Shown here: one piece after another, positions 1 through 64,000 of the stretch
Numbering within the stretch: the stretch's first letter is position 1
Layout: each line of letters starts with the position of its first letter
NCBI GenBank assembly: GCA_973895155.1
Contig: OZ316893.1
Location: 17,178,670 to 17,242,669 of the forward strand
Length of the DNA stretch: 64,000 nucleotides
Reading direction: 5' to 3'
Origin: Marsupella aquatica
Taxonomy: Eukaryota; Plantae; Marchantiophyta
The notes under the pieces: generated by a model
The model's database searches: none
What the model saw: only the letters and a program-made list of their open reading frames with translations
Told to the model about the DNA's origin: nothing
Translations under genes and position numbers: made by a program

Positions 1-3000
1 CTTGCCGGTCAAGGTCTCGCCACCAGGTACTACCCCAGGTGGAGTTCAAATCAACCACATTGAACTCGGATGGCAAACGGATGCCGAGGCAAAGTTTGGA
101 CCACCTGATGATGAGGCCGAGGCCCTATCAACATTCTCAAAAGAGGATTTGGATCATGATTGCTATCGGGTCTCTACTCAATCCACCAGAAGGAAGGAAA
201 GGTGGGATGGGCTGGCCAAAAATAAAGGGAAGGTTAAGGAAGAAAGGATCGACTCTTCGTCAACATCAACGGAGGGAAAGGCGTCGGCAACACAGGTAAG
301 CCATGAGCTCACCAGTGACCCCAATCCTTCACAGGACAGCGACTTTAATCAAGATCACCCCAAGTTATTCTACCCCTCTATTACGGCAAGTGTTAAAGAA
401 CAACTTCAAGAATTAGAAACCAAGGAGAATACCGAAGCCATAGCCAAGGATGTGAAATGAGCAAAAGCATTGTTTGCTTATGAAAATCCGACACCTGTGG
501 AAACTAGCATGAAAAAAAAGGCCAAAGCCAAGATGGAGACACCGCCAGAAGAGAAGCCGATAGTCCCCTATGACCTGGCTAAAGATGTACTAGAATCTAG
601 AGTCTCGGCAACAGTAGGTCAACTATTGAAAAATAGCCCGTACTTCCGGAAACAGTTAAGGAAGGCAATTCTCGGCTTGATTACCCAAGGTAGCGACCAG
701 ATCCGACATGCTGATGATAGAAGAAGATCAAGGAGCCCCAGCATTACCATTAATGATTCAAGGAGAAATATTACTGCGGGTACCCATCGATGGAAGATCA
801 GGGGTATGTATTATGATTGATTCAACAGCAAAAGGGTGGGGTCTAATGCCGGAGATGACTGGAAGAGTGTTGAACATGGCCAATGGGTATCAAGTCATTC
901 CCACGGGAGTGTTAACCGTCATCAAGACTGAGATAGGAGGTATCTTCTTTAGCATTAACTATGTAGTAATGAAGCCGGTAAACCCTACGTCATTCCGACT
1001 ATTGATTGGCAGGCCATGGCTATACCTAGCCAAGGTAATAGAGGATTGGGGTAAGAAGGAGTTCACTTTTGGGACCCCCTCTATCACGGTATCCTGGGAC
1101 ACCAAGGATGACCGTAGGAGAATTGAAGCATCAGGGAGGTAGATGGGTACAACAGTGGACTGGAGCCAGCTGATGAGGTACGTTGGCTAGAATGCCTCAC
1201 TGACCTAACCAAAGAAAGTGTCTTTGGACCAGAAGTGCCCCCCAGCGGACTGTGGCACAAACCTATGGAAAGTGACTTGGAGGAATGTGAAAAAGAAACC
1301 GAGGACTGCTTTGCCATAGAGTCCACCTTTTTAGCTTCAATTCCGAAGGAAGCACAAGAGGTGGTCCAGTTGGATGAAATGGCTAGGTGGGGAGCTGCAC
1401 CAAGGACAGTGGATTTTCCTCAGGCGTTGTGGCAGAGTTGGCAGGATCCACAACGCCGTCTATCATCGGCAACAAATTAAATACTAAGGGATCGACTTAC
1501 AAGCCGATCACAAGGGTAGAACAAATTGAGGCCCTACTAGAAGCCGGAAGAGCACAACGGCCGGACCCTCAAGAAGCAAGAATAGATGAGATGCACAGAA
1601 CCAATCCAGAGCCGAGTCAGGAAGGGAAGTCGACCACCAATTCAAAACCAAATAGACCGGCAAGGGAACAATCTGCGGATAACAAGGGAGAAATCAAGTC
1701 AACCGACTCGGCTAGTATAGCCGAGATTCTAGTCTATGGAGGGATGAGACTGGAGAGGCTGGAAGCCAAGCTGGACCCGAATTTGAAGAAGCAGATTAAT
1801 ATGATCCAAGCACGGCAATACCAGAAGCTTGACTTAGGAGAAGGAAGGGAACTGAACTTAGGGCAGGACCTAGCACCTGAGCTTGAGAAGGAGATCAGTG
1901 AATTACTGATTGAATTTCAGGATGTATTTGCATGGAGCCACCAAGACATGAAGGGAGTAGACCTAAAATTAGGAGAACACCGAATTGATCTAATGTTAGG
2001 GGCCAAATCGTTTCGACAACCAATTTGAAGGATGAACCCTAAGTATTCCCTGATGGTCAAAGCTAAAATCAACAAGCTAGTGGAAGTCGGATTCATCACT
2101 CCAGTCCTACACTCAGACTGGGTGTCTCCAATTGTGATAGTTCCCAAGAAAGCTGGACCCGATGGTAAACCCAAGATCCAGGTTTGTCAGGATTACAGGA
2201 AGTTAATGAGGCTACGTTGAAAGATCATTTTCCTTTACACTTTACTGATATGGTACTAGACATGGTAGCCAGTCATGAACTATACTCATTCATGGATGGG
2301 TACTCTAGTTATAACCAAATCAAGATTAGGCCGGAGGACCAAATCAAGACAGCCTTCATCACGGAATGGGGAATCTATGTCTTCAATCGTATGCCGTTCG
2401 GACTCTGTAACGCACCAGCTATGTTCCAAAGATTGATGGTGAGAAAGTTCATGGAAATCTTCATTGATGACTTTGCAATATTTGGGAAGGCATCAAAACA
2501 TGCTAAATACCTCAGGAAGACCTTCATGAGATGCAGAGAGGTAGGTCTCAAGTTACACCCAGATAAGTGTTTTTTTGGAGTTACAGAAGGTGTACTGCTA
2601 GGTCACAAGGTATTGAAGAAGGGCATTGAGATTGACAAGGGTAAGCTAGCAGTATGGCTAGATATCATGCAACCTAAGAACATAAAGGATGTGAGATCCT
2701 TCTTGGGGTGCATTGGCTATTATCGGCGGTTCATCAAGGATTTTGCCAAGCTAGATTTACCACTAACCAACATGCTCAAGGCAGGCATAGATTTTGAACC
2801 CACACCAGAGCAAGTAACAACAGTGGTGGAATTAAAGCAAATGTTAGTTGATCGAGGCCCCAGTCATGATAGCACCAGACTGGAACAAGGATTTTCATGT
2901 CTTTGGAGATGTCTCAAGCTTCTGTATCGGCTCAGTACTAAGTCAGTTGGATGAGAAAGGAAGGGACCATCCTATATACTTTGCAAGTTGCCAGCTTGCC

Positions 3001-3290
3001 AATGCCGAACAAAACTACTCCACCACAGAAAGAGAAGCATTAGGAGTCATTTATTCATGTAAAAAGTTTAGGCATTATTTGCTAGAGTACAAGGTAATCT
3101 TTCATACTGATCACGAAAGTTTGAAGTACCTAGTAAACAAGCCGGACCTTACAGGCAGGGTAGCAAGATGGATATTGCTATTACAGGAATTTGACTACAA
3201 GCTAAAAATCAAGTCGGGAAAGCTACACGCCAATGCCAACTTCTTTTCAAGGATCACAGGCAAACCCGCCACGGATTGCATCAATGATAG
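1..3290 (+). pseudogene. Ty3/gypsy element A: decayed gag/protease-RT-RNase H; integrase absent
   Basis: Frameshifted ORFs: protease-like RVPIDGRSG...LLIGRPWL (708-1142), RT WVSPIVIVPKK, MPFGLCNAPAMFQR, IFIDDF (2032-2954), RNase H QNYSTTEREALGVIYSCKKFRHYL...RVARWILLLQEFD (2848-3290). Begins upstream of the window. Confidence 0.9.
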
Positions 3291-3605
3291 ATTCCAAATT
3301 GGCCCAAATCACCAAAGCCAAAGCCAAGATAGCCTTGGCCGTACAAGCCAGAGTCAAGAAGGATGCAGAGATCGCGCGGCTTTGGATGCAGATTGACAAC
3401 TTAAAGGGACAAGCTATCATTTGGCATAAGCACGTGGAGGACGCTGATGCTCAAGCCCAGAGGGATGCGGCGGAGATTGACGCCCTAAAGGCAGAGGTGG
3501 CACGGCTTCTACAAGAAGCCACTAAACAAGACCAACTGGTGGCGCAGCTGATGAGCGATACCAAGCAATTGGACGAGGTGTGCCAGGATGCCATGGAGGA
3601 GACGG
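3283..3605 (+). pseudogene. 5' part of a coiled-coil extra ORF of gypsy A, split by element B
   Basis: Heptad-like AEIDALKAEVARLLQEA...AMEET. The frame continues across the B insertion at 26228. Confidence 0.7.
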
Positions 3606-4454
3606 TGTCATGCCAAAAGATTTTGGCTCAGGAATGGCTTTTATAGGGGATGATGGGCGAGGCCTCCCGATTGGGTTGCGTGCATGCTGACTCGGAGGGG
3701 TTGCTTGGTTGGATGGATTGAGGTTTGGTGATTGGATGACTCGTCGTCACCAGGTTTGGTGTTTGGGTGAGTCACCAGGCTTGGAGTTTGGATGAGCCTC
3801 GCTGATGGCAGCTGGCCCAGGCTGGATGGTTGGGTTTCCGATGCTACTTAAGACTTGAGCCTTGGCTCATTGAGGTTGGCAGTTGTCTATTGAGATCTGT
3901 TGAGTTGCGTTCTATGAGTTCTGCTCCGTTCTGTGGAACTCGACTGTTGTGTGGCGGTTTTAGAGTTATGGGCAAGTGTTGGATCCAGGTGTGGAGTTTT
4001 CAATCCAGGCGGGGATTTCTCAAGTTTGGAGTCTCGTCGATCCAGGCGGGGATTTCTCAAGTTTGGTGCCTCGTCGATCCAGGCGGGGATTTCTTGAGTT
4101 TGGAGCCTCGTTGGTCCAGGCCCGAGTTCCGTGTGAGCTGTTTTAGACTAGTGGAGTAGCTAGTCGAGTTTTGGTTTTGTGAGCTAAGGAGGATAGTTTT
4201 TCCGTCAGATTTTGAGTAGTTAGTCACTCAAGGAGTTCTACTCAACAAGTTAGAGGTAGCGGCCCGCCGTAGGGCCAGCTACCAGACTCTTGTGGGCAAG
4301 CTTACTCAAGGGCACCTATTGTAACCTTTGTGAGAAAAGTAAAAAAATATAAAGGAGTGAGAGTTTGCTCCAAAAAGTGCTTGTCGCCTGTCCCAATCGC
4401 AGCCAGAAACGCGCAGTTTGCCCGAGGAGCCCCTAACTTTAAGTCCTCGCGACA
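3606..4454 (+). repeat. 5' LTR of element B
   Basis: About 850-bp direct repeat of 25374-26223 with scattered substitutions; TG...CA ends. Confidence 0.95.
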
Positions 4455-4455
4455 T

Positions 4456-4473
4456 TGGCGACCATATTGGGGA
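4456..4473 (+). promoter_or_regulatory. Primer-binding site of element B (TGGCGACCA..., consistent with tRNA-Arg)
   Basis: TGG-initiated motif 1 nt after the LTR end; the tRNA identity is inferred. Confidence 0.7.
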
Positions 4474-4491
4474 ATCCTTGGGGCAATTGGA

Positions 4492-7140
4492 TGAGATGGG
4501 TGACTATGACAAAGTCAATCGGATCTCGAGCATCATCATGTCGATGATGAGAACCATAAGGAAGGAAGAGCTTGAGGCGGAAAGGGCAAACAGGGAAGCG
4601 AATAGAACTTCTCGGTGTCTCCAAGAGGTTCTGAAGGAGAATGGGCAGTTCAATGGGAGAAATGTGACAAGCTACCTTAAGTCTTACTTGACAGAAGCAG
4701 TTGTCTACAAGTTGGACGAAGGGACGACGGTGAAAGAGTTCATGGTGCTGGTTGAGAAGGAGTTGAGGTCGACGGTGCGGACCATCATTGAGTCAGTTGA
4801 GGGCTGGGATGCCTTCGACCAGAAGATGAAAGACGAGTTCCAAGCGGAGGATGCTGATCGGGTCACGCAGGCTACCTTGTTGGATTGGGTGAATGACAGG
4901 AACAAGAAGCTGAAGGGGCCGCAAGAGCTCCTAAGGGAGTTCAAGAGAAGGGTGTCTCAGTTACCGAAGCGGGATGTGGGAATCATCGAGTTGCAGCGCT
5001 TGACGCTCTTCTTGAGGGCAGCCGATGAGGACCTTCAAGAGGAGCTTGAGAATGCAATGGAGCTGCTAGAACCTTCAAGAGTTACCTTGTCTAACGACTG
5101 GAACCAAATTGAGAAAGCGGTGTCAAAAGTGAGCAATCGACATTGGTGGCGAGAGCTAGACAAGGAGGCTACCACTCTCGATCTAAGGCCGCCAAAACCA
5201 ATATTGAGGAAAGGGAAGCGAGAACCAGCAAAGGATGAGATCAAACCATCGGTGGATGATCTTGCGGAAATGATGCAGAACTTGAAGATCTTGGTGGCAC
5301 ATGCGGTCGAGAATCCAAAACCAAGGGTTGTGAGTGCTTCCGAAAGGAAGCAAGAGATGCAGAGTTGGCCATGCATGTGGTGCGACAGCAAAGAGCATGA
5401 CAAACGGGAGTGCCTAGACCCGAGGGAAGCTACGAATAAAGGGCTGATCAAGTTAATCGGTGAAGTTGGTCAAAAAAAGATATCGCTTGCCGATATTGAA
5501 GAGCCAATTCCATTCAACTCCAACAAGGGAGGCATGAAGGCTTTGGCTGAGAAGCGAGCTGGGAAGCAAGTCGAAGAGGCGTCCTCTTCGCACCTGGAAG
5601 CGAATGTTGACAATGTGGAGTTGGATGGCCCTGTGATGGAAACGGACAAGTTTTACAAGCGCTTGGTGGATCTGGTGCGAGAGAGATCCGGATGGAGTGA
5701 CCCGGTGCTGATCAATGTGATAACGGTTGAGGTTGGGGCTAGTTGGGATGCCTCGGTCGAGTCAAAAAGGAAGAAAACCAATGAGGATGACACTCCGTCT
5801 CAATCAAGGGAACGAGAGAGGCGGGATACTCGAGACAAGGAAAAAAAGTTAGGTTCGAAGAAGAGGAAATGAGCAAGAAAGAGCCGGAGAAAGGGAAACC
5901 GATCAGGAAGGACGGCTGGGTGCTTGGCAGGGATGTGGACTAGGCCATGTACCCGGAGGTTGTAGCTGAGAAGTTCTGGAGCCAACAGGCTCAAGGGTTT
6001 ACCAATGCCAAGTTCTTTGGCAGTATGAGGCGGGAGATCCAGGAAGCGATCTTGGAGAGATCCAAGAGGAAACGGATTTACAAAGAGGGCCCTCACACCT
6101 TGATGGGGGAGGCTGGCGAGACGGAAATTGGGAGTTTCCAAACTTACACTGCTGGGGCGTCCATGGGTTCAAGTAGTAAGCCTGCTGGCCCCGAAGAGTC
6201 AGACTTGGGGAAACCAAAGAGGGTCAAGTCCCTTGAAGAGGAGCTCATGGACTTGGACGATGAGTTCTTCAATGCGGAAGAGGAGCTCATGGGAACCAAA
6301 AGCGAAGCTGAGTCTGTGGCAAACAGGGACCCGACTGAAGGGAAAGAGCGAGAAGGCATTACCGCGCAGTCGAGGACCATTCATGTCATGGGCTCAATGA
6401 AAGGAAATGGTTATGCTTACCGAGATGGATACTGGGCTCGAGCAAGTCCAAAGAGCAAGTGCCAGTTGGAAGGAATGGAAGGCAAGGTGCGGGCGCTCAT
6501 TGATACTGGCTCGGAGATCAACTTGATGGATCCAAAGGTGTTTGAAAAGGGGAATTGGTCGGTGGATAATGAGTTGCTTTGGAGTGTGACCTCGGTGAGT
6601 TCAATGAAGGACTATCTTTGGGGCGGATGTCCAAATGTGATGGTGAAGTTCGGGAATGTCAAGCAGGCTTGTAACATTTTTGTTCATAAACACTTGTATC
6701 ACTGAATGGAGGATGGAGACAAAGGTTTTGGATGATACTACCTTCATGGTGAAGGTTCGGAGCAAAGATGGGAAAGAGGTGGTTCAATTTCTGGTTGTTT
6801 TACCTGGAAACGAGAGGAATAGGAAAGGGTTGAGGACTGAGAGTGTCGACGCTGGTCCAGGTCCGGAAAACAACTTGGCACTTTGCTGAAAAGAGTGGAT
6901 TGGCAGAGTGCTCATTCCTTAGCTCCTTGTGAAGGGGAAAACACGATGGATAATGGAGAGGATGAGCCACTCGAATGTGCGGAGTCTAACTTGGGAAGGG
7001 ACAAGTTGGAGAAGGAGTTACGAAGGCAGTACTCGTCTATGGCCGTGCTTGTATACTTGAGTACCAAATACAAGACGGTCAACAAGAAGGTGAGGCCGGC
7101 GGCGATACCTTTGCCGAACGATGCGATGGAGGTTATGGAT
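4492..7140 (+). pseudogene. gag and aspartic protease of element B, running into the start of pol
   Basis: ORFs 4418-5872 (gag-like, CMWCDSKEHDKREC zinc knuckle) and 5947-6705 (VRALIDTGSEINLM protease), with stops and frameshifts. Confidence 0.85.
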
Positions 7141-9352
7141 TGTAATAGAGGGGTTAAGCCCTTAAGGATAGAAAAGTTATCTTATGTGAAAAAAATAGTT
7201 TTCAATGACCATGTTGAGGACCTTGAATGACTATTTAAGCATCTGTGAGTATATTAAGCTTGAATCATGCCAAGGTGCATATAAAGATGTTATGGTCCCT
7301 CATCCGACTCAATAGTGAAAGAGGAATAAAACCATAAATGGATTGGTATTGGGAAAATTTGATAGCGAGGAGAGACCGGCTTCAAACCCTCAAGCAAAGG
7401 TTTAACTTTGGAATTGAGGTTCAACTTTTCACAAATTTGAGTTAGACGGCTAATTCTAAGGTGAATTAATCAGTGCATTTCAGCAACAAGTAGCTCAATC
7501 TTTTATCAAGGTTGTGTTACCCCACCTTCCAGTAGTTCATGGAAAAAATTACACCAACTAAGTGATGGAAATTGAGGAGTTATTCCATCCGGAATTTGAA
7601 CCGGTTTCCATCCGGTTTTTGAGCCGGTTTTTGATCCGGTTTGGACATACCATCCGGTAGAAAAATTACCATAACTCTCAAACCATTTATCCAAATCAAG
7701 ATATGTAAAGTGTGTTGGAAAGCTCTTTCCGATGCGGTTAAGATATATATAAAGAAGTCTGAAAATGGACTCGAAATGACCCACTTAATATTATGAGACT
7801 CCAACCGGTGCAACCAAGAGATATCCGAGATTTCCAGACAAATAATGGAATGAAGATTTTGAAGCGTTGTTTCCACACCATTTGACCTTCAAGATGTCTG
7901 ACTTTGGACCAATAGGAAGCATGATCCATGGCTAAAGACCTTAACCAATCAAAATGGTTGGATAAGTATGAAATGATACTATGAAAAGATATACCCATTC
8001 ATTGGAAAATGGAGAGACTCGATAGTCAAATTCTTATTACTCTGGCACTCCTACATTTTACTTACACCAATGGACATTATCTCAAGACCTCATTTTTGGA
8101 AACCTTTCACTTTGAAACCAAGAAATGTACTACTTGCTTCCTATTTTACTACTACCTTTGGAGGTATCACTTTCATGCCAAACCCTCTCAACTCCATTGA
8201 TCCAACAGTAGACTCCACATTGGTGCAGCCTGACACTTCAACTCCTGAAGAGTAAAAAGTTATTCCATCCGGAAGTTGAACCGGCTTCCCATCCGGTTTC
8301 CCACCCGGTTTTTGATCCGGTTTCGTGTTTGAAGCCCTATAAAACTTAGTATAGGAAGAATTAGACTTTGAATTTTTGCTGAGCACTTTATCTCATAGTC
8401 TAGTTTCAGACTTTAGCATTACTTTTTACTTTTACACTTAGGTTAGGAATTGAAGAGGCATACCTCTTCAACTTTTGTTTAGAAGGAGACTTGTCCCTAA
8501 GTATAAGAGGGAAAGTTTCCACCATTTTACTCAGACTTACATTGCACTTTTGAAAGTCTCCTTCTTTGAAGTGAAGTAATAGATTCATAATTTTGGTGAT
8601 CTATGCTTTGTGTTTGGACATTAGTGTGTGACCATTCTTGCTAGAAAATCTATGGAAAGTGACTAGCAACGTCATAGTTAACCTTTAGGCTGACTGGAAA
8701 TGCATGCCTGAGACCATGCAAAGGTCTAAAGATTCATGTTGACTATGGAATACTTATGGCTTATTAAGTATTAGTGGAAGAAGCACCATACGAGAACTCA
8801 CAAATTGCGTAGTCCTAAAAGAGCAATCTGAAGGATTGAATAGAAGAATAAGTTAGTTCGGAGTGATGAGTACCGCCTTGCTTTGACTTGGCCATAAAAT
8901 TAATAAGGGCTATCTTATATACATCTTTTACAAATTCTTAGATGGTTGGCTTTAAGGATTAGCTTTAGGCATCAGCCTAATTTAGTCAGACTCTCTGTTG
9001 ACTCTTAATCGTGCCTAACTTAGTCATAGATTGCTAAGTGGCGAGAGGAGATGAGACATTTAAGGCTCGCTTAATCCTCTCTTTACGCCTCCGGCTTTTG
9101 GTTGTTTTGCTATAGTTTTAGAATTAATTATTGCATTGTTGATGATGCAAACATCACAATACCTGAGGATGTATTAAAACTCCTTCCACCTGACCTAAGC
9201 ATGTCGATAAAGGCTTAAAATCTGAGATAGGTTAGCTTAACTATCTCAAAGTATATTAATACAATCTTTTAGGTCTCACAAGCTCTTAACGGGAATGAAT
9301 TCTGGTTGTTTAAGAGGAAAGTAGTTCATATTTCCTTAAACCCTACTCTACA
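7141..9352. mobile_element. Solo LTR (2212 bp) of an unrelated retrotransposon inserted in B pol
   Basis: Ends TGTAATAGAGGGGTTAAG...CTTAAACCCTACTCTACA. 5-bp TSD TGGAT at 7136-7140 and 9353-9357. The B frame (MEVMD|QARLEP) resumes after it. No coding content. Confidence 0.9.
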
Positions 9353-9357
9353 TGGAT

Positions 9358-9618
9358 CAAGCAAGATTGGAACCAAGGCTGAGGCCAACTGATCGGATAG
9401 GGCATAAGTTTACTCAAGAGAGTTTGGCGAAGCTTAAGATTGGTTCGGATGGGTTACTTACGGAGGTGGAGCAAGTGGTATTTTGAAAGATGATAATGGA
9501 GCATGGCAAGGCATTCTCGTTTTCAATTGAGGAGATTGGTTGTGCAGATCCGAGTAAGGTGACACCGATGGTCATCTTTACTGTCCCTCATGTTCCGTGG
9601 GATCTGAAACCAATTTCG
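9358..9618 (+). pseudogene. B pol segment upstream of RT
   Basis: Translates ...IGCADPSKVTPMVIFTVPHVPWDLKPIS and continues at 22053 (VPWALASKL...). Confidence 0.85.
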
Positions 9619-10016
9619 CACTAGTAGAAATACCCCCTATTTTTTACCAAACCACTATTGACTACTGTGACAAGGTTATGGAAGTTTAGGGTGTTATCAC
9701 TACATATGTCTTAAGTATCACTTCCACAAAGTTTCCACTCATTTGTTGCGACTCCTTTGCGATGTTGACTTTACCTACTCTTTTCAATCACTCATTCTTC
9801 AAGGTTCAAGGGACATTGTTCATGGTTCAAGGTTGTCCATGCACCTTTGAAGTTGGATGGGGGATACCACTTAATTACAACATCCCATCATAAGGAAAAT
9901 GGCAGGTCCACTATCTAAGCTGATTGTCTTAGTTTAGGGTTCTTATGTGAGTGAGTGCTACTCACCAATTGCCAAACATTCAAGCTTTTTATGTGAGAAA
10001 ACTTCAAATAGTAGAG

Positions 10017-10150
10017 GTACCCCCTTACATGAGCCCCTTACATGTCACTGGCTGAGTACCTTAGTACTCTCCACCCTTGTGCAGTACCCCCTTACATGAG
10101 CCCCTTACATGTCACTGGCTGAGAACCTTAGTACTCTCCACCCTTGTGCG
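10017..10150. repeat. Two-copy ~67-bp tandem repeat inside the CACTA left arm
   Basis: GTACCCCCTTACATGAGCCCCTTACATGTCACTGGCTGAG.ACCTTAGTACTCTCCACCCTTGTGC occurs twice. Confidence 0.9.
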
Positions 10151-12392
10151 CGGGAGCAAATGTAGGGTCTTCGTCCGCAAAGAGGGTTTACAAAGGGGAG
10201 GGGAGGTGGAGCGAATGAGGTGACTCATTGAGAGGGGCGATCGATAGTCGATCGATCAAGGAGGGAATGAAGGTTTATGGAGAATATGGGATTCTTAGTG
10301 TGCAGTGTGTCGGGCTCTCTGTGATTTCAGGGAGGAGGAAGGGTTTGACACCACACTTGAAGCAACCTGACCACATTCAATCGGGTGCTGGGTGCGTTTG
10401 CGAGTGCTCCTTGAAGGCATTGCGGGGGCATTGCGGGAAATTTTAGGGTCGGACGCCAAGTTCGTGGTGCGGGGGTCCATCTTCCGCCATTAGCTTTGTA
10501 AGTCTTTACCTCTTTGCCTTGCATAGCATTGGGAGATGAGAGGAGAGGAAGTGCTTCTTGCTCTTGCGGTCGAAGACTCTCTGTGATTGAAGGGAGGAGG
10601 AAGGGTTTAGGGCCACACTTGAAGCGCAACGTGACCACAACCAACCAGGTGCTAAGTGCATCTACAAGTGCTCCCCGAAGGCATTGGAGGGGCATTGCGG
10701 GAAGACTAGCTTGGCGGGTCAAACGCAAAGTTGAAGGTGCGGGGGGGTCCATCTTCCGCCATTTGCTTGTTGGGTTGTTCTTCGGTCAAGAGGAGAATGA
10801 GCTAGAACAAAAACGCGCTGCGATATTGGAAGTGTCGGGTTTAGGGTGTCAACTTGTTTTCAAGACCGCTGATCTCTGGTGCAGCGTTGGGTGCGGCTGG
10901 TGTTCAGGTAGAGGTGAGAGGTCCCGTGCGACGCACTGTGGTGCTTCATTGTGCTTTGTTTGTACTCTGTTTGTTCATCTTAACTCTGGAAAATTAATGA
11001 CAGCAAAAACTATGGTTCATATATAGAAGGTTGTCCCTATTCGAGACCTCTCTTGCTGAATTCTCACCTCACTCTCTCTCGTCCTCTCTCTCGGTCTCGC
11101 TCTTCCATCGTGTCTCGCTCTTCCATCGTGTCCGCTCTCTGTTGCAGATTTCTCTCTCTCGCGATCCTCAAGTACGTGTCATCATCTCTCCCTCTCTTAT
11201 GCACGCCCATCACTATAGCAATCTCATGTCGGGGTCGGCGTCAAACTTGGATTTCACTATGGAAATGTAGATGGGATCACAGTATATTGTCGACACTTTC
11301 ATTATGCTTCGGCTTGAATTGCTCTAATCTTATACACTAGTATTCTAGTGTGCAGAAGTGTTGTGCAAAACTAAGGTGGGGTGCGGGGGGTTTTTCTTTG
11401 CCTTTGCTGAGCTGCGATTTCAACTCAACGGTCCTGTCCTTAGTCGCTTAGTGCTTATTTGTGTCTTGCAACAATTTTTCAGACCTGCGCGCCTGTAATG
11501 CTTGTACTTTCAGAATCGCAAACTTTAGAGTATACTCTTGTACTGTCAATGACTAAATTAGAAGTTATTACGCACGCCTATATGCTTCACTTGTGTCTTT
11601 GGAGGCTTTCGGATTAGAGGTTGCACAAAGCATGGATGTCATAGCTACCCTAAACTTCAAATTTTCCTGCATGCAATTCTACCTCTACATTCATGTTTCG
11701 GCAACAGGAAGAACGCAAAGGGAGCAGGTCACTCTTCCATTGACTACTTTGCCACTGTATGTATTCAATGTACAGGACATTAGTCAAATGTGATACTCTA
11801 TAATGTACTCCTCCACGAACAACTAATGAGCCACAGAACTGGTGAGCCACACTCTGTCTATGGCACTTGCAGATCATTTTTCCACCCGTTGGAGAGCTTT
11901 CTCTTTTGCCAAGCTAGGCACAAAGAAATCATTCCAGGGTTTTGTCAACTCCTGAGGTCTGTAATCACTCAGAGCCCTCTACATTGTCATTGCTTTGTCT
12001 GGGATTGGATTTTATGTATGGGGCGTCGATTGTATTCTACTGGCCTTCTTGCTGTGCTGAGCAATGTCCTGCTGTGGACTTTTGAATTCTTCTGCTGGTT
12101 CCCCCTATTTTCGTGGCCCCCAAAATTTATAAAAATTAATGTGTGAAAATGCTAGCCCAACAATTGCCCACCTTTAATGGCAAAAATCGTTCAATAATTG
12201 CCTATGTCCAATCTCAGAGTCCTAAACTTAAAATTTCCTCCATGCACACAACCCGTCTTGAATTTACAGCTTGAAATTACAGTTTCTCAAATCTTTGGTA
12301 TTAATTCATAGTTTTAGTTTCTCATTCCTTGCATGCTTCACTACGTCACTGACTCTGGCCATATTGTGTTGTTTTCTGTCGGGGTAGAAGTC

Positions 12393-13114
12393 ATGGCTCG
12401 TCCAAAATGGCCAGCACGCAGAGGCGGATCACAGGTGAGGCACCATTCCATGAGTAGACATCATCATTGGTCCAATGCACAAATTCATCAGAAAGCCGCT
12501 CATGTTTGTGCCATTTGTGACGATGGAGGTGACCTGGTCATGTGTGATGGCCCCTGCCTGAGACAATTCCATGTCAAGTCCTGGTCCACTTATGCACCAC
12601 AAAATACATGCCCTGGGGTTGGGCTCCAGGGGGACCATCGGGGTGCTTGGACCTGCTTTGATTGTGCCACTAATATCAGCAAGTGTGCTCAATGTGGCAC
12701 AAATGGCACTGTTGGGGGGGATCAACCAGAGCTACGGAAATGTCCTGACAGGTTTTGTGTTCGTTTTTTTTGTTTGACATGCCTGCCCCATGATAACTCT
12801 CTTTGCCCACTACATATTTGTCCTGCTTGTGGGGAGCCTGATGATGACTACTGGATAGACATGGTCCATTGTCCCAGATGTCCCACAGCCTGGCACCATG
12901 AGTGTTTACTAGCCCTTCAGGCAGAAGGGTATGCATGTGACCGCCAAATTTATTCCCACTCTGCACACGGGGTTGATAGGTGGTTTTGTATTGCCACCTC
13001 CATACGATTGACCCTCATTTGCAGACCCCTATGAGAGACCATTTGACTTGGCTATTGCTGGATGACACCTCCAGCGCCAGCAACAAAACAAGTGGATCAG
13101 CACCAACAGGCTGA
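12393..13114 (+). pseudogene. EDM2/NSD-type triple PHD finger module carried by the CACTA (one frameshift near 12985)
   Basis: CAICDDGGDLVMCDGPCLRQFH...WTCFDC; CAQC...CPDRFCVRFFCLTC; CPLHICPAC...CPRCPTAWHHECL. The shifted frame gives VLYCHLHTIDPHLQTPMRDHL, matching from memory the EDM2 post-PHD motif YCxxHxIDxxLxTPxRDH. Confidence 0.85.
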
Positions 13115-13998
13115 GCAAAATGAATCCAATATTTCACATCTCACATTTTGGACTTTTTAATGAAGTGGGCACCTCATTGCACTGTCTACCATAGCTCAGA
13201 GACACCCTGCTACAGTGAGCTATCGATCGACTTTGTGACTGCATAGTAAATTTGGATTTTGCTTTTTCAGTTCAGCCATACATGGTTCTGTCCTTATACT
13301 TTTGTACACGATGACACCTCAAAAACTAAGTTAACTTATATTTTGAAGACTGATTAAGTTAATTGCAATTTCAAAGTTAGGGCCTGCATAAGGATGTCTG
13401 TGTTTTTTCCACTTTCAGTGTGTATGGTAAGAGACCATAACTGTGAAAGACTAAAGATTCCAAGCAGACTGTTGCCTGGAGTAAAACAACATGCATGCAT
13501 TGGAGTATGAAAATACATATATAGCTACCATTATGTATTTGTTTTGGCTCTTAACAAAGGTCATCTTAAGTCGTGTGCCTGACCCATACATTTGTACTAT
13601 TATAGATGTGACTGGAAATTGGACAGTTTAATGATATCATTCTCAGTCCCCACCACTGTCACATAAGATATAGGTATTCGAATGTGAATTCAGGCTATAT
13701 TCAGACAGGACAATATAAAAGGCCACATGTATACTGAAGCAGGCTGTCGTTCTACTTTCATCAATGTAATTACATGAACACATGGTGAAAATAATTTGAC
13801 TGAAGAGTATATGGTTTGTCCTATAACTCCGTGCTGGGATTTACTGCATGTACTGACTTTCGATCCTGTCATGTGGGCCACAATCATGGAGCTAGAGTGC
13901 ACTTTGTGTCATAAGAGAGCATTGGGCTGAAGCATTGAGGGACAGGCAATTACGCGGGCACTGGTATTTCTCTATTGGCTTTTATTACAGGAGGCATC

Positions 13999-14626
13999 AT
14001 GCCTTCCAAACGGAAGCGTGAACCTGTCCCCCTTCCACCTTCCCAGTGTGCTCCCATCTTCCAAGGGGTCAAAGTCTTTTTTGTCCCAGGTATTCAGAGT
14101 GCAAGATTGAATATCCTTAGGAGAAAACTCATTGAGCATCACGGTACAGAGACACAATGTCAACTACAAGACATTCAAGTCACCCATATTATTGCAAAAA
14201 CATGGGAACATTGTCTGAAAATGGCATCTTGGTCGGTTTTTTATGACAAAGTCTTCTTGAGGCATGTCAAAGTACTTTCAGCAGAATGGATGTCTGACTC
14301 CCTTAGAAAAGGGACTGTCCAAGATCCTGATGATTACAATTTGTTTGAGAGCAAGTACAACAGCGTCCAAATGATGAAAGATAGTCGAGATTGGCACAAG
14401 GCTCGTAGAATTACAGGGAGAGGTGGGAGTAGGGTTCCGTCTATTGACCAGATCACAAAAGTATACAATAACATTATCCCATATGAGACAGAACCCATCC
14501 CAGACCGTACAATGTTCAGAGGTGTGAGGGCTGTTATACTTGACAAGTCTATCAAGCCATATAGGGTCTGTCGTTTCAAGAGGGAGATCAGTAGAAGAGG
14601 TGGTACAGTGATTGAGAAGCTCACTA
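13999..14626 (+). CDS. BRCT exon (DNA polymerase lambda-like BRCT plus the start of a second BRCT), predicted first coding exon of the CACTA transposase gene
   Basis: IFQGVKVFFV..IQSARLNILRRKL..VTHIIA..VLSAEWMSDSLRKG..DYNL, then MFRGVRAVIL..RRGGTVIEKLT. Donor GTGAGT at 14627. Confidence 0.75.
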
Positions 14627-14719
14627 GTGAGTATACACCGTGTCTGTGATATTTCCTTCATGAAACTTGCATGTGTCCCTCCATGTACTTAGAATATGCA
14701 ATTGTATAAGCCTGTCTAG

Positions 14720-17700
14720 TGCAAAGGGTACATAGCCAAGGTGTGCCTATGACAGTTGAAGGTATGGATGGACAATTGGGGCAAAGGAATCAGACACATA
14801 CCAATGAACTGCAACTCCCTTTGCATCACCCACTGAGGATTGCACGTCATGACTCCAAGTTGTGGAATAGAGAGGTGCTTAGAGCAAGCCGGGGCAGAAA
14901 TGCCCGGATGAGATGCCCCTGCATGCAATGTCGAGGATACCACTCGATGACCCTAAACCAAGTGCATTCTCATCTTCAAAGGCATGGAAGACATCCAGTC
15001 CGCAGGGTGTGGAATGTGCCAGAGGAAGAGGATTCATCGGATGATGAATGGAGGGCAGATTTTGAAAATGTGAATACAGCAAGACGCTCTGCATTCTTTC
15101 ATAATGTCACTGGTCATGCAGGCTACAATGCCGAAGATGAGTATGTTCCACAGGGAGGTCCCGAGACTTCTAATGAGGACGGGGCAGATGTTCCTAGGAT
15201 GGTTTCGGACATTTTTGAAGACCTGGATGCACTTTATGAAGATGCAGAGGCACAGGGGGACAAAGAGGCAGACATGCATGGTGCAGGCCCGTCGGACCAA
15301 GAAGAGTTTGACATTGGAGAAGGAGTTGGAGATGATGGTCAATTCTTGGGAGTTGGGGTCTACTTGGAGGAAGCTACGTCCCCATTGTATGGTGGTGCAA
15401 ATTGCTCCAAACTAGGGTTCATAGTGATGTTCCTCAATATATGTGGATGTCACCATGTGCCCAACATATGTGTAACAGAGTTGTTGATGTTCCTACAAAC
15501 TACCCGCTGGAAACATTGCTCCTAAGAACATGTATGAGGCAAAGAAGGTGATGAGCAAACTTGGTTTGAATTATGTGTCCATCCATGCATGCCCAGATGG
15601 CCATGTACTTTTCAGAAAAGAATATGTTGATTGCCTATCCTGCCCTATCTGCGGAAAGCACAGATATAAGAACGTGGGGAAGTCAACTCAACCTGCTAAG
15701 GTCCTACGGCATTTCCCTCTCATTCCAAGATTGCAGCGCCTCTATAGGTGTCCATCCATTTCTAAGATGATGACTTGGACCTCTGATCACAAGAGTACAG
15801 ATGGTTTGCAACGTCACGTTGGAGATTCCAACCATTGGAAGTACATAGATGAGAAGTGGCCGAACTTTGTAGCAGAGAGTAGAAATGTGAGGTTTGGTCT
15901 AAGCCTCGATGGTGCTAATCCATTTGGAGACAAGAACAATGTGTATTCTTGCTGGCCAGTGACTTTGATAAATTATAATCTCCCGCCTTGCATATCCACC
16001 AAGCGTTTTTTTGTGATCTTGTGTCTTATGATTCCCGGCCCAAACTCTGCTATAAGTGCAAACATAGATGTTTGGTTGGCCCCTGCTGTGGAGGAATGGG
16101 TTATTCTATGGACACATGGAGTTATGACAGTTGATGCACTTTGTGGACCTGGTAGACCGAGGACATTCAACCTACGTGCAATGTGTGTTAATTCGATAGC
16201 AGACTACCCTGGACATAGCATGATATCTGGGCAGGTAGGGAAGGGATATCTGGGTTGCACACGATGTTACATCTGAACGGTCTGCTTCCTTGGGCAGTAT
16301 CAAATTCATGGGCCACAGGCGATATCTTCCTGCCGACCACCCTTTCAGGCACAGGCCATCCCACATAGCCCGCTTCAACAACCAGAGGGAGCTTCGAGAG
16401 TCTCCTCTGTTGGTTAGTAGAGATCAACTTCTGCAGTGGGGACTAAACAAGGTGTCTTATGATGAATATGGTGCTTCCAGAGACGTGCCAGACGACCCAG
16501 CAAAGACTCATGGCATCAAAAGGCAGACAATCATGGACACATCATTGGAGTATTGGAAGGTAACATTTGCATATTCACTTGTACTCAGTGAACCTATTCA
16601 CAACAGTTTTTAGTTATTGTGTCTGAACCTAATTGTGGCAATCATGCGTACTTCATGGGTGCAGGATTTTGAACCAAGCAAACATAACATTGATGTAATG
16701 CACATTGAGAAGAATGTATGCGAAAGTCTTTTGAAGTTTCTGTCAAGGGATAACGATACTGCAGCAGTACGAAAGGACCTTCAGGAGAAGGGCATTCGTC
16801 CTCAACTTTGGCTGCAAGAATCCCAAAATAGGCCGGGTGTGGTATTCAAGTACCAAGCTCCATATGTTTGCACCCAGAACGAGTGGAACACAGTTTTGTC
16901 TAGGCTGAGTTCGTTCAGAGTACCCTCTGGGTATGCTGGAGCCTTTGCAAAGCATATAAGGAAGAAGAAGTTGGGAAGCATGAAAACTCATGACTTCCAT
17001 GTTATGATGCAAGACATTCTACCAGTATGTCTGAGGGGATTGATGCAAAAACCAGTTTGCAATGTCATTTTGAGATTGTGTCAGATCTTTTGCCGTATTT
17101 GTGTCAAGGTGTGGGACCCTACAACATTTCCTCAATTAAAGGCAGATACTGTGCGTGTGCTTTGTGACTTGGAGATCTATTTCCCGCCAACATTTTTTGA
17201 TGTCATGACTCATTTGATCATCCATGCGGTTGAAGATTTGGGCCACTATGGCCCAGTGAGTACAAGGTGGATGTATCCAATGGAACGGTACATGAAGTTG
17301 CTAAAAGGCCATGTACGTACTTATTACAGGCCTAAAGCAAGCATGGCTCTCGGTTACATTCAAGAAGAGACCTTGGGGTTCCTAACAGAATACATGGCTG
17401 GTGTAGACAGTGTTACGGGCAGGGTGTGGGATGCTGAGGAAGAAGAGGGGGTGGCTGGAGAGGTTCTTCAAGGCACTTTTACTTCCATGCAATTGTCTGC
17501 AGAAGTTTGTGATGCAGCACACTTATATGTGTTACACAATACAGTCATGATGCAACCTTGGTGGCAGTGAGTACTCATGTTTCCGCACCCTCCCTGCATT
17601 CCTTCTTTATTCATATCCATTTTGGTAGGATATGTACATTGTATTGAGAAATTGTTCTCATTGTCATCATTGTATGCAGGGAATATAATGTGCAGAAGGC

Positions 17701-18286
17701 CACCCAATTAGGGTTAAATCACCAGGCATTCCCTACTTTTCCTGAGTGGATCAGGACAACAATTTGAGAGCATAGCAGGCAAAACCCAAACATGGATAGA
17801 GATGTTCTCCTCTTGTCTGTGCCTCCCAGACGTATTGTACAGCGGTATAAACGGATGAAAGCATATGGGAATCAGTACCGTGTGCATGATGATGAGGACA
17901 AGCATTTAGTGACATATAATTCGGGGGTAATATCTGTGTTTGAGCATATAGATGCTCAGAACAATAGGGGCTGCATGGAGATGGGATATGTCGGGGAGTT
18001 GGCAGACATCTGGGCACTGAATTATGGGAACACAACACAACAAATCATCCTAATGAAAGGTTCATGGGTGAAGCCAGATTGGCATGGGCCAAGAGCAACC
18101 ATGAAACGGGATATGGATGGCTTTCTAATGGTCAATTTTAACCAAAGACTGGCAGAATGGATGGAGCCTTTTGTGTTCCCAAGTCAAGTCGAGCAAGTGT
18201 TTTTTTTAGATGTGGAGGAGTCTCGTGGTTGGCATGTAGTCTGCCATAGCTCACCTAGAGTTCGAAGGATGGAGGTACTAAAATAG
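14720..18286 (+). pseudogene. CACTA TnpD-like transposase (transposase-associated, Tnp2/Transposase_21, DUF4218-, DUF4216-like regions)
   Basis: CPCMQC; IHACPDG; LRHFPLIPRLQRLY; RNVRFGLSLDGANPF; SIADYPG; DVMHIEKNVCE; FPPTFFDVMTHLIIH; RWMYPMERYMK; EPFVFPSQVEQVFF. Introns ~16560-16664 and ~17568-17679. Frameshifts near 15505 and 16275. Confidence 0.95.
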
Positions 18287-18803
18287 AGTTCAGTTTGGAT
18301 GCACATGGGGCCTTTGAACAGCCGGCAGTAGACGTTGTACATCGGGGCCAGGGGACCAGGGAGTACATCCCCTTGACAGTGAGACAGACTTATGAGGGAG
18401 AGGTTGAAGCTGAGATGGACGAAGATGATGAGTAGATGGATCTGTTTTGTTGTGAGTAGGTGACTCTTTGAAGTGCAATGAGTAGCAAATATGAGCAATA
18501 AATGGATGACTTGTTTGTGCAACCGTAGCAACTTGGTGAGTAGGATGCCAGACAAAAATGGCATGTGTGAGTATGAGAAGCAGGCTGTCAAACACCGAGC
18601 ATGGGTTCAGCAATGTGCCGCAGCCCTATTGGGTGATGTGCAAGAGGCTATTTTGGATATGTAAGGGAACTGTGCATAGTATGAGCTATATGCGTATGTC
18701 CTTGTGTGCGTCTATTCATTGTGTAGCTTCTGTAATGGACTACTACATTCATAACCCGTGTCAAATTTCATGTGGGTGTTGCAGTAACAAAATTATCCCA
18801 ACA

Positions 18804-21714
18804 ATGTCGAAGCGGAGTCATTGTAGACGGAAGACCTTTTGTAATCCTGACGGACCTAGGCGACGCAGTGAGAGGTTGACTTCAAAGACCCCTATTTCAA
18901 TGGTTGAATCTCCTGATAAGAATGAGGTAGAGGATTGCATACCTAATGGTGGTGATACAGAATATGATCCTGACCAAGATCCGAATGCAAGTGCTAGCAT
19001 GTCATCGGATGATGACATGCCAAATCCTACCCCTCCACCAAAGCCTGCTTGCAGTAAGGCAACTGGGGGAACTTCTATGAGATCTCGACCAACGCCCTCT
19101 GTATACTCAGCCCAAGCCCCGAGCAACAACAATTGCAATAACCCGCAATTTAATGCCCCCAACTCTAACTGGCCGCAAGCACGACAGGGGGGCAATAACT
19201 ATGGCGGGTCTATGGGTGTAGGCCCTTCTGCTAGCTATATGGGTCCTAGTTGGCCAAGTAAGTGTGAACATTTGAATTTGTTTCATGAATGTGGACAAGT
19301 GTATTTTGAGCTGCAATTGGCTGCTTGTGTTCCTCAATAGATGTGGGTCTGAGTATGACAATTTTCCTGGTCTGATGTGAGTGGCAGACCCAATGTGGGA
19401 CCGTATGCAGCCCACAAATATGTATGAAGGAGGGTCAATGGGGCCATCGGGGCAATTCATGGGAGGTCCTCATCCAATGGGGACAGGATGACAAGGTTAT
19501 GGTGGGTATGGTGGGAACCCAGCACCAGCACTAGCACCAGCACCTTCAATCCAACCGACAAAGACTCTGCGGAGGGGAGGAGGTATTTTCTACAGCAGTT
19601 GTAAGTAAAGTATTTAAATCAGGTAATTCACAGAGACCATATGATATTAATGGTGTTAATTGCGTTTCTCTTTTCAGATAACCCTATCACACCCCGCGCA
19701 AGCCATGGGGGAGGAACTCCTGGATTTGCAACACCAAGTAGTGCGTCAGGGAGCACTGGGAGAGGTGAGAATGTGAAGCTGGGTACTGTCGAAGTTGATG
19801 ATGAAGGCCGGATCACAACGATGAGTGCTGGAAAGAATAGATGGCACAATGACCTGCGAATGGAGTGTCTACGATGGTTGGACATTAGCTGTACTAACTT
19901 TAATTGTCAACATCCATCTGATTGGGAACTGGTTTGCAAATATATGCGAGACAAATGGGAATATTTGGGGAATTCTGGGAAAGGGGTCAGTGCTGATTGT
20001 CTTGCAGAATATGGACGAACTATCATGAAAATAGAGAGGCATCGATTGCACAAAGCATGGATTGCTGATGGCAGTAAAGCACATGCTGAAGCACCCCCAA
20101 GTGGTCATGTAGAACAATGGGCTCGACTAAGAGGGACATTCCTGTCTAGGGCAGGACAGGAGAAGTCTGCACAAATGATTGCTGCTAGAAATGCAGTGAA
20201 GAACCCTACGCTTACAGGGAGGGGAGGACATGCACCAGTAGTAGCCAAATTGGTTGGGTTCCCATGCCATACAAATCTGTATTTACATTTCAATATTGGG
20301 GTTGACTGTATGTAGTTGTAGCAGCATGGTACATTTAGGCAAGATTGACATTGAGAAACGTGTCTTGCAATGTTTATGTGCTCCAGAAAAAGCTTACTGG
20401 AGAGAAACCCACAAAAGAGGAGGTTGTGGCAGAAATCAAAAGGGTAAAGTGTGATGAAGGCAACGTTGGATCTAAACAGGTAATTTAGGAGCATTATTGA
20501 TGGACAATCTGTTGTACAGTCTTTCTTTAGATGCACAGTACTGTCAGCCCTTATGCAATTGTAAAATTGCTGAGAAGAGCCGTTTGGTTGGTGTATGTCA
20601 TATATAGCAGGGAGCAGTGTCTACCCTTACAGAGATATCAGACCGGTTGAAGACTGTGGAGAATGCTTGGCCATCAGTCGAGACTGGGATGAAGAGTCAA
20701 TTCAAGGACATAGCCAGTCTTCTTCAAAGCCAAGGATCAACCTTAAGGGAAGTACAAGCTGAATTACGTGAGTTGCGGGCGATGCACATTGTTGGCAGGG
20801 TTGAGCACCCAATTGCACATCCATTACATGAGCCTGCAAATATTGAGGAAGTTGTGCCTACAAAGAAGAGTGGTATGTGTCATCTGAAATCATGTTTAGT
20901 GTAGTGTGACTTTACCTGGGAATTTGAGGTTCATGGGTGCAGGATGGTTCAGGTTCAGGTTCTAGACCCTCAAGGTTTGTTACATTGTGCATCAGGTGAT
21001 CAAATTGCAGTGACTGCAGCAGATCCAAAGATCATCGAACCTGGTACAACTGTCATTGACAGTAAGTAAATGTTGGTTTGAATCCTCTGTCTGGCCTATT
21101 AATGTGGTTGAGTATCTATGCGATGTACGTTCAATTAGTGCAAACTTGATGGTTTGTTGAGAGCTTTAGTGCAAATATGCTTAGTTGTTGATGAAGGAAT
21201 TTGTGGCTGCTCTTGAGGTACAGAGCCAGCACAGGAGGAGGTGCGCATGCCAAATCTAGCAGGCAGGAAGAGGAGATGCAACTTAGAGGCTACCAAATTT
21301 TCAGATTCACAAGAGAAGCAGAGTGATGAGAATGATGTGGTTTTCATAGACTCTCAGCCTCCCTCAGGTATTGGAGATGAGTTTTCTCAATCCCCACCAC
21401 TGGTGAACATGGGAAAGATGAGGACCAGAAACAGTGGGAAGGAGACTTCGCCTTACAAGGCACCAAAGAAGAAGAGGAATATTAATTCTCCAAAAGGGAC
21501 AGCAGTGAGCATTGTAGTACAGTCTTCTAGGCTAATGGCAACTGATAATTCTGGTGTTTGTGTTGGGACCGGCATACTTCAAATTGAAGCAAGTACTTTC
21601 CATGGAAAGAAGGTATTTGCTGATCATGTTGTGTTGTTACTGACTGCTTTTAGGGAAATAGCAGTCAGTACTGCTGTTGCCATTGTTAGTTGGATTGGTG
21701 CTTTTGTGGCATGA
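18804..21714 (+). pseudogene. Second CACTA gene (TnpA/ORF2-like), multi-exon
   Basis: Position after tnpD. Exon 19678-20250 has the ORF2-like pattern P...EQWARL...F.S..GQEKS.QM..AR..VKNP..TGRGG. Exon structure is not fully resolved. Confidence 0.6.
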
Positions 21715-22052
21715 ATGACTCAGTCTCGAATATGAATGACATCATTGTCTACGGAAACTAGTGCGGTCAAATCAGTGTTACCAATCACTCATGGAAAACC
21801 CTATATGACTCGAACTAAGTCAGTATGAGTCACTTATGTTTGACTGATGTATAGATCTAAATACTTGACCCTCTAGTCACTAAAAAGACTATTGACACTA
21901 GTCAATAATATGACTAAGTCAATCAAAGTCACCACTTTTACGACTACTAGTTGCAAGAATGACGTCAGTGATCTAATGTCATAGATGACCGGTTTTAGTC
22001 ATAGTCAGTCGTATTTTATGGTCAAAAATAGGGGGTATTTCTACTAGTGTCG

Positions 22053-22238
22053 GTTCCGTGGGCTTTAGCTTCGAAGCTTGCGGAACTGCTTAAGGAGAAG
22101 CTGAGTGCTAGGATTCTCGAGAGGTCTGATGCTCCCTACTCGAACAGATGGTTTACAGTGAGAAAGAAGAATGGAAGCTTGAGGTTCATTCAGGATATGC
22201 AACCTCCAAACAAGGTGACCATCAGGAATGTGGGAGTT
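22053..22238 (+). pseudogene. N-terminal part of B reverse transcriptase
   Basis: ILERSDAPYSNRWFTVRKKNGSLRFIQDMQPPNKVTIRN, cut off by a second CACTA end. Confidence 0.85.
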
Positions 22239-23385
22239 CACTAGTACATATTAAGTTGATTTCCGATGCTCAATTTTTGCGAACAATCGGTGTCCGATTC
22301 TTTTAGCATCGGAAATTCCGATTATCACAAAATGGCAATATGCCATACTCTCGGCTTTGGATATCTTCATTTCCGATATAATTGACAACGAAACCTTTCC
22401 GATGCGTTAAAAAATGGATCATATCCGTTAGAAAACACATCGGATCCCTCAACAAAAACTTTGATTGATATGTCCGATGTTTTTTGTAACAAAAATGATG
22501 TGCGTTACAATATTGATCGGAAAAGTTCCGTAGTTAATAAGAACGGATATTATATCCGATTGTGCTAACATGGGAAAGTCCGATGCTGGGAGAATGGGAA
22601 AGTCCGATGCTGGGAGTATGGGAAAGTCCGATGCTAGAAGAATGGGAAAGTCCGATGCTAGAAGAATGGGAAAGTCCGATGCTGGGAGCATGGGAAAGTC
22701 TGGTTGTGGCAAAAAGACAAATTTTGATTGTGTTAGAATGAAAAGTTTTGATGTGTTAGATGGGGTATGTGGTTGCACCGACATACTCTTCCCAAAAGAT
22801 GCAATCATTCTTGCATGCATGAATAACTTTATACTTGAGGCAAATGGACTTGAGTGTTGTTTTTGCCTCCTTCCAAGACCCAACATATTGTTCCCTTAAG
22901 GAAATATGTGCTCAACATGCAGCCAAGTCCAAAATATATCATCTAGAAGGAGATTGCTTCTCCCATGTAGTCTTTGTTGCAAGTCCAACAACAACATAGT
23001 TGATAAAAGATGAGACAATCAGGAGCCATTGATGCTAAGGCTTTGGAAGGACCAAAATATCATCAATAACTAATAAGCCATAATATTATCCCATATAAAA
23101 TCTAATGAAGGAAGGCTTTACTATCGACGAATGACCCCTGCCAAATTTCTATTGGTTTCTCCTAGGGGAATGTAACAGGGTAACTAGAATAGGTCACTTG
23201 ATGCAAAGATCTAATCTCATGATAGAGAAAAATGGATCAAGAATGGGTCCAAATTATGGGTCTTAGTAAATTCACAAGTGTATAAAATCCCCAAACACTC
23301 TAAGTCAAACAACAAAAGTGCTAAGCTTGCATGTACAATGTAAGGAATAAGAACCACAAAGTTAAGCTCATGTTGGAGGAATAGC
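22239..23385 (+). mobile_element. Truncated second CACTA element (one terminus only)
   Basis: Starts CACTAGTAC exactly where B RT breaks off, followed by TCCGAT/ATCGGA subterminal motifs. No second TIR before B RNase H resumes at ~23390. Confidence 0.75.
22570..22702. repeat. 24-bp tandem repeat, about 5.5 copies
   Basis: ATGGGAAAGTCCGATGCT(G/A)G(G/A)AG(A/T/C) units starting at 22570, 22594, 22618, 22642, 22666 and 22690. Confidence 0.95.
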
Positions 23386-23387
23386 AA

Positions 23388-25142
23388 TTGGGAGCCGGGT
23401 GGGCTGTTGGGCAAGATGACGAGAATGGGGAAAGGTATGCAATCAGATTTGGGGAAAAAAAAATTACAAAAAGGCAAAGGAGATATGCCCAAGTTAAGAG
23501 GGAGCTTTGGGGTGCCAAAGTGGCACTCCATCAGGAGAGTCTAAACTATTTGATTGGGGCGCCGGTGGTGGTTGAGACTGATTGCCAATCGCTGTTGGGG
23601 ATGATTGTGAATTGTGACATGCCTGACATAGCGATGCTTAGGTGGATCGCTTTCATTCGGATGTTCAACTCTGAGCTAAGTCACATTGCAGGAAAGGATA
23701 ATCCGATCGCTGACATGTTGTCAAGGGCGAGATTCGGAAATGAGGTAGCAACGAGAGTTGGCGAGGTGACCAGAACCAAAAGTGTTGGAAGTCTAGAGTT
23801 CAAGGAAGAACTCTACTCAGGAGAGTTGCTGGATATTGGGCGTTACATTAGCACTTTGGAGAAGCAACCAGAGTGGAGTTACCAGGAGTTTGTCAAGATC
23901 CGGAAGAGAACTTACAAGTTCCTATTGAGGGAGGGCTACTTGTGGCGAAGGCATAAGGACCCAAGTCAGTTGTTGCAGAGGGTTGTGGATACTAAGGATG
24001 AGAAAGACCGAATTCTCAAAGAGTGCCATGATGCTGACATGGCTGGGCACAAAGGGGTGCATTCGACTTACAAGAGGGTTCAGAAGCTTTACTGGTGGCC
24101 AGGTTTATACTTGGCCGTTCGAGACTATGTCGAGACTTGCGAGATTTTCCAGTTTTACTCAAGGATCCGACATAGGGATGGATTGGTTCCGACTTACCCC
24201 GTGGCTCTACACTTTCAATGGGCTGTTGATGTGGTGTACATGCCGAGAGAGAGCAATGGGGCGAGATACTTGGTTTTGGCGAGAGAAGACTTGTCTTCTT
24301 ATGTGGAAGGGAGAGCGTTGGTTTCAAACACTACTGCTGCCGTTTGCTAGTTCATACTTGAGGATATCATTGCAAGGCATTGGTGCTTTACAAGGATCAG
24401 AGCTAATAGGGGGGAGCTCAGCTCCAAGGAAGCGCAAGAGTTTTTTGACCAATACCGCATCAAACTGAAGCTGACTTCGAGTTACAATCCGGAAGGCAAT
24501 GGAAAATCTGAAAGGGGGCACATCCAGATTGTGAGCGCTTTGGCTAAGGCTTGTGATGGGGACTTGGGTAGGTGGTTGAGTCTCCTTCCACTTGCTCTGT
24601 TAGCGGATCGGATGACTTGTAGCTCAGTGACCGGATACGTTCCGGCGGAGCTACTTATTGGGCACTTGCCGATGATGCCACTCGAGGAAGATGTTTGCAG
24701 CTGGCGACTGATTGGATGGAAAGATGAAGTTTTGAGAGAGGAGTTGCTGGCTTGAAGGATTGAACACTTCAACTTGTTACCCGCGAAGATTGAGGTGGCT
24801 TGGAAGCAATTGAAGATGGCGAGGTTAAGGAACAAGGGCAGGTTCGACAGGACTCATTGGTTGAGGCCTGTCTTGGTTAAGGAAGGGGATTGGGTTCTGG
24901 TTTACAAAAGTAAGTTGTACGAGCAACACTTGAGCCGAAACAAGTTTGCTCGAAGGTGGCAAGGTCCGTATGTGGTGGTTGCTGTTCATGCAAATACAAC
25001 CTACACTATTCGGGAGTTGGATGGAACAGTTCACCAAGTACCTTACGCAGGGAAAAGGGTGAAGATCTTCAAGAGGAGGACCAAGAAGGGAATGGACTCA
25101 AGTTCCAACTTGAGTGAATTTGAAGATGAGGCACTGGTCTAG
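23388..25142 (+). pseudogene. RNase H and integrase of element B
   Basis: GWAVGQ..RYAQVKRELWG..VETD (RNase H); ECHD..GHKG..YWWPGLY..VETCEIF (zinc finger); WAVDVVYM, YNPEGNGKSE (core); WQGPY. Internal stops. Confidence 0.9.
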
Positions 25143-25364
25143 GCGCATCTGTTGGACTTGAGTTTTGAAAGTGGCTTGACTGGTTCTGATTTGGATGAGT
25201 TGGACTTTGAGTTTCTGGAAAGTGGAGTGCCTAAGGCCGAGTCTGAAGGCTTTGGGTTTGAGTTTCTTGAGGAGGAAGTGGTCCAGGCGCATGGCTCAAG
25301 TTCGGACTCAGACTTAGAGGAAATCTGATGGATTGGAGCAGACCGGAGGCTGCTCAGGTTTACT

Positions 25365-25373
25365 GGGGGAGGA
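25365..25373 (+). promoter_or_regulatory. Polypurine tract of element B
   Basis: GGGGGAGGA immediately before the 3' LTR. Confidence 0.8.
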
Positions 25374-26223
25374 TGTCATGCCGAAAGATTTCAGCTCAGG
25401 AATGGCTTTTATAGGGGATGATGGGCGAGGCCTCCCGGTTGGGTTGCTTGCATGTTGACTCGGAGGGGCTGCTTGGTTGGATGGATTGAGGTTTGGTGAT
25501 TGGGTGACTCATCGTCACTAGGTTTGGTGTTTGGGTGAGTCACCAGGCTTGGAGTTTGGATGAGCCTCACTGATGGCAGTTGGCCCAAACTGGATGGTTG
25601 GGTTTCCGATGCTACTTAAGACTTGAGCCTCGGCTCATTGAGGTTGGCGATTGTCTATTGAGATCTGTTGAGTTGCGTTCTGTGAGTTCCGCTCTGTTCT
25701 GCGGAACTCGACTGTTGTGCGGCGGTTTTGGAGTTCTGGGCAAGTGTTGGATCCAGGTGTGGAGTTTTTTTATCTAGGCGGGGATTTCTCAAGTTTGGAG
25801 TCTCGTCGATCCAGGCGGGGATTTCTCAAGTTTGGTGCCTCGTCGATCCAGACGGGGATTTCTTGAGTTTGGAGCCTCGTTGGTCCAGGCCCGAGTTCCG
25901 TGTGAGCTGTTTTAGACTAGTGGAGTAGCTAGTCAAGTTTTGGTTTTGTGAGCTAAGGAGGATAGTTTTTCCGTCAGATTTTGAGTAGTTAGTCACTCGA
26001 GGAGTTCTACTCGATAAGTTAGAGGTAGCGGCCCGCCGTAGGGCCAGCTACTAGACTCTTGCGGGCAAGCTTACTCGAGGGCACCTATTGTAACCTTTGT
26101 GAGAAAAGTAAAAAAATATAAAGGAGTGAGAGTTTGCTCTGAAAAGTGCTTGTCGCCTATCCCAATCGCAACCAGAAACGTGCAGTTTGCCCGAGGAGCC
26201 CCTAACTTTAAGTCCTTGCAACA
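25374..26223 (+). repeat. 3' LTR of element B
   Basis: Direct repeat of 3606-4454. Confidence 0.95.
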
Positions 26224-26227
26224 ACGG

Positions 26228-27254
26228 ATGCAACAAAGCAAGAGAATGAGTCTCTCCTAGATCAAGTCCAACTACTCAAGCAGGACATCGACCGTCTGAG
26301 GATGAGGACGGTCGCTCCAAGTCCCACTCAGGAGGGTCCGGCAAGCGTGCCAGACATTAGCAGTGGCCGGCAGGGCAGGTTTAGAATAGAGTTAGGATTA
26401 GACAGGGAGGACGGACACTCAGACAAGCGCCAAAACTAGTTAGTGGCGCTTTCCTCTTCGACCAACCTCACTTAGCGTAGGATCTTAGAATAAGACACCA
26501 TTTTTTGGCCAAACAGTTAGAGGAATTTAGGTTAGATTAGATTTGGGCGTTGTGGCCATTCTTGGCCGCGGCCTTTAGTTAGTATTTAGTGCACCCCCCG
26601 GTAGAGGCAGGGGGATTTTAGGTTCAGAACCAAGTGTCCGCATGATGTGCGGGGAGTCCTGACCTTCATGAATAGAGAGCACCAAGGGGTGAGTGTATGA
26701 CTAAGCTTGTCGGGCAAGTGTGGAGCCGGGCTCCATTGCAGTGTGCATCTCGCTGCCATTGGGCCTGCTAACTTAGAAGAAGTTGAGTCATCTGTATGTA
26801 TGTGAATATTTAACAGATTCTGAAGTAAAGTCTTCTCCCCATTATTTCCTTTGTGTAAATTGGGATTGTATGTTGTGACTTCTAGTCGTAGTTGTCAATC
26901 TTGTATATGGGTAGAACATGCTTGGCCGAATGCATTATGCAAGCTATGCATGGAGTGTTGGCTGCAAATAGTGGTTGCGAGCCCAAGTTGAACACCCGTA
27001 TCATTGGATCCGGATTGGAGGCGAACAACATGAAGGCTTAGAAGTCCTTAAGCCGGGGTTGATTGAGCTATTGACTTAAGGTACATTCCGGCGATGGAAC
27101 ACAAAATATACCTATGATATGTGTAAGTGTAGTATCGGGCGTGCTTAGCACCGGGTTTGTTTGCACATCCCTCCTTGCCCGAATCCTCAATACTAACAAA
27201 GTTTATGCCAGTCTAAGCCAAAATCCGTGTAAGAATGGATCTTTTGGTGTGACA
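26228..27254 (+). mobile_element. Remainder of gypsy A: end of the coiled-coil ORF and probable 3' LTR
   Basis: In-frame continuation (E-T-)DATKQENESLLDQVQLLKQDIDRL. Ends ...GTGTGACA where homology to the ParB gene starts. LTR start not located. Confidence 0.6.
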
Positions 27255-29136
27255 CAATATTTTGCAATTAGTGGTCAACACTCAACTATGGCCACTAGGA
27301 AAATCATTCAGAGTTCCCAAACGCAACCATCTATGGTTGAGACTGCCAACCTCCTCAAATTCTGACTTGCAAGAATTGTCAAGGGGTCAACACCTATTAA
27401 GGTGTTGGTTGAGATTTCACATGCAAACAACTTGCAGGCTGAAGCGCATTGTTTCTCATCACCATTCATCAACCAAGTCAGGCATACAAGAATGCAATAT
27501 TCAAAAATGGATCAAACAGTTTGGCCAGTTCCATCAGGGAACTTGGCACAATCAGAGTTGTTGAATTTTCTTAAGACTGTAGTGAATGTCCTTGCCAACG
27601 ACTTGGTGACTGTCGTGATTATTGTGCACCCAAGTCTCTTGCTGACCAGAATTATTGAAGCTGTCACTGATCTACCTTCGAGTTATAATGCTCATCTGGA
27701 GTATGGAAGCTATTGGAAGAGTGCAAAAGAAGTCCGCTCATCGCATTTCATGTCGGGTATTATTGAGTCTATTGTTTTGCTTGGAGTCTCCTAGGAACAA
27801 GAACCGGATTGGGAAAAACATTTCAAAGGGTTTCAAGGTCATTTCTTGGCTAAATCTGTGGATCAGCTTGAGCTTGCAAGACTAGCCAATGAAGATTACT
27901 TTGGCCTTTCCAAGCAAGAGGTTGCAGCAAAGCAAAAATCTGCTCTTGGAAATCACTTGCAAAGACTCATTCCTTTTTGGACACCCGGTGGCAGAACCTG
28001 TATATCTAACATTAAGCATTGCAAAATTATCAAGGCAATCATTCTTCAATTTTCCAAAAAGGAAGAAATTGTATTTGACTTCTTTACTGGTGGGCAAGTT
28101 TTATTGAATGCCCTTCGTCTAGAAAGGGAATGTTTCTCTTTTTGTTTGGAAAGGGCGGATGTGAGACCTTACGGCTTATGTGGAGAATCTCAAGTCGTTG
28201 AAGGGTGTTGCACAATTCTCAAAATCCTTATGGAAACTTCCAAGAGGGGAAGGCAGCTCAACGCAAAAATCTAATGCAAGTGGGGCAAAGGAAGGGAGGC
28301 ACTATCATATCATTGGAACAATCTCCCAATTATCATAATTGTCTAGAATTTGATAACAGATTTTCTGATCCTTGTGTTGGTAGGATTAATGTTGGCAAAC
28401 AGATTTGCCATCCTTTGGAATTTGGTGAGGTCCAAATACCGATCTACCAATTAGGGAGTTTCAAAGGACCTCGATCTCATGGAGGAAGAACACCACGATG
28501 GTGGAATAGCTCTATCTCTTCCACAATCTCATAGCCCTGTGTGCAAGCCTTGTGTGGGGTCATTTGGCGAGGTGGACTCAATTGTAAATGATATCGCACC
28601 GGTCGTGCCTGAGGATCCTTCCGATTACCTTTGGGTTGTAACTTGAGTTCAAGAAGCCGTTAACATCATCAATCCATCCCCTCCCCATACTTGGGCAGAA
28701 AATTGGAGTCCCTACGAGGTTGAGTCTGTCATCAAACATTTTGGTAATATTGTCGTGGAACTTGTAGTGGAGCATGCAAATGAGGCAGGTGCCAATTCAC
28801 TCTATCCCACTTCTCACAACTTGAACAATGATATATGTGGCAATAGACTTTTGACTCAACCCTGACTTGGAACATGATTTTGTTTTGTCAACGTACAATC
28901 AATGGACGCGTCATGACTCACCGCAAGATGGCATGTCCAGGTCCTGAGCGATGGATAACTTCTGAAATTCTTAATGCTTATTTTGGTCTGATTGCTTCAA
29001 GAGCATAATCCACGGGCAGCGAGCTCCCGCAGGTTCATCTTTTTGATACTTGGTTCTATTCTGAACTTGTTCAAGGTGGATATAAGTATGAGGACGTCCA
29101 AACATGGACCTCAAAATTGGAGTACTTCTTAACTGA
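27255..29136 (+). pseudogene. Decayed, internally deleted paralog of the ParB-MTase-Ulp1 gene at 30850-35523
   Basis: YFAISGQHSTMATRKII, LVEISHANNLQAEAH.FSSPFI, EYGSY, EEIVFDFFTGGQVL, and Ulp1-region HLFDTWFY. Many stops. Confidence 0.9.
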
Positions 29137-29630
29137 TGTAGAGATGGTCATGGTTTGTGACGCCGATGACATGGTCCTTATTCTATAATCTGATTAACTA
29201 GGCTGTTGTATGCAAGGAGTAGCTATTGATATTGCATAACAATTAGCAAGCTGGCACGAATAAGGGCAATCATGGCGTTAAGAGTAGGGATAAATGTATT
29301 TCAGCTTGAAGACTGCACAACCAAGGCAAACACAATTGAGGTAGTCACTGTCAAGGCCATAAAGGAGAAATTGGGGAAGAGAGGATTCAGCTCTTCAAGC
29401 ATACCATCTTCTTGACAAGCAAGATGGAGCATGGAGGCTCTTCAAGACGCCGGTACGGAGGTAGGCGTGGTAATTCAAGGAAGCGAGTCTCCATAGCTGA
29501 ATATGAAGTTGTGGGGTATGGTGATTGTGCTCAGGATGAAATCTAAATGTCTTGGGTGTGTAGCTTCATTTTGTTAGTTAGGTTAGTGGTTCATAGTCTA
29601 GTCTTAGAATGTTAGGGAAATAAAAGGCTA

Positions 29631-30675
29631 TGTTGCGGGTGGTCGGCGACCATATCTCATTCAATACATCACCAAATCCGGATCTGTAAAGAGCATTGGA
29701 AAGATCTGGTCAAGTTGAGTAAAATCGATATAAAACACTCGGGAAATGGAGGTGTATTAAGGAAGATACGGCCTGATTAGTGTGACCGGTTAACTTGTGG
29801 CCGGAATTAGCAGATTCGGCTTCGGTTTCGGGTTAACCTAAGCTCGACCACGGCTTAGCTTATGTGAGCACGGCTTCAGCTTAGCTCATGTAAGCACGGT
29901 TTCAGCTTAGCTCATGTAAGCATGGCTTCAGCTTAGCTCATGTCAGCACAGCTTCAGCTTAGGCTTAACCCGGGTTTGGATTAGATTGATCCCGGGTTAG
30001 ACTGAACTCGGGTTTGGGTTAGCATAGGTAAGTTCGGGTTCGGGCTCAGCCTAGCCTAGGTTAGCGGATAGCGGGTAGCAGCCTAACCCGAGACCACGGG
30101 TTAGGTCTACTCGGGTTAGATAGGATAGCTAGATTAGCCGAACTCGGGTTAGCTATGTAACTCGGGTTAGCATAGCAGTGAGTACCCCCTCTCGGTTGCG
30201 GGGGCATAACTTTCTCTGTATTTGCCCAAATTGGCTATAATTGACCTCGTTGGAAAGAGGAGCTCAAGCCGCTTCCAACGCTGCTATCCACGCAGCAAAT
30301 GGTTGAATAGAGAAATCGGGAGAGGAGGTGCAAGCTCGCAAAAACCATGGAGGAGGGCCAAATCAGAAGTACATAGTCAATTCGAGATAGAAATAAAGTT
30401 GCGAGTTAGGGTTCAGTAGTTAGAGATAGTGGCGGCTCTGTTAGGGCTGGGATGGGGCTCCAACAGCGTAGTATCCACCCATTTGGGCTCAGTATGAGAG
30501 GATATAGAGCAGCCCCCCCGGTAGAGGCAGGGGGGACTTCAGTTGTGTGATCTCACGTAGACTGAGCAGCAGGGAGGAGCTCTGTGCAAGGAAGGCTGGG
30601 CTTGGAAGCTGTGTGCTGGGGAGAGCTTGGTTGTGCTATTACTCAGGGAGTAATCAGCCACGCTTCACAACAACA
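29631..30675 (+). mobile_element. Probable LTR (TGTTG...CAACA) of another retroelement
   Basis: 5-bp inverted ends, internal tandem repeats, and a TATA + CCCCCCGGTAGAGGCAGGGGG motif shared with the gypsy A 3' region. No TSD found. Confidence 0.5.
29868..29962. repeat. 26-bp tandem repeat, about 3.6 copies
   Basis: GCACGGCTTCAGCTTAGCTCATGTAA units at 29868, 29894, 29920 and 29946. Confidence 0.9.
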
Positions 30676-30849
30676 GTTGGCCAGGTTTGCAAGCTAGATT
30701 GTGGCTCTTTCTAGTAGGCAACACAATTGGGTTCTTTTCCCCCGAGACAGAGCCTTGGTGATAGGTGATGTGTTGGTGATTGTAAACTGTGGGGAGGATT
30801 TCAATTCAATTTGCGGTGAGCACATTAGGAAGGCTGAGACACTGATTGA

Positions 30850-33800
30850 TGGGCAGCAGGAGGAACATTTGAGTCAGAAAATGAGGATGACGGAGAGGAG
30901 GGAAGTGTCCAAGAAGAGAGCAAGAAGACTTTTCAGAATCGGGCGGGGTCAGAGAATGAGTCAGAGTCAACAAGTTTAGAAGGTGGAGTTGAACCAACCA
31001 ACGATGATGTTGAGAGTGGGGAAATTCAACTCCCCCCAGCAAAGCCTCCAATAGAGAAGCGATACGCAAAGACTTCAAAGGGAGTTTCGCCCAGGAAGGG
31101 GAAAGCTGGTGTCGTGTCAGAGTCATCCACACCCAGTGGGAAGAAAAAAGTAGTGGACAAAAAATCACCATCAGGGAAACTAGGCCGGAAGAAGGTTGAT
31201 TTTGACAAAACAAAAGAAGAAGCTAAACTACCTCGGAAGAGAGTGAAAGTCATTGATCAAGCAGATGAGCTGCCTGCGGCGAAAACAAGCCGCAAGAAGG
31301 TTCAACGGGAAGAACAAAAAGAAGACAAGAAACCATCTCGAAAGAGAGTTCTTGTTTCTGACCAGCGCGAAGTCGTGCCTCAAGTGAAAGGTGGAAAAAA
31401 CGTATCTCCGGTTGATAAACAAGAAGAGGCAACGTCTTCTCGAAAGAGAATTCAAGTTGTCGAGGAAGTGCAAGGAATCAAGGACAGAATACAAAAATCA
31501 AGCAAAGCAAGGAAAGTCGCTTCACCAGCAAAACCTGAGGAGGAGAAACCATCTCAAAAGTCTCGGGTTGGACAGAAATCTGCGTCGGTCAGGAAGAAAG
31601 TTGAAAAGGTCGAACCGGAGATCAGGACGCTGAAGCAAAAGGGAGTCGTAAAAGATCCTTCACCAAAGGGAAAGAAAAAAGCAAAACTTGATGTTGAATC
31701 AGTAGTTGTGGAATCAAGGGCAAAGCCTCCTAAGCGAAGGGGAACGACCACAGAGTCGGCTGAAATTGTTGTGAAAACTCCCATGGTTAGAGTTGTGGAG
31801 AAGAAGGCCCCAAATGTTGAGAAGAAGGTTGTCATCACCTCTCAAGCTGTCGTTCACAAGCCCAAGAAAGCAAAGAAAAATCAGGAAGCTGTGGATATTG
31901 ACGAGAACCCTAGTTCCGCGAAGCTAGTTGTTGACCGTGCTCGTCTGGAGACTGCAGAAAAAACATTGGAGTTGAATAAGTCTTGGTATTGTTTTGGGAT
32001 ATCCAAATTTTTTTCTGTCCCGATTGAAAACATCCATCCCCCTCCTGCAAAGATGAATGAGAGACTCCTCAATGAGGAGCATGTCAACCATCTTGCGCAA
32101 CTGATGATGACAAATGCAGGGCAAGAACCTTTACCTGCAGATTTGGTTCCTTACAAGATGATCGACGGAGTACCGAGTTTAATTGACCTTGCGGGAAAGG
32201 ATATTGACACCAAGAAGCTTGCGGAATTCAAGTTCTTTGCCATCAGTGGTCAACATTCCACAATGGCCGCCAAGAAAATTATCCGGAGTTCAAAGACCCA
32301 ACCATCTCTCATGCAAACAGCCAATTTGCTCAAATATCGTCAAGCGCAAATTCTCAAAGGGTCAACTCCGGTGAAAATTCTTGTGGAAATTTCACACGCG
32401 AACAACCTTCAGGCGGAGGCACATCGGTTTTCATCTCCATTTATTGACCAAGTGAAACATGCAAGAATGCAATACAATGATATGGGGCGACCAGCTCGTC
32501 CACTTCCATCGGGTCGGAAATCTCCAGAATTTCAGGTAGGTTCTCCATGAGAGTTGTGAACAAAATTCAGACACTTTGTCCTTCTCTCCTTTCTACGCGA
32601 GAGTCGTGTAGAGCCTTTCCAGTATTTTGGGATTCAAAACTTTGAGCAAGCTAACTTTGAGTTGTTTGGTCTTTCCTCTCAGGAGTATGAAACACTTGCG
32701 AAAGTTACGTTAAAGGTGAATAGCATTAGCGAGTACAATTGGATTTTTTTTGCTCCAGAGAAGCTCTACTCTTTATGGAGAGAGGTTTGCAATAATTGGC
32801 TCAAGGGTAATCTTTTGGATTCAACCGGACAAATGACTGGAAAATTGAAAGAAGCAAAACAGTTGACAGGGACAACATTCCGGGTTTTTGAGGGTGCCAT
32901 AGAATCCGACATCTTGGAAATCCTCCACAAAGTGAATTTTGGGGAGGCGCTTTTGATGAAAAAGAAACATGCTTTGACTGATCTTCCCGCCATGTCAGAA
33001 TTGGCAAGAAAAGAAAAGAAAACTGACAAACTTAAGGGGGCAATACTTCAATTTTATCGGGAGAAGTACGAAGGGGTTTTCTCGCAAGGATCAACTTGGG
33101 GTGATGTAGTTCAGCAATATAATTTCATTGATGAGGAATTGGATCGTTGTTGTGCAATGGTGGACACTGGATATTTCAAGAGCCTTGTGAAGGTGTCATT
33201 AAAAGCAGAGATGCCGGAGCCACTGAAAAATAGGTTGAGAAATATTCACCAAAAGAGGTTTGGCGGCTATCTCCATGCAAGAATGGATCCTTACCGAGTT
33301 TTCTATACTGGAAATCTGCTCGCGTCTGCTGATCCTCCTTTTGATTCGGCTAGCTGCAAGGAGTCAATATTGGCATCTCTAGCGATTGTTGATTTGACCC
33401 ATACTGGAAACCGGTTTGGACGCAGTCCAAAATCTTGAACTTCTTGAAGATCGTCGTGAATATCCCAATCTGGTAACAGTTGTTTTTTTGTTCGTCGTGG
33501 TATTATTCTTGCAAGAATAATTTAAGTTGTTTGAGATCTCCCAGAGAACTATAATGCGCACCTTGAATATGGTTCATTCATGAGGAGTTATTTGGTTAAT
33601 GCTCCTTCGCAACACATGAGAGGCAATGCGGACATGGTTCTTTTCCTTGGCGTCTCCCAAGATCAGGTTCCTGATTGGGAAAAGCATTTCAAGGATTTTA
33701 CCTGTCACTTTGTGTTGGAGGAGTCCGACCTCGAGGAGACAATCAAGCCAAGTCGAGAGGATTATTCCAATATTTCGAAGGAAGATATGCAGGAGAAAAA

Positions 33801-35523
33801 AAGGGACACATTGATCTCACGACTTGAAGGCCTTGTTCCTTTCAAATTGATGACTGGACGGTCATTCACATTGAATATTAAGCCCAGTCGCATCCTGCAG
33901 AGTTTTATTCATGCATTTTCTTCGAGGGAGGAAATTGTCCTGGATTTTTTCACAGGAGGGCAGGTATTGAAGAATGCATTGATGCTTGAGTGTGAGTGTT
34001 TTTCATTCTGCTCTGACCGTGAGGATGTCTCTGACCTCATGACTTATGCAAAGAATCTTAAATTGTTAGTTTTGGTTGCACAGTTTGCCAAATCATTGTG
34101 GAAACCTCCTGGCCTTGAAGGGAGTTCGACTCAGAACTCCAATGCTAGTGGAGCAAAAGAGGGCCAACATTATCAGATTGCCGGTATAGTTTTACATTAC
34201 GCCGGGGTGGAAGCGGAGCAAAAGTTTCTAAGTTCCATTGGGGAGATGAGAATTGGTCCATCAGTCGTTCCAATTGCAAGTTGCGAAGGATTTCCTCTTC
34301 TAATGGCTGAAGGAGGTTATGGTTTGGCAAATAATTCTGAAAACTTACAGGCAGGCACGGGGTTGATTGCGTTCAACAAAACTCTGGAAGATGTTGTGGA
34401 TGATGTCTCCCTATACACGTATCGTGTAGATCCTCAAAATTTGTTTGACCCTCCAGGGTTAGAGTGCAACAAAGGTGTTAAGCAATCTCTTCTGGTTGAT
34501 GCTTTAGTTCTTCGAAGTGGCCCAGTTTTTGATGATTGTGAGGCAAAAACTACACTCGAGGATGTCGAGAAGGGGGTGGTGGATTGTGGACCCTTAAAAG
34601 AGATTGTTGTGGAGGAGGTTGGGATTGTGGAAAAAGATCACACTCCGATTGAATTTCAATGCGATGACAATGTTGACTCTCGTAGCGCTGAAGTAACAGG
34701 ACAGAATGATAACTCATTTTCTCTCACATCGAATCTTCCTGAGGTGTCAGAGAGGCAAGTCGATTGTGCGGAGGCAACCAATGAGGCAGGTGCCAATTTC
34801 CTCTCTCTTGTCTCAAGTCATAAAGTTCTAAACATAAACAAATGTCCTCTCCCGTCTCCGGATCCAATGGATAACAAAACGAGGATTGAAAATTGCCTCA
34901 GTGATCTGTTGGATCAGGATGCGGTTCTAGTCAAGACTAATGGGTGCCTAGTAACTCGTGGACAAATGAGGTGCATGAGTCCTAGAAATTGGATAAGTTC
35001 CGATATTCTAAATGCCTACTTAAGTCTCATAGTGGAGAGGAATGAACATTTCGACAGGGAGCTTCTGAAGTGCCATGTGTTTGACACTTGGTTCTATACT
35101 ACACTGACGTCAAATGGCTACTCTTACCGATCTGTGGAGGCTTGGACTTCACGACTGAAATATTTCTTAATTGATTGTCATCAAATATTTGTCCCCATTC
35201 ACGAAGGTAGCGATCATTGGGCGTTAGTTGTGATTGACATGGAACACAAGTATTTAGAATATCTCGAATCTCTGCATAACAATAGGCCAGAGGTTCTTGA
35301 AAACTTAGCCAAATATGTCAAGGATGAAATTCAAAGCAAAAGTCACAAGCAAGTCTTAGCTACTCTATGGCCAAAACATAGTCCCAAGGACATCCCAAGA
35401 CAAACTTATTACTATAATTGTGGTGTGTTCGTTATGAAGTTTGCGAACTACCGTAGTTTGGACCTTCCTTTTGATTTCACAGGAGAGGACATAGATTTGG
35501 AGAGGAGAGAAATCATTTTTTAA
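30850..35523 (+). pseudogene. Multidomain gene: K/E-rich N-terminus - ParB/Srx-like domain - degenerate N6/N4 DNA MTase-like fold - Ulp1 (C48) SUMO protease
   Basis: VPIENIHPP..NERLLNEEHVNHL..FFAISGQHS (ParB-like). LAIVDLT..FSSREEIVLDFFTGG (MTase-like). WISSDILNAY..FDTWFY..IFVPIH..HWALVVID..RQTYYYNCGVFVMKF (Ulp1). Intron from ~32537; disruption near 33420-33580; 5' end lost. Confidence 0.75.
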
Positions 35524-35689
35524 GTCTATTCAGGAATAGATTAAGCTTTCCTCCGCAATACAGTGATTTCTGCATGAGACGCGTGTAGAGGGTGACAGAC
35601 GGGGTATTTGATTTCAAGGACTGACTTGACTTCAAATGGTCTTTGGTCAAGACTGTTCCAATGACTAACCATCCGGATTCGATATTTTT

Positions 35690-36866
35690 ATGTTTGTAGA
35701 GTTTGTTCCCAAACTCCACTCAGAGATCAAGCAAAAGCTCTTGATTTTTGACCTTAATAAAGTTTGTTTTGATTCCGTAAAGAGTAAAAGCTCCGGACCA
35801 TTTCGGAGGCTCACATCTGTGAGGGGCATTCACTGGGGAAGATGGGGCGGGATTTATGTATGTGGAGCGTCCAGGACTTCATAAATTTTTACAAGTGATT
35901 TTCAGGTATTACGATGTCGCGATTTGGACTTGCGCGGGAAGGCTGAGAACAAATGAAATGATGGATCTTGTTTTCAACGATGCTGAACGAAAGCAGTTCA
36001 AGTTTGTATTCACCCAAGAAGAAACATTTGACACTGGCTTTTTGAGGTCAGATATTACAGATGGGAAGACAAACATACTTCTTAAGGAAATCCAAACTAT
36101 TTGGGATCGTTTTGGCAATAGATATGGTCCGACAAATACTGTTCTCATCGATGACTCTCCTCTGAAGTGTTTCGCAAATCCAAATGTTAACACGTTATTT
36201 CCAGTTCCATTTGTTCACAACATGGGAGGCGACACTTTTCTAATGGAGATATTGCTTCCACTTCTTCAAAGAATGCACAATGCTTTTGATGTAAGACACT
36301 TTCTGAATGTTAACTACCCAAAATGGTCCACCTACAATAAGGGTGAAGCCCAAAGGAGGCATTGTGATATCTTTGCAGGACTCACTCAAGCCTGGGGGCA
36401 CCGCGTTGCTGGCATCGTCGATAATTTCACTGTCCTTGATCACACGGCAGACGAGATTTCCTGGGAAGTGAAGCATACCGTGCAAAGTTCGCCACCGGTG
36501 TAGGATATGAGTGACCGTGACATCAATTCAATTGCTAAAGGTCTACTTGGAGATGGTTATTCCGGCCCATATTTGCAAAATAAGCGGCAATTTGTTTGGG
36601 AAGTCCTAAAAACTAGGGACCTTACTTCTAAGTTTAAAAACTTGTATCCTAAAGACGCTTGCAACCGAGATAGAAAGTTTGATAAGTCAGGAAGTAGACT
36701 TACTTGCTCAAATATGTTTTGTAGCAACACACATTCAATGATCGTTATTAAAAATTTGGAGACTTGTAACATTGAGGGGAGGCCTATTACAAGTAAACAA
36801 TTGTTATGGACTTTTGTATGGTTCCCGTTAGTGGGTGACAATGAAAATGTGACATTACTCATGTGA
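35690..36866 (+). pseudogene. FCP1/SCP (NIF-family) HAD phosphatase-like gene
   Basis: KLLIFDLNK (motif I variant), ERPGLHKFL..YDVAIWTCA, LLKEI..IW, NTVLIDDSPLK..NP. Frameshift at ~35860 and stop at 36501. Confidence 0.85.
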
Positions 36867-37073
36867 CTATTCTCCACCAAATTCGTACGCCAAAAATGTA
36901 TTTTACATGGATTTGGAAATTTCAACTGGTGTTTAGGAAACTTGAAAGAGTGTTCTAGAAATTCCAGTTCCAAGTTTTGAAAACTTCATTTAAGTTTGTT
37001 GGATAATGTATTTATTTAATTTGGAAATTTTACCAAGCCACTTTGGAAAAAAGAATTTCCAGAATTAGTGAAA

Positions 37074-37538
37074 TCACTGATACATGCAATCGTCGTCCAA
37101 TCCAGCTTTGAACCTATCCTCATCCTGTCGAAACCCATCCTCTCGATCCAGAAAAAAATGAGGTCCGGGATAGCGACTCCGACTCTGGTCGTTCGGGATG
37201 TTCGAATCTGAAAAGCTCACACGTCCGGTGTCTGCTTGGATGTCTCTGAAAAAAGCTGTCCTTTCCACCCGATACACATTGGAAGGATCCGGGTCGTGAA
37301 TAGAGAACCTCTCTCGGAAAGGAAGTGGAGGCGAAGGATCACGTGACAGAAGGTGTCCAGTTCTGTGGCTAATACCCTCATCCGGGGCTAGCCACAACCT
37401 GTTCCTCTTGGTCGACGTCTCTGGGCACTGCGTAAAAGACAGAGTCAAATCTAAACCCAGATCTCTAATCAACCTCCAAACCATCGCCTTTGGCGGATTG
37501 CAGCTCTCCGATTTTGCTATTTGCTTCCCCTTATCCAT
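37074..37538 (-). CDS. Hypothetical 154-aa ORF (MDKGKQIA...)
   Basis: Open ATG-started frame within the cargo block; no recognisable domain. Confidence 0.35.
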   Translation of the reverse strand: MDKGKQIAKSESCNPPKAMVWRLIRDLGLDLTLSFTQCPETSTKRNRLWLAPDEGISHRTGHLLSRDPSPPLPFRERFSIHDPDPSNVYRVERTAFFRDIQADTGRVSFSDSNIPNDQSRSRYPGPHFFLDREDGFRQDEDRFKAGLDDDCMYQ

Positions 37539-37579
37539 TGAGTCAATGGAAACAACGAATGCAAAACTCAGGGAGAAGA

Positions 37580-37672
37580 GAAGAGGTGAGTCCGGGCAGA
37601 CCAGAAACGAAATGAAGGGAAGAGGTGAGTCTGGGCAGTGCACAAAAAAAATGAAGGGAAGAGGTGAGTCGG
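37580..37672. repeat. 39-bp-period repeat with core GAAGAGGTGAGTC, 3 copies
   Basis: Cores at ~37580, 37619 and 37658, just upstream of the 37538 ATG on the minus strand. Confidence 0.8.
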
Positions 37673-38372
37673 TGCCTCACAGAAACGAAAGGGAGAAATG
37701 CGTTTAGGGTTGAACAAACACGAAGTTGAACAAACCCAAAGTTGAACAAACACTACACTTTGAGAGAGTCCAAACAATCATATCAACCACAAACAAAAAT
37801 ACGTACAGATTGAAGGTATAATTATTCACCGTACAACTGTACGAGTACATGCATTTCTGATATCTGCACAAATATGCACTCAGGAAAGAGACTTATGGTG
37901 CGTCTATCTCCTTTAACGGCTCAGATCCGAACATCCAGTTTAATAGCGTCGGGCGCTAGTATAGGTTCCAAAGAAAACCTTAGAAATTCACACTCAACCT
38001 ACTCCAAGTCAGAAGACTCGGACTCGCTACTGCTAGACCTATCGGTAGACTTGGCTTCATCATCTATAAATTTGCTTCTAGGTCCATCGTTGAGTAAAGG
38101 CTGATGGATGAATTTCCTATCTGAACCTCTCCTTAACCTTAAGCCCTTACTCTCCCAAGTAAGTGTTCTCCTCTGTTCTTCTTTGCGTGCAGCATATTCT
38201 GCATACGAGGGCAACACGAAAGGCTTCTGAGGAGAAACGAGAACCTCCAAAGATTAAAACGTTCTTGAAGATTCCACTCCGATCTGGAAGAGGAACGGAA
38301 CCACATTAGAATTGAAAATGAAAATGGGACAGTTCCAGAATTGATAATGTAAAGTGAAGTAGCTTACGGGCA

Positions 38373-41230
38373 TTACTCAAAAGAATCCGAATCTTTTGTT
38401 TCTCCCGTCGTGTGCCTCTCCTTCTCTTTTCCTTCATTTTCCTCTCCTTGTCCTCCTGAAGCATCATCTCCAATAGCATCTCCCTCCTCTTCATCTTCAG
38501 AGTCAAAATTTAAGACAGAGCAAACTTTATCTTTTTGTTTTCTTCCCACATCTTTAGCGGGAGACGAGGAATTGACATCTTTTGGAATCAATAACTCCAT
38601 CCATGTCTTTTTCGCAATCTCAACAAACTCTTTTCGGTTTTCTATACCAAGAATAAAACGACCACAATAGTCACCAGCAACAAATGTACTTCCCGAACCC
38701 ACAGTCCAGTCCATGACAATGTCACCTGGCCGAGTGATTAACTCTAACACAGATTGCATGAACCCAACGAACAAGCGTCCATTGCTAGCAAACGCTACTG
38801 GAGGAGTTGGATCCTTCCTCACACTCGGGAGACCAATAAGGTTAGTGATAGAAGGATCTTCAGTTGCAGAGAGGGGTCAAAACTTGGGGTCCTTTGGAAC
38901 CTTAACCTTTGACGAAACACGACTGAACAGATCCAATCTCAATGTGAAAACCTGTGAAATCCCAACAACTTCCTTTGTTAAGATGCCGACGATCCAACCA
39001 GAAAATCATTACAATCATGGCATAACAATGAATTTTGGATAGCGCCAGGCGCTAACAAAGAATATCCCCTTAACCAAAGGGTATATGAAAACATTTTTAG
39101 CTAGCGCTCGGCGCTAACAAAGGACAGCACAAAGAGTGAGAGAATTTACCTTACAATCACTTCGGGCCATGTACATTGGAACTCCCATAACCACGTTCAC
39201 GGTTTTCACACATTGAAACTTTTGAGACTCCTGGCTCGCGGCGATGACCTGCGAGATCTGATCATACTCGCCGGTATGCAAAATGGCCAATATACCATCA
39301 TCTGCTAGAAAAGGGTCCATTGCGCGAAAGAATGAACCAACAATTCTGTGATCTGGGGAATTCCATTTTGGAGACTTATTCTCTAAAAGGGATGGGCGCA
39401 GTCCAGTTGGGAGGTAAATGAATCCAGCATCAACTCCAAATGATCTTATCTTTCCTCCTCTTATGACTCCTTTCTCCCTTAGACCAAGCAAGACTAGGTC
39501 TTTCACCCACTTCTCCACATTTGACACCCAAGCTGGTTTCTGCTCTTTTGTGAACACACTCTCAAAGAAGTCCATTACGCTGGACTCAACAAAAACATGC
39601 CTAGAAGTCTTAGACTTGAACTGTCCAACATCTCGTTGAACACCAGCAGAACTGGTCTCCATTGCCATGTACAAGCGATACAGATATCTCTTGGCTCGCG
39701 TCCGGTTGCGAATGGTATAGTCTTCCTTGTCTCCGTACTTGGACTGCCAAATTGTGCTAAAAAACTTTGCCTTCACTATTTCACCGTATGTCTTGAAATC
39801 ATTGGTGATGTTCAAGACCAAAGCTTCAACGTCTCCACTCCTCCTAGCGTCAGACGATCAGCAGGTAGGATCGACTGGACTTGCGAAAGAGATGTCTGTA
39901 AGATTGCAATTGCAATTCCTTCCACCAAACTCCACATGTGCCATGTATGACACCACTATTTAACAGGGTCATCATTCACACTCGGGGGATGGTAAAATTG
40001 TTTTCTGAGCTCGGGTGTACAGTGAGCGACAAGAAGAGTACAACGCAGTTGTGGATCCAAGTAGGAGACAACAGTGAACAGACGCGCGCGGTCCATTGTA
40101 CAAACTATAGAGTCCGGCTTCTTTTCGCGTTTGTTCCTCTCCGTAAGAATGTACATTTCTGCAGTCGCAATCACCAAACTTTGGGCTTATCAGGGGGTAA
40201 TCTTGGATGTCTTTATGCTCCACTCCTTCATTGCCTCCTTCATCATGGCAGCATACCGCTTACCAGTCTCTTCAGATGACCACGGGCGACCTTGACTTGT
40301 CGTAGCAGCCAAGTCAAGCTTAAATTGAAGTGAATACAACTTAATCTTGTTTTCACACAAGATGTAAACCAATGCTTCCAATGGCATCTGCTTGGTATAC
40401 CAAGACCCCTTTCTTGTCTTGGCACAAACAGTTTGAAATCGCTTGAAGCTGCCGGGGTCGATGATCGGCTTGTAGGCCTCCAAGTCATGAGTTAAAATCC
40501 AATTGATTCTATTGGCATCGAGAATCCACGATGGTTCCACCACAGCTTGCCCTAACCTGTAAGATATAATGGCAAATATTAGCGCCTGGCGCTAACTAAC
40601 CTTGCAAAAATCAAGCGCAATCGACCAAATTCAATAGCATTTATGCAACTTGAGGAATACTTACTGGTTCACCGTGTGCATAGCCGCTTCAAACTCAACT
40701 AGAGAACCTTGATCTCCCTTAAAAACAGTGCATTGAACACGCGGATGGTACTTGATATTGTCTGGATTCTCATTTGTTACTTGGGTCCACGAGTAGAGTC
40801 GATGATTCCCGTCAAAAACACAGAACATCTTATCCTTCAAAATGTGGAAATCTGGATCAGTAGCGCATTCTGCTTCAAACAAGTCGTTCTGGGCAACCCA
40901 AACAGCATCCCAGGTCTCCCAAATTTTAGGCGTGCAGAATTGAATGACTCCTTCTGAATCCGTGGGCTGGACGTAAAACCACATCCCAATTGAAGAGTTG
41001 TACCCAGAGCTCCGAAATGAATCCTTGAGCTTATCGATAGATGCACTATTTTTCTGTAAAGTCCGAACGATTTCCATGTGAACAAGCCGACAAAGAGGGA
41101 TACACGGCGGCTCTTTCTTCTCCCCCCTGAAATTGACTCCAAATAACATTGCGTATTTCTCGATCACAGCATCCATGGACAGAACTCCCTCGCCCCCGTC
41201 CTCCATCGAAAAATCTATGTAAGACTCCAT
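38373..41230 (-). pseudogene. ParB/Srx-like + beta-class N4/N6 DNA methyltransferase-fold gene (exons 41230-40665, 40556-39150, 38951-38373)
   Basis: IPLCRL..IVRTL..SFRSSGY..FCVFDGNHRL (ParB). VDAGFIYLPTG..FFRAMDPFLADDGILAI (motif IV-VI region). ITRPGDIVMDWTVGSGSTFVAGDYCGRFILGIE (motifs X-I-II). Both GT-AG introns preserve the frame. Several premature stops and one frameshift. Confidence 0.85.
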
Positions 41231-44200
41231 GATGCCTCATTTTGGCTTTGGAATCGCTTGACTAATGTTTCGCAAAGAGTTCGACGCAAACGAACGAGTG
41301 ACTCTCCGAGTATAAACTGATCCGGAGAATGAGGACTCGGATGTTTCAGAATGGCCAGGAGAATGATTCTCCATGTTTGTTTAAGATGCACACACATGCG
41401 GAACCCCACCGCAACGTGCTTCTCGCGTGATGCAATGTTTCTTGTGGTGCTGTACCGATATGGACGAATGATTGACAATGACCCTAAACGTGCATAGAGG
41501 TCGTTCTAACGATCAAGGAAGACACTATCGCAAAAAGATCTTATCTGATATACCCTGTGGCAGACCGACATGTATGACAAGTACACATAAAAAAGCACGA
41601 GCATCCAAAAGCAGACCTACTAAAGGTTGACACTTGTCACATTTTAACTCATTTATAGGTACTCGTGAATATATTTATCCAGGAATTTGTTATAAATTGT
41701 AACGATAAACGGTCAAAGTTACTGTTTAAAAAGACCATTTATGTCAATATTCTACTTTGATCTAATATTAGCGCCTGGCGCTATTATTATGCTAGACTAA
41801 AATATATCTTGAAATAAAGGATTTTAATAATAGCGCCTGGTGCTAGTAACATTGTACTAAAAAATCATGCGAATGATTGGACTGAAGCGAGAAAGTTTTT
41901 GTAATAAACGGCTTCTATTTCTATCAATTTTATGAAAGTGCCAGGCACTATTTTTCTTTTAGTCTCAAATAGGGCTTAAATGTGTAGATTTCAATAATAG
42001 CGTCCGGCGCTAGTAACGAGACACTTCAAAATGGCTTAGATGTTTGGACCCAAAATATGCGAGTTTCTATAAATAATGACCGTTACATCTTGACATTTTT
42101 ATCAATTTTATGATAGCGCCTAGCGCTATTATTATGATAACTTCTACTCCAGCTCAAATGGATCGATTTTAATATTAGAAGAGGGTAATATTGTCGTCTG
42201 CCATAAATAAGATGCTATTTCCAAGGAAACCCGATACATTTCAGCTTAAATGTTGGCATAATGAGTAGCTGTTGTAAGATGTTAACCTGTGTCAGTAACC
42301 AAAATGGCCGTTGATCTTTGCTTTTGTTGTTCATTTTTGGGCTCTTTCAGATGTGGAAAACGCTAGCGCCTGGCACTACTATATTACCCCGTCGGTTACA
42401 ACGTCAAAACAATTAATTCAACAGTAACTATCCACCGAATTGATGGTTTTGTCGTTTCTTGAACGGTAAGAAAATCCGTACCCAACGGATCCTATAACCG
42501 CTCGACGGCTCTTTCCATTTGAGACTTGGATTAAGAAGAAACCCTCAACCATACAATCTAGCTTCATTTTACCATGTATCATTATTTTATATAGTTGGTT
42601 ATCTTTGGGGAGTTAGAATGTCTCGCATTATTCGAATAACGTGTCCGAATACAGGTGACGTTGTGACGATCCCTGTGTCGATTTCCAAAACCACAAAACA
42701 TGTTAGTGATAATTACCTGTGTGGAAGATTTGGGGTGACGGGAAAACATATTTTGAGTGTCAGAACTTTGAACGATGGGCCCGCTCATTTTGATATTGAA
42801 GCGGAGGACGTTGTTTGGAATCTCGAATATGGCGTGGAGTACTTGATTTTCATTCAACTAAGGGACATCGTTCAGGTCAAGGTGGAGAGGCCTCAGGTGG
42901 CTCACGATGTGATTGACCTTACGTCCGACGCTGAATGCTCTAAGGGTTCTCCACCAATCTCAAAGGGCGGTGAGGTCAAGAAGGAGGGCGGCAGTACCAG
43001 TTTGTTGATGCTCCAGGTACCCCCCATATTGATTGCGTCGGAGGGGTGTGATGATGGAGACACTCTAACTCGTCCTGTTCTGGTTGTGTACAGAAGAAGC
43101 GCACTTGATGCCTTGTTGAAGTCAACTGGACAAAGTGAGTTATCGCGCTTTGTTAGGTCTGAGGCATTCATTCACAAACAAGTTGAATGCTTACTTGTAG
43201 AGTACAATGGGAATACCATATTTGAGCTTCCACCTGTTCAAGGTGTTGGCTCGAAACAGGGATCGTCTGCAAAACATGGATCGATCCAAGGATTGCTACC
43301 TCTGGACTAGAATCTTTCCTACTTTTGCTAATGTCGTTCCGAAGAAGATGTGGGAGTTTGGGAAAGTAAGTTGTAGTGGTTCTCTCGAATGCTGAAATAG
43401 AGCATGTGAGTTTTACACCAGGACTCAAGTCTGAAACTGTAATGGATGGGATGGGACCCCCAAGCTCTCTGGTCAGCATTGTCCTGGGAGGTTGATCGAT
43501 GTTGGAGGAATTGTTTGTCGCTATTGCCTTCAAGTTCCATTTTGTGTTGAGTCTTGTCCAGCAAAAATGTTTTATATGTACCCGCAAGTTTTGATCGAAA
43601 ATGACACTGCAAAACACATGTCACGACTTGCAATCCATATGGGGGTGCACAACCATCCATGTTGGAAGGTCTGGTCTAGAAGTGCTGAGAAAATAGCAAT
43701 AGAAGAGATACGGAGACAGCATGAGAAGTCTCCTTCTTCTACACCGTGCATTTTGAAAAATGAGATCACTGGATCTTTAATGGATGCCGTAAGTGAGTCT
43801 GTGGATGACATTTCAAAGCTAGAAGAATCAGAAATCTGGAAATCACTTATGCTCGTTTCAACACCTCAGAAGTTTTCTGCGTTATGTAAGAGCGTTCGTA
43901 AAGATCAGGTTGGTCAAGGTGATTTGGAATATCTGGTTTGCATGCAGAAGAATGTTACGTTTCCTTTTCTCCAAAGATATCTTCTTCCTGGGCAGGGCTG
44001 TAAAGGTGATAGAGCACATATTTTCAAAATGACTATATCAAAGGTCATGGATCGGGAGTAGATTTACTACGTCAGATGAAGAAAGGGGGGCCTCTAGAAG
44101 GAGCATGGGTGAGCTTTGATGTGATGAAAAGGATGTCCAAAGAATGGAGTACTTTTAGTGCACATGTGTATGACCATAACTATCGAGCTTTGTGCACAAT

Positions 44201-46636
44201 ATTTACTTGTGAACTCAAAGTAGAGGACACTGCATCGCTTGAGAAAGCTTGGAGGTTGATGATCGAAGTCGCTTTGGAGAACGGTTTAAAGGGCGTGGAA
44301 ATCCATGGTTTCATGGCAGATAACGCTCAAGCAGGATGGATAGCGGTTAGGAATGTCTTCTTTGATGGCCATCCAAACCCGGAGAGAGCGATCGGATGCA
44401 TTCCACTTTTATCAGTCTTTGCATCGGCACTCTATCAAAGGAGTACTTGAAGAAAAACGTGCTGAACATCGAATCCTTTGGGACAAGTTGCGCAATGCTG
44501 CTTCATTTGTGGAAGCCTACAGGGTTTCACGAGAGATTGATTCATGGTGGAGATCTGGAAATTGTATTCCTGGGAAACTTAGAATGTTGCAAGGATGGAT
44601 TGCTTGGTGGGTTGTGAAGTGGCGTCAGTGGGGAAACTTCATACGTTTGGTGAGTCAATGTATACTAGCGCCTGGCGCTAGTATTAATCTCCCTTTTCTA
44701 ATTGTGATCTTTACTCATGTTTTTTGCCAGCGCCGGGCGCTAACGTACAAATAGCTTGATAGCGTCTTCAATCTTCACAATCATCATGAAAAACATTCAT
44801 ACCTTTCGTCCGCCCATTTTGAAGTTCCACTTTATTTTTTATTTGATATATTGTACTGAATTTGACAAAACTCTTTTTCAGAGCAAAAGTGCACTTGAAG
44901 GGGGGATGATTCCCAATTGCACTGGTTCTGAAGCTGTTCACGGAATCATGAAAGCATGGTAGGGAAAGAAAACAGTTGGTTTGTTCGAAGGATGTAAGAC
45001 CGATCACAACAGAGCAATCTCACAAATAGCAGCCTATACAGCATATCGTGAAAGGCTCCATCGGGGTACCGGTCCAACAGTGTTTGAATTGGCTTTTCGT
45101 TCGGCTGACCAGGCAGGGTCCCCAAAACTCTTCGAAGAAGCCTCTAATATGTTACTCGCAAATGCAGCTGAATTTAATTTGGAGAGGGATTCTCCGTTGA
45201 ATGGGGATTTTGTGACAAAGTCTATGAAAAGAAAAGGTCCAGCGACCGGGAATGTCTCTCCACAAGACTCCCATCGACATGACACGGTTCTCATAACTAC
45301 ACCAAATACCCGAGGTTGCAAGAGGAGAAATTTGAACTCATCCGAGTTTGAGCACATTCCGATACTTAGAACTCCTCCTTCGAATCCAGTTATCGATTTG
45401 TCTGAAAGTGGCTCTCCAGTTTCCCATCATGTCACTCAATCTTTCAAAGTTCCAGAAAGTGCTCTGAACACCACTCCATTCATTCTTGTAGACACTTTGC
45501 TTTTTGAAGTGGACATTGTACCTGGGTCTTGGCATCTGCGGAGAGTTTCCAGACACGGTGCTGGACCACAGTGTAATGGGACGTTGTCTGGAAGTTGTGA
45601 TAGAGATGAGTGTCGTAATCAAATTAAGAAGGTCGGATATCCTTCAAATGCAGGGGTTTTCGGAATAGTCGTCAAAGGTTACCGCTTATTCAGAGGTGAA
45701 CACCATCCAGAGCTTGTCTGGTTCTGCCCCACTCGTGATTGGTGGAAGAGCCGCCCTCGTCGAGGTATTGTGAACCTCCCTACTTTCCCAGACTTTTTGC
45801 CAGTACAGAAAGGCACTCATCTTTCAAGTCTGGAGTTGAATTTCCTTCAAGAGCAGGGCATTGAAGTCTTGAGAGGAGGTGCTATTTCACGTTGTCCTTC
45901 TCCATTTGAACTGAGAATCAACATTGACGTTTTTCCTGAAAAGATCGATCTTGCACAAGTTAACATCCGTTTTTGAACGAGAAACGGGCGTGCGATGAGC
46001 TCCAGATCAAATCTCACTTAGGAATATCGTAAAAGGATTGAATCAACAACGAAAGAAACAATGACTTTGATCAAAACTATGGAAGTTTCATCTGGAAATT
46101 CATACGGGAAACGATTCCAGATACGCACACATGCACATTTACGAACTGCAAATACTTACTGGGTGCAGATTTGCATTTTCCCTTGTTGCTCTTGTGAAGA
46201 TTTCTTTCATCGACATTCTTGAGGGAAACCTTTCATGCCATGTAAACACTTGTACTGGGTTTACAAAGTTATCTGCAAGCTTGATCCTGTGGACAATATC
46301 CTCGCAAGCCAACCGATTCTTACCATTGCGGAACTGCGTTATATTCTAGGGAGGCAGAATGCTGATGGTTTATAGGAAGGTTTAGTATTCTAGTTTACGT
46401 TCAACGGGTATGTAGGACTTGTTGTTTCGTAACGGTAACTTTGTTTTGGTTAGCGCCCGACGCTAGTAAACAACATTTGGTTTCTTTTCAACACGGCTCA
46501 ATCTTTTGTGGGTTTCACAAAAAACTTAATTTGTTTTTACAATTTTACGGATGTGTAAATTTCATTGTACGGGTAACGGAGATTTGTTTGTATTCAATCG
46601 TCACTTGGCCTTCAGTTTTGTTAGCGCCCGACGCTA
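39040..46636. repeat. Dispersed 15-bp palindrome TAGCGCCWGGCGCTA (at least 11 good copies)
   Basis: Starts at 39040, 39102, 40580, 41769, 41831, 41936, 41998, 42114, 42364, 44666, 44728, 46451 and 46622 (0-2 mismatches each). All lie in introns or intergenic DNA. Confidence 0.92.
42618..46375 (+). pseudogene. Mutator-like transposase: GCM-like Zn domain - DDE - SWIM
   Basis: VSCSGSLEC.N..C, CRYC..C..CPAK..IHMGVHNHP (GCM/WRKY-like). WVSFDVMK, FMADNAQA, SDAFHF, TGSEAVH (D, D, C/DxxH, E). CSCEDF..PCKHLYWV (SWIM, ~46184-46260). Intron 44650-44881; several stops and frameshifts. Confidence 0.8.
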
Positions 46637-47734
46637 GACTCCATTTCCTTACTTGGTTGCAGTTTGTAGTTTCCAGGTCTGAACGTGTGGATTTCTTTTG
46701 CATGCATTCTCGAGGATGACCTTTTCTTGCCTTATAAACCATTATCCTCTGATCATTCCGGTAGATGGTGAGAGGGTATTTTGTTAATGATATTTTGTAA
46801 CGGTATCAAATGCTTGGTTAGGACTAAGCGCTAGTAAAGGCATCTTCCGATAATTGTCGTTTTCCCCATTGTTTTGAGTTTATGTTGAATTTGACATCTT
46901 TGGTTTGGTCCAAAATTAAGCCTTTTTTGTGAATGATAGTACCAAGTCTCTTGTTTTGTTCCACTATTTTTCCTGTTATGATCATCACTGTTTCCTGTTT
47001 CCTGTAACGGAGGTCGGGCCCGAATTTTCGAATGTTTTTTTTATTGGTGTTGCTCACAACAGTACGGATGATGACAATTCCTTGAATGTTTTTCCTGATG
47101 TGAGTAAAAACATTGCTGATAACAGTAAAACTTTCCTGATATGAGGAAAGTGTTTGCTCGTATCAGTAAAAAAATCTCTTGTTTCCTGGCACGGTGTAAA
47201 GCCTCGGATAGTATAGGAAAATTATAAATGCCTGTAGTATAACAAATCTATGAAATGAATGCATGACCATGCACATAGGAAACATATTATTAGACAAAAT
47301 AAAACTAGGATATCCAAAACGGAACCATTGGATCCCAATATGTAATGATGGTAGTACTCTTTCCTTGAGAAGAAAGCGGCAAGGTTTTAATGAGGCTACA
47401 TCAATGGGAATACCAATTAGATAATCTAGGGTTAAAACTGTGGTTACTTTACACACCCATAAACTAACCAAGGGGGAGTGTTGTAAACCATAGTTTACAC
47501 TTAACCCTAGAATAAGGTTACCTTTAACCTTATATGATGTAACCCAATGGCTACATAATGCCATACCTTAATGGAGAGAATGATCTTTTATCATGACAGA
47601 AAACCTTCTCTCACAACAATATATGATGAAGTTCTTTATTGAACGCGAATAAAGTTGGCATGAGTATGGTATCAATGTCTTCATATAATTTGTATTTAAG
47701 CATGTATTTCATTTTCATCATGCTTCCCATATCC

Positions 47735-47937
47735 CATGACATATATTATGACCTTGACATTTGTGCCTCGCTTAAACATTTTTTCTCTCATGGACATGTT
47801 TTGCTCATCTCAATATCTTTTATCACCTCGACATATTTATATCACTTGACATCCTTTTATCACCTTGACATATTTATATCACTCGGCATCTTTTTATCAC
47901 TCGACATCTTTCGTGCAACACACGAGCATGGGGCTAG
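47735..47937 (+). mobile_element. Helitron 3' end
   Basis: CGTGCAACACACGAGCATGGGGCTAG|T preceded by degenerate CACCTTGACATC repeats; paralog of 48590-49084. Confidence 0.7.
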
Positions 47938-49084
47938 TACTACTATAATACCCTATCCGGCCAAAAGTGGATGTAGTTGGTTTACAAAATCACTTTTGGA
48001 GGGAAGATTCAATGACCCTTGTATTTATAAGCTGTTTTATCCTAGCCTTTCATTTGTCAAAAACATTATCTCTAACCCAAGCAAGACAAAGTATTTTGGT
48101 ATGCACAAAGATTCTCTAAGAAGGGGGCATGATGGCATACACTTTATGTGAATGCCATGTGTTGCCATTGGAATGGGGCACTTGGAACACCATTATGAGG
48201 GGATAATTAGGGACTAGGAGACAAAGGTCAAAGTAGGGAGGGGAATTAATGATACACCCATGGGTGAAGGGATGAATAGTATCATACCCTCCCATAGTCC
48301 CATGAGTACAAGATAAGGGATGAGACAAAGTGGAGCAAAGGAAGGTGAAAATACAGATAATAATAATAAGGCAATACGAGGAAAAAAGGAGGAGAAAAGG
48401 GACATCATTGCCTTTCATTGGGTTTTTTTTTCAGGGGAGGGGGGGGGGAGAAGGGAGAGGCAGCCCAAGAGAAAGGGGGAGAGGGAGGCAATGAGGAGTA
48501 CGGGGGTTGTCACCCTCCACCTAGGGTTGTGTAAATATGCATGTTTATGTTGTCCTCACCTATCTCCCTGATCACTTTTGCAACAATCTCTCTTTGACAT
48601 CTTTCTCTTCTATGGACATCTTTTCCCAACCTCAGCATAGTTTTCTTGCCTTGACATCTTTTAATCACCTCACATCATTTCTCCCCTCCATATCTTTTCT
48701 CCTCTCGACTTCTTTTGCACTCCTTGACATCATTTTGTCTCCTTGACATTTTTTCTCAACTTAACATTTTATCTTTTTCTCATCTCGTCATCTTTTTCTC
48801 ACCTTGACATCTTTTCTCACCTTGCCATCTTTTATCTCATCTTGCCATCTTTTTCTCTCCTTGAAATCTTTTCTCACCTTGAATTCTTTATCTCATCTCT
48901 CCATCTTTTTTCTCACCTTGACATCTTTATCTCATCATGAAATCTTTTTCTCTTCTCAAAATATTTTTCTTGCCTTAACATCTTTATTCACCTTGACTTC
49001 TTTTCCTCACCTCAACATCTTTTTTCAGTTCAAGATCTTTCTTCACCTTGACATCTTTTGTGCAACGCACGGGCATGGGGCTAG
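47938..49084 (+). mobile_element. Non-autonomous Helitron
   Basis: 3' hairpin GTGCAACGCAC..GGGCAT followed by CTAG|T (49081-49085). The 5' region TACTACTATAATA resembles plant Helitron starts. Degenerate ~17-bp repeat array at 48590-49060. Confidence 0.65.
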
Positions 49085-49849
49085 TATTCACATATTTTGC
49101 ATTGATAAATATGCCCTGGTTTAGTAGATGCATCACAAGTTCACCAAAGTAACCAAGAGAATTATATACAAAAACCGTGACATATTTATGGACCCCCATT
49201 AGGGGTCTCTTGCAAATTCTCTGGCACGGGAGCGCGCCCTGTCAGCACAGATGTAGACAAACAAGGCAAGACCATTTTGAAATGAAAATTACTACCCACG
49301 TCATGTTTGTGGCCATTTTTGTGTAACTTTTGGGTCGCCATGTTGTAAATTCTAAGTGTAAATATAAATACATACAATATTTTTTGGTATTTTTTAATGC
49401 TAACTGTTATATTTACTTTTAGGTTTTTTATAAATTCAATAAATGTGTGAAATGTTGTGGACTCATATAATTTTTTAATGTTATAACCATATAAGTAGAT
49501 GTTTAGAAGCAATTATGGTAACTACCCATATAACTGATTAAAAATAGTTAGACAATTTACTCATCTCAAACAACAGTAGTGCGTACAAGGGGGAGAACAT
49601 CACCATAGCATTGTTCTCTATCTCTTCTTCCAGTCGAGCACATTGGGATTTTTTGCCCAGAAGCAAGTTTACAGTTTTCCAAAATAAGCGCTGCCTAGCT
49701 AATACTACTTTGTGTTCAATCCACATTGGAATCCACATATGAAAGTTGTACAATCAAGGGACATGTTGGGCTCTTACATCGCACATTGCGCTTAAGTGAA
49801 AATAGATGATTCACGAGGTCCTCGGGGGCCTCACTCTAAAAAAGTCTCA

Positions 49850-50159
49850 CCCTGGGGAATCACTTGTTGGATTATTAGAACGAGGTGCAAAAAAATGAAG
49901 GTTATTTTTTAATAATATTGGGGTAATGATTACAATTAAAAACTTATACTAAAGGCATTTAAAAATCCAATTTTGGTAAAACTTTTAGTTTTTATATTCA
50001 GCAAGGTATTTAAGAATTTTTCAAAGTCGTATAATAAAGGACCATACAAGGTATTTTTAATTTAATTTATTTTTAAATTTATTTTTAAATTTATTTTTTA
50101 AATTTATTTAGTTTATTCTCACGTGTTTTAGGGGTTTTACTCTAAGTGATTCCCCAGGG
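49850..50159. repeat. 16-bp perfect inverted repeat around an AT-rich core (MITE-like)
   Basis: CCCTGGGGAATCACTT (49850-49865) and AAGTGATTCCCCAGGG (50144-50159). Confidence 0.6.
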
Positions 50160-53100
50160 GGGGTCTCATAGGATGCTTGACATTTTTAGCTATTAAACAC
50201 CCTAAAAAATAAGAAGAGGAGTTTTTTGAACTATTTTTCTACCCCAATATTTTTGGAATATTCTAAAAATATTGACAAAGCCAAGCTAAAGCTCCTCTCC
50301 ATATTGGTGCATGAACAGCATGGTGCATGAACGGCATGGAGCAATCATCCCACTCTTTAAGGTTACGCATCACATATTCGGGCTTCTTATTAGCAGGCTT
50401 TCCATTGACAAAGTTGGCAATGACATCAACCGATGATAGAACACAAGCAAAACCTTTCATTTCCCCTTTAATTTGAGAGGTTCACCTTGGCTCCAGTGGG
50501 TGTGAAGCCATGTAAAGAATTGCCTGCCTCCCTAACTCAGTTGAGACTTTCAATTGGATTCGATAGATAGATACTTCAAAAGCTTGGTTGATATTAGAAA
50601 TCCAGAAAATGTTGGTAAGAATAAACAAGGGGGTCCACCAATTAATTATAAATACAATAAAAGAGGTTGCACTACTGTAAATTTAAACATCTTTAGTGAC
50701 TAGGTGCTTAAAAGCTGGTTTAACCAAACCTGTTGCTGATCCTATATGAAATGGAGTGGGGCCCAAGTTTTGCTAATGTGGAGCACATTTTTGTCTCAAA
50801 TTTTAGACCTTCTGGTCCCGTAGTACATTCCTCTTTTGAGGCAATCGCATTTAAAGTGTACCCATAAGTCCTTCATAAGATCTACTCTTGTCAGAGCTAG
50901 AAAGACTGCAGCGGTTCCCTAGCTTGTCTTTTAACAAATTATTCTAGCTCTCCTAGCTCCACTTAGCTTAACAAGACCTTGGAGGCCATAAAAAAAACAC
51001 TTTTGGCCCCGGTACACAATATTATATTTAGTGTGTGAAATTGCCTTCCAATTTGCTTGGTGAAAAAAAGCTCACAAGTGCCCCAACTTCCTGTAAAGCC
51101 ACCTAAGAGGAGGGGATTTCAGCACGAGTTAAAGGTGATCATGAAGTAAAGATCTTATCATATCCTTGGATTGCACTGAGTGACAGAAAAAAGCGCAAAT
51201 AACCGAGTACTCTTTTTCCGGGTACGGAAAGGTCTTTTTATAACCAATCAGAGCTGAGGTCAAAGAGGGAGGTCCACAGAGGGACCCACCCAGTAGAGTG
51301 GGAGATTGTGATCGCAAAAAGTTGTGGGGTCCGGGACTATGCAAGTTGCTCTGGAGCAAGCATGACTGTCCAGCGCAATGAGAGATTCTGGAGGTAAAGA
51401 TATATTTTATTCAATCATTAGAAGGGAAGATTGAGATGTTCATTATTCCCTGAGGTACATTTTCATACAACTCAGTAGTACTACCGCAAATAGCATTTGT
51501 TCTACTCTACAAGTGAGCTCCAGTCGGGCTTCACTTTTGTTTGTAGAACAATCATCTACCCAGGCCTCTACCCTTTTGAATAGAGGTATAGGGCAAGAGT
51601 AAAAGCCCACGGTTTCTGCCGTGAGAAACAAGCGCATGTGGCACATTATATACTGAACCCACTCAAGACTATTTGGAATTGCATAATTAGAGTTATACGT
51701 AAATGTACAGGATGAAACTCAGAAAAGTGAGTTGAATCAAGCTCAAAAAAGCATAACACAATTCTCCCCTTAAAGCCCCCCTTAAAGCTCTTAACCCACT
51801 AACACTCAGGTTGGGTTTACTAAGTACTCCAGTGAGGCACTCTACAGACTGCTGAACATGGAGGAAACATCAATGATGAAACAAAATGAAACTTCCTGAG
51901 CCGAAACAAAATTGCAAACACAATTAACATAGAGCTGAAATTTTGAACTTTCAACCTAAGCAACAATTGAAATGGGTCATTTGAAATGAGAATCAAAATC
52001 CCAAGCTGGGAGTTTGAGCTGTCAACCAGAATACACATCAATTCATCAGTCCTGTCCTGAAATTAAACTTGAATGAATTGAAAGGATCTCCTAGCCTGAC
52101 TCTGAAATAATCCATGGCAACTCGCAAAGTCTGTGGCAGCACACAAAGTTGAACACAAAGTGTATGGGAGCTCTTGAAGTAGAACAAGAGAGCTCTGGGT
52201 GACAGGGTAATGTTACTTTTAGAGGCATTAGTGCAATTTCACCCCTTATTTGAACATGCAGCAGTTTAATTTTGGGTTTAATGGAACCTTAAATCACCCT
52301 GAACCCGAGTCAAAATGATGTATTACTCACCCACCTTCTAGCACTTTATGGGATACTCTGTTGTATAGTTGGGGATTGGACCTGAGATCTGCAGGTCACC
52401 CTAAACTTATTCCCAATCTCCCAGGACAAAAATCAGTTGGAAGCCAATAAAAGAACCCAGGGGCCATAGGGAATGACCAGCAATCACCTGGGTACCGCCA
52501 GCTGACCTAGAGAGGAGACCCCAGGTCACCATGAGACCTGACTATTAATGGGTCAGGCAGCACCGTGGTGCATGCTGATGATACCCCCTGGCTCCCAGGT
52601 CACTAAGAGAATGAATCATCGTAAGACACCTGGGAATGTTTGGATCACGAATGCAAAGACAATATCTAAAACAGCATCTCATGGATGACCCTAGTGACGT
52701 GATCAAACTATTCTGTCTAAAGTTATAGTCGCTACATTTCTCCCAGCACCCCTATAGTCGTCGTAGACATCTGGCAATGTGCTCAATACTATGGGTATCC
52801 TTCGTGACTTTCATTGGGGATCCTCCGTATTTGTCCTCTTCGTTTAGATATTGAAGATTTATTTTTGGATTGATTGAACAGAAATGAAATCATGGCATGA
52901 GAAAAAATATTGTATCAATACCCGTATGCATGCGTATTTGAAGACAAGTAATATATTTAATTATTGATGTTAGTTCAGGCAATGTCTAGTGAGAGTGAAG
53001 GTCTGGATGGACCGAAGTGTTTGTTTTGCCCATCCCCATGGACTGTGACACATGTATCACTTTACCCCAAAGTTCACAGTGACTGGTTGCTTTTGCAAGG

Positions 53101-54774
53101 ATGCTTAGTAAGAATTGCAAACCATGACAACAAAAACCAACCAGAATTAGTTATCTTTTGCTTAAGTTAGCCCCACTCTCATATTAGGGTTACCAAGGTT
53201 AATTACGGAAAAACTCAGTCAGAGATAAGCTCAATTACAATGAACAAGGTCAAGGTGCAAAGTCTTGTGCGCTGCACTTACAGACTAACTTTCATCTATT
53301 ACTAGAGTCTGTCTGGTTGCTGCGTACCGTCCCGTCTGTTCGACCCTGCTTCCACGACAACCAAGCTGGGAGCTGCCCTCAGAGATATAGTACAATTACC
53401 CTACATGATTGACGCTGGGAGGCGGACGTTCACAGTGGGTATTCTATCGTCGTGGTTGACTCGGTCCTTGCAGAGTGCAGATTGCCGTGCGTTACAGAAT
53501 TATGGAAGGTAAAGTACTTACAGTAGTTGGTCAGAGCCTCAGACAGTCAGAGCTGGTGTCCACGACACGAAAGTAAACGCTGTGCTTCAATTATTTTCGA
53601 GAGCGAAGAGATACTCCTTCCCGTGTTTCGGAACAAGGTATAGAAAAAAATAGCTACACTGGTGACGATCGCACAAAACTGTTGATCGCCAGGATGATGG
53701 TCCCCCGCAAAATTCTCGATTGCAGATGTGCTGCAATCGAGAGTGTAGTGCCCTGGTGGCTTCCCCTGCGTTCTGCTTTTGCTTTCGCTCTTCCTATGCC
53801 GGCAGCCCTCCATAGTCTACCCTTGCCAGTTACCGCTCATGTTTTGTTGACGCCGGTTTACTCTGTCCAAATGTTTTCGACGTCCTTAATTTGTTCATAG
53901 TTTTGGCCTGGCCAATGTACCATATTTTCGTAACTGTGGAAGTTTTCCCCGCTTCAAGCACCAGTTACTTGGCTGCCTGTCGGGGGGCAGGTTTTCGTCT
54001 TCCCCGCATAACAATTCTACACAAAATAAGCTGGAGAACGTGCGCGAATGTCGGCGATAAAATTATGGCCGCGATGTTGCGGGGAGATTTTTTATTTCTT
54101 TTGCATTGACTCTGGTCCCAAGACAGCGCAGTGCTTTCTCTGGTCCGTATCAACTTACAGGGATATTACAACTTGAACGCAAAGGTTCCAACCAGATCAG
54201 GGCAAACTCTTCCTTTACAGAATGATGGATGAGTCTTTACACACTCATGTGTAAAGTTCAGAGAATAGTTCTGACAAAAAGTTTTGCAGGTCACACTACT
54301 GTATCGTTGACGACTGGAGTCTCTGCAGATTTGCATGGACGATGGTCTCGTTCGTGAATAAGTACCGTTGGCCGGAAAGAATCCGAGGGGATCGTCGCAA
54401 GCGGAGGCCTCCATGCTTTCCTCATACCCGGCGCTCTCTGGTTCGTATGCCCTCCGTCTCCCAAATCCTTCCCCTGGATCCCTGGGGAATCGACACCTTG
54501 CAACTCATTTTAGCAAGGGGCATGGTACAGGATTGTGAGCTTTGGCGATTGCTCCCTTCTGCACGGTTCTTTTCTTCCCAAATGGCTGCGTACTTAGCGA
54601 GCTGAGTTTCGTCGAAAATGATTTTTTTTCAGGTATAGCATGACTAACAGGCAGAAAGCAGGGAACTAAGAAACTAGTTGGGCTGTGATGTGGGAGTCAT
54701 CGTTCCTACTCAATCAGCCCCGCCAGTCAGCCACTGCAGAACTTTCTTGCTTACTGAAAGCAATCGAAGAGCTA

Positions 54775-54977
54775 GCTGGTTTGGCACGTCCTTGCGATAG
54801 TGTGTATCCTGACTGCTTGTCTGACAATCTACAGTAGGGAGGAGAACTAGTTTAAGTACCGTTAAAATAGATCGGGCTGGTTGGGCACGTCCTTGAGATA
54901 TTGTGTATCCTGACTGCTTGCCTGACAATCTACAGTAGGGAGGAGAACTAATTTAAGTACCGTTAAAATAGATCGGG
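54775..54977. repeat. Two-copy 101-bp tandem duplication upstream of the transporter gene
   Basis: GCTGGTT.GGCACGTCCTTG...TAAAATAGATCGG repeats at 54775 and 54876. Confidence 0.9.
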
Positions 54978-55398
54978 CGTGCGCGCTCTGTGAACATTTG
55001 AAAATATGTTACAGAAAACTTCAACTTGAGGTCGAATTTGATTAGACAATGTCGTCGTTTCCATGCGTCCAATTATGAAATCTAGTAATGGGTGCTTGAC
55101 TGAACTGAATTGGGTTGATTTCGTAGGATTATTATCGCAGTGGCTTTCGTCCAATTAGGAACCGAGTCTTGGGTGCAGAGGTGCTTGACTAAATTGAGTT
55201 GGGTTGATTTCGTAGGGTTATCGCAGTGAGATGCGAAGAAGGGTGTGAGTCTGCAGAAGATGGGATGAGCTTTTAGTAAATCAAATTTCTCGCTCAACTA
55301 GCGACAAATCTGCACTGAACCGAACAACTTTCAGGAAAGACAAAGGTCTCATCAATTAGCACATTTCATCACTTGAACGCAGATACTGGTACCCAGCC

Positions 55399-58300
55399 AT
55401 GAGGGCGGAGGAGGGGACCGAGGGGAACATGGGACCAGTCCACACGTACCCAGTACCCATGGTGGCTTCAATCGACCGTGGAAAGCTGGAGAATGTTTCG
55501 CTAATGAAAGTGATGAAACATACCGACGGTCGTCGAGCGATGCTAGCCGTTGTACCGACACTTACTTTGGGTATCATTGGCGGGTATTTTCTTATATCAT
55601 TGCCTTCATTGTTCCCTCTCAACGCCTCGACGACTGTTCCCGCCATCATATCTGTGAAACTTTCCTAGCTTTCGTTTCCAGCACATGTAAACTTCATCCC
55701 TTCATTTGATTATCTTCTTTATGAACCGTTCCTAGATTTCGTGTCCAGCAGCAGATGTAAGCTTCATCTTTCGTTTTTCATTATCTCCCTTCGTAGCTTG
55801 AAGAAGCTGTTTCGATGTCAACGAAGAGAGCCTACAAACGTCAGTTTTCTTGAATGTATTGCCGGTGCTTCCCTACGATCCTAAACATTTGGGACAGTGC
55901 CAGGACGGTAAATTCGTTCCGTAAAATGCACTCGTGGTACTTCGGCCTATGTTTCCACCGTTAAGAACGAGATCTCACACAACGCGACTTGCTTCAGAAA
56001 ATTCGACACTAATTTGTAATTTTCTTCTCTGTCATTTGGTAAGTCCATAATAACATCTGAAAAATGAGGAGTACAGTGGAATTCCCAGAGTCAGTTTTCT
56101 TGAATGTATTGCCGGTGTCTGTCGAGTCAATTCCATGTTTAAGATGTCTGGCAAAATAAGCAACGAAACCTTTCTAGTTGAATCTGTCATATTTGCGTGT
56201 CCTAGTACCTGCTTGGTGTTGGGAAAGTCGAATATGTCCTATTTTCCCTCTCGCGTTCCTAATCAATTCGGATTTGCTCCTTCATGGCGATACTCTGTCT
56301 TCCTGTCATACGCATGTGAGGGTTGCTGAGTGGCGAATTTTGCAGGGCTGTTTTACCCTTGGCGTGGGCGTTCAGTGTTACTGGCGTAGTTTGCGGAGTT
56401 TTGGTCATGGTGATTGTCGCCGCAGCCAATGCCTACACCAGTGATCTTCTTCTCAGACAAGCGTACGTGACTGGCACATTTGATTACGAGAATCTAGCCT
56501 TTGTTATTGGTGGCAAATGGTGGAGGGTACGTACGTTCATAACCTGACATCCCTTCACCCCATGCGCTCGTCCCTTGATACGTGTTCTCATCTCGTGCGC
56601 TTGTTGGTCGACTGTAATTCAAGTTTAGGTATCAATGGTGTTTACGAGGGTATTCAATTTGTATAATATTTCTTCTCTGATGAATTCGAATTCGTGGGGT
56701 TCCTAGCCAAAAGTTAACTCTTACCTGTTTGTGCACTGCAGCTTGTCACTGAGATCAGTATTGTGGTCCTACTCGTTGGGAGCATTGTCGGAAGTATAGT
56801 CCAAATTGGTGAAGTTGGTAGAACAGGCCTGCTTGCATTTTCATCAGACCTTCCCAACTGGCTGGTAGGAAGTTATGGGCGTGTTATCATTGCCTTTGCT
56901 GTCATTTTCATCGTTGCACCTTTGTGCCTCGTCAACCAGCTTCGGCAGGTATCGATTCTAGAACTTGACTCAAATAATTCATGATGTGGCATCACCAGTA
57001 GATATGAATTCAGTTGTTAGGAGAAATTTTGTGGAGGTTCAAGACTGTTTCTGCTAAATTGTCAGTCCTGTGCGGGCCTAATCGCCGAAACAAACCAGAG
57101 AAGTTGAGCAAGACATTTCTGCCTGAGCGCGACCTTCCTGTTTCTGAAAGAATCTGTCCGTGTGTGTGGGTGGGGTGTGGTGGGGGGAGTCCTGGTTTCT
57201 CTTCAGCCCCTGGCTGGGCTCTGGTCCAACCTCTCTCCCTCCTGGTACTGGGTATGACCCCCCTTGTGGGCTACCCTACAGAGGTGCATGCTCCGGAGTT
57301 GATCGTCTATCCTCTGTTAGATGGGTCAGCTTTCGGTATTCAAGGAAAAAAAGAATCTGTCCGTTGACCCTACGAAGTTCAATTCGTGCTTCAAGCACTG
57401 CTTTTCAAGAAATTGCAGTCTACGTTAACGGCTAGGTAGTGTAAGTCAAGCTGGTAATCGTTCGGTGGGATTGTCGCCAAGTGATTCTTGCAGCTGGAGT
57501 ACGCGGGTATAATTGGCACTGGCATTGTACTGTGGCTCATGTTTAGTGTTGTCATCAACAGCCTCTCCCACGGGTTACCTTCACTTGCAAATAAACAACT
57601 TGCAGTCGTGGGTTTCAGCAGTATAGGTATGGCATGTTATTGCAACCTGTAAAAGTTTGGACCATCTAGCAACTTGTTTACAATACTAGTACTATCGATA
57701 CCCCTGGCAGAGCCTCCTATAGGACGGGGAACTCCAGGCCCCCTAGCCACATTTACGGCGCATCTTGTTTCCTTTCTTTCCCTCCATAGTTGGTGCCAGT
57801 ACTACAACCTTTGACATTAGGCTTCGCATTCGAAAATTTCGTTTCATGGTGCTCACCCAATGATCTTCTTCCGAGTCGTACTTGGGTGGTTTATATAGTG
57901 TGGTATTTACAGTACCGTCTGAAACTGTCGATGACAACCTGGACCATGTAGTTGATGCTCTAGCGATCAGTGGGGAAGGATATGAGTGGATGATAGTGAT
58001 TTGATCCCTGTGTTACGAGCGCAGCTTACGCGAGCGGGCCTTAAATGACATTGCATTAGGAATGAGGATTCTAAATGATAGTGATTTGATCCCTGTGTTA
58101 CGAGCGCAGCTTGCACGAGCGGGCAATAAATGACTTTGCATTAGGAATGAGGATTCTTACTGTGGAAGTCCTTCGATGGGTGACATGCAGGAAATGTGAC
58201 TCAAGCGGTTTCCATATTTGGTTTTGCTTTTTACATTCAGCCTATAATGATGCCAATGCTCGGAGAAGTACCCGACGGCAGTATTGGGGTGAAAGTTGTG

Positions 58301-60474
58301 TCTTACTCCACCCGGATTGTTGTACTAGGTAAGATTAATCATGATGCCCGACTGAATCGCCCAGGTGAATTGATGTGGTTGTGAACGGTGTGAGGATTCC
58401 TTTGTAGTTCAGGGGAGTTGTCATATATTTGCTCCTGGTAGGATCACAATAGTTGCTAAGTTTATTGCCAACTCCCATGACAAAATGACTGATTATCTTG
58501 TCGATGCATGCTGTCTACATTTACTGGTTTTCTCTTTGCAGTACTATTCTTACTCTGTGTACACTGTACGAATGCATATACAGTGAACGCTTTCTTCATC
58601 TATTTCTTCACCGGCTTTTTTGGAGCCGCATATTATGGTCAAAACACTTCCAGTGACATCTTGGAGAACCAGTGGCTAGGTGGAGGGGTGGCACAAGGAT
58701 GTCTCAACATCTCTATGACACGTACGCCATTGTTCGAACACCGTAGATTCTGGTTTCTGTGCTCCTTATCTGCTGTGCTGTTCTCAATCTCTGGTTAATG
58801 GCAATTGATTTTCAGGCGTTTTTAGTCTTTTGGAGTTAGACATCGCTCTCACCCTAACGATTAAGCCAGAGTCTTACCATGGGTGCCTTGTGACACCTCA
58901 AGGCAATTTAGCAGTATCTTGGGTTGTTTGTTGCATGGCTGCTATATAACAGTCAATTCATGTTGACAGGAATTTTACAATCTGTCAAAATCTTGTCAAA
59001 TATCATGTGAATCTTGCTCTGATGTTTAACCTGGTTGGGCTTTGGATTGGTGTGCAGTTTACTTGTCTATATCCACCCCGGTGCTTGAATTCCCAACGAG
59101 GCATACAGTCGATGGTTGGATTCCTGCGAGATTCATGCGACGAAAATGGCCGAGGCACGTGGTGGTCACGACTCTCATCCTAGGAGTTTCTCTAGCGATA
59201 GCCCTTGCATTCCCGAGTAGCTCCAGTCAAATTCTCACAGCTACCGGAGCTACCGGGGTGTGCATGGTGTCTTATCTTATCCCCGTTGTCAACCACTTAC
59301 TCCTCCATTACAACAGGTTTGAATCTTTATTAAATCTATCTGTCCAAATGTTTCCTCCTGAGTTATAATTTCACATACAATTTCTATTCAAACATTGAAA
59401 CTGGGATGGAACCTCAACATGTCATTATTATTTTTTAATTAAAAGGGACAGAAAGTAAAAAAGAAGTTATAACATTTGAACACTAGATCTATGAATTTCA
59501 ACTAAAGTGAACTAACTTAAGTCACAACATTTGAACACTAGACCTGTGACTTTCAAATATATTGAACTAAGAGTCAATCATAACATTTGAACACTTTACC
59601 TATGAATTTCAACTAAAATGAACTAACACACAGCCATGTCTCCATGGGCTCTCTTTGTTTGACATATAAGTTCTATTACTTTAAATGTGTGCTATGCAAG
59701 TTATTCACACTTTCATAAATCCATGCAAGCTTCCAAAGCCTATCCAAGCGTTAAAGATTTTTATTGAAATTCCATGGGAGCTCATACCTCCTTTCCAATT
59801 GAGGAAAACAACAAAAAACCAGAAGTAGCAAATTTGTTTGAGGATGAATAAGCACGTGTCTTGATGAATTGTCAACTCTCTCCTCATATACCACCAAATG
59901 AATGAAGGATTCCAGGGAAAAGAATTCATAAGATAGATTCCATCACAAAAATAGCTATTTTTGTGTGTGTAGCAGGTCCCTATAACCAGTATTTATTGAA
60001 CTTCAAACTGTTTGAAATTGTTATGGAATTCATTATGTGGAATTAATGGAGTGAGATTCTGCACATTTATTCCAATGTGTTCAGTAGAATTTTTTCAATT
60101 ATATATGTTAGAAGGTTATTTTCAATTGGAATGGATGGTTATGTGATCCCAAGGAAGTGCACTTGTTTAGCCATCTGACTTGAAACAACAGCAGAGTTAA
60201 TGTGTCCCCTGAATTTTTAAATTTGGTATTATGGTGCCTCCAATGCAGATCCAAATTCCAGAAAGAAGCACTTCAAAAATTGACGGTCAATGGTGTGCAA
60301 CGCGGGGCTGATGTGGAAGGTAATAATGGAGGAATTCCCCTCGCATATAGACGGGACCGAGCTGACCGTTACTGTTGGGGAAAAACAATTGAATACTCGA
60401 GAGATGCGGTGCTCCCAATTATGGTGCTTGTCATTGGAATTTTTTGCAGTGTTTCAGCCTTATCTACCCTCTAG
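55399..60474 (+). CDS. Amino-acid transporter, AAAP/Aa_trans (AVT6/SLC38-like); exons 55399-55583, 56346-56526, 56742-56948, 57494-57626, 58191-58328, 58584-58721, 59058-59316, 60249-60474
   Basis: All seven GT-AG introns join in frame. Motifs IIGGAVLPLAWAF..TG, DYENL..GGK, AVSIFGFAFYIQP, FFGAAYYG.NTSSDILEN, ATGATG..VSYLIP; multiple hydrophobic segments. Confidence 0.92.
57990..58157. repeat. Intronic two-copy ~85-bp tandem duplication
   Basis: ATGATAGTGATTTGATCCCTGTGTTACGAGCGCAGCTT...TTAGGAATGAGGATTCT occurs twice. Confidence 0.9.
59470..59628. repeat. Intronic ~55-bp tandem repeat, 3 copies
   Basis: AACATTTGAACACT..A.CT.TGA.TTTCAA....A..GAACTAA at ~59471, 59526 and 59582. Confidence 0.85.
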
Positions 60475-60481
60475 CCAAATA

Positions 60482-63260
60482 TGTTGAATAAATAATCATA
60501 ATAACATGTTATGTTATGACACCATAGTTAAGTCTCAATCTAACTATGGTTGGAAACCTTGTAATCCTTCACACCGTATATATATATATATATATATATA
60601 TACATCCGAGGGAGAAGTTGGATACAGTTGGAGATTATTACACAACACGTTATCAGCACGTATTGACTTCCCAACATTGAGCAAGGCTGGCTATGGCGAA
60701 TCCTGAAGCAAATTGATAAGACCGAAAATCCTCTCCATTCCCCTCACACAATACCACTTTCTATAGGAGATATGAGAAGGCAAGAACGGAGAGAGTCAAA
60801 AATTCCTCGAGAAGAATCACTGCAGCAGAACAGATTAAAAGCACAGAGAAAGGAATTCATAAGGACTATGACTTACTAAATCTGAGGAAGAAACTCTCGA
60901 GCGAAGGCAAGAAAATTATCGTAAGGATAGGTAGAAGAGTGAGGCGCATTACTGCAGCAACGACAATTCACTTGCATCCCGCAAGCGAGCGATGAATTAA
61001 AGCAACACAGATTAGAGAATTCTAAAGGCGAGAAAGCCTCGCACCTGATCTGAGATCGTGAGGGAGAAATTCACAAGCGAAAGAGAAGAACAACCAGACA
61101 GAAAAACTCGAAAGGAAAATGATCGATCACAAGAAGAAAAGACAACATTTCGTTGCTTAGCAGTAAATCCTCGGCTCACAAATAGCAATAACAAGGACAA
61201 AGCGAGAGTAGAGGAGCAGAAGTGTAGACCGAAACGGCATTGAGAGTACGAAGAAATTAAAGAAGAGACAGCCGAAAGGATGCAGACACACAAAGACGAA
61301 AGGGAATAGAAGAGGAAAGAGCACTCAATTTGAAAGGACTTATGAATGAAACAACATTCTTCTTCCAAGGCGAATAGAAGCAATCCGAATGAATGAGAGA
61401 GTAAAGACGTAACCGAGGAGCAATAAGGCTCTGCGCTGGCAGTCCACCATAATACAATTGAGAAGCGACTGCAAGGAATTCATAAGGACAGCGACGGATA
61501 AAGCAATGTGGAATGCAAGATTAGAATCGAGCGAAAGCCATTGATATCAAAACAGCAGAAGCCAGGGTCGCACAGAAATAAGAATCGAGAAACATAATTG
61601 AAAAAGAGAGGAAGAAAAAGGATCACGAACTGATTCATAAGGACCAAAAATCAAAGGAAGCAACAAAGGGATACTGCAAGCAGCGCGGCTGCGAACTGAG
61701 GTGAACTGAATTAAATGATAAGGAGATTTGAAAGCGCAGAATCGAAGAGGCACAGGTTTGAAAGAAACTCATCATAGCTTTCGCCACAATGAGCGAGAAC
61801 CCGAGAAAGTAACGTTGAAACTAAAGAAAGAGAGAGAGGAGAATTGACCCCTATGAGGCACCGGCCCTCCCCTGATTGAGGGCAATTAAGGACCGAATCA
61901 GAAGGATTGAAAAACAATCGAAGCAAAAACTGAGCACCCGAAGACAGACTGCTTGCATCAACAAGAAGCAGAAATTGAAAAACGATAAGGAGCGAAAATC
62001 AAAGGAAGAAATTGTCGAGCGATTCAGGAGCGCGCGAGTACCGGGCGAGTAGCGCAACCCGACTGGCTGCAAAAAATGAACAAGAAATAGAGGGAGAGCA
62101 AAATCTGAATAGCAGGCTACGAGAAGAAACTACTCGGATAGAAGATAAGGACACCTGAAGGAAGCAGCGAAGGGCAAGGGAACGAGAAGGTAGAACCTCC
62201 CCTCTTATTTCCTCACGAGTGCAAACTGGATGAACGATAGAGCACTAGCAGCAACAAGCAAAAAGCTGAAGGATCAAAAACAAACGCCAGGAGAGAGAAG
62301 GACGTCCAGTGAAGACGGAGATCGTGGCACAAGCTAAAGACGAGACGCTGGGTAAAGGAGGCAAAAAAAAACGCAATATAAGCAAAGGCAAAACAACCAA
62401 GAAAACAAGACTTAACCCACTAAGTGCAACCTTCCTTAACCACAAAATCCGTCAAAGCAATTACACCATACAAAAGAAATTGTGTACTAAACCAGGGAAG
62501 CGCACATAACCGCAAACCATGCACAACTACAAACCAAAAACAAAGAGAATTCCATTTACAAGTCATAGAACCTAGTGCAGTTAACCACATACACAAGGGA
62601 AACCAAACTTAAGTGCAAACCCTAAAGCACACTTCATCCTTTACGCTTAAGTTGCATGCGGAATTAAACCTAAAAAGCATTTAGGGTTAACAAAAAAAGA
62701 ACCTTATATTAATAAGGTGAAACCCTAAACGCAAAAACGAGAAAGAAAAATCAACTTTTGTGATTTTCCGAAACCGCACAGCGACTATAACCGCACAAAA
62801 CTCATCAGGTACTAAGAGCCAACCTATCTTATAACCCTTGCATACGCTATAACCAATATGAGTCCTAAAAACCTAACTCTAAACCTAACCCTAAACCTAA
62901 AACCCAAGACCAAACCCTAAAACCCAAAGACATGGCATCCATAGAGAAGCTGAACTTTCTCCCCTTGACCATTGAGGGGGAGAACTACCTCTCCAGGACA
63001 CTAGACGTCAAAGCTAACCTAATAGCTAAAGACATATACGAAACGATAATAACAGATCAGGGCACAACAACCCAACAGAAGGCGAGAGCCTTGGTGTTCA
63101 TAAGACACCACCTCGTAGAACCATTAAAGTTGCAATACCTTAACGAGGAAAATCCCAAAAACCTTTGGGATCAACTCAAAGAAAGATATGACCACACTAA
63201 GACCATACACCTGCCTAAAGCCCGCCACGACTGGGCTAACCTTCGTGTCCAAGACCATAC
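60482..63260 (+). mobile_element. Ty1/copia element, Bianca-like: 5' LTR 60482-60647, PBS, long leader, gag
   Basis: TGTTG...CAACA followed by CGTTATCAGCACG, which I recall as the Bianca-type PBS. The gag sequence is also Bianca-like. Confidence 0.8.
62932..63260 (+). pseudogene. Bianca-like copia gag, interrupted by an LTR insertion
   Basis: KLNFLPLTIEGENYLS..KARALVFIRHHL..LW.QLKERYDH.K...LPKAR.DW.NLR.QD. Confidence 0.85.
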
Positions 63261-64000
63261 TGTTAAGGATTGCTCTTAGTCTTGTGACTCATAGGTTACG
63301 GCACTTAGGCTAACCACAGTTAGGATCTTAGTTGAGGTTAGATTAGTCGTGTGTGACCTTGTATATACCAGGGCTAGTGTAAGCCGCTGGTGTGTGGTGC
63401 TTACTCATTGTAATAGAGCAACTTGAGGAAGAGGGAGAGGATGGGTGTTCGTCTACTCTTGAAGTAAAGCTTGAGTGTTCGTGTGGACGTAGCCTTGGAG
63501 AAGAGGTGAACCACGTAGAGATTGTGTCGACTACGTGTGCATGGAATGAGTCATGGTTGTATGGTCGTTGCGAATGACGTCTTAGTTCAACAATTGGTAT
63601 CAGAGCAAGCCTGGGAGGTGACGTTGAGGTGATCAAAATTTTTGTGACGTGTTGGTGACGGTTTTCCAGCGGTTAGAGTTGGTGGATTTCACGGAGTTCT
63701 GTCGCATGGAACTTGGAGGTGTTGGGCTCAACGGATAGATCGGGGCAAGGGCTTTCCGACGGTGCAAAGAAGTCTCTGAACGGAGTTCGTGGTGCGAAGG
63801 AATTCACGTTTCTGTCGTTCTGGATTTTTTGTGATTCGTGTTCGACGGTTTTCTTCGACGGTTCTTTTGGGGGGAACTGAGATCGTTTTTCCCGACGGTG
63901 TGAGCTTTATGGTGCGCGAGGCGTCACAACCTTTAGCTCAAATCATAGATCGGGCAAAGCTGATCATTTCGGTAGCTGGTTTGCTATCGAGGGTGTAGTG
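63261..64000 (+). mobile_element. 5' end of another LTR retrotransposon (LTR 63261-63592, tRNA-Met PBS 63595-63606)
   Basis: TGTTA...CAACA, then AT, then TGGTATCAGAGC. It cuts the gag frame; predicted TSD CATAC. Confidence 0.85.

What the first reader, a model, noticed from the sequence alone, without database searches (positions are those of the whole stretch)
13999..15525. Pol-lambda-like BRCT can splice in frame onto the CACTA transposase
Seen: a phase-1 donor (ACT A|GTGAGT, 14627) and acceptor (TCTAG|TG CAA, 14719) define a 93-nt intron. It joins the BRCT exon to the transposase-associated ORF without a frameshift. Known: the Pol lambda BRCT mediates recruitment to Ku/XRCC4-LigIV in NHEJ, and CACTA transposases normally lack BRCT. 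Inference: a transposase that recruits or competes for end-joining factors at its own breaks. The acceptor pyrimidine tract is weak.
Basis: partly seen in the sequence, partly recalled or inferred. Interest (0 to 1): 0.72.

Follow-up and report, generated by a model that had tools for sequence, protein, structure and literature searches.

The report
Plant CACTA transposon carrying tandem-BRCT gene
A broken copy of a cut-and-paste transposon, likely from a plant, carries just ahead of its transposase a gene for a pair of BRCT domains (a module common in DNA-repair proteins) that a distant relative also keeps intact; it is likely made as a separate helper protein that would engage the host's DNA-damage machinery, and the in-frame fusion seen in this copy is likely a by-product of a deletion.

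Summary
The 93-nt GT..AG intron (14627-14719) exists on paper and keeps the frame, but the reading changes. The region lies in a decayed 12.4-kb CACTA element (9619-22049; 26-bp TIRs, 3-bp TSD). The ORF is a tandem BRCT, not a single one. Sister contigs from four runs leave the window at 14631 and continue with the second repeat's THLI motif, so this copy has lost roughly 280 nt or more. Its donor sits on that deletion junction; sisters carry a donor-like site at the same intron position. The closest fetched relative (L001, transposase 52% identical) has an intact 269-aa tandem-BRCT ORF (29% identical) in the same place. It ends in stop codons 67 nt before a donor-like site, and I found no plausible splice into its transposase. 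Among solved (mainly animal and fungal) BRCTs, Pol lambda ranks below REV1, BRCA1, Rad4 and PARP4; plant Pol lambda was not tested. Best reading: an old, selected accessory gene of one CACTA clade, likely expressed separately, likely binding DNA-damage proteins. Fusion in intact copies stays open (about 0.2-0.25). No RNA evidence. My paper searches and this scan's earlier notes showed no BRCT-bearing CACTA.

The parts
9619..22049 (+). CACTA/EnSpm element, 12.4 kb, decayed copy, inserted into a Gypsy pol gene
   Evidence: 26-nt identical TIRs starting CACTA, TSD TCG on both sides; RT-RNaseH and integrase ORF downstream; flanking LTR pair 3598-4454 / 25366-26223, 94.6% identical
9619..9644 (+). 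left terminal inverted repeat
22024..22049 (-). right terminal inverted repeat
12393..13034 (+). second passenger ORF: NSD-type PHD-finger cassette (213 aa), with an acceptor-like AG 5 nt before its ATG
   Evidence: PF23004/PF23011 E about 1e-5, under cut-off; NSD2 PHDs E 2.4e-7
13971..13990 (+). strong acceptor-like site 8 nt before the BRCT ATG; L001 has an AG 9 nt before its ATG
13999..14649 (+). tandem-BRCT ORF: BRCT1 complete (about 14053-14337), BRCT2 cut after its first strand-helix-strand unit (about 14512-14631)
14625..14641 (+). deletion junction: sisters diverge after 14631 and rejoin at 14642; a 7-nt word occurs at both sister ends; about 280 nt or more missing, including most of BRCT2
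   Evidence: tables 7 and 8; L001 continuation
14764..16559 (+). transposase exon 1 with its own ATG (Transpos_assoc + Transposase_21), frameshifted near 15497-15504 and 16224-16276
   Evidence: clade transposases carry a Met 30-51 residues before the DxKLW motif
16665..18286 (+). transposase exons 2-3 (DUF4218, DUF4216), one in-frame stop in exon 3
19605..20315 (+). probable TnpA-like exon (no Pfam hit; similar ORFs 3' of the transposase in L008-L010)
   Evidence: tblastn E 4e-8 to 5e-8; the TnpA label is inferred

Best explanation
This is a broken CACTA copy from a clade whose two members with enough upstream DNA both carry a tandem-BRCT reading frame just before the transposase; the BRCT pair is likely made as its own roughly 270-residue protein by alternative splicing, and it likely serves as an adaptor or decoy for host DNA-damage proteins at the breaks the transposase makes. 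Shown: the element, the tandem BRCT, its conservation in L001 with a stop before the donor, the deletion in this copy, and an AG 2-9 nt before the ATG of each of five ORFs examined. Inferred: one promoter at the left end and a short leader spliced to alternative acceptors, giving separate PHD, BRCT and transposase mRNAs, as En/Spm elements do for TnpA and TnpD. Also inferred: the deletion removed most of BRCT2 and probably the stop codon, bringing the frame up to a donor that likely lies in the 3' UTR of intact copies. The partner is untested. A phosphorylated damage mark or checkpoint protein (the usual ligand of paired BRCTs) is more likely than Ku/XRCC4-Lig4 binding of the Pol lambda type.
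For: L001 is the best transposase match among 80 loci (52%) and the only one with a BRCT hit (tblastn E 1e-15; blastp 29%, E 4e-19). Its ORF is open for 269 codons with two BRCTs and ends TAA TAA. A donor-like GTAAGT lies 67 nt after the stop, 271 nt from the THLI codons; sisters have at least about 274 nt between the same points (inferred from X2 record 12). Window and L001 lie on either side of the basal split of a 7-member transposase clade (FastTree 0.979). Under neutral point mutation both frames stay open at 30% identity in 1 of 2000 runs. Of 65 in-frame GT/AG pairs that could join L001's BRCT2 to its transposase, the top-scoring ones use donors inside BRCT2; the one donor next to the stop scores -2.9. 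The candidate bridging exon has stops in all three frames. Clade transposases have their own Met, including ATG 14764. Sisters have a 1-nt insertion in the intron (X1, X2) but 15-nt in-frame insertions behind ATG 14764 (X2, X4). Precedent for spliced or separate accessory genes in plant Spm: 10.64898/2026.08.24.746577, section 6 read. A plant dual-BRCT protein binds gamma-H2A.X: PMC9792525, abstract and outline only.
Against: No transcript was seen. Only one independent relative (L001) has upstream DNA, and its donor is not proven homologous (no DNA-level alignment). The missing sister segment could not be read; one of the three frames of its last 15 nt is open and phase 1, which would allow fusion. 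L001's donor is also phase 1 to its BRCT frame, with 22 open codons after the stops. The phosphate pocket is unclear: the BRCA1 T-x-K position aligns with T-M-R in L001 BRCT2, but the Ser-Gly of the first loop (recalled) is not kept in any of the four repeats. The function rests on domain class alone. The splice matrix is a recalled heuristic, and an AG shortly before an ATG is common by chance.
Confidence: 0.55

Rival explanations
1. Intact sister elements splice the tandem-BRCT exon in frame onto the transposase, giving a BRCT-BRCT-transposase that tethers its own breaks to host repair factors; the deletion here merely kept the phase.
For: Sisters have a donor-like GTGAGT at the same distance from the acceptor. 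The phase-1 reading of their exon end is open. The shortest possible sister length would also be phase 1, but contig junctions leave the true length open (inference). Fused and split forms of accessory domains both occur in Spm elements.
Against: L001 stops before its donor and offers no plausible in-frame route. The phase-2 reading of the sister exon end has a stop right before the donor. The transposase has its own ATG. None of the 120 listed (of 267) long transposase homologues carries a BRCT Pfam label (many are unspliced gene calls, so this is weak).
Confidence: 0.23
2. The repeats derive from a duplicated plant Pol lambda N-terminal BRCT and recruit or compete for Ku/XRCC4-Lig4.
For: BRCT1 sits at the very N-terminus behind a basic patch, as in Pol lambda (recalled). 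Human Pol lambda BRCT aligns along the whole repeat profile (E 0.005). Pol lambda BRCT binding to Ku and Lig4/Xrcc4 is stated in PMC11997757 (passages).
Against: Pol lambda has one BRCT. REV1 (1e-5), BRCA1 (1.5e-5), Rad4 (2e-4) and PARP4 (8e-4) score better. L001 BRCT2 is closest to BRCA1 (E 2.7e-5, against 0.39 for Pol lambda). Atlas neighbours are generic or twin-BRCT clusters, all under 0.9 and so leads only.
Confidence: 0.17
3. A host gene fragment captured Pack-CACTA style and decaying neutrally.
For: This copy is decaying: 10 of the 15 listed differences to sisters in the BRCT ORF are non-synonymous (only 40 of 183 rows were shown), and BRCT2 is deleted.
Against: The transposase of this copy decays in the same way. 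The L001 ORF is intact at 29% identity in the same position.
Confidence: 0.04

Closest known systems
Plant En/Spm (CACTA) elements with TnpD transposase and TnpA, expressed by alternative splicing or from separate genes (10.64898/2026.08.24.746577: passages and section 6 read)
   Same: CACTA TIRs, 3-bp TSD, Transpos_assoc-Transposase_21-DUF4218-DUF4216 transposase, further ORFs on the same strand, acceptor-like sites before each ORF.
   Different: Two passenger ORFs (NSD-type PHD cassette, tandem BRCT) lie 5' of the transposase. The word BRCT does not occur in that paper's main text; its supplements were not seen and may list such a domain among its 962 structures.
Tandem-BRCT damage readers (BRCA1 C-terminus, Rad4/TopBP1; plant XIP, PMC9792525 abstract)
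   Same: Two BRCT repeats in a row; L001 BRCT2 matches BRCA1 BRCT1 at E 2.7e-5, with T-M-R at the T-x-K position.
   Different: Transposon-borne; apparently nothing but the two repeats; linker of about 45-60 residues, longer than in BRCA1 (recalled); the better BRCA1-BRCT1 match is the second repeat; phosphate pocket only partly kept.
DNA polymerase lambda BRCT (NHEJ recruitment; Paramecium PolX acting after PiggyMac cleavage, PMC11997757 passages)
   Same: N-terminal BRCT fold; the idea of coupling transposase-made breaks to end joining has this precedent.
   Different: Single repeat on a host polymerase; not the best match here.
Pack-CACTA elements carrying host gene fragments (title seen in a reference list; otherwise recalled)
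   Same: Host-type domains inside a CACTA element.
   Different: Here the passenger sits in an autonomous-type element and is conserved as an open frame over deep divergence.

Membership tests
CACTA/EnSpm transposon | TIRs beginning CACTA | tested here: met
   26 identical nt at 9619 and 22049
CACTA/EnSpm transposon | 3-bp target-site duplication | tested here: met
   TCG on both sides
CACTA/EnSpm transposon | TnpD-type transposase (PF13963, PF02992, PF13960, PF13952) | tested here: met
   all four found in order; PF13963 just under its cut-off
CACTA/EnSpm transposon | TnpA-like second gene | tested here: inconclusive
   no Pfam hit; ORF 19605-20315 matches 3 of 80 loci at E about 5e-8
Active autonomous CACTA copy | intact transposase frame | tested here: not met
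   two frameshifts and a stop
BRCT domain | profile match above curated cut-off | tested here: met
   window BRCT1 PF00533 29.1 bits against 21.3; L001 35.4 bits; 3 of 4 repeats match PF00533 at E up to 0.5
Pol lambda-type BRCT | single N-terminal BRCT | tested here: not met
   tandem pair in L001 and, truncated, in the window
Pol lambda-type BRCT | closest known BRCT is that of Pol lambda | tested here: inconclusive
   rank 26 of 49 in PDB; no plant Pol lambda sequence was available to compare
Phosphopeptide-binding tandem BRCT (BRCA1 type) | Ser/Thr-Gly and Thr-x-Lys pocket residues (positions recalled) | tested here: inconclusive
   T-M-R aligns with BRCA1 T-L-K in L001 BRCT2; first-loop Ser not kept
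Phosphopeptide-binding tandem BRCT (BRCA1 type) | head-to-tail packing of the repeats and ligand binding | not testable with these tools
   both models had mean pLDDT under 40
BRCT-transposase fusion | spliced transcript joining the two frames | not testable with these tools
   no RNA run was available; laid contigs run through the intron
BRCT-transposase fusion | open frame up to the donor in intact relatives | tested here: inconclusive
   not met in L001; unreadable in the near sisters

The most novel reading that the evidence does not exclude
Intact members of this CACTA clade splice a tandem-BRCT exon onto the transposase, making a eukaryotic transposase that carries its own DNA-damage-reader module. 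It would hand its breaks to host repair or aim insertions at damaged chromatin, with a PHD cassette as a further alternative module.
Probability: 0.2. Interest if true: 0.78.

Novelty: new variant of a known kind. Interest (0 to 1): 0.5.

Why it matters
Known plant CACTA accessory proteins act on transcription and silencing (TnpA). A BRCT pair kept under selection in one clade would point to a second line of host engagement, the DNA-damage response at the element's own breaks. How plant cut-and-paste elements steer repair of the donor site is little known (my own knowledge). A small stand-alone protein is easy to test: express it, pull down partners, assay gamma-H2A.X peptide binding. Even without fusion it appears to be an undescribed passenger class; five paper searches found no BRCT-bearing plant transposon in their listings.

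Tried and rejected
No whole genome is held, so sister copies could only be seen as short contigs. Run search: no RNA holder listed, which says nothing on expression; the two joints listed are not the proposed splice. Only 4 of the 6 runs were laid, so the length and phase of the missing segment stay open; contig overlap logic gives only a lower bound. Protein searches with the BRCT ORF found nothing at near or longer lengths (63 and 381 candidates), and the first metagenome scan found no relative (87 stretches); these need shared exact words and missed L001's ORF, so they are weak. The profile search of the large representative set was never obtained, so the host source of the repeats is open. 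Both structure predictions were unusable (pLDDT 37 and 33), so no fold search and no complex job were run. A profile of the four repeats found no further BRCT among 7116 frames from the 80 loci and the window (next best E 0.1). Pfam found none in 54 upstream ORFs of 100 aa or more from the other loci with at least 2.2 kb upstream (38 loci). A short look-alike between the window's transposase N-terminus and a small L001 exon gave no alignment and was dropped. The reference-intron scores were mis-indexed and not used, nor was the off-frame L001 exon B row. Contig depths were not used as copy numbers. Minor X1 and X3 contigs show 1-nt insertions at 14770 and 14775, inside the presumed coding part; I read them as divergent or decayed copies but did not test this. 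Proteins clustered with L001's transposase all end at the first intron or earlier, so they look DNA-derived and give no splice information.

Full report
Observation. ORF 13999-14649 has a BRCT at residues 19-113 and ORF 14710-15525 a transposase-associated domain. The in-frame match is cheap: 5 of 9 AGs between the upstream stop and the first conserved transposase motif are phase 1, and both sites score poorly on a rough, recalled splice matrix (0.7 and -0.9 bits).

The element. The region belongs to a CACTA element at 9619-22049 with 26-nt TIRs and a TCG target duplication, inserted in a Gypsy pol whose LTRs are 94.6% identical. From left to right it holds an NSD-type PHD ORF (12393-13034), the BRCT ORF, a three-exon transposase and probable TnpA-like exons. 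The transposase is broken: frame changes near 15500 and 16224-16276 and a stop in exon 3. Named transposase homologues are land-plant proteins at 41-47% identity, among them a fern's; the nearest are unnamed sequences at 62-73%. A plant host, probably non-flowering, is an inference.

Sister copies. Six runs hold part of the stretch; four, from two studies and two organisms, were laid. Their contigs run through the putative intron, so they behave as DNA. In all four runs listed contigs leave the window at 14631, and the loose end reads in frame as T-T-H-L(-I), as far as each run's letters reach; this continues a second BRCT. In X1, X2 and X4 listed contigs rejoin at 14642 with a loose end that carries its own GTGAGT at the same distance from the acceptor (52 loose-end rows were not shown). 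One X2 contig has 308 unmatched letters on that side, so about 280 nt or more are missing here (inference, using the recalled 30-letter contig overlap). A 7-nt word occurs at both sister ends, which suggests a microhomology-type deletion; the 10 letters after it match the sisters at only 3 positions, so some filler or local rearrangement is likely. Sisters also have 8 more letters at 15497, which puts the two transposase ORFs in one frame, 15 more in frame behind ATG 14764 (X2, X4), and one more inside the intron (X1, X2). So this copy is a decayed one and its donor sits on the junction. The last 15 exon letters of the sisters are open in phases 0 and 1 and end in a stop in phase 2; the true phase could not be fixed.

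A distant relative. A metagenome scan with a transposase alignment kept 80 of 458 confirmed loci. L001, the best match (52%), is the only one with a BRCT hit. It has an intact 269-aa ORF at 875-1684, 29% identical, with two full BRCTs, ending TAA TAA 375 nt before the transposase frame. A donor-like GTAAGT lies 67 nt after the stop and 271 nt after the THLI codons, close to the sisters' lower bound of about 274. No plausible splice links L001's BRCT2 end to its transposase, and the small candidate exon between them is closed in all frames. Against this, the L001 donor is also phase 1 to the BRCT frame, and its homology to the sisters' donor is not shown. In a FastTree tree of 96 Transposase_21 regions (window, 20 of the 120 listed proteins, loci with at least 230 aligned residues; midpoint root), the window, P0001-P0004, L001 and P0006 form a clade with support 0.979, with L001 outside the window's subclade. 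The other five members have no upstream DNA available. None of the 38 other loci with at least 2.2 kb upstream showed a BRCT. Neutral point mutation leaves both frames open at 30% identity in 1 of 2000 runs. The ORF is therefore an old passenger under selection, seen only in this clade in my sample.

Origin. Against solved structures, a profile of the four repeats ranks REV1, BRCA1, Rad4 and PARP4 above human Pol lambda (rank 26 of 49, E 0.005), and L001 BRCT2 is closest to BRCA1 BRCT1 (E 2.7e-5). Atlas neighbours are generic and twin-BRCT clusters under 0.9. Plant Pol lambda could not be compared, and from memory its BRCT does resemble these repeats, so that origin is lowered, not excluded. 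Structure models failed.

How it most likely works. Each of five ORFs examined (PHD, BRCT and transposase in the window; BRCT and transposase in L001) has an AG 2-9 nt before its ATG, four with a visible pyrimidine-rich stretch, and clade transposases have their own Met. I infer a leader exon spliced to alternative acceptors, giving separate mRNAs. Plant Spm elements split accessory domains from the transposase by splicing or as separate genes (10.64898/2026.08.24.746577, section 6 and passages read). Paired BRCTs typically read phosphorylated damage signals (established knowledge; a plant dual-BRCT protein binds gamma-H2A.X, PMC9792525, abstract). I therefore propose an adaptor or decoy acting at transposase-made breaks (overall 0.55). 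Fusion in intact copies (0.23) and Pol lambda-type Ku/XRCC4 recruitment (0.17; PMC11997757 passages) remain, and these two can overlap.

Novelty. Paper searches for CACTA + BRCT, EnSpm + BRCT, transposase + BRCT domain + transposable element, tandem BRCT + transposon-encoded, and DNA transposon + encodes + BRCT + accessory gave no relevant title in their listings (open-access library only, listings and abstract starts seen). This scan's earlier notes hold no such element. It is a new variant of a known kind, resting on two independent elements and short sister contigs, with no expression or binding data: interest 0.5.

Noticed in passing
window 12393-13034 (+): Open 213-codon NSD-type multi-PHD ORF inside the same CACTA element (NSD2 E 2.4e-7). 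From memory it resembles the composite PHD of plant EDM2, a factor that alters transposon silencing (PMC3632883 passages); the EDM2 likeness was not tested. No match in the 80 loci, and L001 does not reach far enough upstream.
   Followed up: partly
L003:4439-5044: SET-domain ORF (PF00856, E 7e-10) just upstream of another CACTA transposase, a further chromatin-type passenger at the same position.
   Followed up: no
window 27366-28274 and 30850-36503 (+); 38373-41236 (-): Clusters of ORFs with DNA-methylase-like (PF01555, E 0.0025) and, by eye only, ParB-like, Ulp1-protease-like and FCP1-like sequences; 27261-27538 resembles 32236-32513 at 72%. Probably passengers of other large transposons.
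   Followed up: no
window 43435-45976 (+): Broken ORFs that look, by eye, like a MULE-type transposase.
   Followed up: no
window 7200-9200: About 2 kb of AT-richer sequence interrupts the Gypsy pol upstream of the CACTA, with a 66-nt internal repeat (7578-7642 / 8258-8323); likely another nested insertion.
   Followed up: no
window 22230-23380: A further non-coding stretch interrupts the Gypsy pol just after the CACTA; it begins with a CACTA-like word at 22239 and holds a short tandem repeat (22570-22700).
   Followed up: no

Follow-up and report, generated by a model that had tools for sequence, protein, structure and literature searches.

The window analysed here, 64,000 nucleotides of Marsupella aquatica DNA, contains a Mutator-superfamily unit in which a transposase gene and a minus-strand ParB-like/MTase-like gene (gene C) are tied together by a private palindrome, a conclusion supported by the data below. 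Our preferred reading, to which we give about an even chance, is a decayed DNA transposon of ~10 kb (~37.08-47.2 kb) in which 14 private palindromes are common to the transposase and the divergent gene C, and in which the gene C protein is a predicted palindrome-binding dimer that would mark or shield its own copies.

The transposase and gene C

The two genes are arranged head-to-head, and their introns are of the GT-AG type, as read from the junctions in the sequence. Their components are:

42618..46360, plus strand: transposase gene, decayed (tblastn of P0001, P0002, P0047)
~43330-43640 (approximate), plus strand: GCM-like DNA-binding region of the transposase
~43960-44650, plus strand: DDE core of the transposase, both Asp retained
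from 44650, plus strand: transposase intron
~46150-46260, plus strand: SWIM-like CxC...CxH motif of the transposase
38373..41230, minus strand: gene C, spliced accessory gene (ORFs and GT-AG junctions)
40665-41230, minus strand: gene C exon 1, FDGNHRL (DGQHR/ParB-like) domain
40557-40664, minus strand: gene C intron 1
38373-38876, minus strand: gene C last exon, N4/N6 methyltransferase AdoMet-binding half

The original prediction of a GCM-DDE-SWIM transposase was borne out by Foldseek, AlphaFold and motif reading, which disclosed a GCM-like domain, an IS256/Mutator-like core and the SWIM motif. The search yielded 342 relatives of the transposase. For one of them, 49% identical and modelled by AlphaFold with a pLDDT of 88, the top three Foldseek matches in PDB are to the ISCth4 transposase (E 2e-4 to 1e-3), followed at rank 4 by the GCM domain 1odh_A (probability 1.0). 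The nearest named Atlas clusters are MULE in all ten of the ten best. Decay of this copy, also proposed earlier, is evident from frameshifts at ~43256, ~44037 and ~44387 and from in-frame stops in the transposase gene. Parts of the element are present in high copy number in two organisms.

Gene C had been described as a spliced ParB plus methyltransferase gene opposite the transposase. Its layout, its introns and its AdoMet-binding half were recovered, but the ParB fold was detected only below threshold. The C-terminal half matches Pfam N6_N4_Mtase (E 1.8e-8), and its motif-I half matches our own HMM, built from 7 phage/plasmid methylases, with E 3.5e-14. This half is of prokaryote type, with matches in 140 phage and 89 plasmid records. 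A methyltransferase catalytic motif is recognisable in no MTase-like copy, which fits mimicry rather than catalysis; judged by its sequence, the gene C domain probably cannot methylate.

In the N-terminal domain, FDGNHRL is invariant in all 8 rows of the alignment of gene C with seven relatives. Profile searches, expected to recover the ParB fold, gave no match at threshold for gene C or for the upstream gene B (see below) in Pfam, NCBIfam or PDB. The DGQHR model matched 4 of 11 gene C relatives (best 3.2e-5), all below its cutoff, and other sub-threshold matches of the relatives were to DndB (3.6e-4) and DUF1015 (0.018-0.019). Comparison by hhalign with a phage ParB family gave P 0.011-0.03 and a probability of 1.6-3.9%, and the AlphaFold model of the gene C exon with the ParB-like region is unusable (pLDDT 40). 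On these sequence similarities, we infer that the domain is a likely member of the ParB superfamily.

A private palindrome common to both genes

The firmest finding of the analysis is the 15 bp palindrome TAGCGCCNGGCGCTA. It occurs at 13 sites with at most two mismatches, against 0.06 expected, all of them within 37944-46636, and a 14th copy lies at 41936. None was found elsewhere in the window, including 27.2-37.9 kb, in agreement with the earlier claim that a private palindrome links the transposase and the minus-strand gene. Every site is noncoding, located in GT-AG introns, in the shared upstream region or in 3′ flanks (no strand assigned):

37944..37958: palindrome in the gene C 3′ flank, 1 mismatch
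39040..39116: palindrome dyad in the final gene C intron (39040 and 39102, 62 bp apart), RNA fold z -4.2
40580..40594: single palindrome in gene C intron 1
41769..42378: six palindromes in the common upstream region of the two genes (41769, 41831, 41936, 41998, 42114, 42364)
44666..44742: 62-bp palindrome dyad in the transposase intron, RNA fold z -4.9
46451..46636: two palindromes in the transposase 3′ flank (46451, 46622)

Spacing is exactly 62 bp in four palindrome pairs. The two dyads within 41769..42378 represent a 167-bp tandem duplication; three of the four pairs are independent and have unrelated spacers, and the probability of three equal gaps by chance is ~1e-4 to 6e-4. Contigs of other copies also carry palindrome pairs with unrelated 47-48-nt spacers. 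Among substitutions in the sites, 10 of 12 are C>T or G>A, an excess expected for methylated, silenced copies. Some other copies are without one or both gene C intron palindromes (joints 39068>39142 and 38939>39142).

Paired palindromes form long RNA hairpins (z -4.2 to -5.4), so action at the RNA level is possible. Accordingly, palindromes could lack a protein partner altogether and be hairpin repeats spread by local tandem duplication, functioning as RNA hairpins (a small-RNA source or splicing aid) or neutral. The folding of the dyads, the duplicated dyad pair and the copies without intron palindromes agree with this explanation, which we nevertheless regard as very unlikely: the 15-mer stands at 14 places with unrelated flanks, the 62-bp spacing is kept around unrelated spacers, the lone palindrome of intron 1 folds ordinarily (z -0.6), and some sites are in intergenic DNA that looks untranscribed.

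Two distant relatives of gene C bear different private palindromes beside the gene. Relative L087 (36% identical) has another inverted repeat, in two copies, in the intron after the corresponding exon, a pair that may have arisen by simple tandem duplication of 95 bp. In L090, a 114-128-bp foldback in three copies flanks its DGNHR gene. No palindrome was found for a further relative, L088.

Candidate binders of the palindrome

According to the preferred reading, the gene C protein, through its ParB/DGQHR-like N-terminus, would bind the palindromes as a dimer, and the bound protein would tag the copies of its element or shield them, in a form of self-recognition with anti-silencing as the likely outcome. 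Co-location of gene and palindromes is what points to the gene C protein as the binder; the anti-silencing outcome is likewise inferred.

The GCM-like domain of the transposase is an equally plausible palindrome binder. The ~10-kb element would then be retained as a unit, with the palindromes as sites of the transposase (GCM/WRKY-type domain) that serve transposition or switch on transcription of cognate copies, and a different role would fall to gene C. The presence of the GCM-like fold and the clustering of palindromes ahead of the transposase gene and in its 3′ flank are in line with this, as is sequence-specific activation of cognate copies by a MULE transposase, reported in a 2026 preprint (10.64898/2026.08.24.746577). 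Half of the sites, however, lie in or past gene C, distant from the candidate ends, and gene C relatives have private palindromes on contigs with no visible transposase, a weak argument as these contigs are short. In addition, GCM-type domains bind asymmetric sites as monomers. As a complete account we consider this alternative improbable.

Extent of the element

37081..37082, no strand: break in homology where the NIF-side repeat meets the gene C 3′ flank, possible left terminus of the Mutator unit
46429..47010, plus strand: four direct GTAACGG repeats (4 of 6 window-wide occurrences), possible subterminal region

TIRs and TSD, by which the ends were to be defined, were searched for and none was found, and the ends at 37082 and ~47197 are therefore tentative. 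On the left, at least five contig pieces from four runs, among the pieces listed, end at 37081. In each of the four runs, contigs break at 37081/37082 and continue differently past it, and none of the 32 contig pieces listed, beyond which there are 1029 more, bridges it. Loose ends behind this position number 2 in X1, 3 in X3 and 5 in X4 (agreement 0.53-0.65), with 1 each in X1 and X3 before 37082. On the right, an X4 contig departs from the window at 47197, which is a weak candidate end.

Genes upstream of the breakpoint

27255..28323, plus strand: copy A, truncated and internally deleted duplicate of gene B (tblastx), with the end of the ParB-like and the start of the MTase-like region
29200..30870, no strand: very abundant unrelated repeat, a boundary marker outside the element, cutting off the gene B 5′ end
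30871..35523, plus strand: gene B (ORFs 30850-32550, 32560-33438, 33535-35523)
~32000-32547, plus strand: putative ParB-like region of gene B (hhalign against a phage ParB family, P 0.022)
~33790-33960, plus strand: MTase-like AdoMet half of gene B (own HMM E 0.002, weak)
34987-35496, plus strand: Ulp1/C48 protease of gene B (ORF 33535-35523, aa 485-654, Pfam E 4.9e-28)
35690..36503, plus strand: NIF/FCP1-type HAD phosphatase-like gene, frameshifted (ORF 35823-36503, Pfam NIF E 3.2e-15, profile positions 38-160)

Gene B is comprised of a Lys-rich N-terminal region followed by ParB-like, middle, MTase-like and Ulp1/C48 parts. It has no start codon and carries two in-frame stops at 32548-32559. 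Of the ParB-MTase-Ulp1 architecture predicted for it, the protease is clear (His in DHWALV, Cys in NCGVF) and the MTase-like part weak, while the ParB-like part is below significance. The predicted NIF phosphatase domain was confirmed; its DxDxT motif reads DLNKV, and an upstream piece, LLIFDLNKVCFDS, is in another frame. In tblastx, segments 27255-27539 and 27549-28323 of copy A correspond to 32230-32514 and 33423-34191 of gene B, the segment 32515-33422 being absent, and its MTase-like region is weak (Pfam N6_N4_Mtase E 0.0025; own HMM E 0.004). In four runs the repeat exceeds the adjacent sequence 50-100 times in summed contig depth. X1, X2 and X3 have loose ends at 30870 that lead into a single alternative continuation, absent from the window.

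Gene B and the NIF gene had been proposed to form, with gene C and the transposase, a fixed set on a single giant Mutator-like element exceeding 16 kb. Every part is multi-copy in the same four runs, and the window diverges from the unitigs by a similar 1-3% across them. Depth of near-identical unitigs in X2 is 176-227 over gene B and the NIF gene and 242 at 37160-37383, and in X3 it is 111-166 over gene B, the NIF gene and 37181-37315 and 197 over the transposase; contig depth, however, does not equal copy number. Ulp1/C48 protease genes are, moreover, known cargo of plant MULEs (Kaonashi type). Against such a unit stand the lack of palindromes upstream of 37.9 kb, the startless gene B abutting an unrelated abundant repeat at 30870, and the breakpoint at 37081/37082, which none of the listed contig pieces bridges. 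Copy A, a second and deleted B copy only 3 kb away, suggests that B-type sequences move or decay alone, and no inverted match was found between 26.2-31 kb and 45.9-48.5 kb. We therefore consider the giant element unlikely: gene B, the NIF phosphatase-like gene and copy A are TE-borne too, but a mobile unit shared with the transposase is not supported.

As in Kaonashi-type MULEs, the Ulp1/C48 gene is found in a transposon-rich Mutator context. Unlike there, it shares an open frame with the MTase-like domain (33535-35523), downstream of the putative ParB-like region, and its linkage to a transposase is a candidate only.

Comparison with known systems

The view that this combination is absent from described TE families proved too strong, because ParB-MTase and ParB-domain accessory genes have been published for transposons of brown, red and green algae, and algal transposons with ParB-type genes accompanied by inverted repeats are also on record (PMC12477816; 10.1101/2025.02.11.637652). 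The Ectocarpus Sola1-1_Ec32 transposon carries an accessory gene with ParB-like and N4C/N6A methyltransferase domains, proposed by its authors to bind and modify its own element (PMC12477816). Common to both, by description, are a two-domain accessory protein, its position on the strand opposite the transposase and a large DNA transposon. The transposase is Sola1 in the brown alga and Mutator/IS256-like here, and private palindromes, present here, are unmentioned in the part of that account available.

PAG3 of Bostrychia Plavaka combines a ParB domain with a 2OG oxygenase and has adjacent inverted-repeat arrays, and self-binding is hypothesised for it; Plavaka and Mutator elements of Chondrus carry homologous accessory genes (10.1101/2025.02.11.637652). 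Similar features are a ParB-domain accessory gene on a giant DNA transposon, inverted repeats beside it and, in Chondrus, the Mutator context. The elements described there reside in red algae and pair the ParB domain with an oxygenase instead of an MTase-like domain, and repeats form tandem arrays beside the gene, in contrast to the single sites and 62-bp dyads in introns, promoter and flanks observed here.

In Arabidopsis, the anti-silencing protein VANC21 binds a motif concentrated in noncoding parts of VANDAL21 (Hiun), introns included, and its targets evolve by tandem repeats (PMC5735166). Our element resembles VANDAL21 as a MULE with a short family-private motif in noncoding parts, introns and upstream of the transposase, and a corresponding function would be by analogy. 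VANC21 recognises an asymmetric motif, YAGTATTAY, whose copies are arrayed in a single orientation, unlike the 7-N-7 palindrome, and the proteins are compared by description.

In the VirB-virS system, ParB-like VirB is described as an anti-silencer, an example of a protein of this kind counteracting silencing (10.1101/2023.06.01.543266). Bacterial ParB-parS and VirB-virS share with gene C an N-terminal domain of GxxR/DGxHR type and short palindromes grouped near their own gene, the dimer being predicted here. Differences are the sub-threshold similarity, the eukaryotic host and the spliced gene; no helix-turn-helix, ParA partner or CTP-binding motif was identified for the gene C protein.

Of the anti-silencing toolkit suggested originally, the four-gene linkage is not supported, while its functional idea is reasonable by analogy and fits mimicry. 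Confinement of the palindromes to 37.9-46.6 kb, together with the head-to-head gene pair, argues for a Mutator element of ~10 kb that likely carries a self-recognition module. A role of this module in self-recognition or anti-silencing would be a reasonable reading, with VANDAL21/VANC and the algal ParB accessory genes as its analogues.

Genomic setting

The window has a eukaryotic, plant-like character and is rich in transposons. It was compared with public contigs and protein collections, and the following features were delimited.

Features of the window (window-relative positions)
3606-26223: Ty3/gypsy LTR retrotransposon with 850-bp LTRs of 95% identity and RT, RNase H and integrase domains
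9620-22048: complete CACTA element of 12.4 kb with Tnp2, DUF4218 and DUF4216 ORFs, nested in the Ty3/gypsy element
27255-28323, plus strand: copy A, a cut-short duplicate of gene B without B's 32515-33422
29200-30870: abundant repeat, unrelated to the element; in four public runs its contig depth is 50-100x that of the adjoining sequence
30871-35523, plus strand: gene B, without a start codon, beginning right at the 30870 break, with two in-frame stops at 32548-32559
~35690-36503, plus strand: NIF phosphatase-like gene (PF03031, E 3.2e-15, profile positions 38-160)
38373-41230, minus strand: gene C, spliced, with GT-AG introns
~42618-46360, plus strand: transposase gene

The CACTA element is bordered by TIRs CACTAGTAGAAATACCCCCTATTTTT and a 3-bp duplication, TCG. 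It also carries PHD-finger and BRCT ORFs (12318-14649), which look like captured or accessory genes. RT/RNase H ORFs located upstream of the Ty3/gypsy element, at 681-3396, suggest a second Ty3/gypsy copy with the left LTR in common. The abundant repeat, which includes a 26-bp tandem array (29853-29962), is broken at 30870, and a different continuation at this point is common to three runs. Long tandem arrays with units of 18, 37 and 57 bp are found at 47817-49059, directly past the candidate right end of the element. Furthermore, four of the six GTAACGG direct repeats in the window are clustered within 580 bp 3' of the transposase (46429-47010), and this cluster may be a subterminal feature.

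A private palindrome shared by gene C and the transposase

A 15-bp palindrome, TAGCGCCNGGCGCTA, connects gene C with the transposase gene. With up to two mismatches allowed, it occurs at 13 sites compared to 0.06 expected, all of them within 37944-46636, and a 14th site with three mismatches is located at 41936. The link between the two genes through a private palindrome, proposed in the original prediction, is thereby borne out. The sites are distributed as follows.

Placement of the palindrome
Gene C side: one in the 3' flank, two in the last intron and one in the 108-nt first intron
Middle: six in the upstream region common to gene C and the transposase
Transposase side: two in the intron whose GT is at 44650, two more in the 3' flank

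Four pairs of sites are spaced at exactly 62 bp. Two of these pairs form a 167-bp tandem duplication, and the other spacers are unrelated; the chance of three independent equal gaps is ~1e-4 to 6e-4. Palindrome pairs are also present in other genomic copies found in contigs, where unrelated spacers are 47-48 nt long. Dyads as small MITE copies were considered and dismissed on account of their unrelated spacers. Among substitutions in palindrome sites, 10 of the 12 are C>T or G>A, an excess that is the signature of methylated, silenced DNA. In addition, paired palindromes fold as RNA hairpins with z of -4 to -5, and an RNA-hairpin role is a possible alternative to recognition of the palindrome as DNA.

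Next to the gene, two metagenome contigs with distant gene C relatives, L087 and L090, each bear inverted repeats that differ from the palindrome of the window. In L087, which codes for a protein 36% identical to gene C exon 1, the inverted repeat ATCTCGGC-N7-GCCGAGAT is found twice, at a distance of 95 bp, within the intron located next to this exon on its 3' side (883-1000). The eukaryote-like L090 codes for a 656-residue DGNHR protein (DGQHR model, 3.2e-5), and has three zero-spacer foldbacks of 114-128 bp built on a CATTTCTGCGATCGCAGAAATG centre, located on both sides of the gene (383-666 and 3115-3235). No palindrome was observed beside the gene in a further contig with a gene C relative, L088.

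Extent of the unit

According to the original prediction, gene B, the NIF gene, gene C and the transposase travel together as one unit of more than 16 kb. Near-identical unitigs agree with such a unit in two respects: their depth is similar over gene B, the NIF gene, the flank of gene C and the transposase gene, as is their divergence from the window, 1-3%. The depth argument is weak, however, because contig depth is no measure of copy number. Three observations speak against the large unit. The stretch 27.2-37.9 kb is free of palindrome sites, gene B is truncated at 30870, and at 37081/37082 at least five contig pieces, originating from all four runs, stop, with loose ends continuing into differing sequences. 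None of the best 32 of 1061 contig pieces bridges this position. We consider a single unit of 16-20 kb, in which the four genes would travel together, unlikely. The candidate unit of ~10 kb, composed of gene C and the transposase (~37.08-47.2 kb), is the one followed below.

An insertion of gene B and the NIF gene into the abundant repeat was also examined and rejected, as the usual continuation of the repeat is absent after 37081 and elsewhere in the window.

The transposase

The copy in the window is dead, because it is disrupted by frameshifts at ~43256, 44037 and 44387 and by several in-frame stops. With an E-value limit of 1e-3, 342 representative relatives were found, mainly fragments. 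One of them, P0002 (549 residues, 49% identical to the window copy), was modelled by AlphaFold with 148 sequences and reached a pLDDT of 88. The best three PDB matches of this model in Foldseek are to the ISCth4 transposase (E 2e-4 to 1e-3), which we take to be an IS256-family enzyme; IS256 is the bacterial kin of Mutator. Together with these matches, the model indicates an RNase H-like DDE core as in IS256 and MULE transposases. Ranked fourth is the DNA-bound GCM domain 1odh_A (E 8.8e-3, probability 1.0, target TM 0.46), a fold match corresponding to the N-terminal zinc finger of WRKY/GCM1 type expected of Mutator/MULE transposases. Within the DDE core of the window copy both Asp residues are kept (FDVM, FMADN), while the Glu was not located. 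At ~46150-46260, and likewise in the relative P0047, the sequence CCSCEDFF...MPCKHLYW forms a SWIM-like CxC...CxH motif, similar to the C-terminal SWIM zinc finger (CxCxnCxH) of Mutator/MULE transposases, without a match to Pfam SWIM. The GCM-DDE-SWIM architecture proposed for this gene stands on the ISCth4 and GCM fold matches and, with its SWIM part probable, on this motif.

The Pfam MULE family (PF10551) matches none of 20 scanned transposase relatives and none of five window ORFs, and all 20 relatives are without a match to any Pfam family. In a protein-language search the transposase adjoins MULE clusters (0.94), which it does in no other search. Furthermore, neither TIRs nor a TSD, which were expected to define the element ends, were detected, and searches for inverted matches returned palindromes only. 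A Mutator target site duplication is typically 8-11 bp long, and MULEs without TIRs exist. Assignment of the transposase to the Mutator superfamily is thus supported by the modelled fold, but not by the Pfam model or by the ends.

Gene C

In the last exon of gene C, Pfam recognizes the AdoMet-binding half, the C-terminal one, of N4/N6 methylases known from prokaryotes (1.8e-8), and 140 phage and 89 plasmid records match this exon. An HMM purpose-built from seven phage/plasmid methylases aligns the motif I region at E 3.5e-14, in accordance with AdoMet-binding motif I of beta-class N4/N6 DNA methyltransferases (PF01555). The matching phage/plasmid methylases are stand-alone enzymes, not ParB fusions, and no fused template was obtained from them. 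The same HMM, which includes DPPY of the catalytic motif IV, (D/S)PP(Y/F), aligns no N-terminal half in any ORF between 26 and 48 kb. Read by eye, the place of motif IV is occupied by YLPTGL in gene C, DLPENY in gene B and DLPSSY in copy A. With the DPPY half not aligned and the motif place altered, the methyltransferase-like domains of all three look catalytically dead. In many other copies position 38244 is joined directly to 38692, with 447 bp (38245-38691) absent, among them a portion of the methyltransferase motif; gene C is thus commonly found as deletion derivatives.

Seven relatives of exon 1 were found, with identities of 42-72%, and FDGNHRL is present in all eight rows of their alignment, as well as in four further relatives. 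This sequence corresponds to the DGxHR/GxxR motif that follows a beta strand in ParB/Srx proteins. In hhalign comparisons (P 0.011-0.03), DGNHR of gene C is aligned with the DGxHR motif of a ParB family from phages. The DGQHR model is hit by 4 of 11 relatives (3.2e-5 to 0.06, all sub-threshold), and further sub-threshold hits of the relatives are to DndB (3.6e-4) and DUF1015 (0.018-0.019). DGQHR, DndB and DUF1015 presumably belong to a single ParB-like clan. Atlas neighbours of the exon 1 domain include ParB_N and DUF6551. No ParB-type model in Pfam, NCBIfam or PDB reaches threshold for gene C, and exon 1 is without a match in longer proteins, in phages (E up to 1) or in prokaryote genome contigs. 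PDB searches with exon 1, either as a single sequence or as a profile, gave no ParB-related match; the single-sequence search, with an E limit of 10, gave 31 rows consisting of designed ankyrin repeats and ferritin, which were discarded as chance matches. The AlphaFold model of exon 1 (eight sequences, pLDDT 40) is too poor for a fold search. In general, the weak signals all point in the same direction, none at significance, and gene C may be labelled ParB-like only with this qualification. From the fusion of ParB and beta-class methyltransferase folds originally predicted, the AdoMet-binding half is retained and the ParB fold does not reach significance.

Residues 92-281 of P0153, a relative of exon 1, are nearest to DUF3723 clusters in the protein-language search (0.96, 189/256 features), a kinship without Pfam support. 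DUF3723 is an accessory gene family of the fungal Starship giant transposons. A literature search found no report of DUF3723 together with ParB.

Copy A, gene B and the NIF gene

No tblastx similarity connects gene C with copy A or gene B. Genes of this kind in the window therefore belong to two distinct lineages, as had been anticipated from the sequence. The methyltransferase-like region of copy A is detected at E 0.004 by the HMM built from phage/plasmid methylases. The last open frame of gene B, 662 residues long, combines a methyltransferase-like AdoMet-binding region (HMM, E 0.002) with an Ulp1/C48 domain of Ulp1/SENP type (PF02902, E 4.9e-28), in which the catalytic His (DHWALV) and Cys (NCGVF) are in place, with no assignment for the catalytic Asp. 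In gene B the place of DGxHR is taken by ISGQHS, and the support for a ParB-like region consists solely of the hhalign comparison with the phage ParB family (P 0.022) and the look of the sequence. The NIF/FCP1-SCP domain is likewise recognized by Pfam, and both the Ulp1 and the NIF assignments are confirmed in this way. Instead of an in-frame DxDx(T/V), the NIF gene has DLNKV in an upstream piece, out of frame, which could reflect decay or a pseudo-enzyme.

Putative self-recognition and its precedents

Three precedents have shaped our reading of the mechanism. In the Arabidopsis MULE VANDAL21, the protein VANC21 binds to a motif that is private to the element and enriched in its introns and other non-coding parts (PMC5735166); likeness of VANDAL/VANC to the palindrome system is limited to motif layout. 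Red algal Plavaka and Mutator elements are described as having ParB-domain accessory genes with adjoining inverted-repeat arrays (10.1101/2025.02.11.637652), and a Sola1 element of Ectocarpus as having a ParB-MTase accessory gene opposite the transposase (PMC12477816). ParB-type transposon accessory genes are thus known already, in print for algae. What is new is that such a gene is found in a Mutator context and in a genome of plant-like character, that palindromes are dispersed and paired at a fixed 62 bp, that relatives of gene C have palindromes specific to their lineage, and that gene B combines a methyltransferase-like domain and Ulp1 in a single open frame. Among the papers listed in the literature search, none describes this last combination in a transposon, and those matching ParB/Ulp1 concern protein purification or bacterial ParB.

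By analogy, the gene C protein is predicted to bind the palindromes, probably as a dimer, and paired sites would be bound cooperatively. Protein bound in this way may mark or shield copies of its own element, with the dead methyltransferase domain acting as a DNA- or cofactor-binding module, not as an enzyme. The GCM-like domain of the transposase itself remains a candidate binder of the palindrome. Returning to the gene C protein, the broadest form of our proposal is a eukaryotic transposon with ParB/parS-like self-recognition, in which a ParB/DGQHR-like protein with a dead methyltransferase domain would bind lineage-specific palindromes (62-bp dyads; introns, promoter and flanks) and so protect or mark every copy. 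The same logic would recur with other palindromes and partners in plant Mutator, algal Sola/Plavaka and perhaps fungal Starship DUF3723 elements. We advance this proposal tentatively and rate its chances as rather low.

To our knowledge, the ways in which transposons recognize their own copies and escape silencing have been worked out in few cases, such as VANC in Arabidopsis. Here, the sequence itself reveals a candidate protein as well as the sites that it may bind, in the form of a 15-bp palindrome with fixed 62-bp pairing. Because at least two organisms have the element family in abundance, tests of binding and anti-silencing would be direct. The range of ParB-type transposon accessory genes, published for algae, would in this way come to include a plant-like genome and the Mutator superfamily.

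Follow-up and report, generated by a model that had tools for sequence, protein, structure and literature searches.

The window, a stretch of 64,000 nucleotides from the liverwort Marsupella aquatica, carries on its plus strand a gene that fuses a ParB-fold part (by structure prediction), a pseudo-methylase part and a Ulp1-type protease part (Table 1). The copy at 30850-35523 is dead. It comprises three open reading frames (ORFs) in the same frame, 30850-32550, 32560-33438 and 33535-35523, and a single ORF of 662 codons holds both the methylase-like and the Ulp1 parts. The motifs quoted in a preliminary description of this DNA were all found where it placed them, in one frame: ISGQHS (32242-32259), LAIVDLT (33379-33399) and IVLDFFTGG (33934-33960), together with the His, Glu, Gln and Cys of the protease. 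Positions 30850-30870 are part of an upstream high-copy repeat, with the junction at 30870, so the true 5' end of the gene has been lost. At position 35516 other copies are two bases shorter, and the frame therefore likely ends near 35539, not at 35523.

Table 1. Features of the locus, in coordinates of the window, with the basis of each assignment.
Feature	Position	Strand	Basis
Deleted, broken paralog of the fusion gene	27255..29155	+	60-71% DNA identity
N-terminal Lys/Glu-rich low-complexity region, exon 1	30871..31968	+	Open frame
ParB/sulfiredoxin-fold domain (predicted), exon 1	31969..32535	+	Predicted model, Foldseek, VIA, motif census
Predicted phase-0 GT-AG intron, 147 nt, two in-frame stops	32536..32682	+	Splice signals
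Conserved middle domain, ~230 aa, exon 2	32683..33370	+	Matches in relatives
Pseudo beta-class N4/N6 methyltransferase domain	33371..34119	+	M.RsrI match, motifs
Acidic linker, open over 244 codons	34120..34851	+	Translation, motif words
Ulp1/SENP-type (C48) protease domain	34852..35539	+	Pfam, PDB matches
NIF/HAD phosphatase-like cargo gene	35823..36503	+	Pfam NIF E 3.2e-15
15-bp palindrome TAGCGCCNGGCGCTA, 13 copies (14 at three mismatches)	37944..46636		Introns or intergenic
Second ParB-like and methylase-like gene, two introns	38373..41375	-	Limits drawn by hand
Broken transposase-like gene	42620..46376	+	Translation

Within the methylase domain the frame is broken by frameshifts at 33407, 33467 and 33482 and by stops at 33523 and 33532. 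The frameshifts spanning 33407-33482 are private to this copy; in the contig X1 (33099-33526), built from other copies, 1, 7 and 1 additional bases at the three breaks (net +9) restore the frame. The additional base at the first break also occurs in X2 and in part of X4, whereas X3 lacks four bases there and its frame is unrestored on the rows listed. The stop at 33523 is absent from the differences listed for high-depth copies, which counts against our best reading. A DLPY catalytic motif hidden by a frameshift was considered and rejected: the extra base of the other copies comes after LAIVDLTHTG. The 28 listed transitions fall in CG (17), CHG (9) and CHH (2) contexts. As the background is 14/14/72%, this concentration in CG and CHG indicates that host 5mC acts on the element.

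Neighbouring genes and the palindrome array

The start of the NIF/HAD gene lies further upstream, and other copies have five additional bases at 35851. The minus-strand gene matches Pfam N6_N4_Mtase (E 1.8e-8), DpnA and CcrM, and, in the Atlas, DUF3723 and ParB_N; it reads DWTVGSGST at the SAM motif and FIYLPTG at the catalytic position. The two ParB-like proteins had been described as very divergent, and we found no pairwise or profile similarity between their ParB domains. The profiles of the fusion family gave no match to the minus-strand gene, nor did a viral scan and a phage tblastn search with its ParB domain return any match. The broken gene further downstream is presumably a Mutator-like transposase, given motifs seen by eye (a zinc finger, D-D-E with FH and a SWIM-like CxC..CxH); its pieces have no Pfam or PDB match. 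When all six frames of the 64 kb are read, just two VIDL[TS] words occur, and both (42909 and 45389) are in this gene, which also has several psiKxE words.

Copies of the 15-bp palindrome are in large excess (13 observed against 0.06 expected; 0 of 100 shuffles), and none of the 14 falls in hand-drawn exons. The array spans the neighbouring ParB-methylase and transposase genes, with no copy in or adjoining the fusion gene, and no other dispersed palindrome was found within 30870-37900. None of the listed contigs joins the fusion gene to the transposase. We found no element ends; Mutator-like elements have terminal repeats and a target duplication of 9-11 bp, and here no inverted repeat flanks the unit, whose left end has been replaced by another repeat. 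We infer that the fusion gene and the transposase are members of one element, of which the former is likely an accessory (helper) gene.

These features bear on what the protease does. It might regulate transposition rather than silencing, by deSUMOylating the transposase or repair proteins at the cut site, with the palindromes organising the transposition complex. The VIDL[TS] and psiKxE words of the transposase would suit this, as would the repeated occurrence of Peptidase_C48 as an accessory domain in active TIR elements and the binding of MURB to MURA (PMC12973397). However, the palindromes lie within introns, like VANC motifs, rather than at known ends, and we consider such a role possible but on the unlikely side.

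One gene in an unnamed family

The N-terminal two thirds of the fusion protein match no Pfam family, the ParB part included. Folded with an alignment, this domain gives an AlphaFold model with a pLDDT of 94.5 (only 32.5 without the alignment). The top ten Foldseek matches of the model are all ParB, Noc, PadC or sulfiredoxin, with a best E of 1.9e-3 and none at or below 0.001. The top eight VIA rows have the ParB/sulfiredoxin fold, with Z 7.8 (rmsd 4.7, 127 aligned) and Z 7.7 (rmsd 2.7, 94 aligned), values below 8 being middling support. On this confident model, the domain is predicted to adopt the ParB/sulfiredoxin fold. The GxxR arginine of Box II is required for nucleotide binding in ParB CTPase clamps (PMC12704722). 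Here GQHS replaces GxxR, and among 68 relatives this position is Ser (64), Leu (2) or Thr (2), and Arg in none. A CTP clamp is therefore unsupported, and with it the earlier proposal of DNA loading in that sense; dimerisation is the likelier role of the ParB part. The middle domain, with no match in Pfam, PHROG or PDB, is a candidate DNA-binding part.

A full HMMER search revealed that the fusion gene belongs to an unnamed family of 138 clusters, with named members from two liverworts and one fern. Word-index homolog searches gave no relatives or a single 79-aa fragment. The one match in a metagenome scan, in a phage polymerase, was judged to be due to chance, and a badly aligned alignment of full-length relatives (A2) was excluded. 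The middle domain is matched by 50 of the 138 relatives. The methylase part of the window's sequence alone reaches E 0.041 in Pfam; with the family profile, the domain matches M.RsrI at E 5.3e-8, and 5 of 64 relatives pass the cut-off of PF01555. Its motifs come in the beta-class order (IV, target region, I), so that motif IV precedes I as in M.RsrI, CcrM and DpnA. Unlike these enzymes, it has no PPY and a shortened glycine loop: the motif [DNS]PP[YFW] (DPPY) occurs in 0 of 138 relatives, many of them fragments, the family consensus at the catalytic position is D[FL][STA]R, and the FxGxG SAM loop is one residue shorter than in M.RsrI. An acid is expected after strand 2 in beta-class methyltransferases, and the family has Cys or a hydrophobic residue at this position (RECF). 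Because DPPY is missing from all relatives, the dead methylase is likely a family-wide state, not the erosion of one copy. The fold had been called more eroded than that of the minus-strand protein; its motifs are instead fixed across the whole family. One may still argue that the domain is active despite its unusual motifs, placing 4mC or 6mA on the element, with Ulp1 as an add-on, since 18 of the 23 relatives that have letters in the motif IV block retain its Asp, and conservation of DFFSGG is strong. Set against the absent DPPY, the short loop and the missing acid, this seems highly improbable.

The predicted intron, which went unmentioned in the preliminary description, has a GTAGGT donor, a CTAAC branch word, a pyrimidine tract and a terminal CAG. 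The ORFs of many relatives are interrupted at its site: 46 of 53 ParB-only relatives stop there and 31 of 32 middle-domain relatives start there. The ParB part is likely connected to the remainder through a conserved intron, and the fusion transcript would be spliced. Seven of the 138 relatives join ParB to downstream parts; one of them, P0142, is intact and holds the ParB, middle and methylase parts within 1009 aa, without Ulp1. The three parts had been claimed to form one gene. A test for separate genes in other copies failed to refute this, and the joined relatives and intron-bounded ORFs favour it. The paralog keeps the order ParB, pseudo-methylase, Ulp1. Synonymous sites between the two genes are saturated and dN is 0.19-0.46 in all three domains; judged by these substitutions, the comparison shows that purifying selection acted on the fusion gene. 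The opposite position would be that the Ulp1 part is a host fragment whose capture was neutral, or that ParB and the remainder are separate genes; the splice is predicted from sequence alone, and separate ORFs are called in 126 of the 138 relatives. We find this very unlikely, given that the dN of the Ulp1 part is far below dS, the linker is open over its whole length, the splice signals are canonical and some relatives have joined parts.

The Ulp1-type protease and its possible substrate

The C-terminal domain matches Pfam Peptidase_C48 (E 4.9e-28), with SENP2 as best PDB match (E 4.8e-35). Among structures, SENP2 and SENP1 come closest (E 1e-35 to 1e-27), whereas ChlaDub2 reaches 3e-7. As first described, His 35215, Gln 35401 and Cys 35419 are retained. 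The catalytic Asp does read Glu in the YLES of this copy (35266), but Glu is private to it and runs X2 and X3 have Asp at full depth; the His-Asp-Cys triad and the Gln are intact in other copies. Hence, the domain shares the His-Asp-Cys-Gln set with SENP1, SENP2 and Ulp1. It differs from them at WLND, which reads WISS here (ungapped alignment to SENP1/2) and WITS in the paralog, replacing Asp by Ser. Ser codons in both genes indicate that this loss is old. We take the SENP WLND to be equivalent to N450-D451 of yeast Ulp1, where the Asp binds Arg64 of SUMO. In yeast Ulp1, D451 is needed to hold SUMO and D451N abolishes SUMO binding (PMC3216068).

The substitution invites the suggestion that the C48 domain is no longer directed at SUMO and acts on another ubiquitin-like protein, on another substrate, or in self-processing of the fusion. 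We hold this to be unlikely, as SENP2 and SENP1 are closer than ChlaDub2 by a wide margin and SIM-like words could replace the lost grip on SUMO. Such words number three in the 366 aa of the N-terminal region against one in 6123 aa of 28 relatives, with the qualification that the patterns were picked after viewing the sequence, and that two of the three words are copies within an internal repeat (D18). Ubiquitin matches (E 0.02 and worse) were set aside as chance. The deSUMOylase proposed earlier is plausible because other copies keep an intact triad and both the fusion protein and the transposase contain words resembling SUMO-binding motifs; the Ser in place of the SUMO-contacting Asp, here and in the paralog, speaks against it.

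A match to Ulp1 was found in 0 of 145 relatives, and of the 25 relatives that match the methylase, 9 have a different small domain at their end. The linker bears an EAGAN word, which several relatives have ahead of their terminal domain. This subfamily seems to have swapped Ulp1 in for the small terminal domain. In that event, the small domain would have closed the proteins of an old family (ParB, middle and pseudomethylase parts) carried by liverwort and fern transposons, and this subfamily would have put a captured host-type SUMO protease in its place.

Proposed self-targeted anti-silencing and comparable systems

Our best explanation, to which we give a probability of roughly 45%, is a self-targeted anti-silencing protein that delivers a deSUMOylase to its own element, as a KIU-like design on a ParB-methylase chassis. 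The ParB-fold, middle and likely dead methylase domains would form a scaffold binding the element's own DNA and bringing the protease to it, and the protease would strip SUMO from the chromatin proteins responsible for silencing that element. The palindromes are candidate landing sites, bound directly or via the minus-strand ParB-methylase as a putative partner. SUMO as the substrate and anti-silencing as the outcome are presumed, and a counter-defence role may be proposed with KIU as precedent. SUMO1/2 act in transposon silencing in Arabidopsis (PMC6084981). Counting against our explanation, silencing there requires neither the ligase activity of PIAL nor the MOM1-SUMO contact (sources including PMC6084981).

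In eudicots, VANDAL Mutator-like elements encode the VANC-Ulp1 proteins known as KIU (Kaonashi), in which the function of Ulp1 is itself given as unknown (PMC13317346). Both systems fuse a captured Ulp1 domain to a larger accessory protein of a Mutator-like element (presumed so here), and in both, non-coding portions of the element bear short motifs, here palindromes that are absent from the fusion gene. In contrast, the carrier here is a ParB-fold and pseudo-methylase module in which we saw no resemblance to VANC, the relatives come from liverworts and a fern rather than eudicots, and hypomethylation of the own element, a mark of KIU and VANC anti-silencing proteins, is hypothetical here.

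Algal elements resemble the chassis. Sola1-1_Ec32 of Ectocarpus, a giant DNA transposon, has an accessory gene joining ParB-like and N4/N6 methyltransferase domains in one protein and lying opposite the transposase (PMC12477816), as does the minus-strand gene here. It differs in that our locus has two such genes, in a land-plant host, and that in the plus-strand one the motifs are dead, as they are family-wide, and an Ulp1 tail is present. The Bostrychia Plavaka element encodes PAG2 (PF01555 and SET) and PAG3 (ParB and 2OG oxygenase) (bioRxiv 10.1101/2025.02.11.637652), and algal ParB-methylase accessory genes occur with inverted repeats (PMC12477816; bioRxiv 10.1101/2025.02.11.637652). Common to Plavaka and to our locus are a ParB-like domain carrying a chromatin-modifying enzyme, nearby inverted-repeat arrays and several accessory genes. 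Here, however, the effector is a SUMO-type protease, the ParB and methylase folds share one chain and the palindromes are dispersed, not tandem. With bacterial ParB, Noc, KorB and the anti-silencer VirB, the predicted fold and a palindromic site of similar size (a candidate site here) are shared (PMC10676424; PMC12704722), but our protein lacks the GxxR arginine, and no helix-turn-helix or ParA was identified.

A further and speculative arrangement, which we consider doubtful, is a land-plant transposon that encodes a self-addressed chromatin machine of two subunits, made of bacterial parts. The ParB-methylase would pair with the ParB-pseudomethylase on parS-like intronic palindromes, and a SUMO protease would be delivered there, so that the dead subunit would offer its C-terminal slot as an exchangeable effector port. 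Active and dead methylase subunits pair in other systems. Many transposons carry Ulp1; to our knowledge, VANDAL elements alone have been shown to bind and unsilence their own DNA. The carrier onto which Ulp1 was seemingly swapped here is unrelated and probably targets its own element, and this suggests that targeted deSUMOylation was reached convergently. The analysis also brings to light a large, unnamed family of liverwort and fern ParB-pseudomethylase proteins and offers a compact testable system: a defined site of 15 bp, two proteins that may bind it, a protease that is simple to assay and the Ulp1-less P0142 as control. If true, the two-subunit machine would mean that the KIU design arose a second time, independently, and it could be used directly to ask whether the silencing of plant transposons is lifted by local deSUMOylation.

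Organization of the fusion gene and of its relatives

The three ORFs of the gene share one frame. The last of them (33535-35523) runs from the middle of the methylase-like part through a 244-codon linker into the C48 protease (Pfam E 4.9e-28), which is direct evidence for the methylase-Ulp1 join. Every motif cited in the preliminary description was found in the window sequence. Its proposal of one ORF across 33420-33580 was supported when we aligned contigs from four public sequencing runs to the gene. In run X1, a single 437-base contig across 33099-33526 carries +1, +7 and +1 bases at 33407, 33467 and 33482, a net 9 that restores the frame, whereas the X3 contig at the 33407 break lacks 4 bases and does not restore it among the rows listed. 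X2 (at full depth, on three contigs) and part of X4 share the extra base at 33407, while X4 and most or part of X3 share those at 33467 and 33482. Where the window has a stop at 33532, X1 and most of X3 have a sense codon, but X4 does not; the stop at 33523 shows no difference among the listed rows of other copies.

Between the ParB part and the rest lie 147 bases that carry a splice donor, a branch word and an acceptor. In a HMMER search, the read-through translation (stops written as X) had 138 relatives with E no higher than 0.001. Single parts are matched by 74 (ParB), 40 (middle domain) and 12 (methylase) of these, middle and methylase parts by five, and ParB joined to later parts by seven. 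Six of the latter are annotated gene models from Riccia sorocarpa or Calypogeia fissa. The seventh falls in a cluster that also contains P0142, a protein with ParB, middle and methylase parts in 1009 residues which, judging from its source, is probably an intronless ORF call. ParB-only relatives reaching the exon end mostly stop within 40 residues of it (46/53), and 31 of 32 middle-domain relatives start within 30 residues of exon 2, which is the pattern of a conserved intron. We looked up 20 of the 138 records, 8 of which bear a species name; for one relative the named source is a fern, Ceratopteris.

Features of the window and of related proteins
Feature	Position	Remarks
Long terminal repeats of Ty3-like element	3598-4454, 25366-26223	94.6% identical over 858 bases; element holds CACTA element
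CACTA element	9619-22049	nested in Ty3-like element; 31-base inverted ends; Pfam Transposase_21
PHD-finger ORF	12318-13031	CACTA cargo, in addition to transposase
BRCT ORF	13939-14646	CACTA cargo, in addition to transposase
Unit with at least four genes	~30870 to ~47000	studied gene is first
NIF/HAD phosphatase-like cargo gene	35640-36503	downstream of studied gene; Pfam
Open frames	36504-36866 (+), 37077-37520 (-)	no family match; both covered by contigs of other copies
Two repeat arrays	47776-49086	18-19 base pyrimidine-rich repeat; same 35-base word ends each
Host amino-acid transporter exons	58493-59365	Pfam Aa_trans, E 4e-6
Small terminal domain of relatives	last 90 residues	GPxKG, E[YF]GS; P0142, P0144, P0003, P0007, P0052, P0080, P0083, P0111

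The ParB, methylase-like and Ulp1 parts

The ParB part has no match in Pfam or NCBIfam and a weak ParB match in PHROGs (E 0.17). Its Atlas match is a cluster in which 31% of the proteins carry DUF3723 (0.95), and the first Atlas match of the divergent minus-strand ParB has the same size and label. The domain model, with 58 relatives in the alignment, reached pLDDT 94.5. The best ten Foldseek rows were Noc, ParB, PadC and sulfiredoxin (best E 1.9e-3), and the top eight VIA rows were proteins of ParB/sulfiredoxin fold (Z 7.8 to 4.9), values that are middling yet consistent. The GxxR arginine, whose loss in ParB is reported to abolish nucleotide binding (PMC12704722), is replaced in all 68 relatives (Ser 64, Leu 2, Thr 2). 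'DNA-loading', if understood as a CTP clamp, is thus not supported. Arg45 (94%) and Asn159 (98%) are near-invariant among relatives, which makes an altered pocket possible.

M.RsrI is matched by the 29-row profile of the methylase part (E 5.3e-8), whose glycine loop is one residue shorter. Of the 23 relatives that have sequence at motif IV, 18 retain the Asp. The word [DNS]PP[YFW] occurs in none of the 138 relatives, which points to an old and conserved pseudo-enzyme state and makes an active but atypical methylase highly improbable. The minus-strand gene has a better-kept SAM loop, and its catalytic place reads FIYLPTG in the window copy. The two ParB proteins may pair; beta-class methylases act as dimers, and METTL14 is a dead partner (see also PMC4738411).

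Protease or linker matches were found in none of 145 relatives, and a Pfam scan of 64 of these gave no C48 domain. Instead of a protease, 9 of the 25 methylase-matching relatives have a small terminal domain marked by the words GPxKG and E[YF]GS; this domain has no Pfam match and no counterpart in the window; the others are shorter or end differently, and a protease in a later exon is possible. At 27255-29155, a deleted paralog keeps the part order of the gene, with saturated synonymous sites and dN of 0.19 to 0.46, including 84 Ulp1 codons. The Ulp1 swap therefore dates far back in this host lineage and evolved under purifying selection. The parts could also be separate or neutral, as the 126 of 138 relatives matching a single part would favour; the methylase-Ulp1 ORF and the low dN of the paralog's Ulp1 against saturated dS make this improbable.

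A protease with a changed substrate is unlikely, the nearest structures of the Ulp1 part being SENP2 and SENP1. The WLND position, on whose Asp yeast Ulp1 depends to hold SUMO (PMC3216068), aligns to WISS in the gene and WITS in the paralog, which argues against the plain deSUMOylase proposed initially. That reading would be favoured by SIM-like words, 3 in the 366-residue N-terminus versus 1 in 6123 residues of 28 relatives (patterns picked after inspection of the sequences), and by the only two VIDL[TS] words of the window, both inside the transposase-like gene.

The surrounding element and its decay

The window is repeat-rich DNA of land-plant type, with Ty3-like elements, a CACTA element and the multi-gene unit; the two arrays are probably the ends of another element. 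After the studied gene come the NIF phosphatase-like gene, the minus-strand ParB-methylase gene and a broken transposase-like gene that stands head to head with the latter and by its motifs would be Mutator-like. In the window copy of the phosphatase-like gene, a frameshift disrupts the first motif region, upstream of 35823. With a phosphatase next to a SUMO protease, the unit may carry a small set of tools directed at host marks. A 15-base palindrome has 13 copies in 37944-46636 versus 0.06 expected. None of 14 copies lies in the hand-drawn exons (70% of the stretch) and none inside the studied gene; all core departures are C-to-T or G-to-A. Related-element contigs (40599-44663) join two palindrome copies with ~40 other letters between, and other subfamilies thus seem to use the same palindrome. 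Contigs overlap from the protease to 37081, and in three runs coverage extends over 30/30 bins, out to 48000. As none of those listed links the studied gene to the transposase, we only infer that both belong to one element. That the protein controls the transposition complex is doubtful.

The window copy of the gene is dead. We translated 39 of the 40 listed single-letter differences from other copies, leaving out one upstream row: 28 change a residue, 10 are silent and 1 is intronic. The 28 transitions among the listed differences fall in CG (17), CHG (9) and CHH (2) contexts, against a background of 14, 14 and 72%, a skew characteristic of 5mC decay in plants. Where the window has the Glu of YLES, X2 and X3 show Asp throughout their depth, X5 retains Glu on a contig that does not differ from the window, and X1 has no coverage. 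The gene start is lost in the window because a very high-copy repeat abuts at 30870, where other copies continue differently.

A proposed carrier against SUMO-linked silencing

Brown and red algal transposons are known to carry ParB-methylase accessory genes (PMC12477816; bioRxiv 10.1101/2025.02.11.637652) and eudicot Mutator elements VANC-Ulp1 fusions (PMC13317346); VirB is a ParB-like anti-silencer of bacteria (PMC10676424). We found no paper in the open-access literature on ParB, pseudo-methylase and Ulp1 in one protein, a combination that curated supplement tables may list. Arabidopsis transposon silencing involves SUMO1/2, with PIAL ligase activity and MOM1-SUMO contact described as dispensable (PMC6084981). 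Our leading but tentative reading (probability about 0.45) is that of a self-targeted carrier, in which the ParB fold would provide dimerization, the middle domain and the dead methylase would contact DNA, and the Ulp1-type protease would be the effector acting on SUMO-linked silencing.

What the first reader, a model, noticed from the sequence alone, without database searches (positions are those of the whole stretch)
39040..46636. parS-like 15-bp palindrome placed in introns and the divergent promoter, repeatedly paired at exactly 62 bp
Seen: TAGCGCCWGGCGCTA occurs only in non-coding parts of this block: both introns of the ParB-MTase gene, the intergenic gap, the transposase intron and the 3' region. 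I saw none elsewhere in the window. Four pairs have identical 62-bp start-to-start spacing: 39040/39102, 41769/41831, 41936/41998 and 44666/44728. The two intronic pairs have spacers that look unrelated, so the spacing appears constrained; 62 bp is about six helical turns. The 44662-44684 copy extends to a 23-bp palindrome. Known: ParB proteins load at palindromic parS sites, and Arabidopsis VANDAL MULEs place short VANC-binding motifs in non-coding DNA for anti-silencing. Inference: these are cis loading sites for an element-encoded protein.
Basis: partly seen in the sequence, partly recalled or inferred. Interest (0 to 1): 0.9.

Follow-up and report, generated by a model that had tools for sequence, protein, structure and literature searches.

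The report
Conserved palindrome sites inside a transposon
A 15-base palindrome is repeated only in the non-coding parts of one decayed two-gene transposon copy, and its 62-base pairing recurs in a very distant relative, so it is likely a docking site for a protein that the transposon itself encodes.

Summary
TAGCGCC-N-GGCGCTA occurs 14 times at 1 mismatch or fewer, plus 2 degenerate copies. All lie in 37944-46833 and none elsewhere in the 64 kb. All 15 scored sites sit in introns, the divergent intergenic gap or the 3' flanks. Four pairs are exactly 62 bp apart.

Caveats: two pairs are paralogous units of a ~167-bp tandem array, and the two intron spacers may be weakly related (z 3.9).

New here: a 1.3-kb metagenome contig (L001) shares only about 38-52% protein identity in two gene tails and no alignable DNA. 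It still carries the same palindrome with the same 62 + 105 = 167-bp rhythm and the same site variants.

The minus-strand gene has a ParB/Srx-like N-domain (Z 8.2) and an N6/N4-methylase-like C-terminus with a non-canonical motif IV. The plus-strand gene is MULE/SWIM-like. Both are pseudogenes in this copy.

Best reading, inferred and untested: these are cis docking sites for an element-encoded dimeric protein, more probably the ParB-methylase-like accessory protein than the transposase. ParB-type accessory genes with adjacent inverted-repeat arrays were already proposed for algal transposons in 2025, so I rate this a new variant of a known kind.

The parts
37944..37958 (.). Palindrome copy TAGCGTCGGGCGCTA (1 mismatch), 38 nt downstream of the stop codon of the minus-strand gene.
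37996..41230 (-). ParB/Srx-like + N6/N4-methylase-like accessory gene, a pseudogene with in-frame stops. ATG at 41230-41228, stop at 37998-37996.
   Evidence: Pfam N6_N4_Mtase E 1.8e-08 on the last exon. 210 phmmer relatives of exon 1. tblastn of Riccia sorocarpa proteins covers 41203-39896. Fold matches Noc at Z 8.2 and ParB at Z 8.1.
38952..39149 (-). Intron 2 of the accessory gene. The donor is firm; the acceptor is approximate.
   Evidence: GT donor located. The relative P0159 ends at the same exon border. Contig joints at 38939/39142.
39040..39116 (.). 62-bp dyad: TAGCGCCAGGCGCTA followed by TAGCGCTCGGCGCTA.
40557..40664 (-). Intron 1 of the accessory gene: 108 nt, GT-AG, in frame.
   Evidence: 36-codon gap in alignments to P0015, P0025 and P0028; coordinates.
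40580..40594 (.). Single exact palindrome inside intron 1.
41769..42190 (.). Tandem array in the divergent intergenic gap. Sites at 41769, 41831, 41936, 41998 and 42114, plus a decayed partner near 42176. Spacings 62, 105, 62, 116; unit about 167-178 bp.
   Evidence: (D8). The family majority restores the palindrome at 41947, 42003 and 42122.
42364..42378 (.). Palindrome copy TAGCGCCTGGCACTA, 240 nt upstream of the plus-strand gene's ATG.
42618..46375 (+). MULE/SWIM-like transposase gene, a pseudogene with frameshifts and in-frame stops.
   Evidence: ORF map. Intact relatives P0157 (66% identity) and P0158 (49%). Nearest named Atlas clusters carry MULE and SWIM. No Pfam hit.
44650..44881 (+). 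Intron of the transposase-like gene (GTGAGT...CAG).
   Evidence: The P0158 ORF runs into the same donor. Contig joint at 44633/44966.
44666..44742 (.). 62-bp dyad: exact site, which extends to the 23-bp palindrome 44662-44684, followed by CAGCGCCGGGCGCTA.
46451..46833 (.). 3' flank sites at 46451 and 46622 (both TAGCGCCCGACGCTA) and a decayed copy at 46819. Spacings 171 and 197. Two of the sites are preceded by GTAACGG.

Best explanation
The palindromes are likely cis docking sites that a dimeric protein encoded by this transposon family would bind, most probably the ParB/Srx-like + methylase-like accessory protein of the minus-strand gene.

Shown: the motif, its restriction to non-coding DNA of the element, the 62-bp dyads, and the 62 + 105 = 167-bp array rhythm, which is conserved in a distant relative.

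Inferred: dimers would sit on 7-bp half-sites. The spacings are near-integral helical turns (62 = 5.9, 105 = 10.0, 167 = 15.9), which would put the sites on one face of the DNA and allow cooperative assembly across introns, promoter region and 3' flanks. From there the protein would mark or shield the whole element. This would resemble ParB loading at parS, and VANC binding its motif arrays in VANDAL21.

In this copy the system is dead. Both genes are pseudogenes and the sites are eroding by C>T and G>A changes.
For: 1. Specificity in the window: 13 sites at up to 2 mismatches lie inside 37944-46636 and none outside; shuffles gave 0.

2. Placement and spacing: 15 of 15 sites are in the 28% of the block that is non-coding. 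Three independent exact 62-bp pairs occur; simulation gives P 0.0076 for 3 or more equal spacings.

3. Conservation in L001. This was the only metagenome hit of a pattern that allowed start-to-start spacings of 47-77 bp. It has sites at 932, 1037, 1099 and 1195, with spacings 105, 62 and 96. Its flanking gene tails are homologous to both window genes only at protein level: 38% over 47 aa and 52% over 23 aa. blastn aligns nothing except the 21-nt motif.

4. The same site variants recur. TAGCGCTCGGCGCTA is at window 39102 and at L001 932 and 1099. CAGCGCCGGGC(G/A)CTA is at window 44728 and L001 1195.

5. In the high-copy family, the majority letter restores the palindrome at 3 of this copy's 5 array mismatches that were checked (41947, 42003, 42122).

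6. The accessory gene's N-domain folds like ParB/Noc N-domains: Z 8.2 and 8.1, rmsd 2.7-2.8 A over 98 residues. All 30 listed rows belong to the ParB/Srx superfamily. It has a conserved G-N-H-R at the GxxR position.

7. Literature. Red-algal Plavaka elements with a ParB-domain accessory gene have adjacent tandem arrays of inverted repeats, and self-binding was proposed (10.1101/2025.02.11.637652, section 8 read). A ParB + N4/N6-methylase gene lies opposite the transposase in Ectocarpus Sola1 (PMC12477816, passages). VANC21 binds motif arrays in introns, intergenic and terminal non-coding DNA (PMC5735166, passages). The AtMu1 transposase, by contrast, peaks at the terminal inverted repeats (10.64898/2026.08.24.746577, section 7).
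Against: 1. No binding data exist.

2. No sequence-reading helix-turn-helix could be shown. ParB/Noc chains align over their full length to the P0028 model only at rmsd 5.6-6.5 A and Z 8.8, which is in the range the tool calls middling. Foldseek E-values were 0.08-0.6.

3. Pfam does not recognise the ParB-like part at all.

4. Motif IV of the methylase-like domain is YLPTG here and in a relative of 68% identity, and D[LM]P[TS]G in Riccia paralogs. It is not DPPY, so catalysis is doubtful.

5. The transposase-like protein has its own WRKY/GCM-like cysteine-histidine motifs (read by eye only) and could be the binder.

6. In L001 the array sits next to the transposase tail while the accessory gene is truncated.

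7. L001 is a single relative, and containing a pair was imposed by the search pattern. Only the exact 62, the 105, the gene homology and the site variants were not imposed.

8. Enrichment across the source genome could not be measured.
Confidence: 0.45

Rival explanations
1. The palindromes would be binding sites of the MULE/SWIM-like transposase. Its zinc-finger-like motifs would read them for transposition or for self-activation of transcription, as with MURA, TnpA and the AtMu1 transposase.
For: Deletion derivatives keep motif-bearing ends. L001 joins the accessory-gene tail to the transposase tail and retains the 3' array. One X1 contig joins 39060 to 46443, right beside two sites. The protein carries motifs resembling WRKY/GCM1 fingers, GVHNHP and GEHHPE; these were read from the translation and not tested. 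The AtMu1 transposase binds its own family and activates it (10.64898/2026.08.24.746577, section 7).
Against: The AtMu1 transposase peaks at the terminal inverted repeats, not in introns (same paper). Here the sites are spread through internal non-coding DNA, and no terminal inverted repeat was found. From general knowledge, WRKY/GCM-type fingers usually read short asymmetric sites as monomers, whereas this is a 7-N-7 palindrome. Pfam finds no DNA-binding domain.
Confidence: 0.25
2. The sites would be read by a host factor, or would act through DNA structure, for example as a promoter or enhancer module or as a nucleosome-phasing element with a 167-bp repeat. The element would have accumulated them for its own expression.
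For: Six sites lie in the divergent promoter gap. The 167-bp period equals a short nucleosome repeat length (general knowledge). The sites are GC-rich islands in AT-rich DNA: spacer GC is 17-34%.
Against: A host-factor site should also occur outside the element. None occurs in the other 55 kb, which holds other transposons and gene fragments. Copies inside introns and 3' flanks are hard to explain as promoter modules. The motif string appears in no held paper.
Confidence: 0.1
3. The dyads would act as hairpins, either in RNA as a small-RNA precursor or intronic structure, or in single-stranded DNA as a cruciform or recombination site.
For: 4 of 5 window dyads and the L001 dyad fold with z -5.1 to -6.7. 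There are weak miRNA-precursor hits at 39038-39116, E 0.14 and 0.44. A deletion joint lies beside two sites.
Against: Two copies of any palindrome must pair, so the z-scores are expected by construction. The Rfam scores (26 and 22 bits) are far below the gathering scores (81 and 64). In 4 of 5 dyads the first member has a W centre and the second an S centre on the + strand, and this order holds even though the host genes run in opposite directions. That argues against a transcript-sense function. Single sites and the 105-bp spacing do not fit a hairpin unit.
Confidence: 0.08
4. The dyads are relics of a tiny independent MITE or selfish mini-repeat that landed in non-coding DNA and has no function.
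For: The two intron spacers show a weak residual similarity (z 3.9). The dyads have inverted-repeat ends by construction.
Against: The bases flanking the intron dyads show no target-site duplication (reading). The intergenic and L001 sites form alternating 62/105 arrays rather than discrete insertions. The motif, its spacing and its site variants persist between families whose DNA is otherwise unalignable. A neutral relic would not persist that way.
Confidence: 0.05

Closest known systems
Plavaka accessory gene PAG3 with adjacent inverted-repeat arrays, in the red alga Bostrychia moritziana (10.1101/2025.02.11.637652; section 8 read)
   Same: A transposon-borne gene has a ParB-like N-domain. 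Tandem arrays of inverted repeats lie next to it. The authors proposed that the protein binds and modifies its own element.
   Different: There the fusion partner is a 2OG oxygenase and the transposase is EnSpm/Plavaka. Here the partner is an N6/N4-methylase-like domain and the transposase is MULE/SWIM-like. That text gives no motif sequence, no spacing and no intron placement that I could read; its supplements are closed.
ParB-like + N4/N6 DNA methyltransferase accessory gene of Sola1-1_Ec32 in Ectocarpus (PMC12477816, passages). The class was noted earlier by Iyer, Abhiman and Aravind 2011, which I saw only in that paper's reference list.
   Same: The same two-domain architecture, transcribed on the strand opposite the transposase. 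The same idea of self-binding and self-modification.
   Different: A different transposon superfamily. No cis motif is reported in the passages read. Here motif IV is non-canonical.
VANC21 and its YAGTATTAY motif arrays in Arabidopsis VANDAL21 (PMC5735166, passages)
   Same: A family-specific short motif is concentrated in introns, intergenic and terminal non-coding DNA of a Mutator-type element. It is often within tandem repeats that change between relatives.
   Different: VANC is unrelated to ParB. Its motif is a 9-mer arrayed in one orientation, not a 15-bp palindrome with fixed 62-bp dyads. Binding and hypomethylation are demonstrated there and untested here.
Bacterial ParB-parS (CTP-dependent clamp loading at a palindrome)
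   Same: A ParB/Srx-like N-domain with GxxR. The palindromic sites are clustered near the gene.
   Different: No ParA was found. The helix-turn-helix test was inconclusive. The palindrome is 7-N-7 rather than the 16-bp parS (recalled). The host is a eukaryote, with sites inside introns.

Membership tests
ParB-parS partition or loading system | ParB/Srx-fold N-domain with a GxxR nucleotide-binding motif | tested here: met
   AF2 model pLDDT 90.9. VIA gives Z 8.2 to Noc and 8.1 to ParB, with 98 residues aligned at 2.7-2.8 A. Foldseek's top hits are all of this superfamily, but at E 0.08-0.6. G143-N-H-R146 is nearly invariant in 40 sequences. The strength is middling.
ParB-parS partition or loading system | Helix-turn-helix domain that reads the palindrome | tested here: inconclusive
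   In the model of relative P0028, residues 333-555 are helical. ParB/Noc chains align over their full length only at rmsd 5.6-6.5 A and Z 8.8.
ParB-parS partition or loading system | Partner ParA ATPase encoded nearby | tested here: not met
   There was no ParA/CbiA-type Pfam hit among the 13 + 51 ORFs scanned across the window.
ParB-parS partition or loading system | CTP binding, and loading or sliding from the site | not testable with these tools
   This needs biochemistry.
ParB + N4/N6 methyltransferase transposon accessory proteins | Both domains in one gene, on the strand opposite the transposase | tested here: met
   N6_N4_Mtase hit at E 1.8e-08 on 38373-38876. ParB-like exon 1. Divergent arrangement relative to the plus-strand gene.
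ParB + N4/N6 methyltransferase transposon accessory proteins | Canonical amino-methylase motif IV, (D/N/S)PP(Y/F/W) | tested here: not met
   The motif is YLPTG in the window and in P0159, and D[LM]P[TS]G in Riccia paralogs.
VANC-type anti-silencing target arrays | Family-specific motif concentrated in non-coding parts, often in tandem repeats | tested here: met
   15 of 15 sites are non-coding. A tandem array is present. Specificity was shown only within this 64-kb window.
VANC-type anti-silencing target arrays | VANC-family protein and motif-dependent hypomethylation | not tested
   No VANC reference was compared. No methylation data were available.
Mutator-like element (MULE) | MuDR-type DDE transposase domain and SWIM finger | tested here: inconclusive
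   No Pfam hit even at E up to 10. The nearest named Atlas clusters of relative P0158 carry MULE and SWIM, with scores 0.85-0.94. A CxC...CxH pattern was read by eye.
Mutator-like element (MULE) | Terminal inverted repeats with a 9-11 bp target-site duplication | tested here: not met
   blastn at word size 7 and a TIR + TSD scan of 26000-37960 against 46640-56000 found nothing convincing. The copy may be truncated or decayed.
MITE | Discrete unit with terminal inverted repeats and target-site duplications | tested here: not met
   No duplication flanks the intron dyads. The sites alternate at 62/105 bp in arrays.

The most novel reading that the evidence does not exclude
A eukaryotic transposon lineage runs a genuine ParB/parS-type system. 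A ParB-like clamp loads at phased 7-N-7 palindromes scattered through the element's introns, promoter and flanks. It spreads over the element and carries a methylase-derived domain with it. In this way the transposon marks itself as self and escapes or redirects host silencing.
Probability: 0.2. Interest if true: 0.85.

Novelty: new variant of a known kind. Interest (0 to 1): 0.62.

Why it matters
Transposon-encoded ParB-domain accessory proteins were proposed in 2025 to bind their own elements, but the passages I read define no binding sequence. This locus supplies a precise candidate: a 15-bp palindrome, a 62-bp dyad and a 167-bp rhythm. The architecture survives between families whose DNA no longer aligns. 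The only named relatives of the ParB-like exon that I looked up are from a liverwort, at roughly 25-43% identity. That turns the idea into a direct binding and methylome experiment. If confirmed, it would extend VANC-style self-recognition to a prokaryote-derived ParB module.

Tried and rejected
1. No whole genome is held for this window, so the genome-wide enrichment and spacing histogram could not be run.

2. Earlier scan notes returned nothing in three look-ups.

3. Sequencing runs: no RNA holder was listed, so nothing can be said about expression.

4. Contig depth is high over the whole 36500-48500 stretch, so it did not reveal the element's ends.

5. Variation within the family is uninformative for selection: 5 of 29 listed variable places fall in motif columns, which is about the share expected.

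6. The pair pattern found 0 loci in viral contigs. In prokaryote genomes it found 2 loci, both in one Pyrinomonadaceae MAG. These are an unrelated 52/53-bp tandem repeat with consensus TAGCATCCGGCGCTA, and I rejected them as chance.

7. A search of viral contigs with the ParB-exon alignment gave 29 pattern matches, none confirmed.

8. Rfam gave only sub-threshold miRNA and CRISPR-repeat hits.

9. Pfam gave nothing for the ParB-like exon, the middle exons or any transposase piece, even at E up to 10, nor for 19 long relatives. The hits on 3 further proteins were ankyrin or spurious.

10. A profile search of PDB sequences gave only an adenylate kinase at E 0.32.

11. The search for homologous proteins with 'longer' on the 247-aa exon found nothing.

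12. No TIR or TSD was found.

13. Paper searches for the motif string returned 0 papers. Searches combining ParB, methyltransferase and bryophyte terms found nothing relevant.

14. Complex prediction was not used, because a dimer pass for a ParB-like domain would mostly reflect likeness to solved ParB dimers.

Full report
**1. Observation**

The exact pattern TAGCGCCWGGCGCTA occurs 4 times (39040, 40580, 41769, 44666). None of 100 shuffles gave a match. At up to 2 mismatches there are 13 matches, all between 37944 and 46636.

My own scan, with the centre base free, gives 13 copies at 1 mismatch or fewer, plus 41936 (3 mismatches) and 46819 (4 mismatches). The 10 other hits at up to 4 mismatches elsewhere in the window all have exactly 4 mismatches. 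Half-sites are equally confined: TAGCGCC 9 of 9 and GGCGCTA 8 of 8 lie inside the block.

44662-44684 is a 23-bp palindrome.

All 15 of 15 sites lie in non-coding DNA, which is 28% of the block. Random placement within the non-coding DNA gave 3 or more equal spacings in 0.76% of 20000 trials and 4 or more in none.

Of 16 mismatches to the consensus (12 in the window, 4 in L001), 13 are C>T or G>A. This pattern would fit deamination of methylated cytosines; that is an inference.

**2.

- The intergenic sites belong to three tandem units of about 167-178 bp (D8). Their 47-nt spacers are 62-64% identical. So 41769/41831 and 41936/41998 are paralogs, and there are three independent pairs rather than four.
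All other cross-comparisons give z below 1.5.

**3. Context**

This is eukaryotic DNA full of transposons.

- There is a Gypsy-type retroelement. There is also a CACTA element at 9619-22049 with 31-bp terminal repeats and a TCG duplication, carrying Transposase_21, DUF4216 and DUF4218.
- From general knowledge, that domain set is typical of land plants.
A bryophyte or other plant host is therefore an inference, not a finding.

*The minus-strand gene (41230 down to 37996)*

- Exon 1 has 210 phmmer relatives, with PLCR and D-G-N-H-R conserved.
- Its AF2 model has pLDDT 90.9 and matches Noc and ParB N-domains at Z 8.2 and 8.1 over 98 residues. All 30 listed rows are ParB/Srx-superfamily proteins. 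Foldseek E-values are only 0.08-0.6, and Pfam sees nothing.
- The last exon hits N6_N4_Mtase at E 1.8e-08.
- Motif IV is YLPTG here and in a relative of 68% identity, and D[LM]P[TS]G in Riccia paralogs. It is conserved but is not DPPY.
- Riccia proteins align from 41203 to 39896 with a 36-codon gap exactly over 40557-40664. This confirms intron 1. The same alignment shows in-frame stops, so this copy is a pseudogene.
- Intron 2 has a firm donor at 39149, and P0159 ends at the same exon border.

*The plus-strand gene (42618-46375)*

- It is broken by frameshifts and in-frame stops.
- Intact relatives exist: P0157 at 66% identity and P0158 at 49%.
- P0158's nearest named Atlas clusters carry MULE and SWIM. 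That is a lead, not a test. Pfam finds nothing.
- Its intron is 44650-44881, and the P0158 ORF runs into the same GTGAGT donor.

**4. The family**

Contigs of two coded organisms cover the block at very high summed depth. More than 2000 contigs were laid per run, so this is a high-copy family.

In the intergenic array, the family majority restores the palindrome at 41947, 42003 and 42122. The mismatches at 41841 and 42374 were not listed as differing. About half of the depth carries the GAC variant at 42007, the same variant seen at 46451 and 46622.

**5. The decisive new result**

I scanned JGI metagenome contigs for an exact site followed by a transition-tolerant site, with start-to-start spacings of 47-77 bp allowed. 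It returned one locus, L001, of 1310 bp.

- Its sites lie at 932, 1037, 1099 and 1195, giving spacings of 105, 62 and 96. This is the same 62 + 105 = 167 rhythm as window 41769-41936.
- blastn aligns nothing between L001 and the window except the 21-nt motif.
- tblastx shows that L001 carries the tail of the transposase-like gene (38% over 47 aa) and the tail of the accessory gene (52% over 23 aa), joined head to head. It looks like an internal-deletion derivative.
- Site variants also recur. TAGCGCTCGGCGCTA is at window 39102 and at L001 932 and 1099. CAGCGCCGGGC(G/A)CTA is at window 44728 and L001 1195. In 4 of 5 dyads the first site has a W centre and the second an S centre on the + strand, whichever way the host gene runs.
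- Controls: the same pattern found 0 loci in viral contigs. In 596 Gb of prokaryote genomes it found 2 loci, both an unrelated 52/53-bp repeat in one MAG.
- Caveat: there is only one relative, and the presence of a pair was imposed by the pattern. The exact 62, the 105, the gene homology and the site variants were not imposed.

**6. Mechanism**

What is shown is a constrained, element-specific cis architecture. Everything about who binds it is inferred.

I commit to binding by an element-encoded dimeric protein, and I favour the ParB-methylase-like accessory protein (0.45), for four reasons:

- a 7-N-7 palindrome suits a dimer;
- the spread through introns, the intergenic gap and the flanks resembles the targets of accessory regulators such as VANC21 (PMC5735166, passages), whereas the AtMu1 transposase peaks at the terminal repeats (10.64898/2026.08.24.746577, section 7);
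- ParB-domain accessory genes in red-algal Plavaka elements, which have a different transposase superfamily, also sit beside inverted-repeat arrays (10.1101/2025.02.11.637652, section 8);
- the spacings are near-integral helical turns.

Against this reading: no helix-turn-helix could be shown, motif IV is non-canonical, and the transposase has its own finger-like motifs. Transposase binding is therefore the main rival (0.25).

The hairpin z-scores of -5.1 to -6.7 are expected for any two copies of a palindrome. The MITE reading lacks target-site duplications and does not fit the arrays.

**7. Novelty**

The idea of a ParB-type transposon accessory protein that binds its own element is in print for algae (10.1101/2025.02.11.637652; PMC12477816, passages). 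The VANC paradigm is established.

Three things appear to be new:

- a defined palindrome with fixed dyad and array spacing, conserved across unalignable families;
- its placement inside introns of both element genes;
- its association with a MULE-like element whose named relatives are from a liverwort.

No held paper contains the motif string. I rate the finding a new variant of a known kind, interest 0.62.

Noticed in passing
window 9619-22049: A complete-looking CACTA element. It has 31-bp terminal inverted repeats (CACTAGTAGAAATACC...) and a 3-bp TCG target duplication. Its ORFs hit Transposase_21, DUF4218, DUF4216, Transpos_assoc, PHD and BRCT. It is inserted in a Gypsy-type retroelement.
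   Followed up: partly
window 30850-36866 (+): A run of long open frames directly left of the block, including a Ulp1 protease domain (33535-35520) and an NIF/CTD-phosphatase domain (35823-36503). Whether they belong to the same element was not tested.
   Followed up: no
window 46429, 46573, 46797, 47004 (+) and 42080 (-): A second enriched word, GTAACGG: 5 copies in the block's non-coding DNA against 1 elsewhere in the window. It lies 22 bp upstream of the palindromes at 46451 and 46819. L001 has CCGTT/AACGG words between the stop codon and its array.
   Followed up: partly
window 40659: In three runs, 4, 11 and 5 contigs carry unrelated sequence ending in poly-A immediately before 40659, which is the exon 1 / intron 1 border of the accessory gene. 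This is unexplained.
   Followed up: no
window 39060 joined to 46443 (one X1 contig): A deletion-derivative junction with 22 foreign letters between the two sides. It sits immediately beside the palindromes at 39040 and 46451. Like L001, it keeps the accessory-gene side and the 3' array.
   Followed up: no
window 37575-37670 and 37709-37753: A 39-bp tandem repeat of 2.5 copies and a 16-bp repeat (GTTGAACAAAC...) of 2.8 copies, just left of the leftmost palindrome. They could be subterminal repeats of the element.
   Followed up: no
L002 and L003 (Pyrinomonadaceae MAG): Arrays of a 52/53-bp tandem repeat with a TAGCATCCGGCGCTA core, present on two contigs in opposite orientations. They are unrelated to the finding.
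   Followed up: no

Follow-up and report, generated by a model that had tools for sequence, protein, structure and literature searches.

Helper proteins with ParB-like and DNA methyltransferase domains have been described so far on giant DNA transposons of brown, red and green algae. According to its published description, Sola1-1_Ec32 of Ectocarpus, a multi-copy DNA transposon of 21.5 kb, encodes a protein with a ParB-like and an N4C/N6A methyltransferase domain on the strand opposite the transposase, and its authors proposed that this accessory protein binds and modifies its own element (PMC12477816). The Plavaka elements of the red alga Bostrychia are, in the account given of them, 17-19 kb long and carry the genes PAG2 (PF01555 plus SET) and PAG3 (ParB-like plus 2OG oxygenase); arrays of inverted repeats adjoin the ParB-like gene, and most copies are degenerate (10.1101/2025.02.11.637652). 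In Marchantia, the host genes MpDN4MT1a/b have the motif TSPPY and are presented in the report on them as demonstrated 4mC writers (10.1101/2021.02.12.428880). METTL14 and the methyltransferase domain of the DIRS1 retrotransposon are described as having kept the fold with substituted catalytic residues (PMC4738411).

In the window, that is, the whole 64-kb stretch of Marsupella DNA analysed here, we identified a decayed gene that appears to comprise three exons, lies within a repeat of 17 kb or more and joins a ParB/Srx domain to a methyltransferase-like domain devoid of motif IV (Table 1). With moderate confidence, we read the family protein as a non-methylating, SAM- and DNA-binding transposon helper. 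Such a protein would still bind SAM and would recognise the DNA of its own element, possibly at the palindromes TAGCGCCWGGCGCTA; once bound, it might regulate that element, mark it or shield it, a role put forward for the ParB-plus-methyltransferase proteins of algal giant transposons.

Table 1. Predicted features of the locus (positions in the window).
Feature	Position	Strand	Remarks
DPPF–Ulp1 gene, second gene of the repeated unit	30850..35523	plus	ADPPF motif, weak motif X/I match, C-terminal Ulp1/SENP protease
Stop codon	38375-38373	minus	
Exon 3	38376..38951	minus	Motifs X and I, further methyltransferase-like part, then acidic tail
FILGIE	38657-38640	minus	G-I/L-E after motif I, exon 3
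DWTVGSGST	38711-38685	minus	SAM-loop motif I, exon 3
In-frame TGA, lesion	38879-38877	minus	Spanned by tblastn of P0007 and P0014
Intron 2 (198 nt, GTAAAT…CACAG)	39149-38952	minus	Two palindromes, at 39040 and 39102, 62 nt apart
Exon 2 (1407 nt in the window copy)	39150..40556	minus	Linker plus methyltransferase-like domain (N-terminal half)
FIYLPTG at the motif IV position	39422-39402	minus	Exon 2
1-nt loss, frameshift	between 39827 and 39828	minus	Extra A in other copies
In-frame TAG, lesion	39958-39956	minus	L002 carries a residue there
In-frame TGA TAA, lesion	40192-40187	minus	Fall within the alignment to the uninterrupted L002 ORF
Intron 1 (108 nt, GTAAGT…TTACAG)	40664-40557	minus	One palindrome, 40580-40594
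Exon 1 (189 codons)	40665..41230	minus	ParB/Srx-fold domain, from AF2 model and relatives
DGNHRL	40813-40796	minus	Exon 1
Start ATG	41230	minus	
Interval separating gene and transposase-like ORFs	41231..42497		Six palindrome copies, 41769-42378
Broken transposase-like ORFs	42498..45976	plus	Head-to-head with the ParB–methyltransferase-like gene

The gene is predicted to consist of three exons separated by two conserved introns, with splicing supported by homology. The end of exon 1 is kept in relatives, and the homologous frame of the relative L003 picks up again some 100 nt further on. Across exon 2, the ORFs of L002 and L003 align in a single frame. At intron 2, most relatives' ORFs stop or diverge directly past the homologous '…QV', and the intron is bridged in the Calypogeia gene models P0007 and P0014. 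No contig joints matching intron 1 or intron 2 were found among the contigs of four sequencing runs. An exon model with two extra introns (40263-40159 and 39979-39896) was rejected because the L002 and L003 ORFs align straight across both. The initial annotation had proposed a spliced, intron-containing gene; the two introns of Table 1 are supported, but the other frame breaks are lesions, so that some of its introns must be damage to the coding sequence. All of the motifs that it had named (DGNHRL, IYLPTG and the SAM segment) were located on the minus strand, and they stand in beta-class order, motifs X and I following the motif IV site.

The window copy is a pseudogene, because stops interrupt an exon that is unbroken in L002 and the base after 39827 is present in other copies. 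With four in-frame stops and one frameshift, the locus itself is dead and without function. The uninterrupted L002 ORF gives a one-frame tblastn alignment from 40399 to 39845, through three stops, and the alignments of P0007 and P0014 (38954-38625 and 38954-38526) run across the TGA of exon 3. The extra A is carried by all of the depth units in X1 (350/350) and X3 (196.6/196.6) and by a part of them in X2 (7641/16954) and X4 (2166/5180). The window has A/T against G/C in most copies about 100 times each, compared with about 17 times for the reverse.

From its structural model, we confidently predict that exon 1 adopts the ParB/Srx fold. The AF2 model has a mean pLDDT of 84.5, and VIA-align matches it to ParB (7bm8_A) with a Z of 7.9, which lies just below 8 and is good but not overwhelming, and an rmsd of 2.7 Å over 99 residues. 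All 32 rows listed by VIA-align are ParB, Noc, KorB, PadC, Srx, SerK, SbnI or GmrSD, and the best 25 rows listed by Foldseek are all ParB, Noc, KorB, Srx, PadC, SbnI or SerK. Exon 1 has 13 relatives, nine of which end at its last column, and D-G-N-H-R-L is invariant in the 14 aligned sequences (the window copy and these relatives). Phosphate-loop motifs of the GxxR type include GERRxR in ParB, GGCHR in Srx and DGQHR in DndB; the DGNHRL residues weakly match TIGR03187 DGQHR (E 0.21) and, among the PHROGs, a ParB-like partition protein (E 0.032). No Pfam family, PF02195 included, was found on exon 1 at E up to 10 in any of the 14 members, and a word-based search among longer proteins returned no matches. 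Of the family profiles run against PDB sequences, A3 yielded no matches and A1 a single spurious one (eL24, E 0.22). Pattern matches to the ParB-like exon were confirmed in none of 112 cases in viral contigs and in none of 32 in contigs of prokaryotic genomes; A3 lacks a stretch of sufficient conservation for a scan of this kind. The initial annotation had suggested a horizontally acquired gene; with such relatives not found in these contigs, a recent acquisition is not supported.

As a lead only, the fungal DUF3723, a Starship cargo, appears as a look-alike of exon 1 in the protein atlas at 0.95; the Starship paper makes no ParB assignment for DUF3723.

Exon 3 matches Pfam PF01555 with 35.0 bits (cut-off 26.7, E 1.8e-08, profile positions 170-221), and the Calypogeia relatives score 14.8-23.5 bits, under the cut-off. 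Exon 3 also matches the solved beta-class enzymes DpnA (9.6e-06) and CcrM (2e-04) and a phage PHROG DNA methyltransferase (2.8e-10). The matches are not due to chance: exon 1 has its 13 relatives, and the exon with FIYLPTG has 37. Together with the Z of exon 1, the PF01555 score bears out the previously proposed fusion of a ParB/Srx domain with a beta-class methyltransferase-like domain. Exon 2 is unrecognised by Pfam. Residues 98-271 of P0007, which represent the N-terminal half of the methyltransferase-like domain, reach a Z of 4-5.3 to SAM methyltransferases, in the range of a common arrangement. Foldseek returned no match to the P0007 model at E up to 0.001, and the C-terminal half of the domain is modelled with a pLDDT of <50.

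The exon that contains FIYLPTG has 37 relatives among 1.84 billion (1.84e9) representatives, and a word-based search among proteins of similar length gave one match. The motif [DNS]PP[YFW] is found in none of the 36 relatives that cover the motif IV site, nor in the window copy. Throughout the family, LP(T/N)G stands there instead, with P in second place in 33 of 36 and LPTG exactly in 14 of 36, and the D/N/S position is occupied variously by Y, A, F, S, C or I. The stretch VPxWNxWD (P-x-W-N-x-W-D) that follows the replacement motif is also conserved, and the conservation of the two shows that the pocket region is under selection. All three relatives that extend over G-x-G and G-I/L-E (P0007, P0011 and P0014) retain both. 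The combination of a kept SAM loop (DWTVGSGST and FILGIE) with an altered catalytic motif had already been noted for the window copy, and the family consensus that had been suggested as the check for DPPY or SPPY shows the loss of motif IV to be family-wide. Of the dead binder and the divergent writer between which the earlier reading had left the choice, this consensus favours the former. Because the catalytic motif is absent in every relative found, the protein likely binds DNA rather than methylates it, and we infer that the family protein would be SAM-binding, DNA-binding and non-catalytic.

The gene is part of a repeated unit that exists in many copies and measures at least 17 kb, a point that the initial annotation missed. 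Contigs of four sequencing runs cover the exons, the introns and the flanks (about 31.3-48 kb) with much the same depth per contig. This 31-48 kb block occurs in hundreds of variant contigs, a copy number that can be put only as 'many variants', the depth being uncalibrated to the single-copy level. The same unit includes ORFs that may be transposase-like (42498-45976). Their assignment to MULE is a lead only and comes from motifs read by eye and an atlas score: protein-atlas features link 44013-44450 to MULE clusters with a score of 0.91, and in 4-10 cases of 100 shuffled proteins score as high. Pfam found nothing on these ORFs, and most other copies differ there by indels at 44034 and 44381. 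A search for the element ends between 26.2-31.6 and 46.8-48.2 kb found neither terminal inverted repeats nor target-site duplications; the longest inverted match there is 11 nt. The repeated unit would be a cut-and-paste transposon. In Calypogeia fissa, at least four loci of the family lie on four different large contigs and are annotated as genes.

The palindrome TAGCGCCWGGCGCTA (15 nt, up to 3 mismatches) occurs in 14 copies, against 0.40 expected, all of them within 37944..46636; no copy was found in the rest of the 64-kb window. Four pairs are exactly 62 nt apart, with non-conserved DNA in between. The core, CCWGG, may be a methylation site, as raised in the initial annotation. None of the five related loci of other organisms has the palindrome, so that, if it is a binding site, it would be lineage-specific.

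The second gene of the unit encodes a predicted protease (Peptidase_C48, 4.9e-28; SENP2, 4.1e-34). Its weak methyltransferase matches fall on common residues (PF01555, E 0.012-0.041; NCBIfam, 0.17; PHROGs, 0.039), there are weak ubiquitin matches to its methyltransferase-like residues as well, and its motif I is poor (DFFTGGQ). When the two genes were compared, hhalign of both family profiles against the neighbour ORFs gave a probability of at most 0.2, and the best blastp E was 0.97.

The conservation of the replacement motif and of P-x-W-N-x-W-D would also be expected if these proteins were active methyltransferases with an unconventional loop, LP(T/N)G plus VPxWNxWD, that modify the element with 6mA, 4mC or some other mark, and the retained SAM-loop and G-I/L-E motifs fit such enzymes. 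However, we know of no characterised amino-methyltransferase that works without (D/N/S)PP(Y/F/W), a motif that none of the 36 relatives has at the site, and with the D/N/S position itself so variable we regard active writers as unlikely. The algal counterparts are, in the description available of them, predicted to be active (PMC12477816), whereas the METTL14 and DIRS1 methyltransferase domains with substitutions of this kind are regarded as inactive in the account given of them (PMC4738411).

A division of labour between the two genes is conceivable as well, with the LPTG protein as the non-catalytic partner of the DPPF methyltransferase-like–Ulp1 protein in a METTL14/METTL3-like heterodimer on the element. 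Both genes sit in one repeated unit at similar depth, the neighbour combines ADPPF with a poor motif I where the LPTG gene combines a good motif I with the loss of motif IV, and dimers are the working form of beta-class enzymes such as CcrM. We nevertheless consider this arrangement very improbable: the methyltransferase reading of the neighbour is weak in all three libraries (E 0.012-0.17) and shares its residues with ubiquitin matches, no significant similarity was found between the two genes, and in the decayed window copies the motifs may differ from those of intact ones. That the gene is a domesticated host gene merely situated among transposons, with the palindromes ascribed to the transposase or to an unrelated small repeat, is the most improbable reading of all, despite introns conserved across relatives of 36-72% identity, the annotation of the Calypogeia models as genes, and the possibility that the palindromes are subterminal transposase sites. 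It conflicts with the repetition of the whole 31-48 kb block, flanks and introns included, at similar depth, with the dead window copy, with the dispersal of the family over at least four Calypogeia loci, and with the same architecture being carried by algal transposons.

Alongside the preferred reading of a non-methylating transposon helper, a bolder and quite unlikely proposal is a eukaryotic ParB/parS-like system. Here the ParB-fold nucleotide-binding domain and the silent SAM-binding fold would load on the pairs of TAGCGCCWGGCGCTA that lie exactly 62 nt apart in intergenic DNA and introns, would shield the transposon, or mark it, against silencing by the host, and might partner the DPPF–Ulp1 protein.

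A plant-type genome here carries the design known from algal transposons, relatives occur in the liverwort Calypogeia, and no description of a land-plant version of the helper was found in the literature searched (full text). The family-wide replacement of the catalytic motif, with the SAM loop kept, suggests that the useful activity of the helper may be binding and not writing. A defined protein family together with a defined palindrome provides a means to test how host silencing is dealt with by large transposons.

As in the published description of Sola1-1_Ec32, the window gene would encode a single polypeptide with a ParB-like and a prokaryote-type DNA methyltransferase domain on a large multi-copy element. 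The superfamily is Sola1 there and a MULE lead here, and active writing is predicted for the Ectocarpus protein, whereas motif IV is replaced throughout the Marsupella-window family. The host there is a brown alga; here the genome is of plant type, and a liverwort has relatives. Plavaka, as far as it has been described, resembles the window unit, a probable DNA transposon, in its large size, its PF01555-type and ParB-like accessory genes, the inverted repeats beside the ParB-like gene and the degenerate state of copies. In Plavaka, however, the ParB-like and methylase domains reside in two genes with other partner domains, while in the window gene they are fused and the catalytic motif is lost; in the window unit, moreover, the neighbouring gene carries an Ulp1 protease. 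Phage and prophage ParB_N + N6_N4_Mtase proteins, DpnA (5hek), CcrM (6pbd) and MboIIA (1g60) are alike in domain pairing and beta-class order but have DPPY, in contrast to the window family, which lacks it and has predicted spliceosomal introns. N4CMT of bdelloid rotifers, a host gene with TSPPY, is reportedly a demonstrated 4mC writer. Like it and MpDN4MT1 of Marchantia, itself a liverwort, the window family consists of eukaryotic genes of bacterial beta-class type; it is, however, repeat-borne, and the earlier link to these writers fails on their TSPPY motif, which is absent from the window copy and all relatives. METTL14 (MT-A70) and DIRS1 (PCIF1-like) belong to other methyltransferase clades and, in the published account, lack a ParB-like domain, but DIRS1 as described there resembles the window gene in placing a methyltransferase domain of inactive type on a mobile element.

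The product of the gene combines a ParB/Srx fold, a linker and a beta-class methyltransferase-like domain with LP(T/N)G at the motif IV site, an architecture that is conserved over a sparse eukaryotic family, and the gene lies next to transposase-like ORFs within a repeated unit. It lies on the minus strand, running from an ATG at 41230 to a stop codon at 38375–38373, and would span 850 codons if its lesions were read through. Every motif quoted in the initial annotation is present on that strand and was assigned coordinates (see the table). Comparison with homologous sequences supports two introns only. Nine of the 13 relatives of exon 1 terminate exactly at the column homologous to the start of intron 1 and the remaining four continue into unrelated sequence; in L003, a related locus, the homologous frame is picked up again ~100 nt later, across this intron. 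At intron 2, most relatives diverge or stop right after a homologous '…QV', and gene models of Calypogeia bridge the intron. Two additional introns were ruled out by a 208-codon uninterrupted ORF in the metagenomic locus L002, whose one-frame alignment with 40399–39845 (E 1e-23) runs through three of the in-frame stops. The intron-containing gene proposed initially thus keeps two introns with homology support, but the window copy carries four in-frame stops and one frameshift and is a pseudogene.

Coordinates of features of the gene and its neighbours
Feature	Position	Strand	Remark
DGNHRL	40813–40796	−	motif location in translation
FIYLPTG	39422–39402	−	motif location in translation
DWTVGSGST	38711–38685	−	motif location in translation
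FILGIE	38657–38640	−	motif location in translation
Intron 1	40664–40557	−	GTAAGT…TTACAG; relatives' exon ends
Intron 2	39149–38952	−	GTAAAT…CACAG; relatives and Calypogeia models
In-frame TGA-TAA	40192–40187	−	inside L002 alignment
In-frame TAG	39958–39956	−	inside L002 alignment
1-base loss	after 39827	−	base present in most other copies
In-frame TGA in exon 3	38879–38877	−	within stretch aligning to P0007 and P0014 (Calypogeia gene models)
Second methyltransferase-like gene	30850–35523	+	other side of gene, in repeated unit
Transposase-like ORFs	42498–45976	+	facing gene; DDE-transposase-like segments by eye

When five pieces of the gene were scanned against Pfam, the sole non-noise match was to PF01555 (N6_N4_Mtase) in the last piece (38376–38876; E 1.8e-08, 35.0 bits with a cut-off of 26.7), covering profile positions 170–221, the motif X/I end. 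The same piece matched solved beta-class enzymes (DpnA, 9.6e-06; CcrM, 2e-04; MboIIA, 0.04), phage DNA-methyltransferase PHROGs (2.8e-10) and NCBIfam DNA methyltransferase models (1.9e-05). An exhaustive HMMER search of 1.84 billion representatives with the FIYLPTG exon as query returned 37 proteins (E up to 0.001), of which 20 had an E of up to 1e-10 and one of up to 1e-30. The motif IV position is covered in 36 of them (P0032 ends before it), 24 counted by script and 12 read by eye, and no [DNS]PP[YFW] occurs in any of the sequences. The site reads LPTG in 14 and has P at its second place in 33, the exceptions being MGAG, WSTN and LLTG; downstream of it, conservation extends to VPxWNxWD and to DDGFLAVLHSGE-like segments. 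P0007, P0011 and P0014, the three relatives long enough to include the C-terminal half, all have D-W-[TS]-x-G-x-G and G-[IL]-E. The altered catalytic motif with an intact SAM motif, noted at first in this gene, is thus borne out by the family consensus: because no relative has [DNS]PP[YFW], loss of the catalytic motif is a property of the family, with the SAM-loop motifs retained. The N-terminal half of the domain bears a weak structural resemblance to SAM-dependent methyltransferases (Z 4–5.3, within the range of a common arrangement); in the model of P0007, pLDDT is under 50 past residue 272, which corresponds to the C-terminal half. Among 20 relatives looked up, four come from the liverwort Calypogeia fissa, on four separate contigs of 5–67 Mb, and the other 16 from metagenome or run assemblies.

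The assignment of exon 1 as a ParB/Srx domain, suggested initially by DGNHRL, is supported by its modelled fold and not by curated sequence models, which are weak or silent. Exon 1 and its 13 relatives matched no Pfam model at E up to 10, and the DGNHRL region gave weak matches to the DGQHR domain of NCBIfam (E 0.21) and to a PHROG ParB-like partition protein (E 0.032). The AlphaFold2 model built from the 14-sequence alignment had a mean pLDDT of 84.5 and a pTM of 0.79. Foldseek found no PDB match with E below 0.001; the first 25 rows listed were all ParB, Noc, KorB, sulfiredoxin, PadC, SbnI or serine-kinase, the best being ParB 6sdk_A (probability 0.99). VIA-align superposed the model on Caulobacter ParB with a Z of 7.9 (rmsd 2.7 Å, 99 residues), and the 32 rows listed all belong to the ParB/Srx fold class. 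The residues D-G-N-H-R-L are unchanged in 14 of 14 aligned sequences. A 662-codon intron-less ORF with 'FTVFDGNHRL' on a GC-rich metagenome contig (L005:707–2692, +) shares 39% identity with this exon across 42 residues; it is possibly a remote relative with a different build.

Contigs of four public sequencing runs (X1–X4) cover the exons, both introns and flanks at 38000–41600, with 229–638 contigs per run at 90–100% identity; since introns and intergenic DNA are covered like exons, we take these to be DNA runs. When the runs were compared over 28001–48000, per-contig depth stayed within one range over ~31.3–48 kb (X1, ~180–230; X3, ~110–200; X4, ~390–690). From this uncalibrated depth, we conclude only that the unit exists as many variant copies. 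At 28668–31335, contig depth is 10–100 times that of the adjoining unit in all four runs; this segment represents either a repeat of much higher abundance or a terminal part common to many shorter derivatives. No element ends were found in 26.2–31.6 kb and 46.8–48.2 kb. The window copy differs from the majority of copies by at least 10 indels. The base lost after 39827 is present in 350/350 (X1), 196.6/196.6 (X3), 7641/16954 (X2) and 2166/5180 (X4) depth units. At 93–114 sites per run the window copy shows A in place of the majority G, and at 87–113 it shows T in place of C, with only 14–23 reverse changes; such a bias is expected when a silenced copy decays through cytosine deamination. Each of the four in-frame stops is a single C-to-T or G-to-A change from a sense codon, which fits this bias. 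At 39648–39651, contigs of three runs match from both sides and then run into unrelated sequence; dominant copies therefore have an insertion or rearrangement that the window copy lacks.

The transposase-like ORFs are broken by indels at 44034 and 44381 that most copies do not have. They had no Pfam match, and protein-atlas features at 44013–44450 point to MULE clusters (0.91) as a lead only. The N-terminus of the product of the second methyltransferase-like gene is lysine-rich. The product also contains the segment 'ISGQHS', which by eye is possibly ParB-like, without statistical support, and an ADPPF motif ('LLASADPPFD'). Three libraries assign its 'EIVLDFFTGGQ' weakly to motif X/I of DNA methyltransferases (Pfam E 0.012–0.041, NCBIfam 0.17, PHROGs 0.039), and the same residues also give weak ubiquitin matches. 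The C-terminus is a strong Ulp1/SENP protease domain (Peptidase_C48, 4.9e-28; SENP2, 4.1e-34). The two methyltransferase-like genes show no significant similarity to each other. Such a methyltransferase-like–Ulp1 fusion, if upheld in intact copies, would be an unusual gene for a transposon to carry. Between both genes, within the repeated unit, the ORF at 35823–36503 (+) encodes an NLI-interacting-factor-like phosphatase domain (E 3.2e-15). Tandem repeats occur at 37575–37695 (three 39-nt units) and 47751–49086 (diverged units of ~150–330 nt). Elsewhere in the window, 3598–26223 is an LTR retrotransposon carrying a nested insertion: direct repeats at 3598–4454 and 25366–26223 (858 nt, 94.6% identical) enclose Ty3-type reverse-transcriptase, RNase H and integrase ORFs, with CACTA-type transposase pieces (Transpos_assoc and DUF4218) nested between them. 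Taken with the Calypogeia relatives, these elements indicate a genome of plant type.

The 15-nt palindrome TAGCGCCWGGCGCTA occurs in 7 copies at up to one mismatch (0.00 expected) and 14 at up to three (0.40 expected; maximum of 2 in 100 shuffles). All 14 are confined to 37944–46636 and are exclusively non-coding: six lie in the divergent intergenic region of 1.27 kb, and the others in the two introns of the gene, in gaps separating the transposase-like ORFs and in downstream DNA. A spacing of exactly 62 nt recurs in four pairs (39040/39102, 41769/41831, 41936/41998 and 44666/44728), and the DNA between paired copies is not conserved. Two of these pairs lie within one local tandem repeat, so at least three are independent. 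None of the five related loci of other organisms contains the palindrome. The protein is predicted to retain SAM binding, because motif I and G-I/L-E are intact. Lacking (D/N/S)PP(Y/F), it is also predicted to be unable to methylate exocyclic amino groups. It would be a DNA-binding helper of the element, possibly acting at the palindromes.

Where the catalytic residues of a methyltransferase domain are substituted, as in METTL14 and in DIRS1 elements, the domain is considered an inactive binder (PMC4738411). ParB-like/DNA-methyltransferase transposon genes as a kind are already known from algae; our full-text literature search turned up no account of one in land plants. Ectocarpus Sola1-1_Ec32 is described as encoding, opposite its transposase, a 1104-aa protein with ParB-like and N4C/N6A DNA-methyltransferase domains, and its authors suggest that such proteins might bind the element that encodes them and modify it (PMC12477816); both domains are on one polypeptide there, as here. 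In contrast, Plavaka elements of Bostrychia are described with two genes, one PF01555+SET and a separate ParB-like+2OG-oxygenase gene that is adjoined by inverted-repeat arrays (10.1101/2025.02.11.637652), whereas here both domains are fused in one protein. The present gene differs from the algal kind in that the catalytic motif, judging from the aligned relatives, has been lost across the family, and in having as its host a lineage of plant type with a relationship to a liverwort family. A further trait is the second methyltransferase-like–Ulp1 gene within the same repeated unit.
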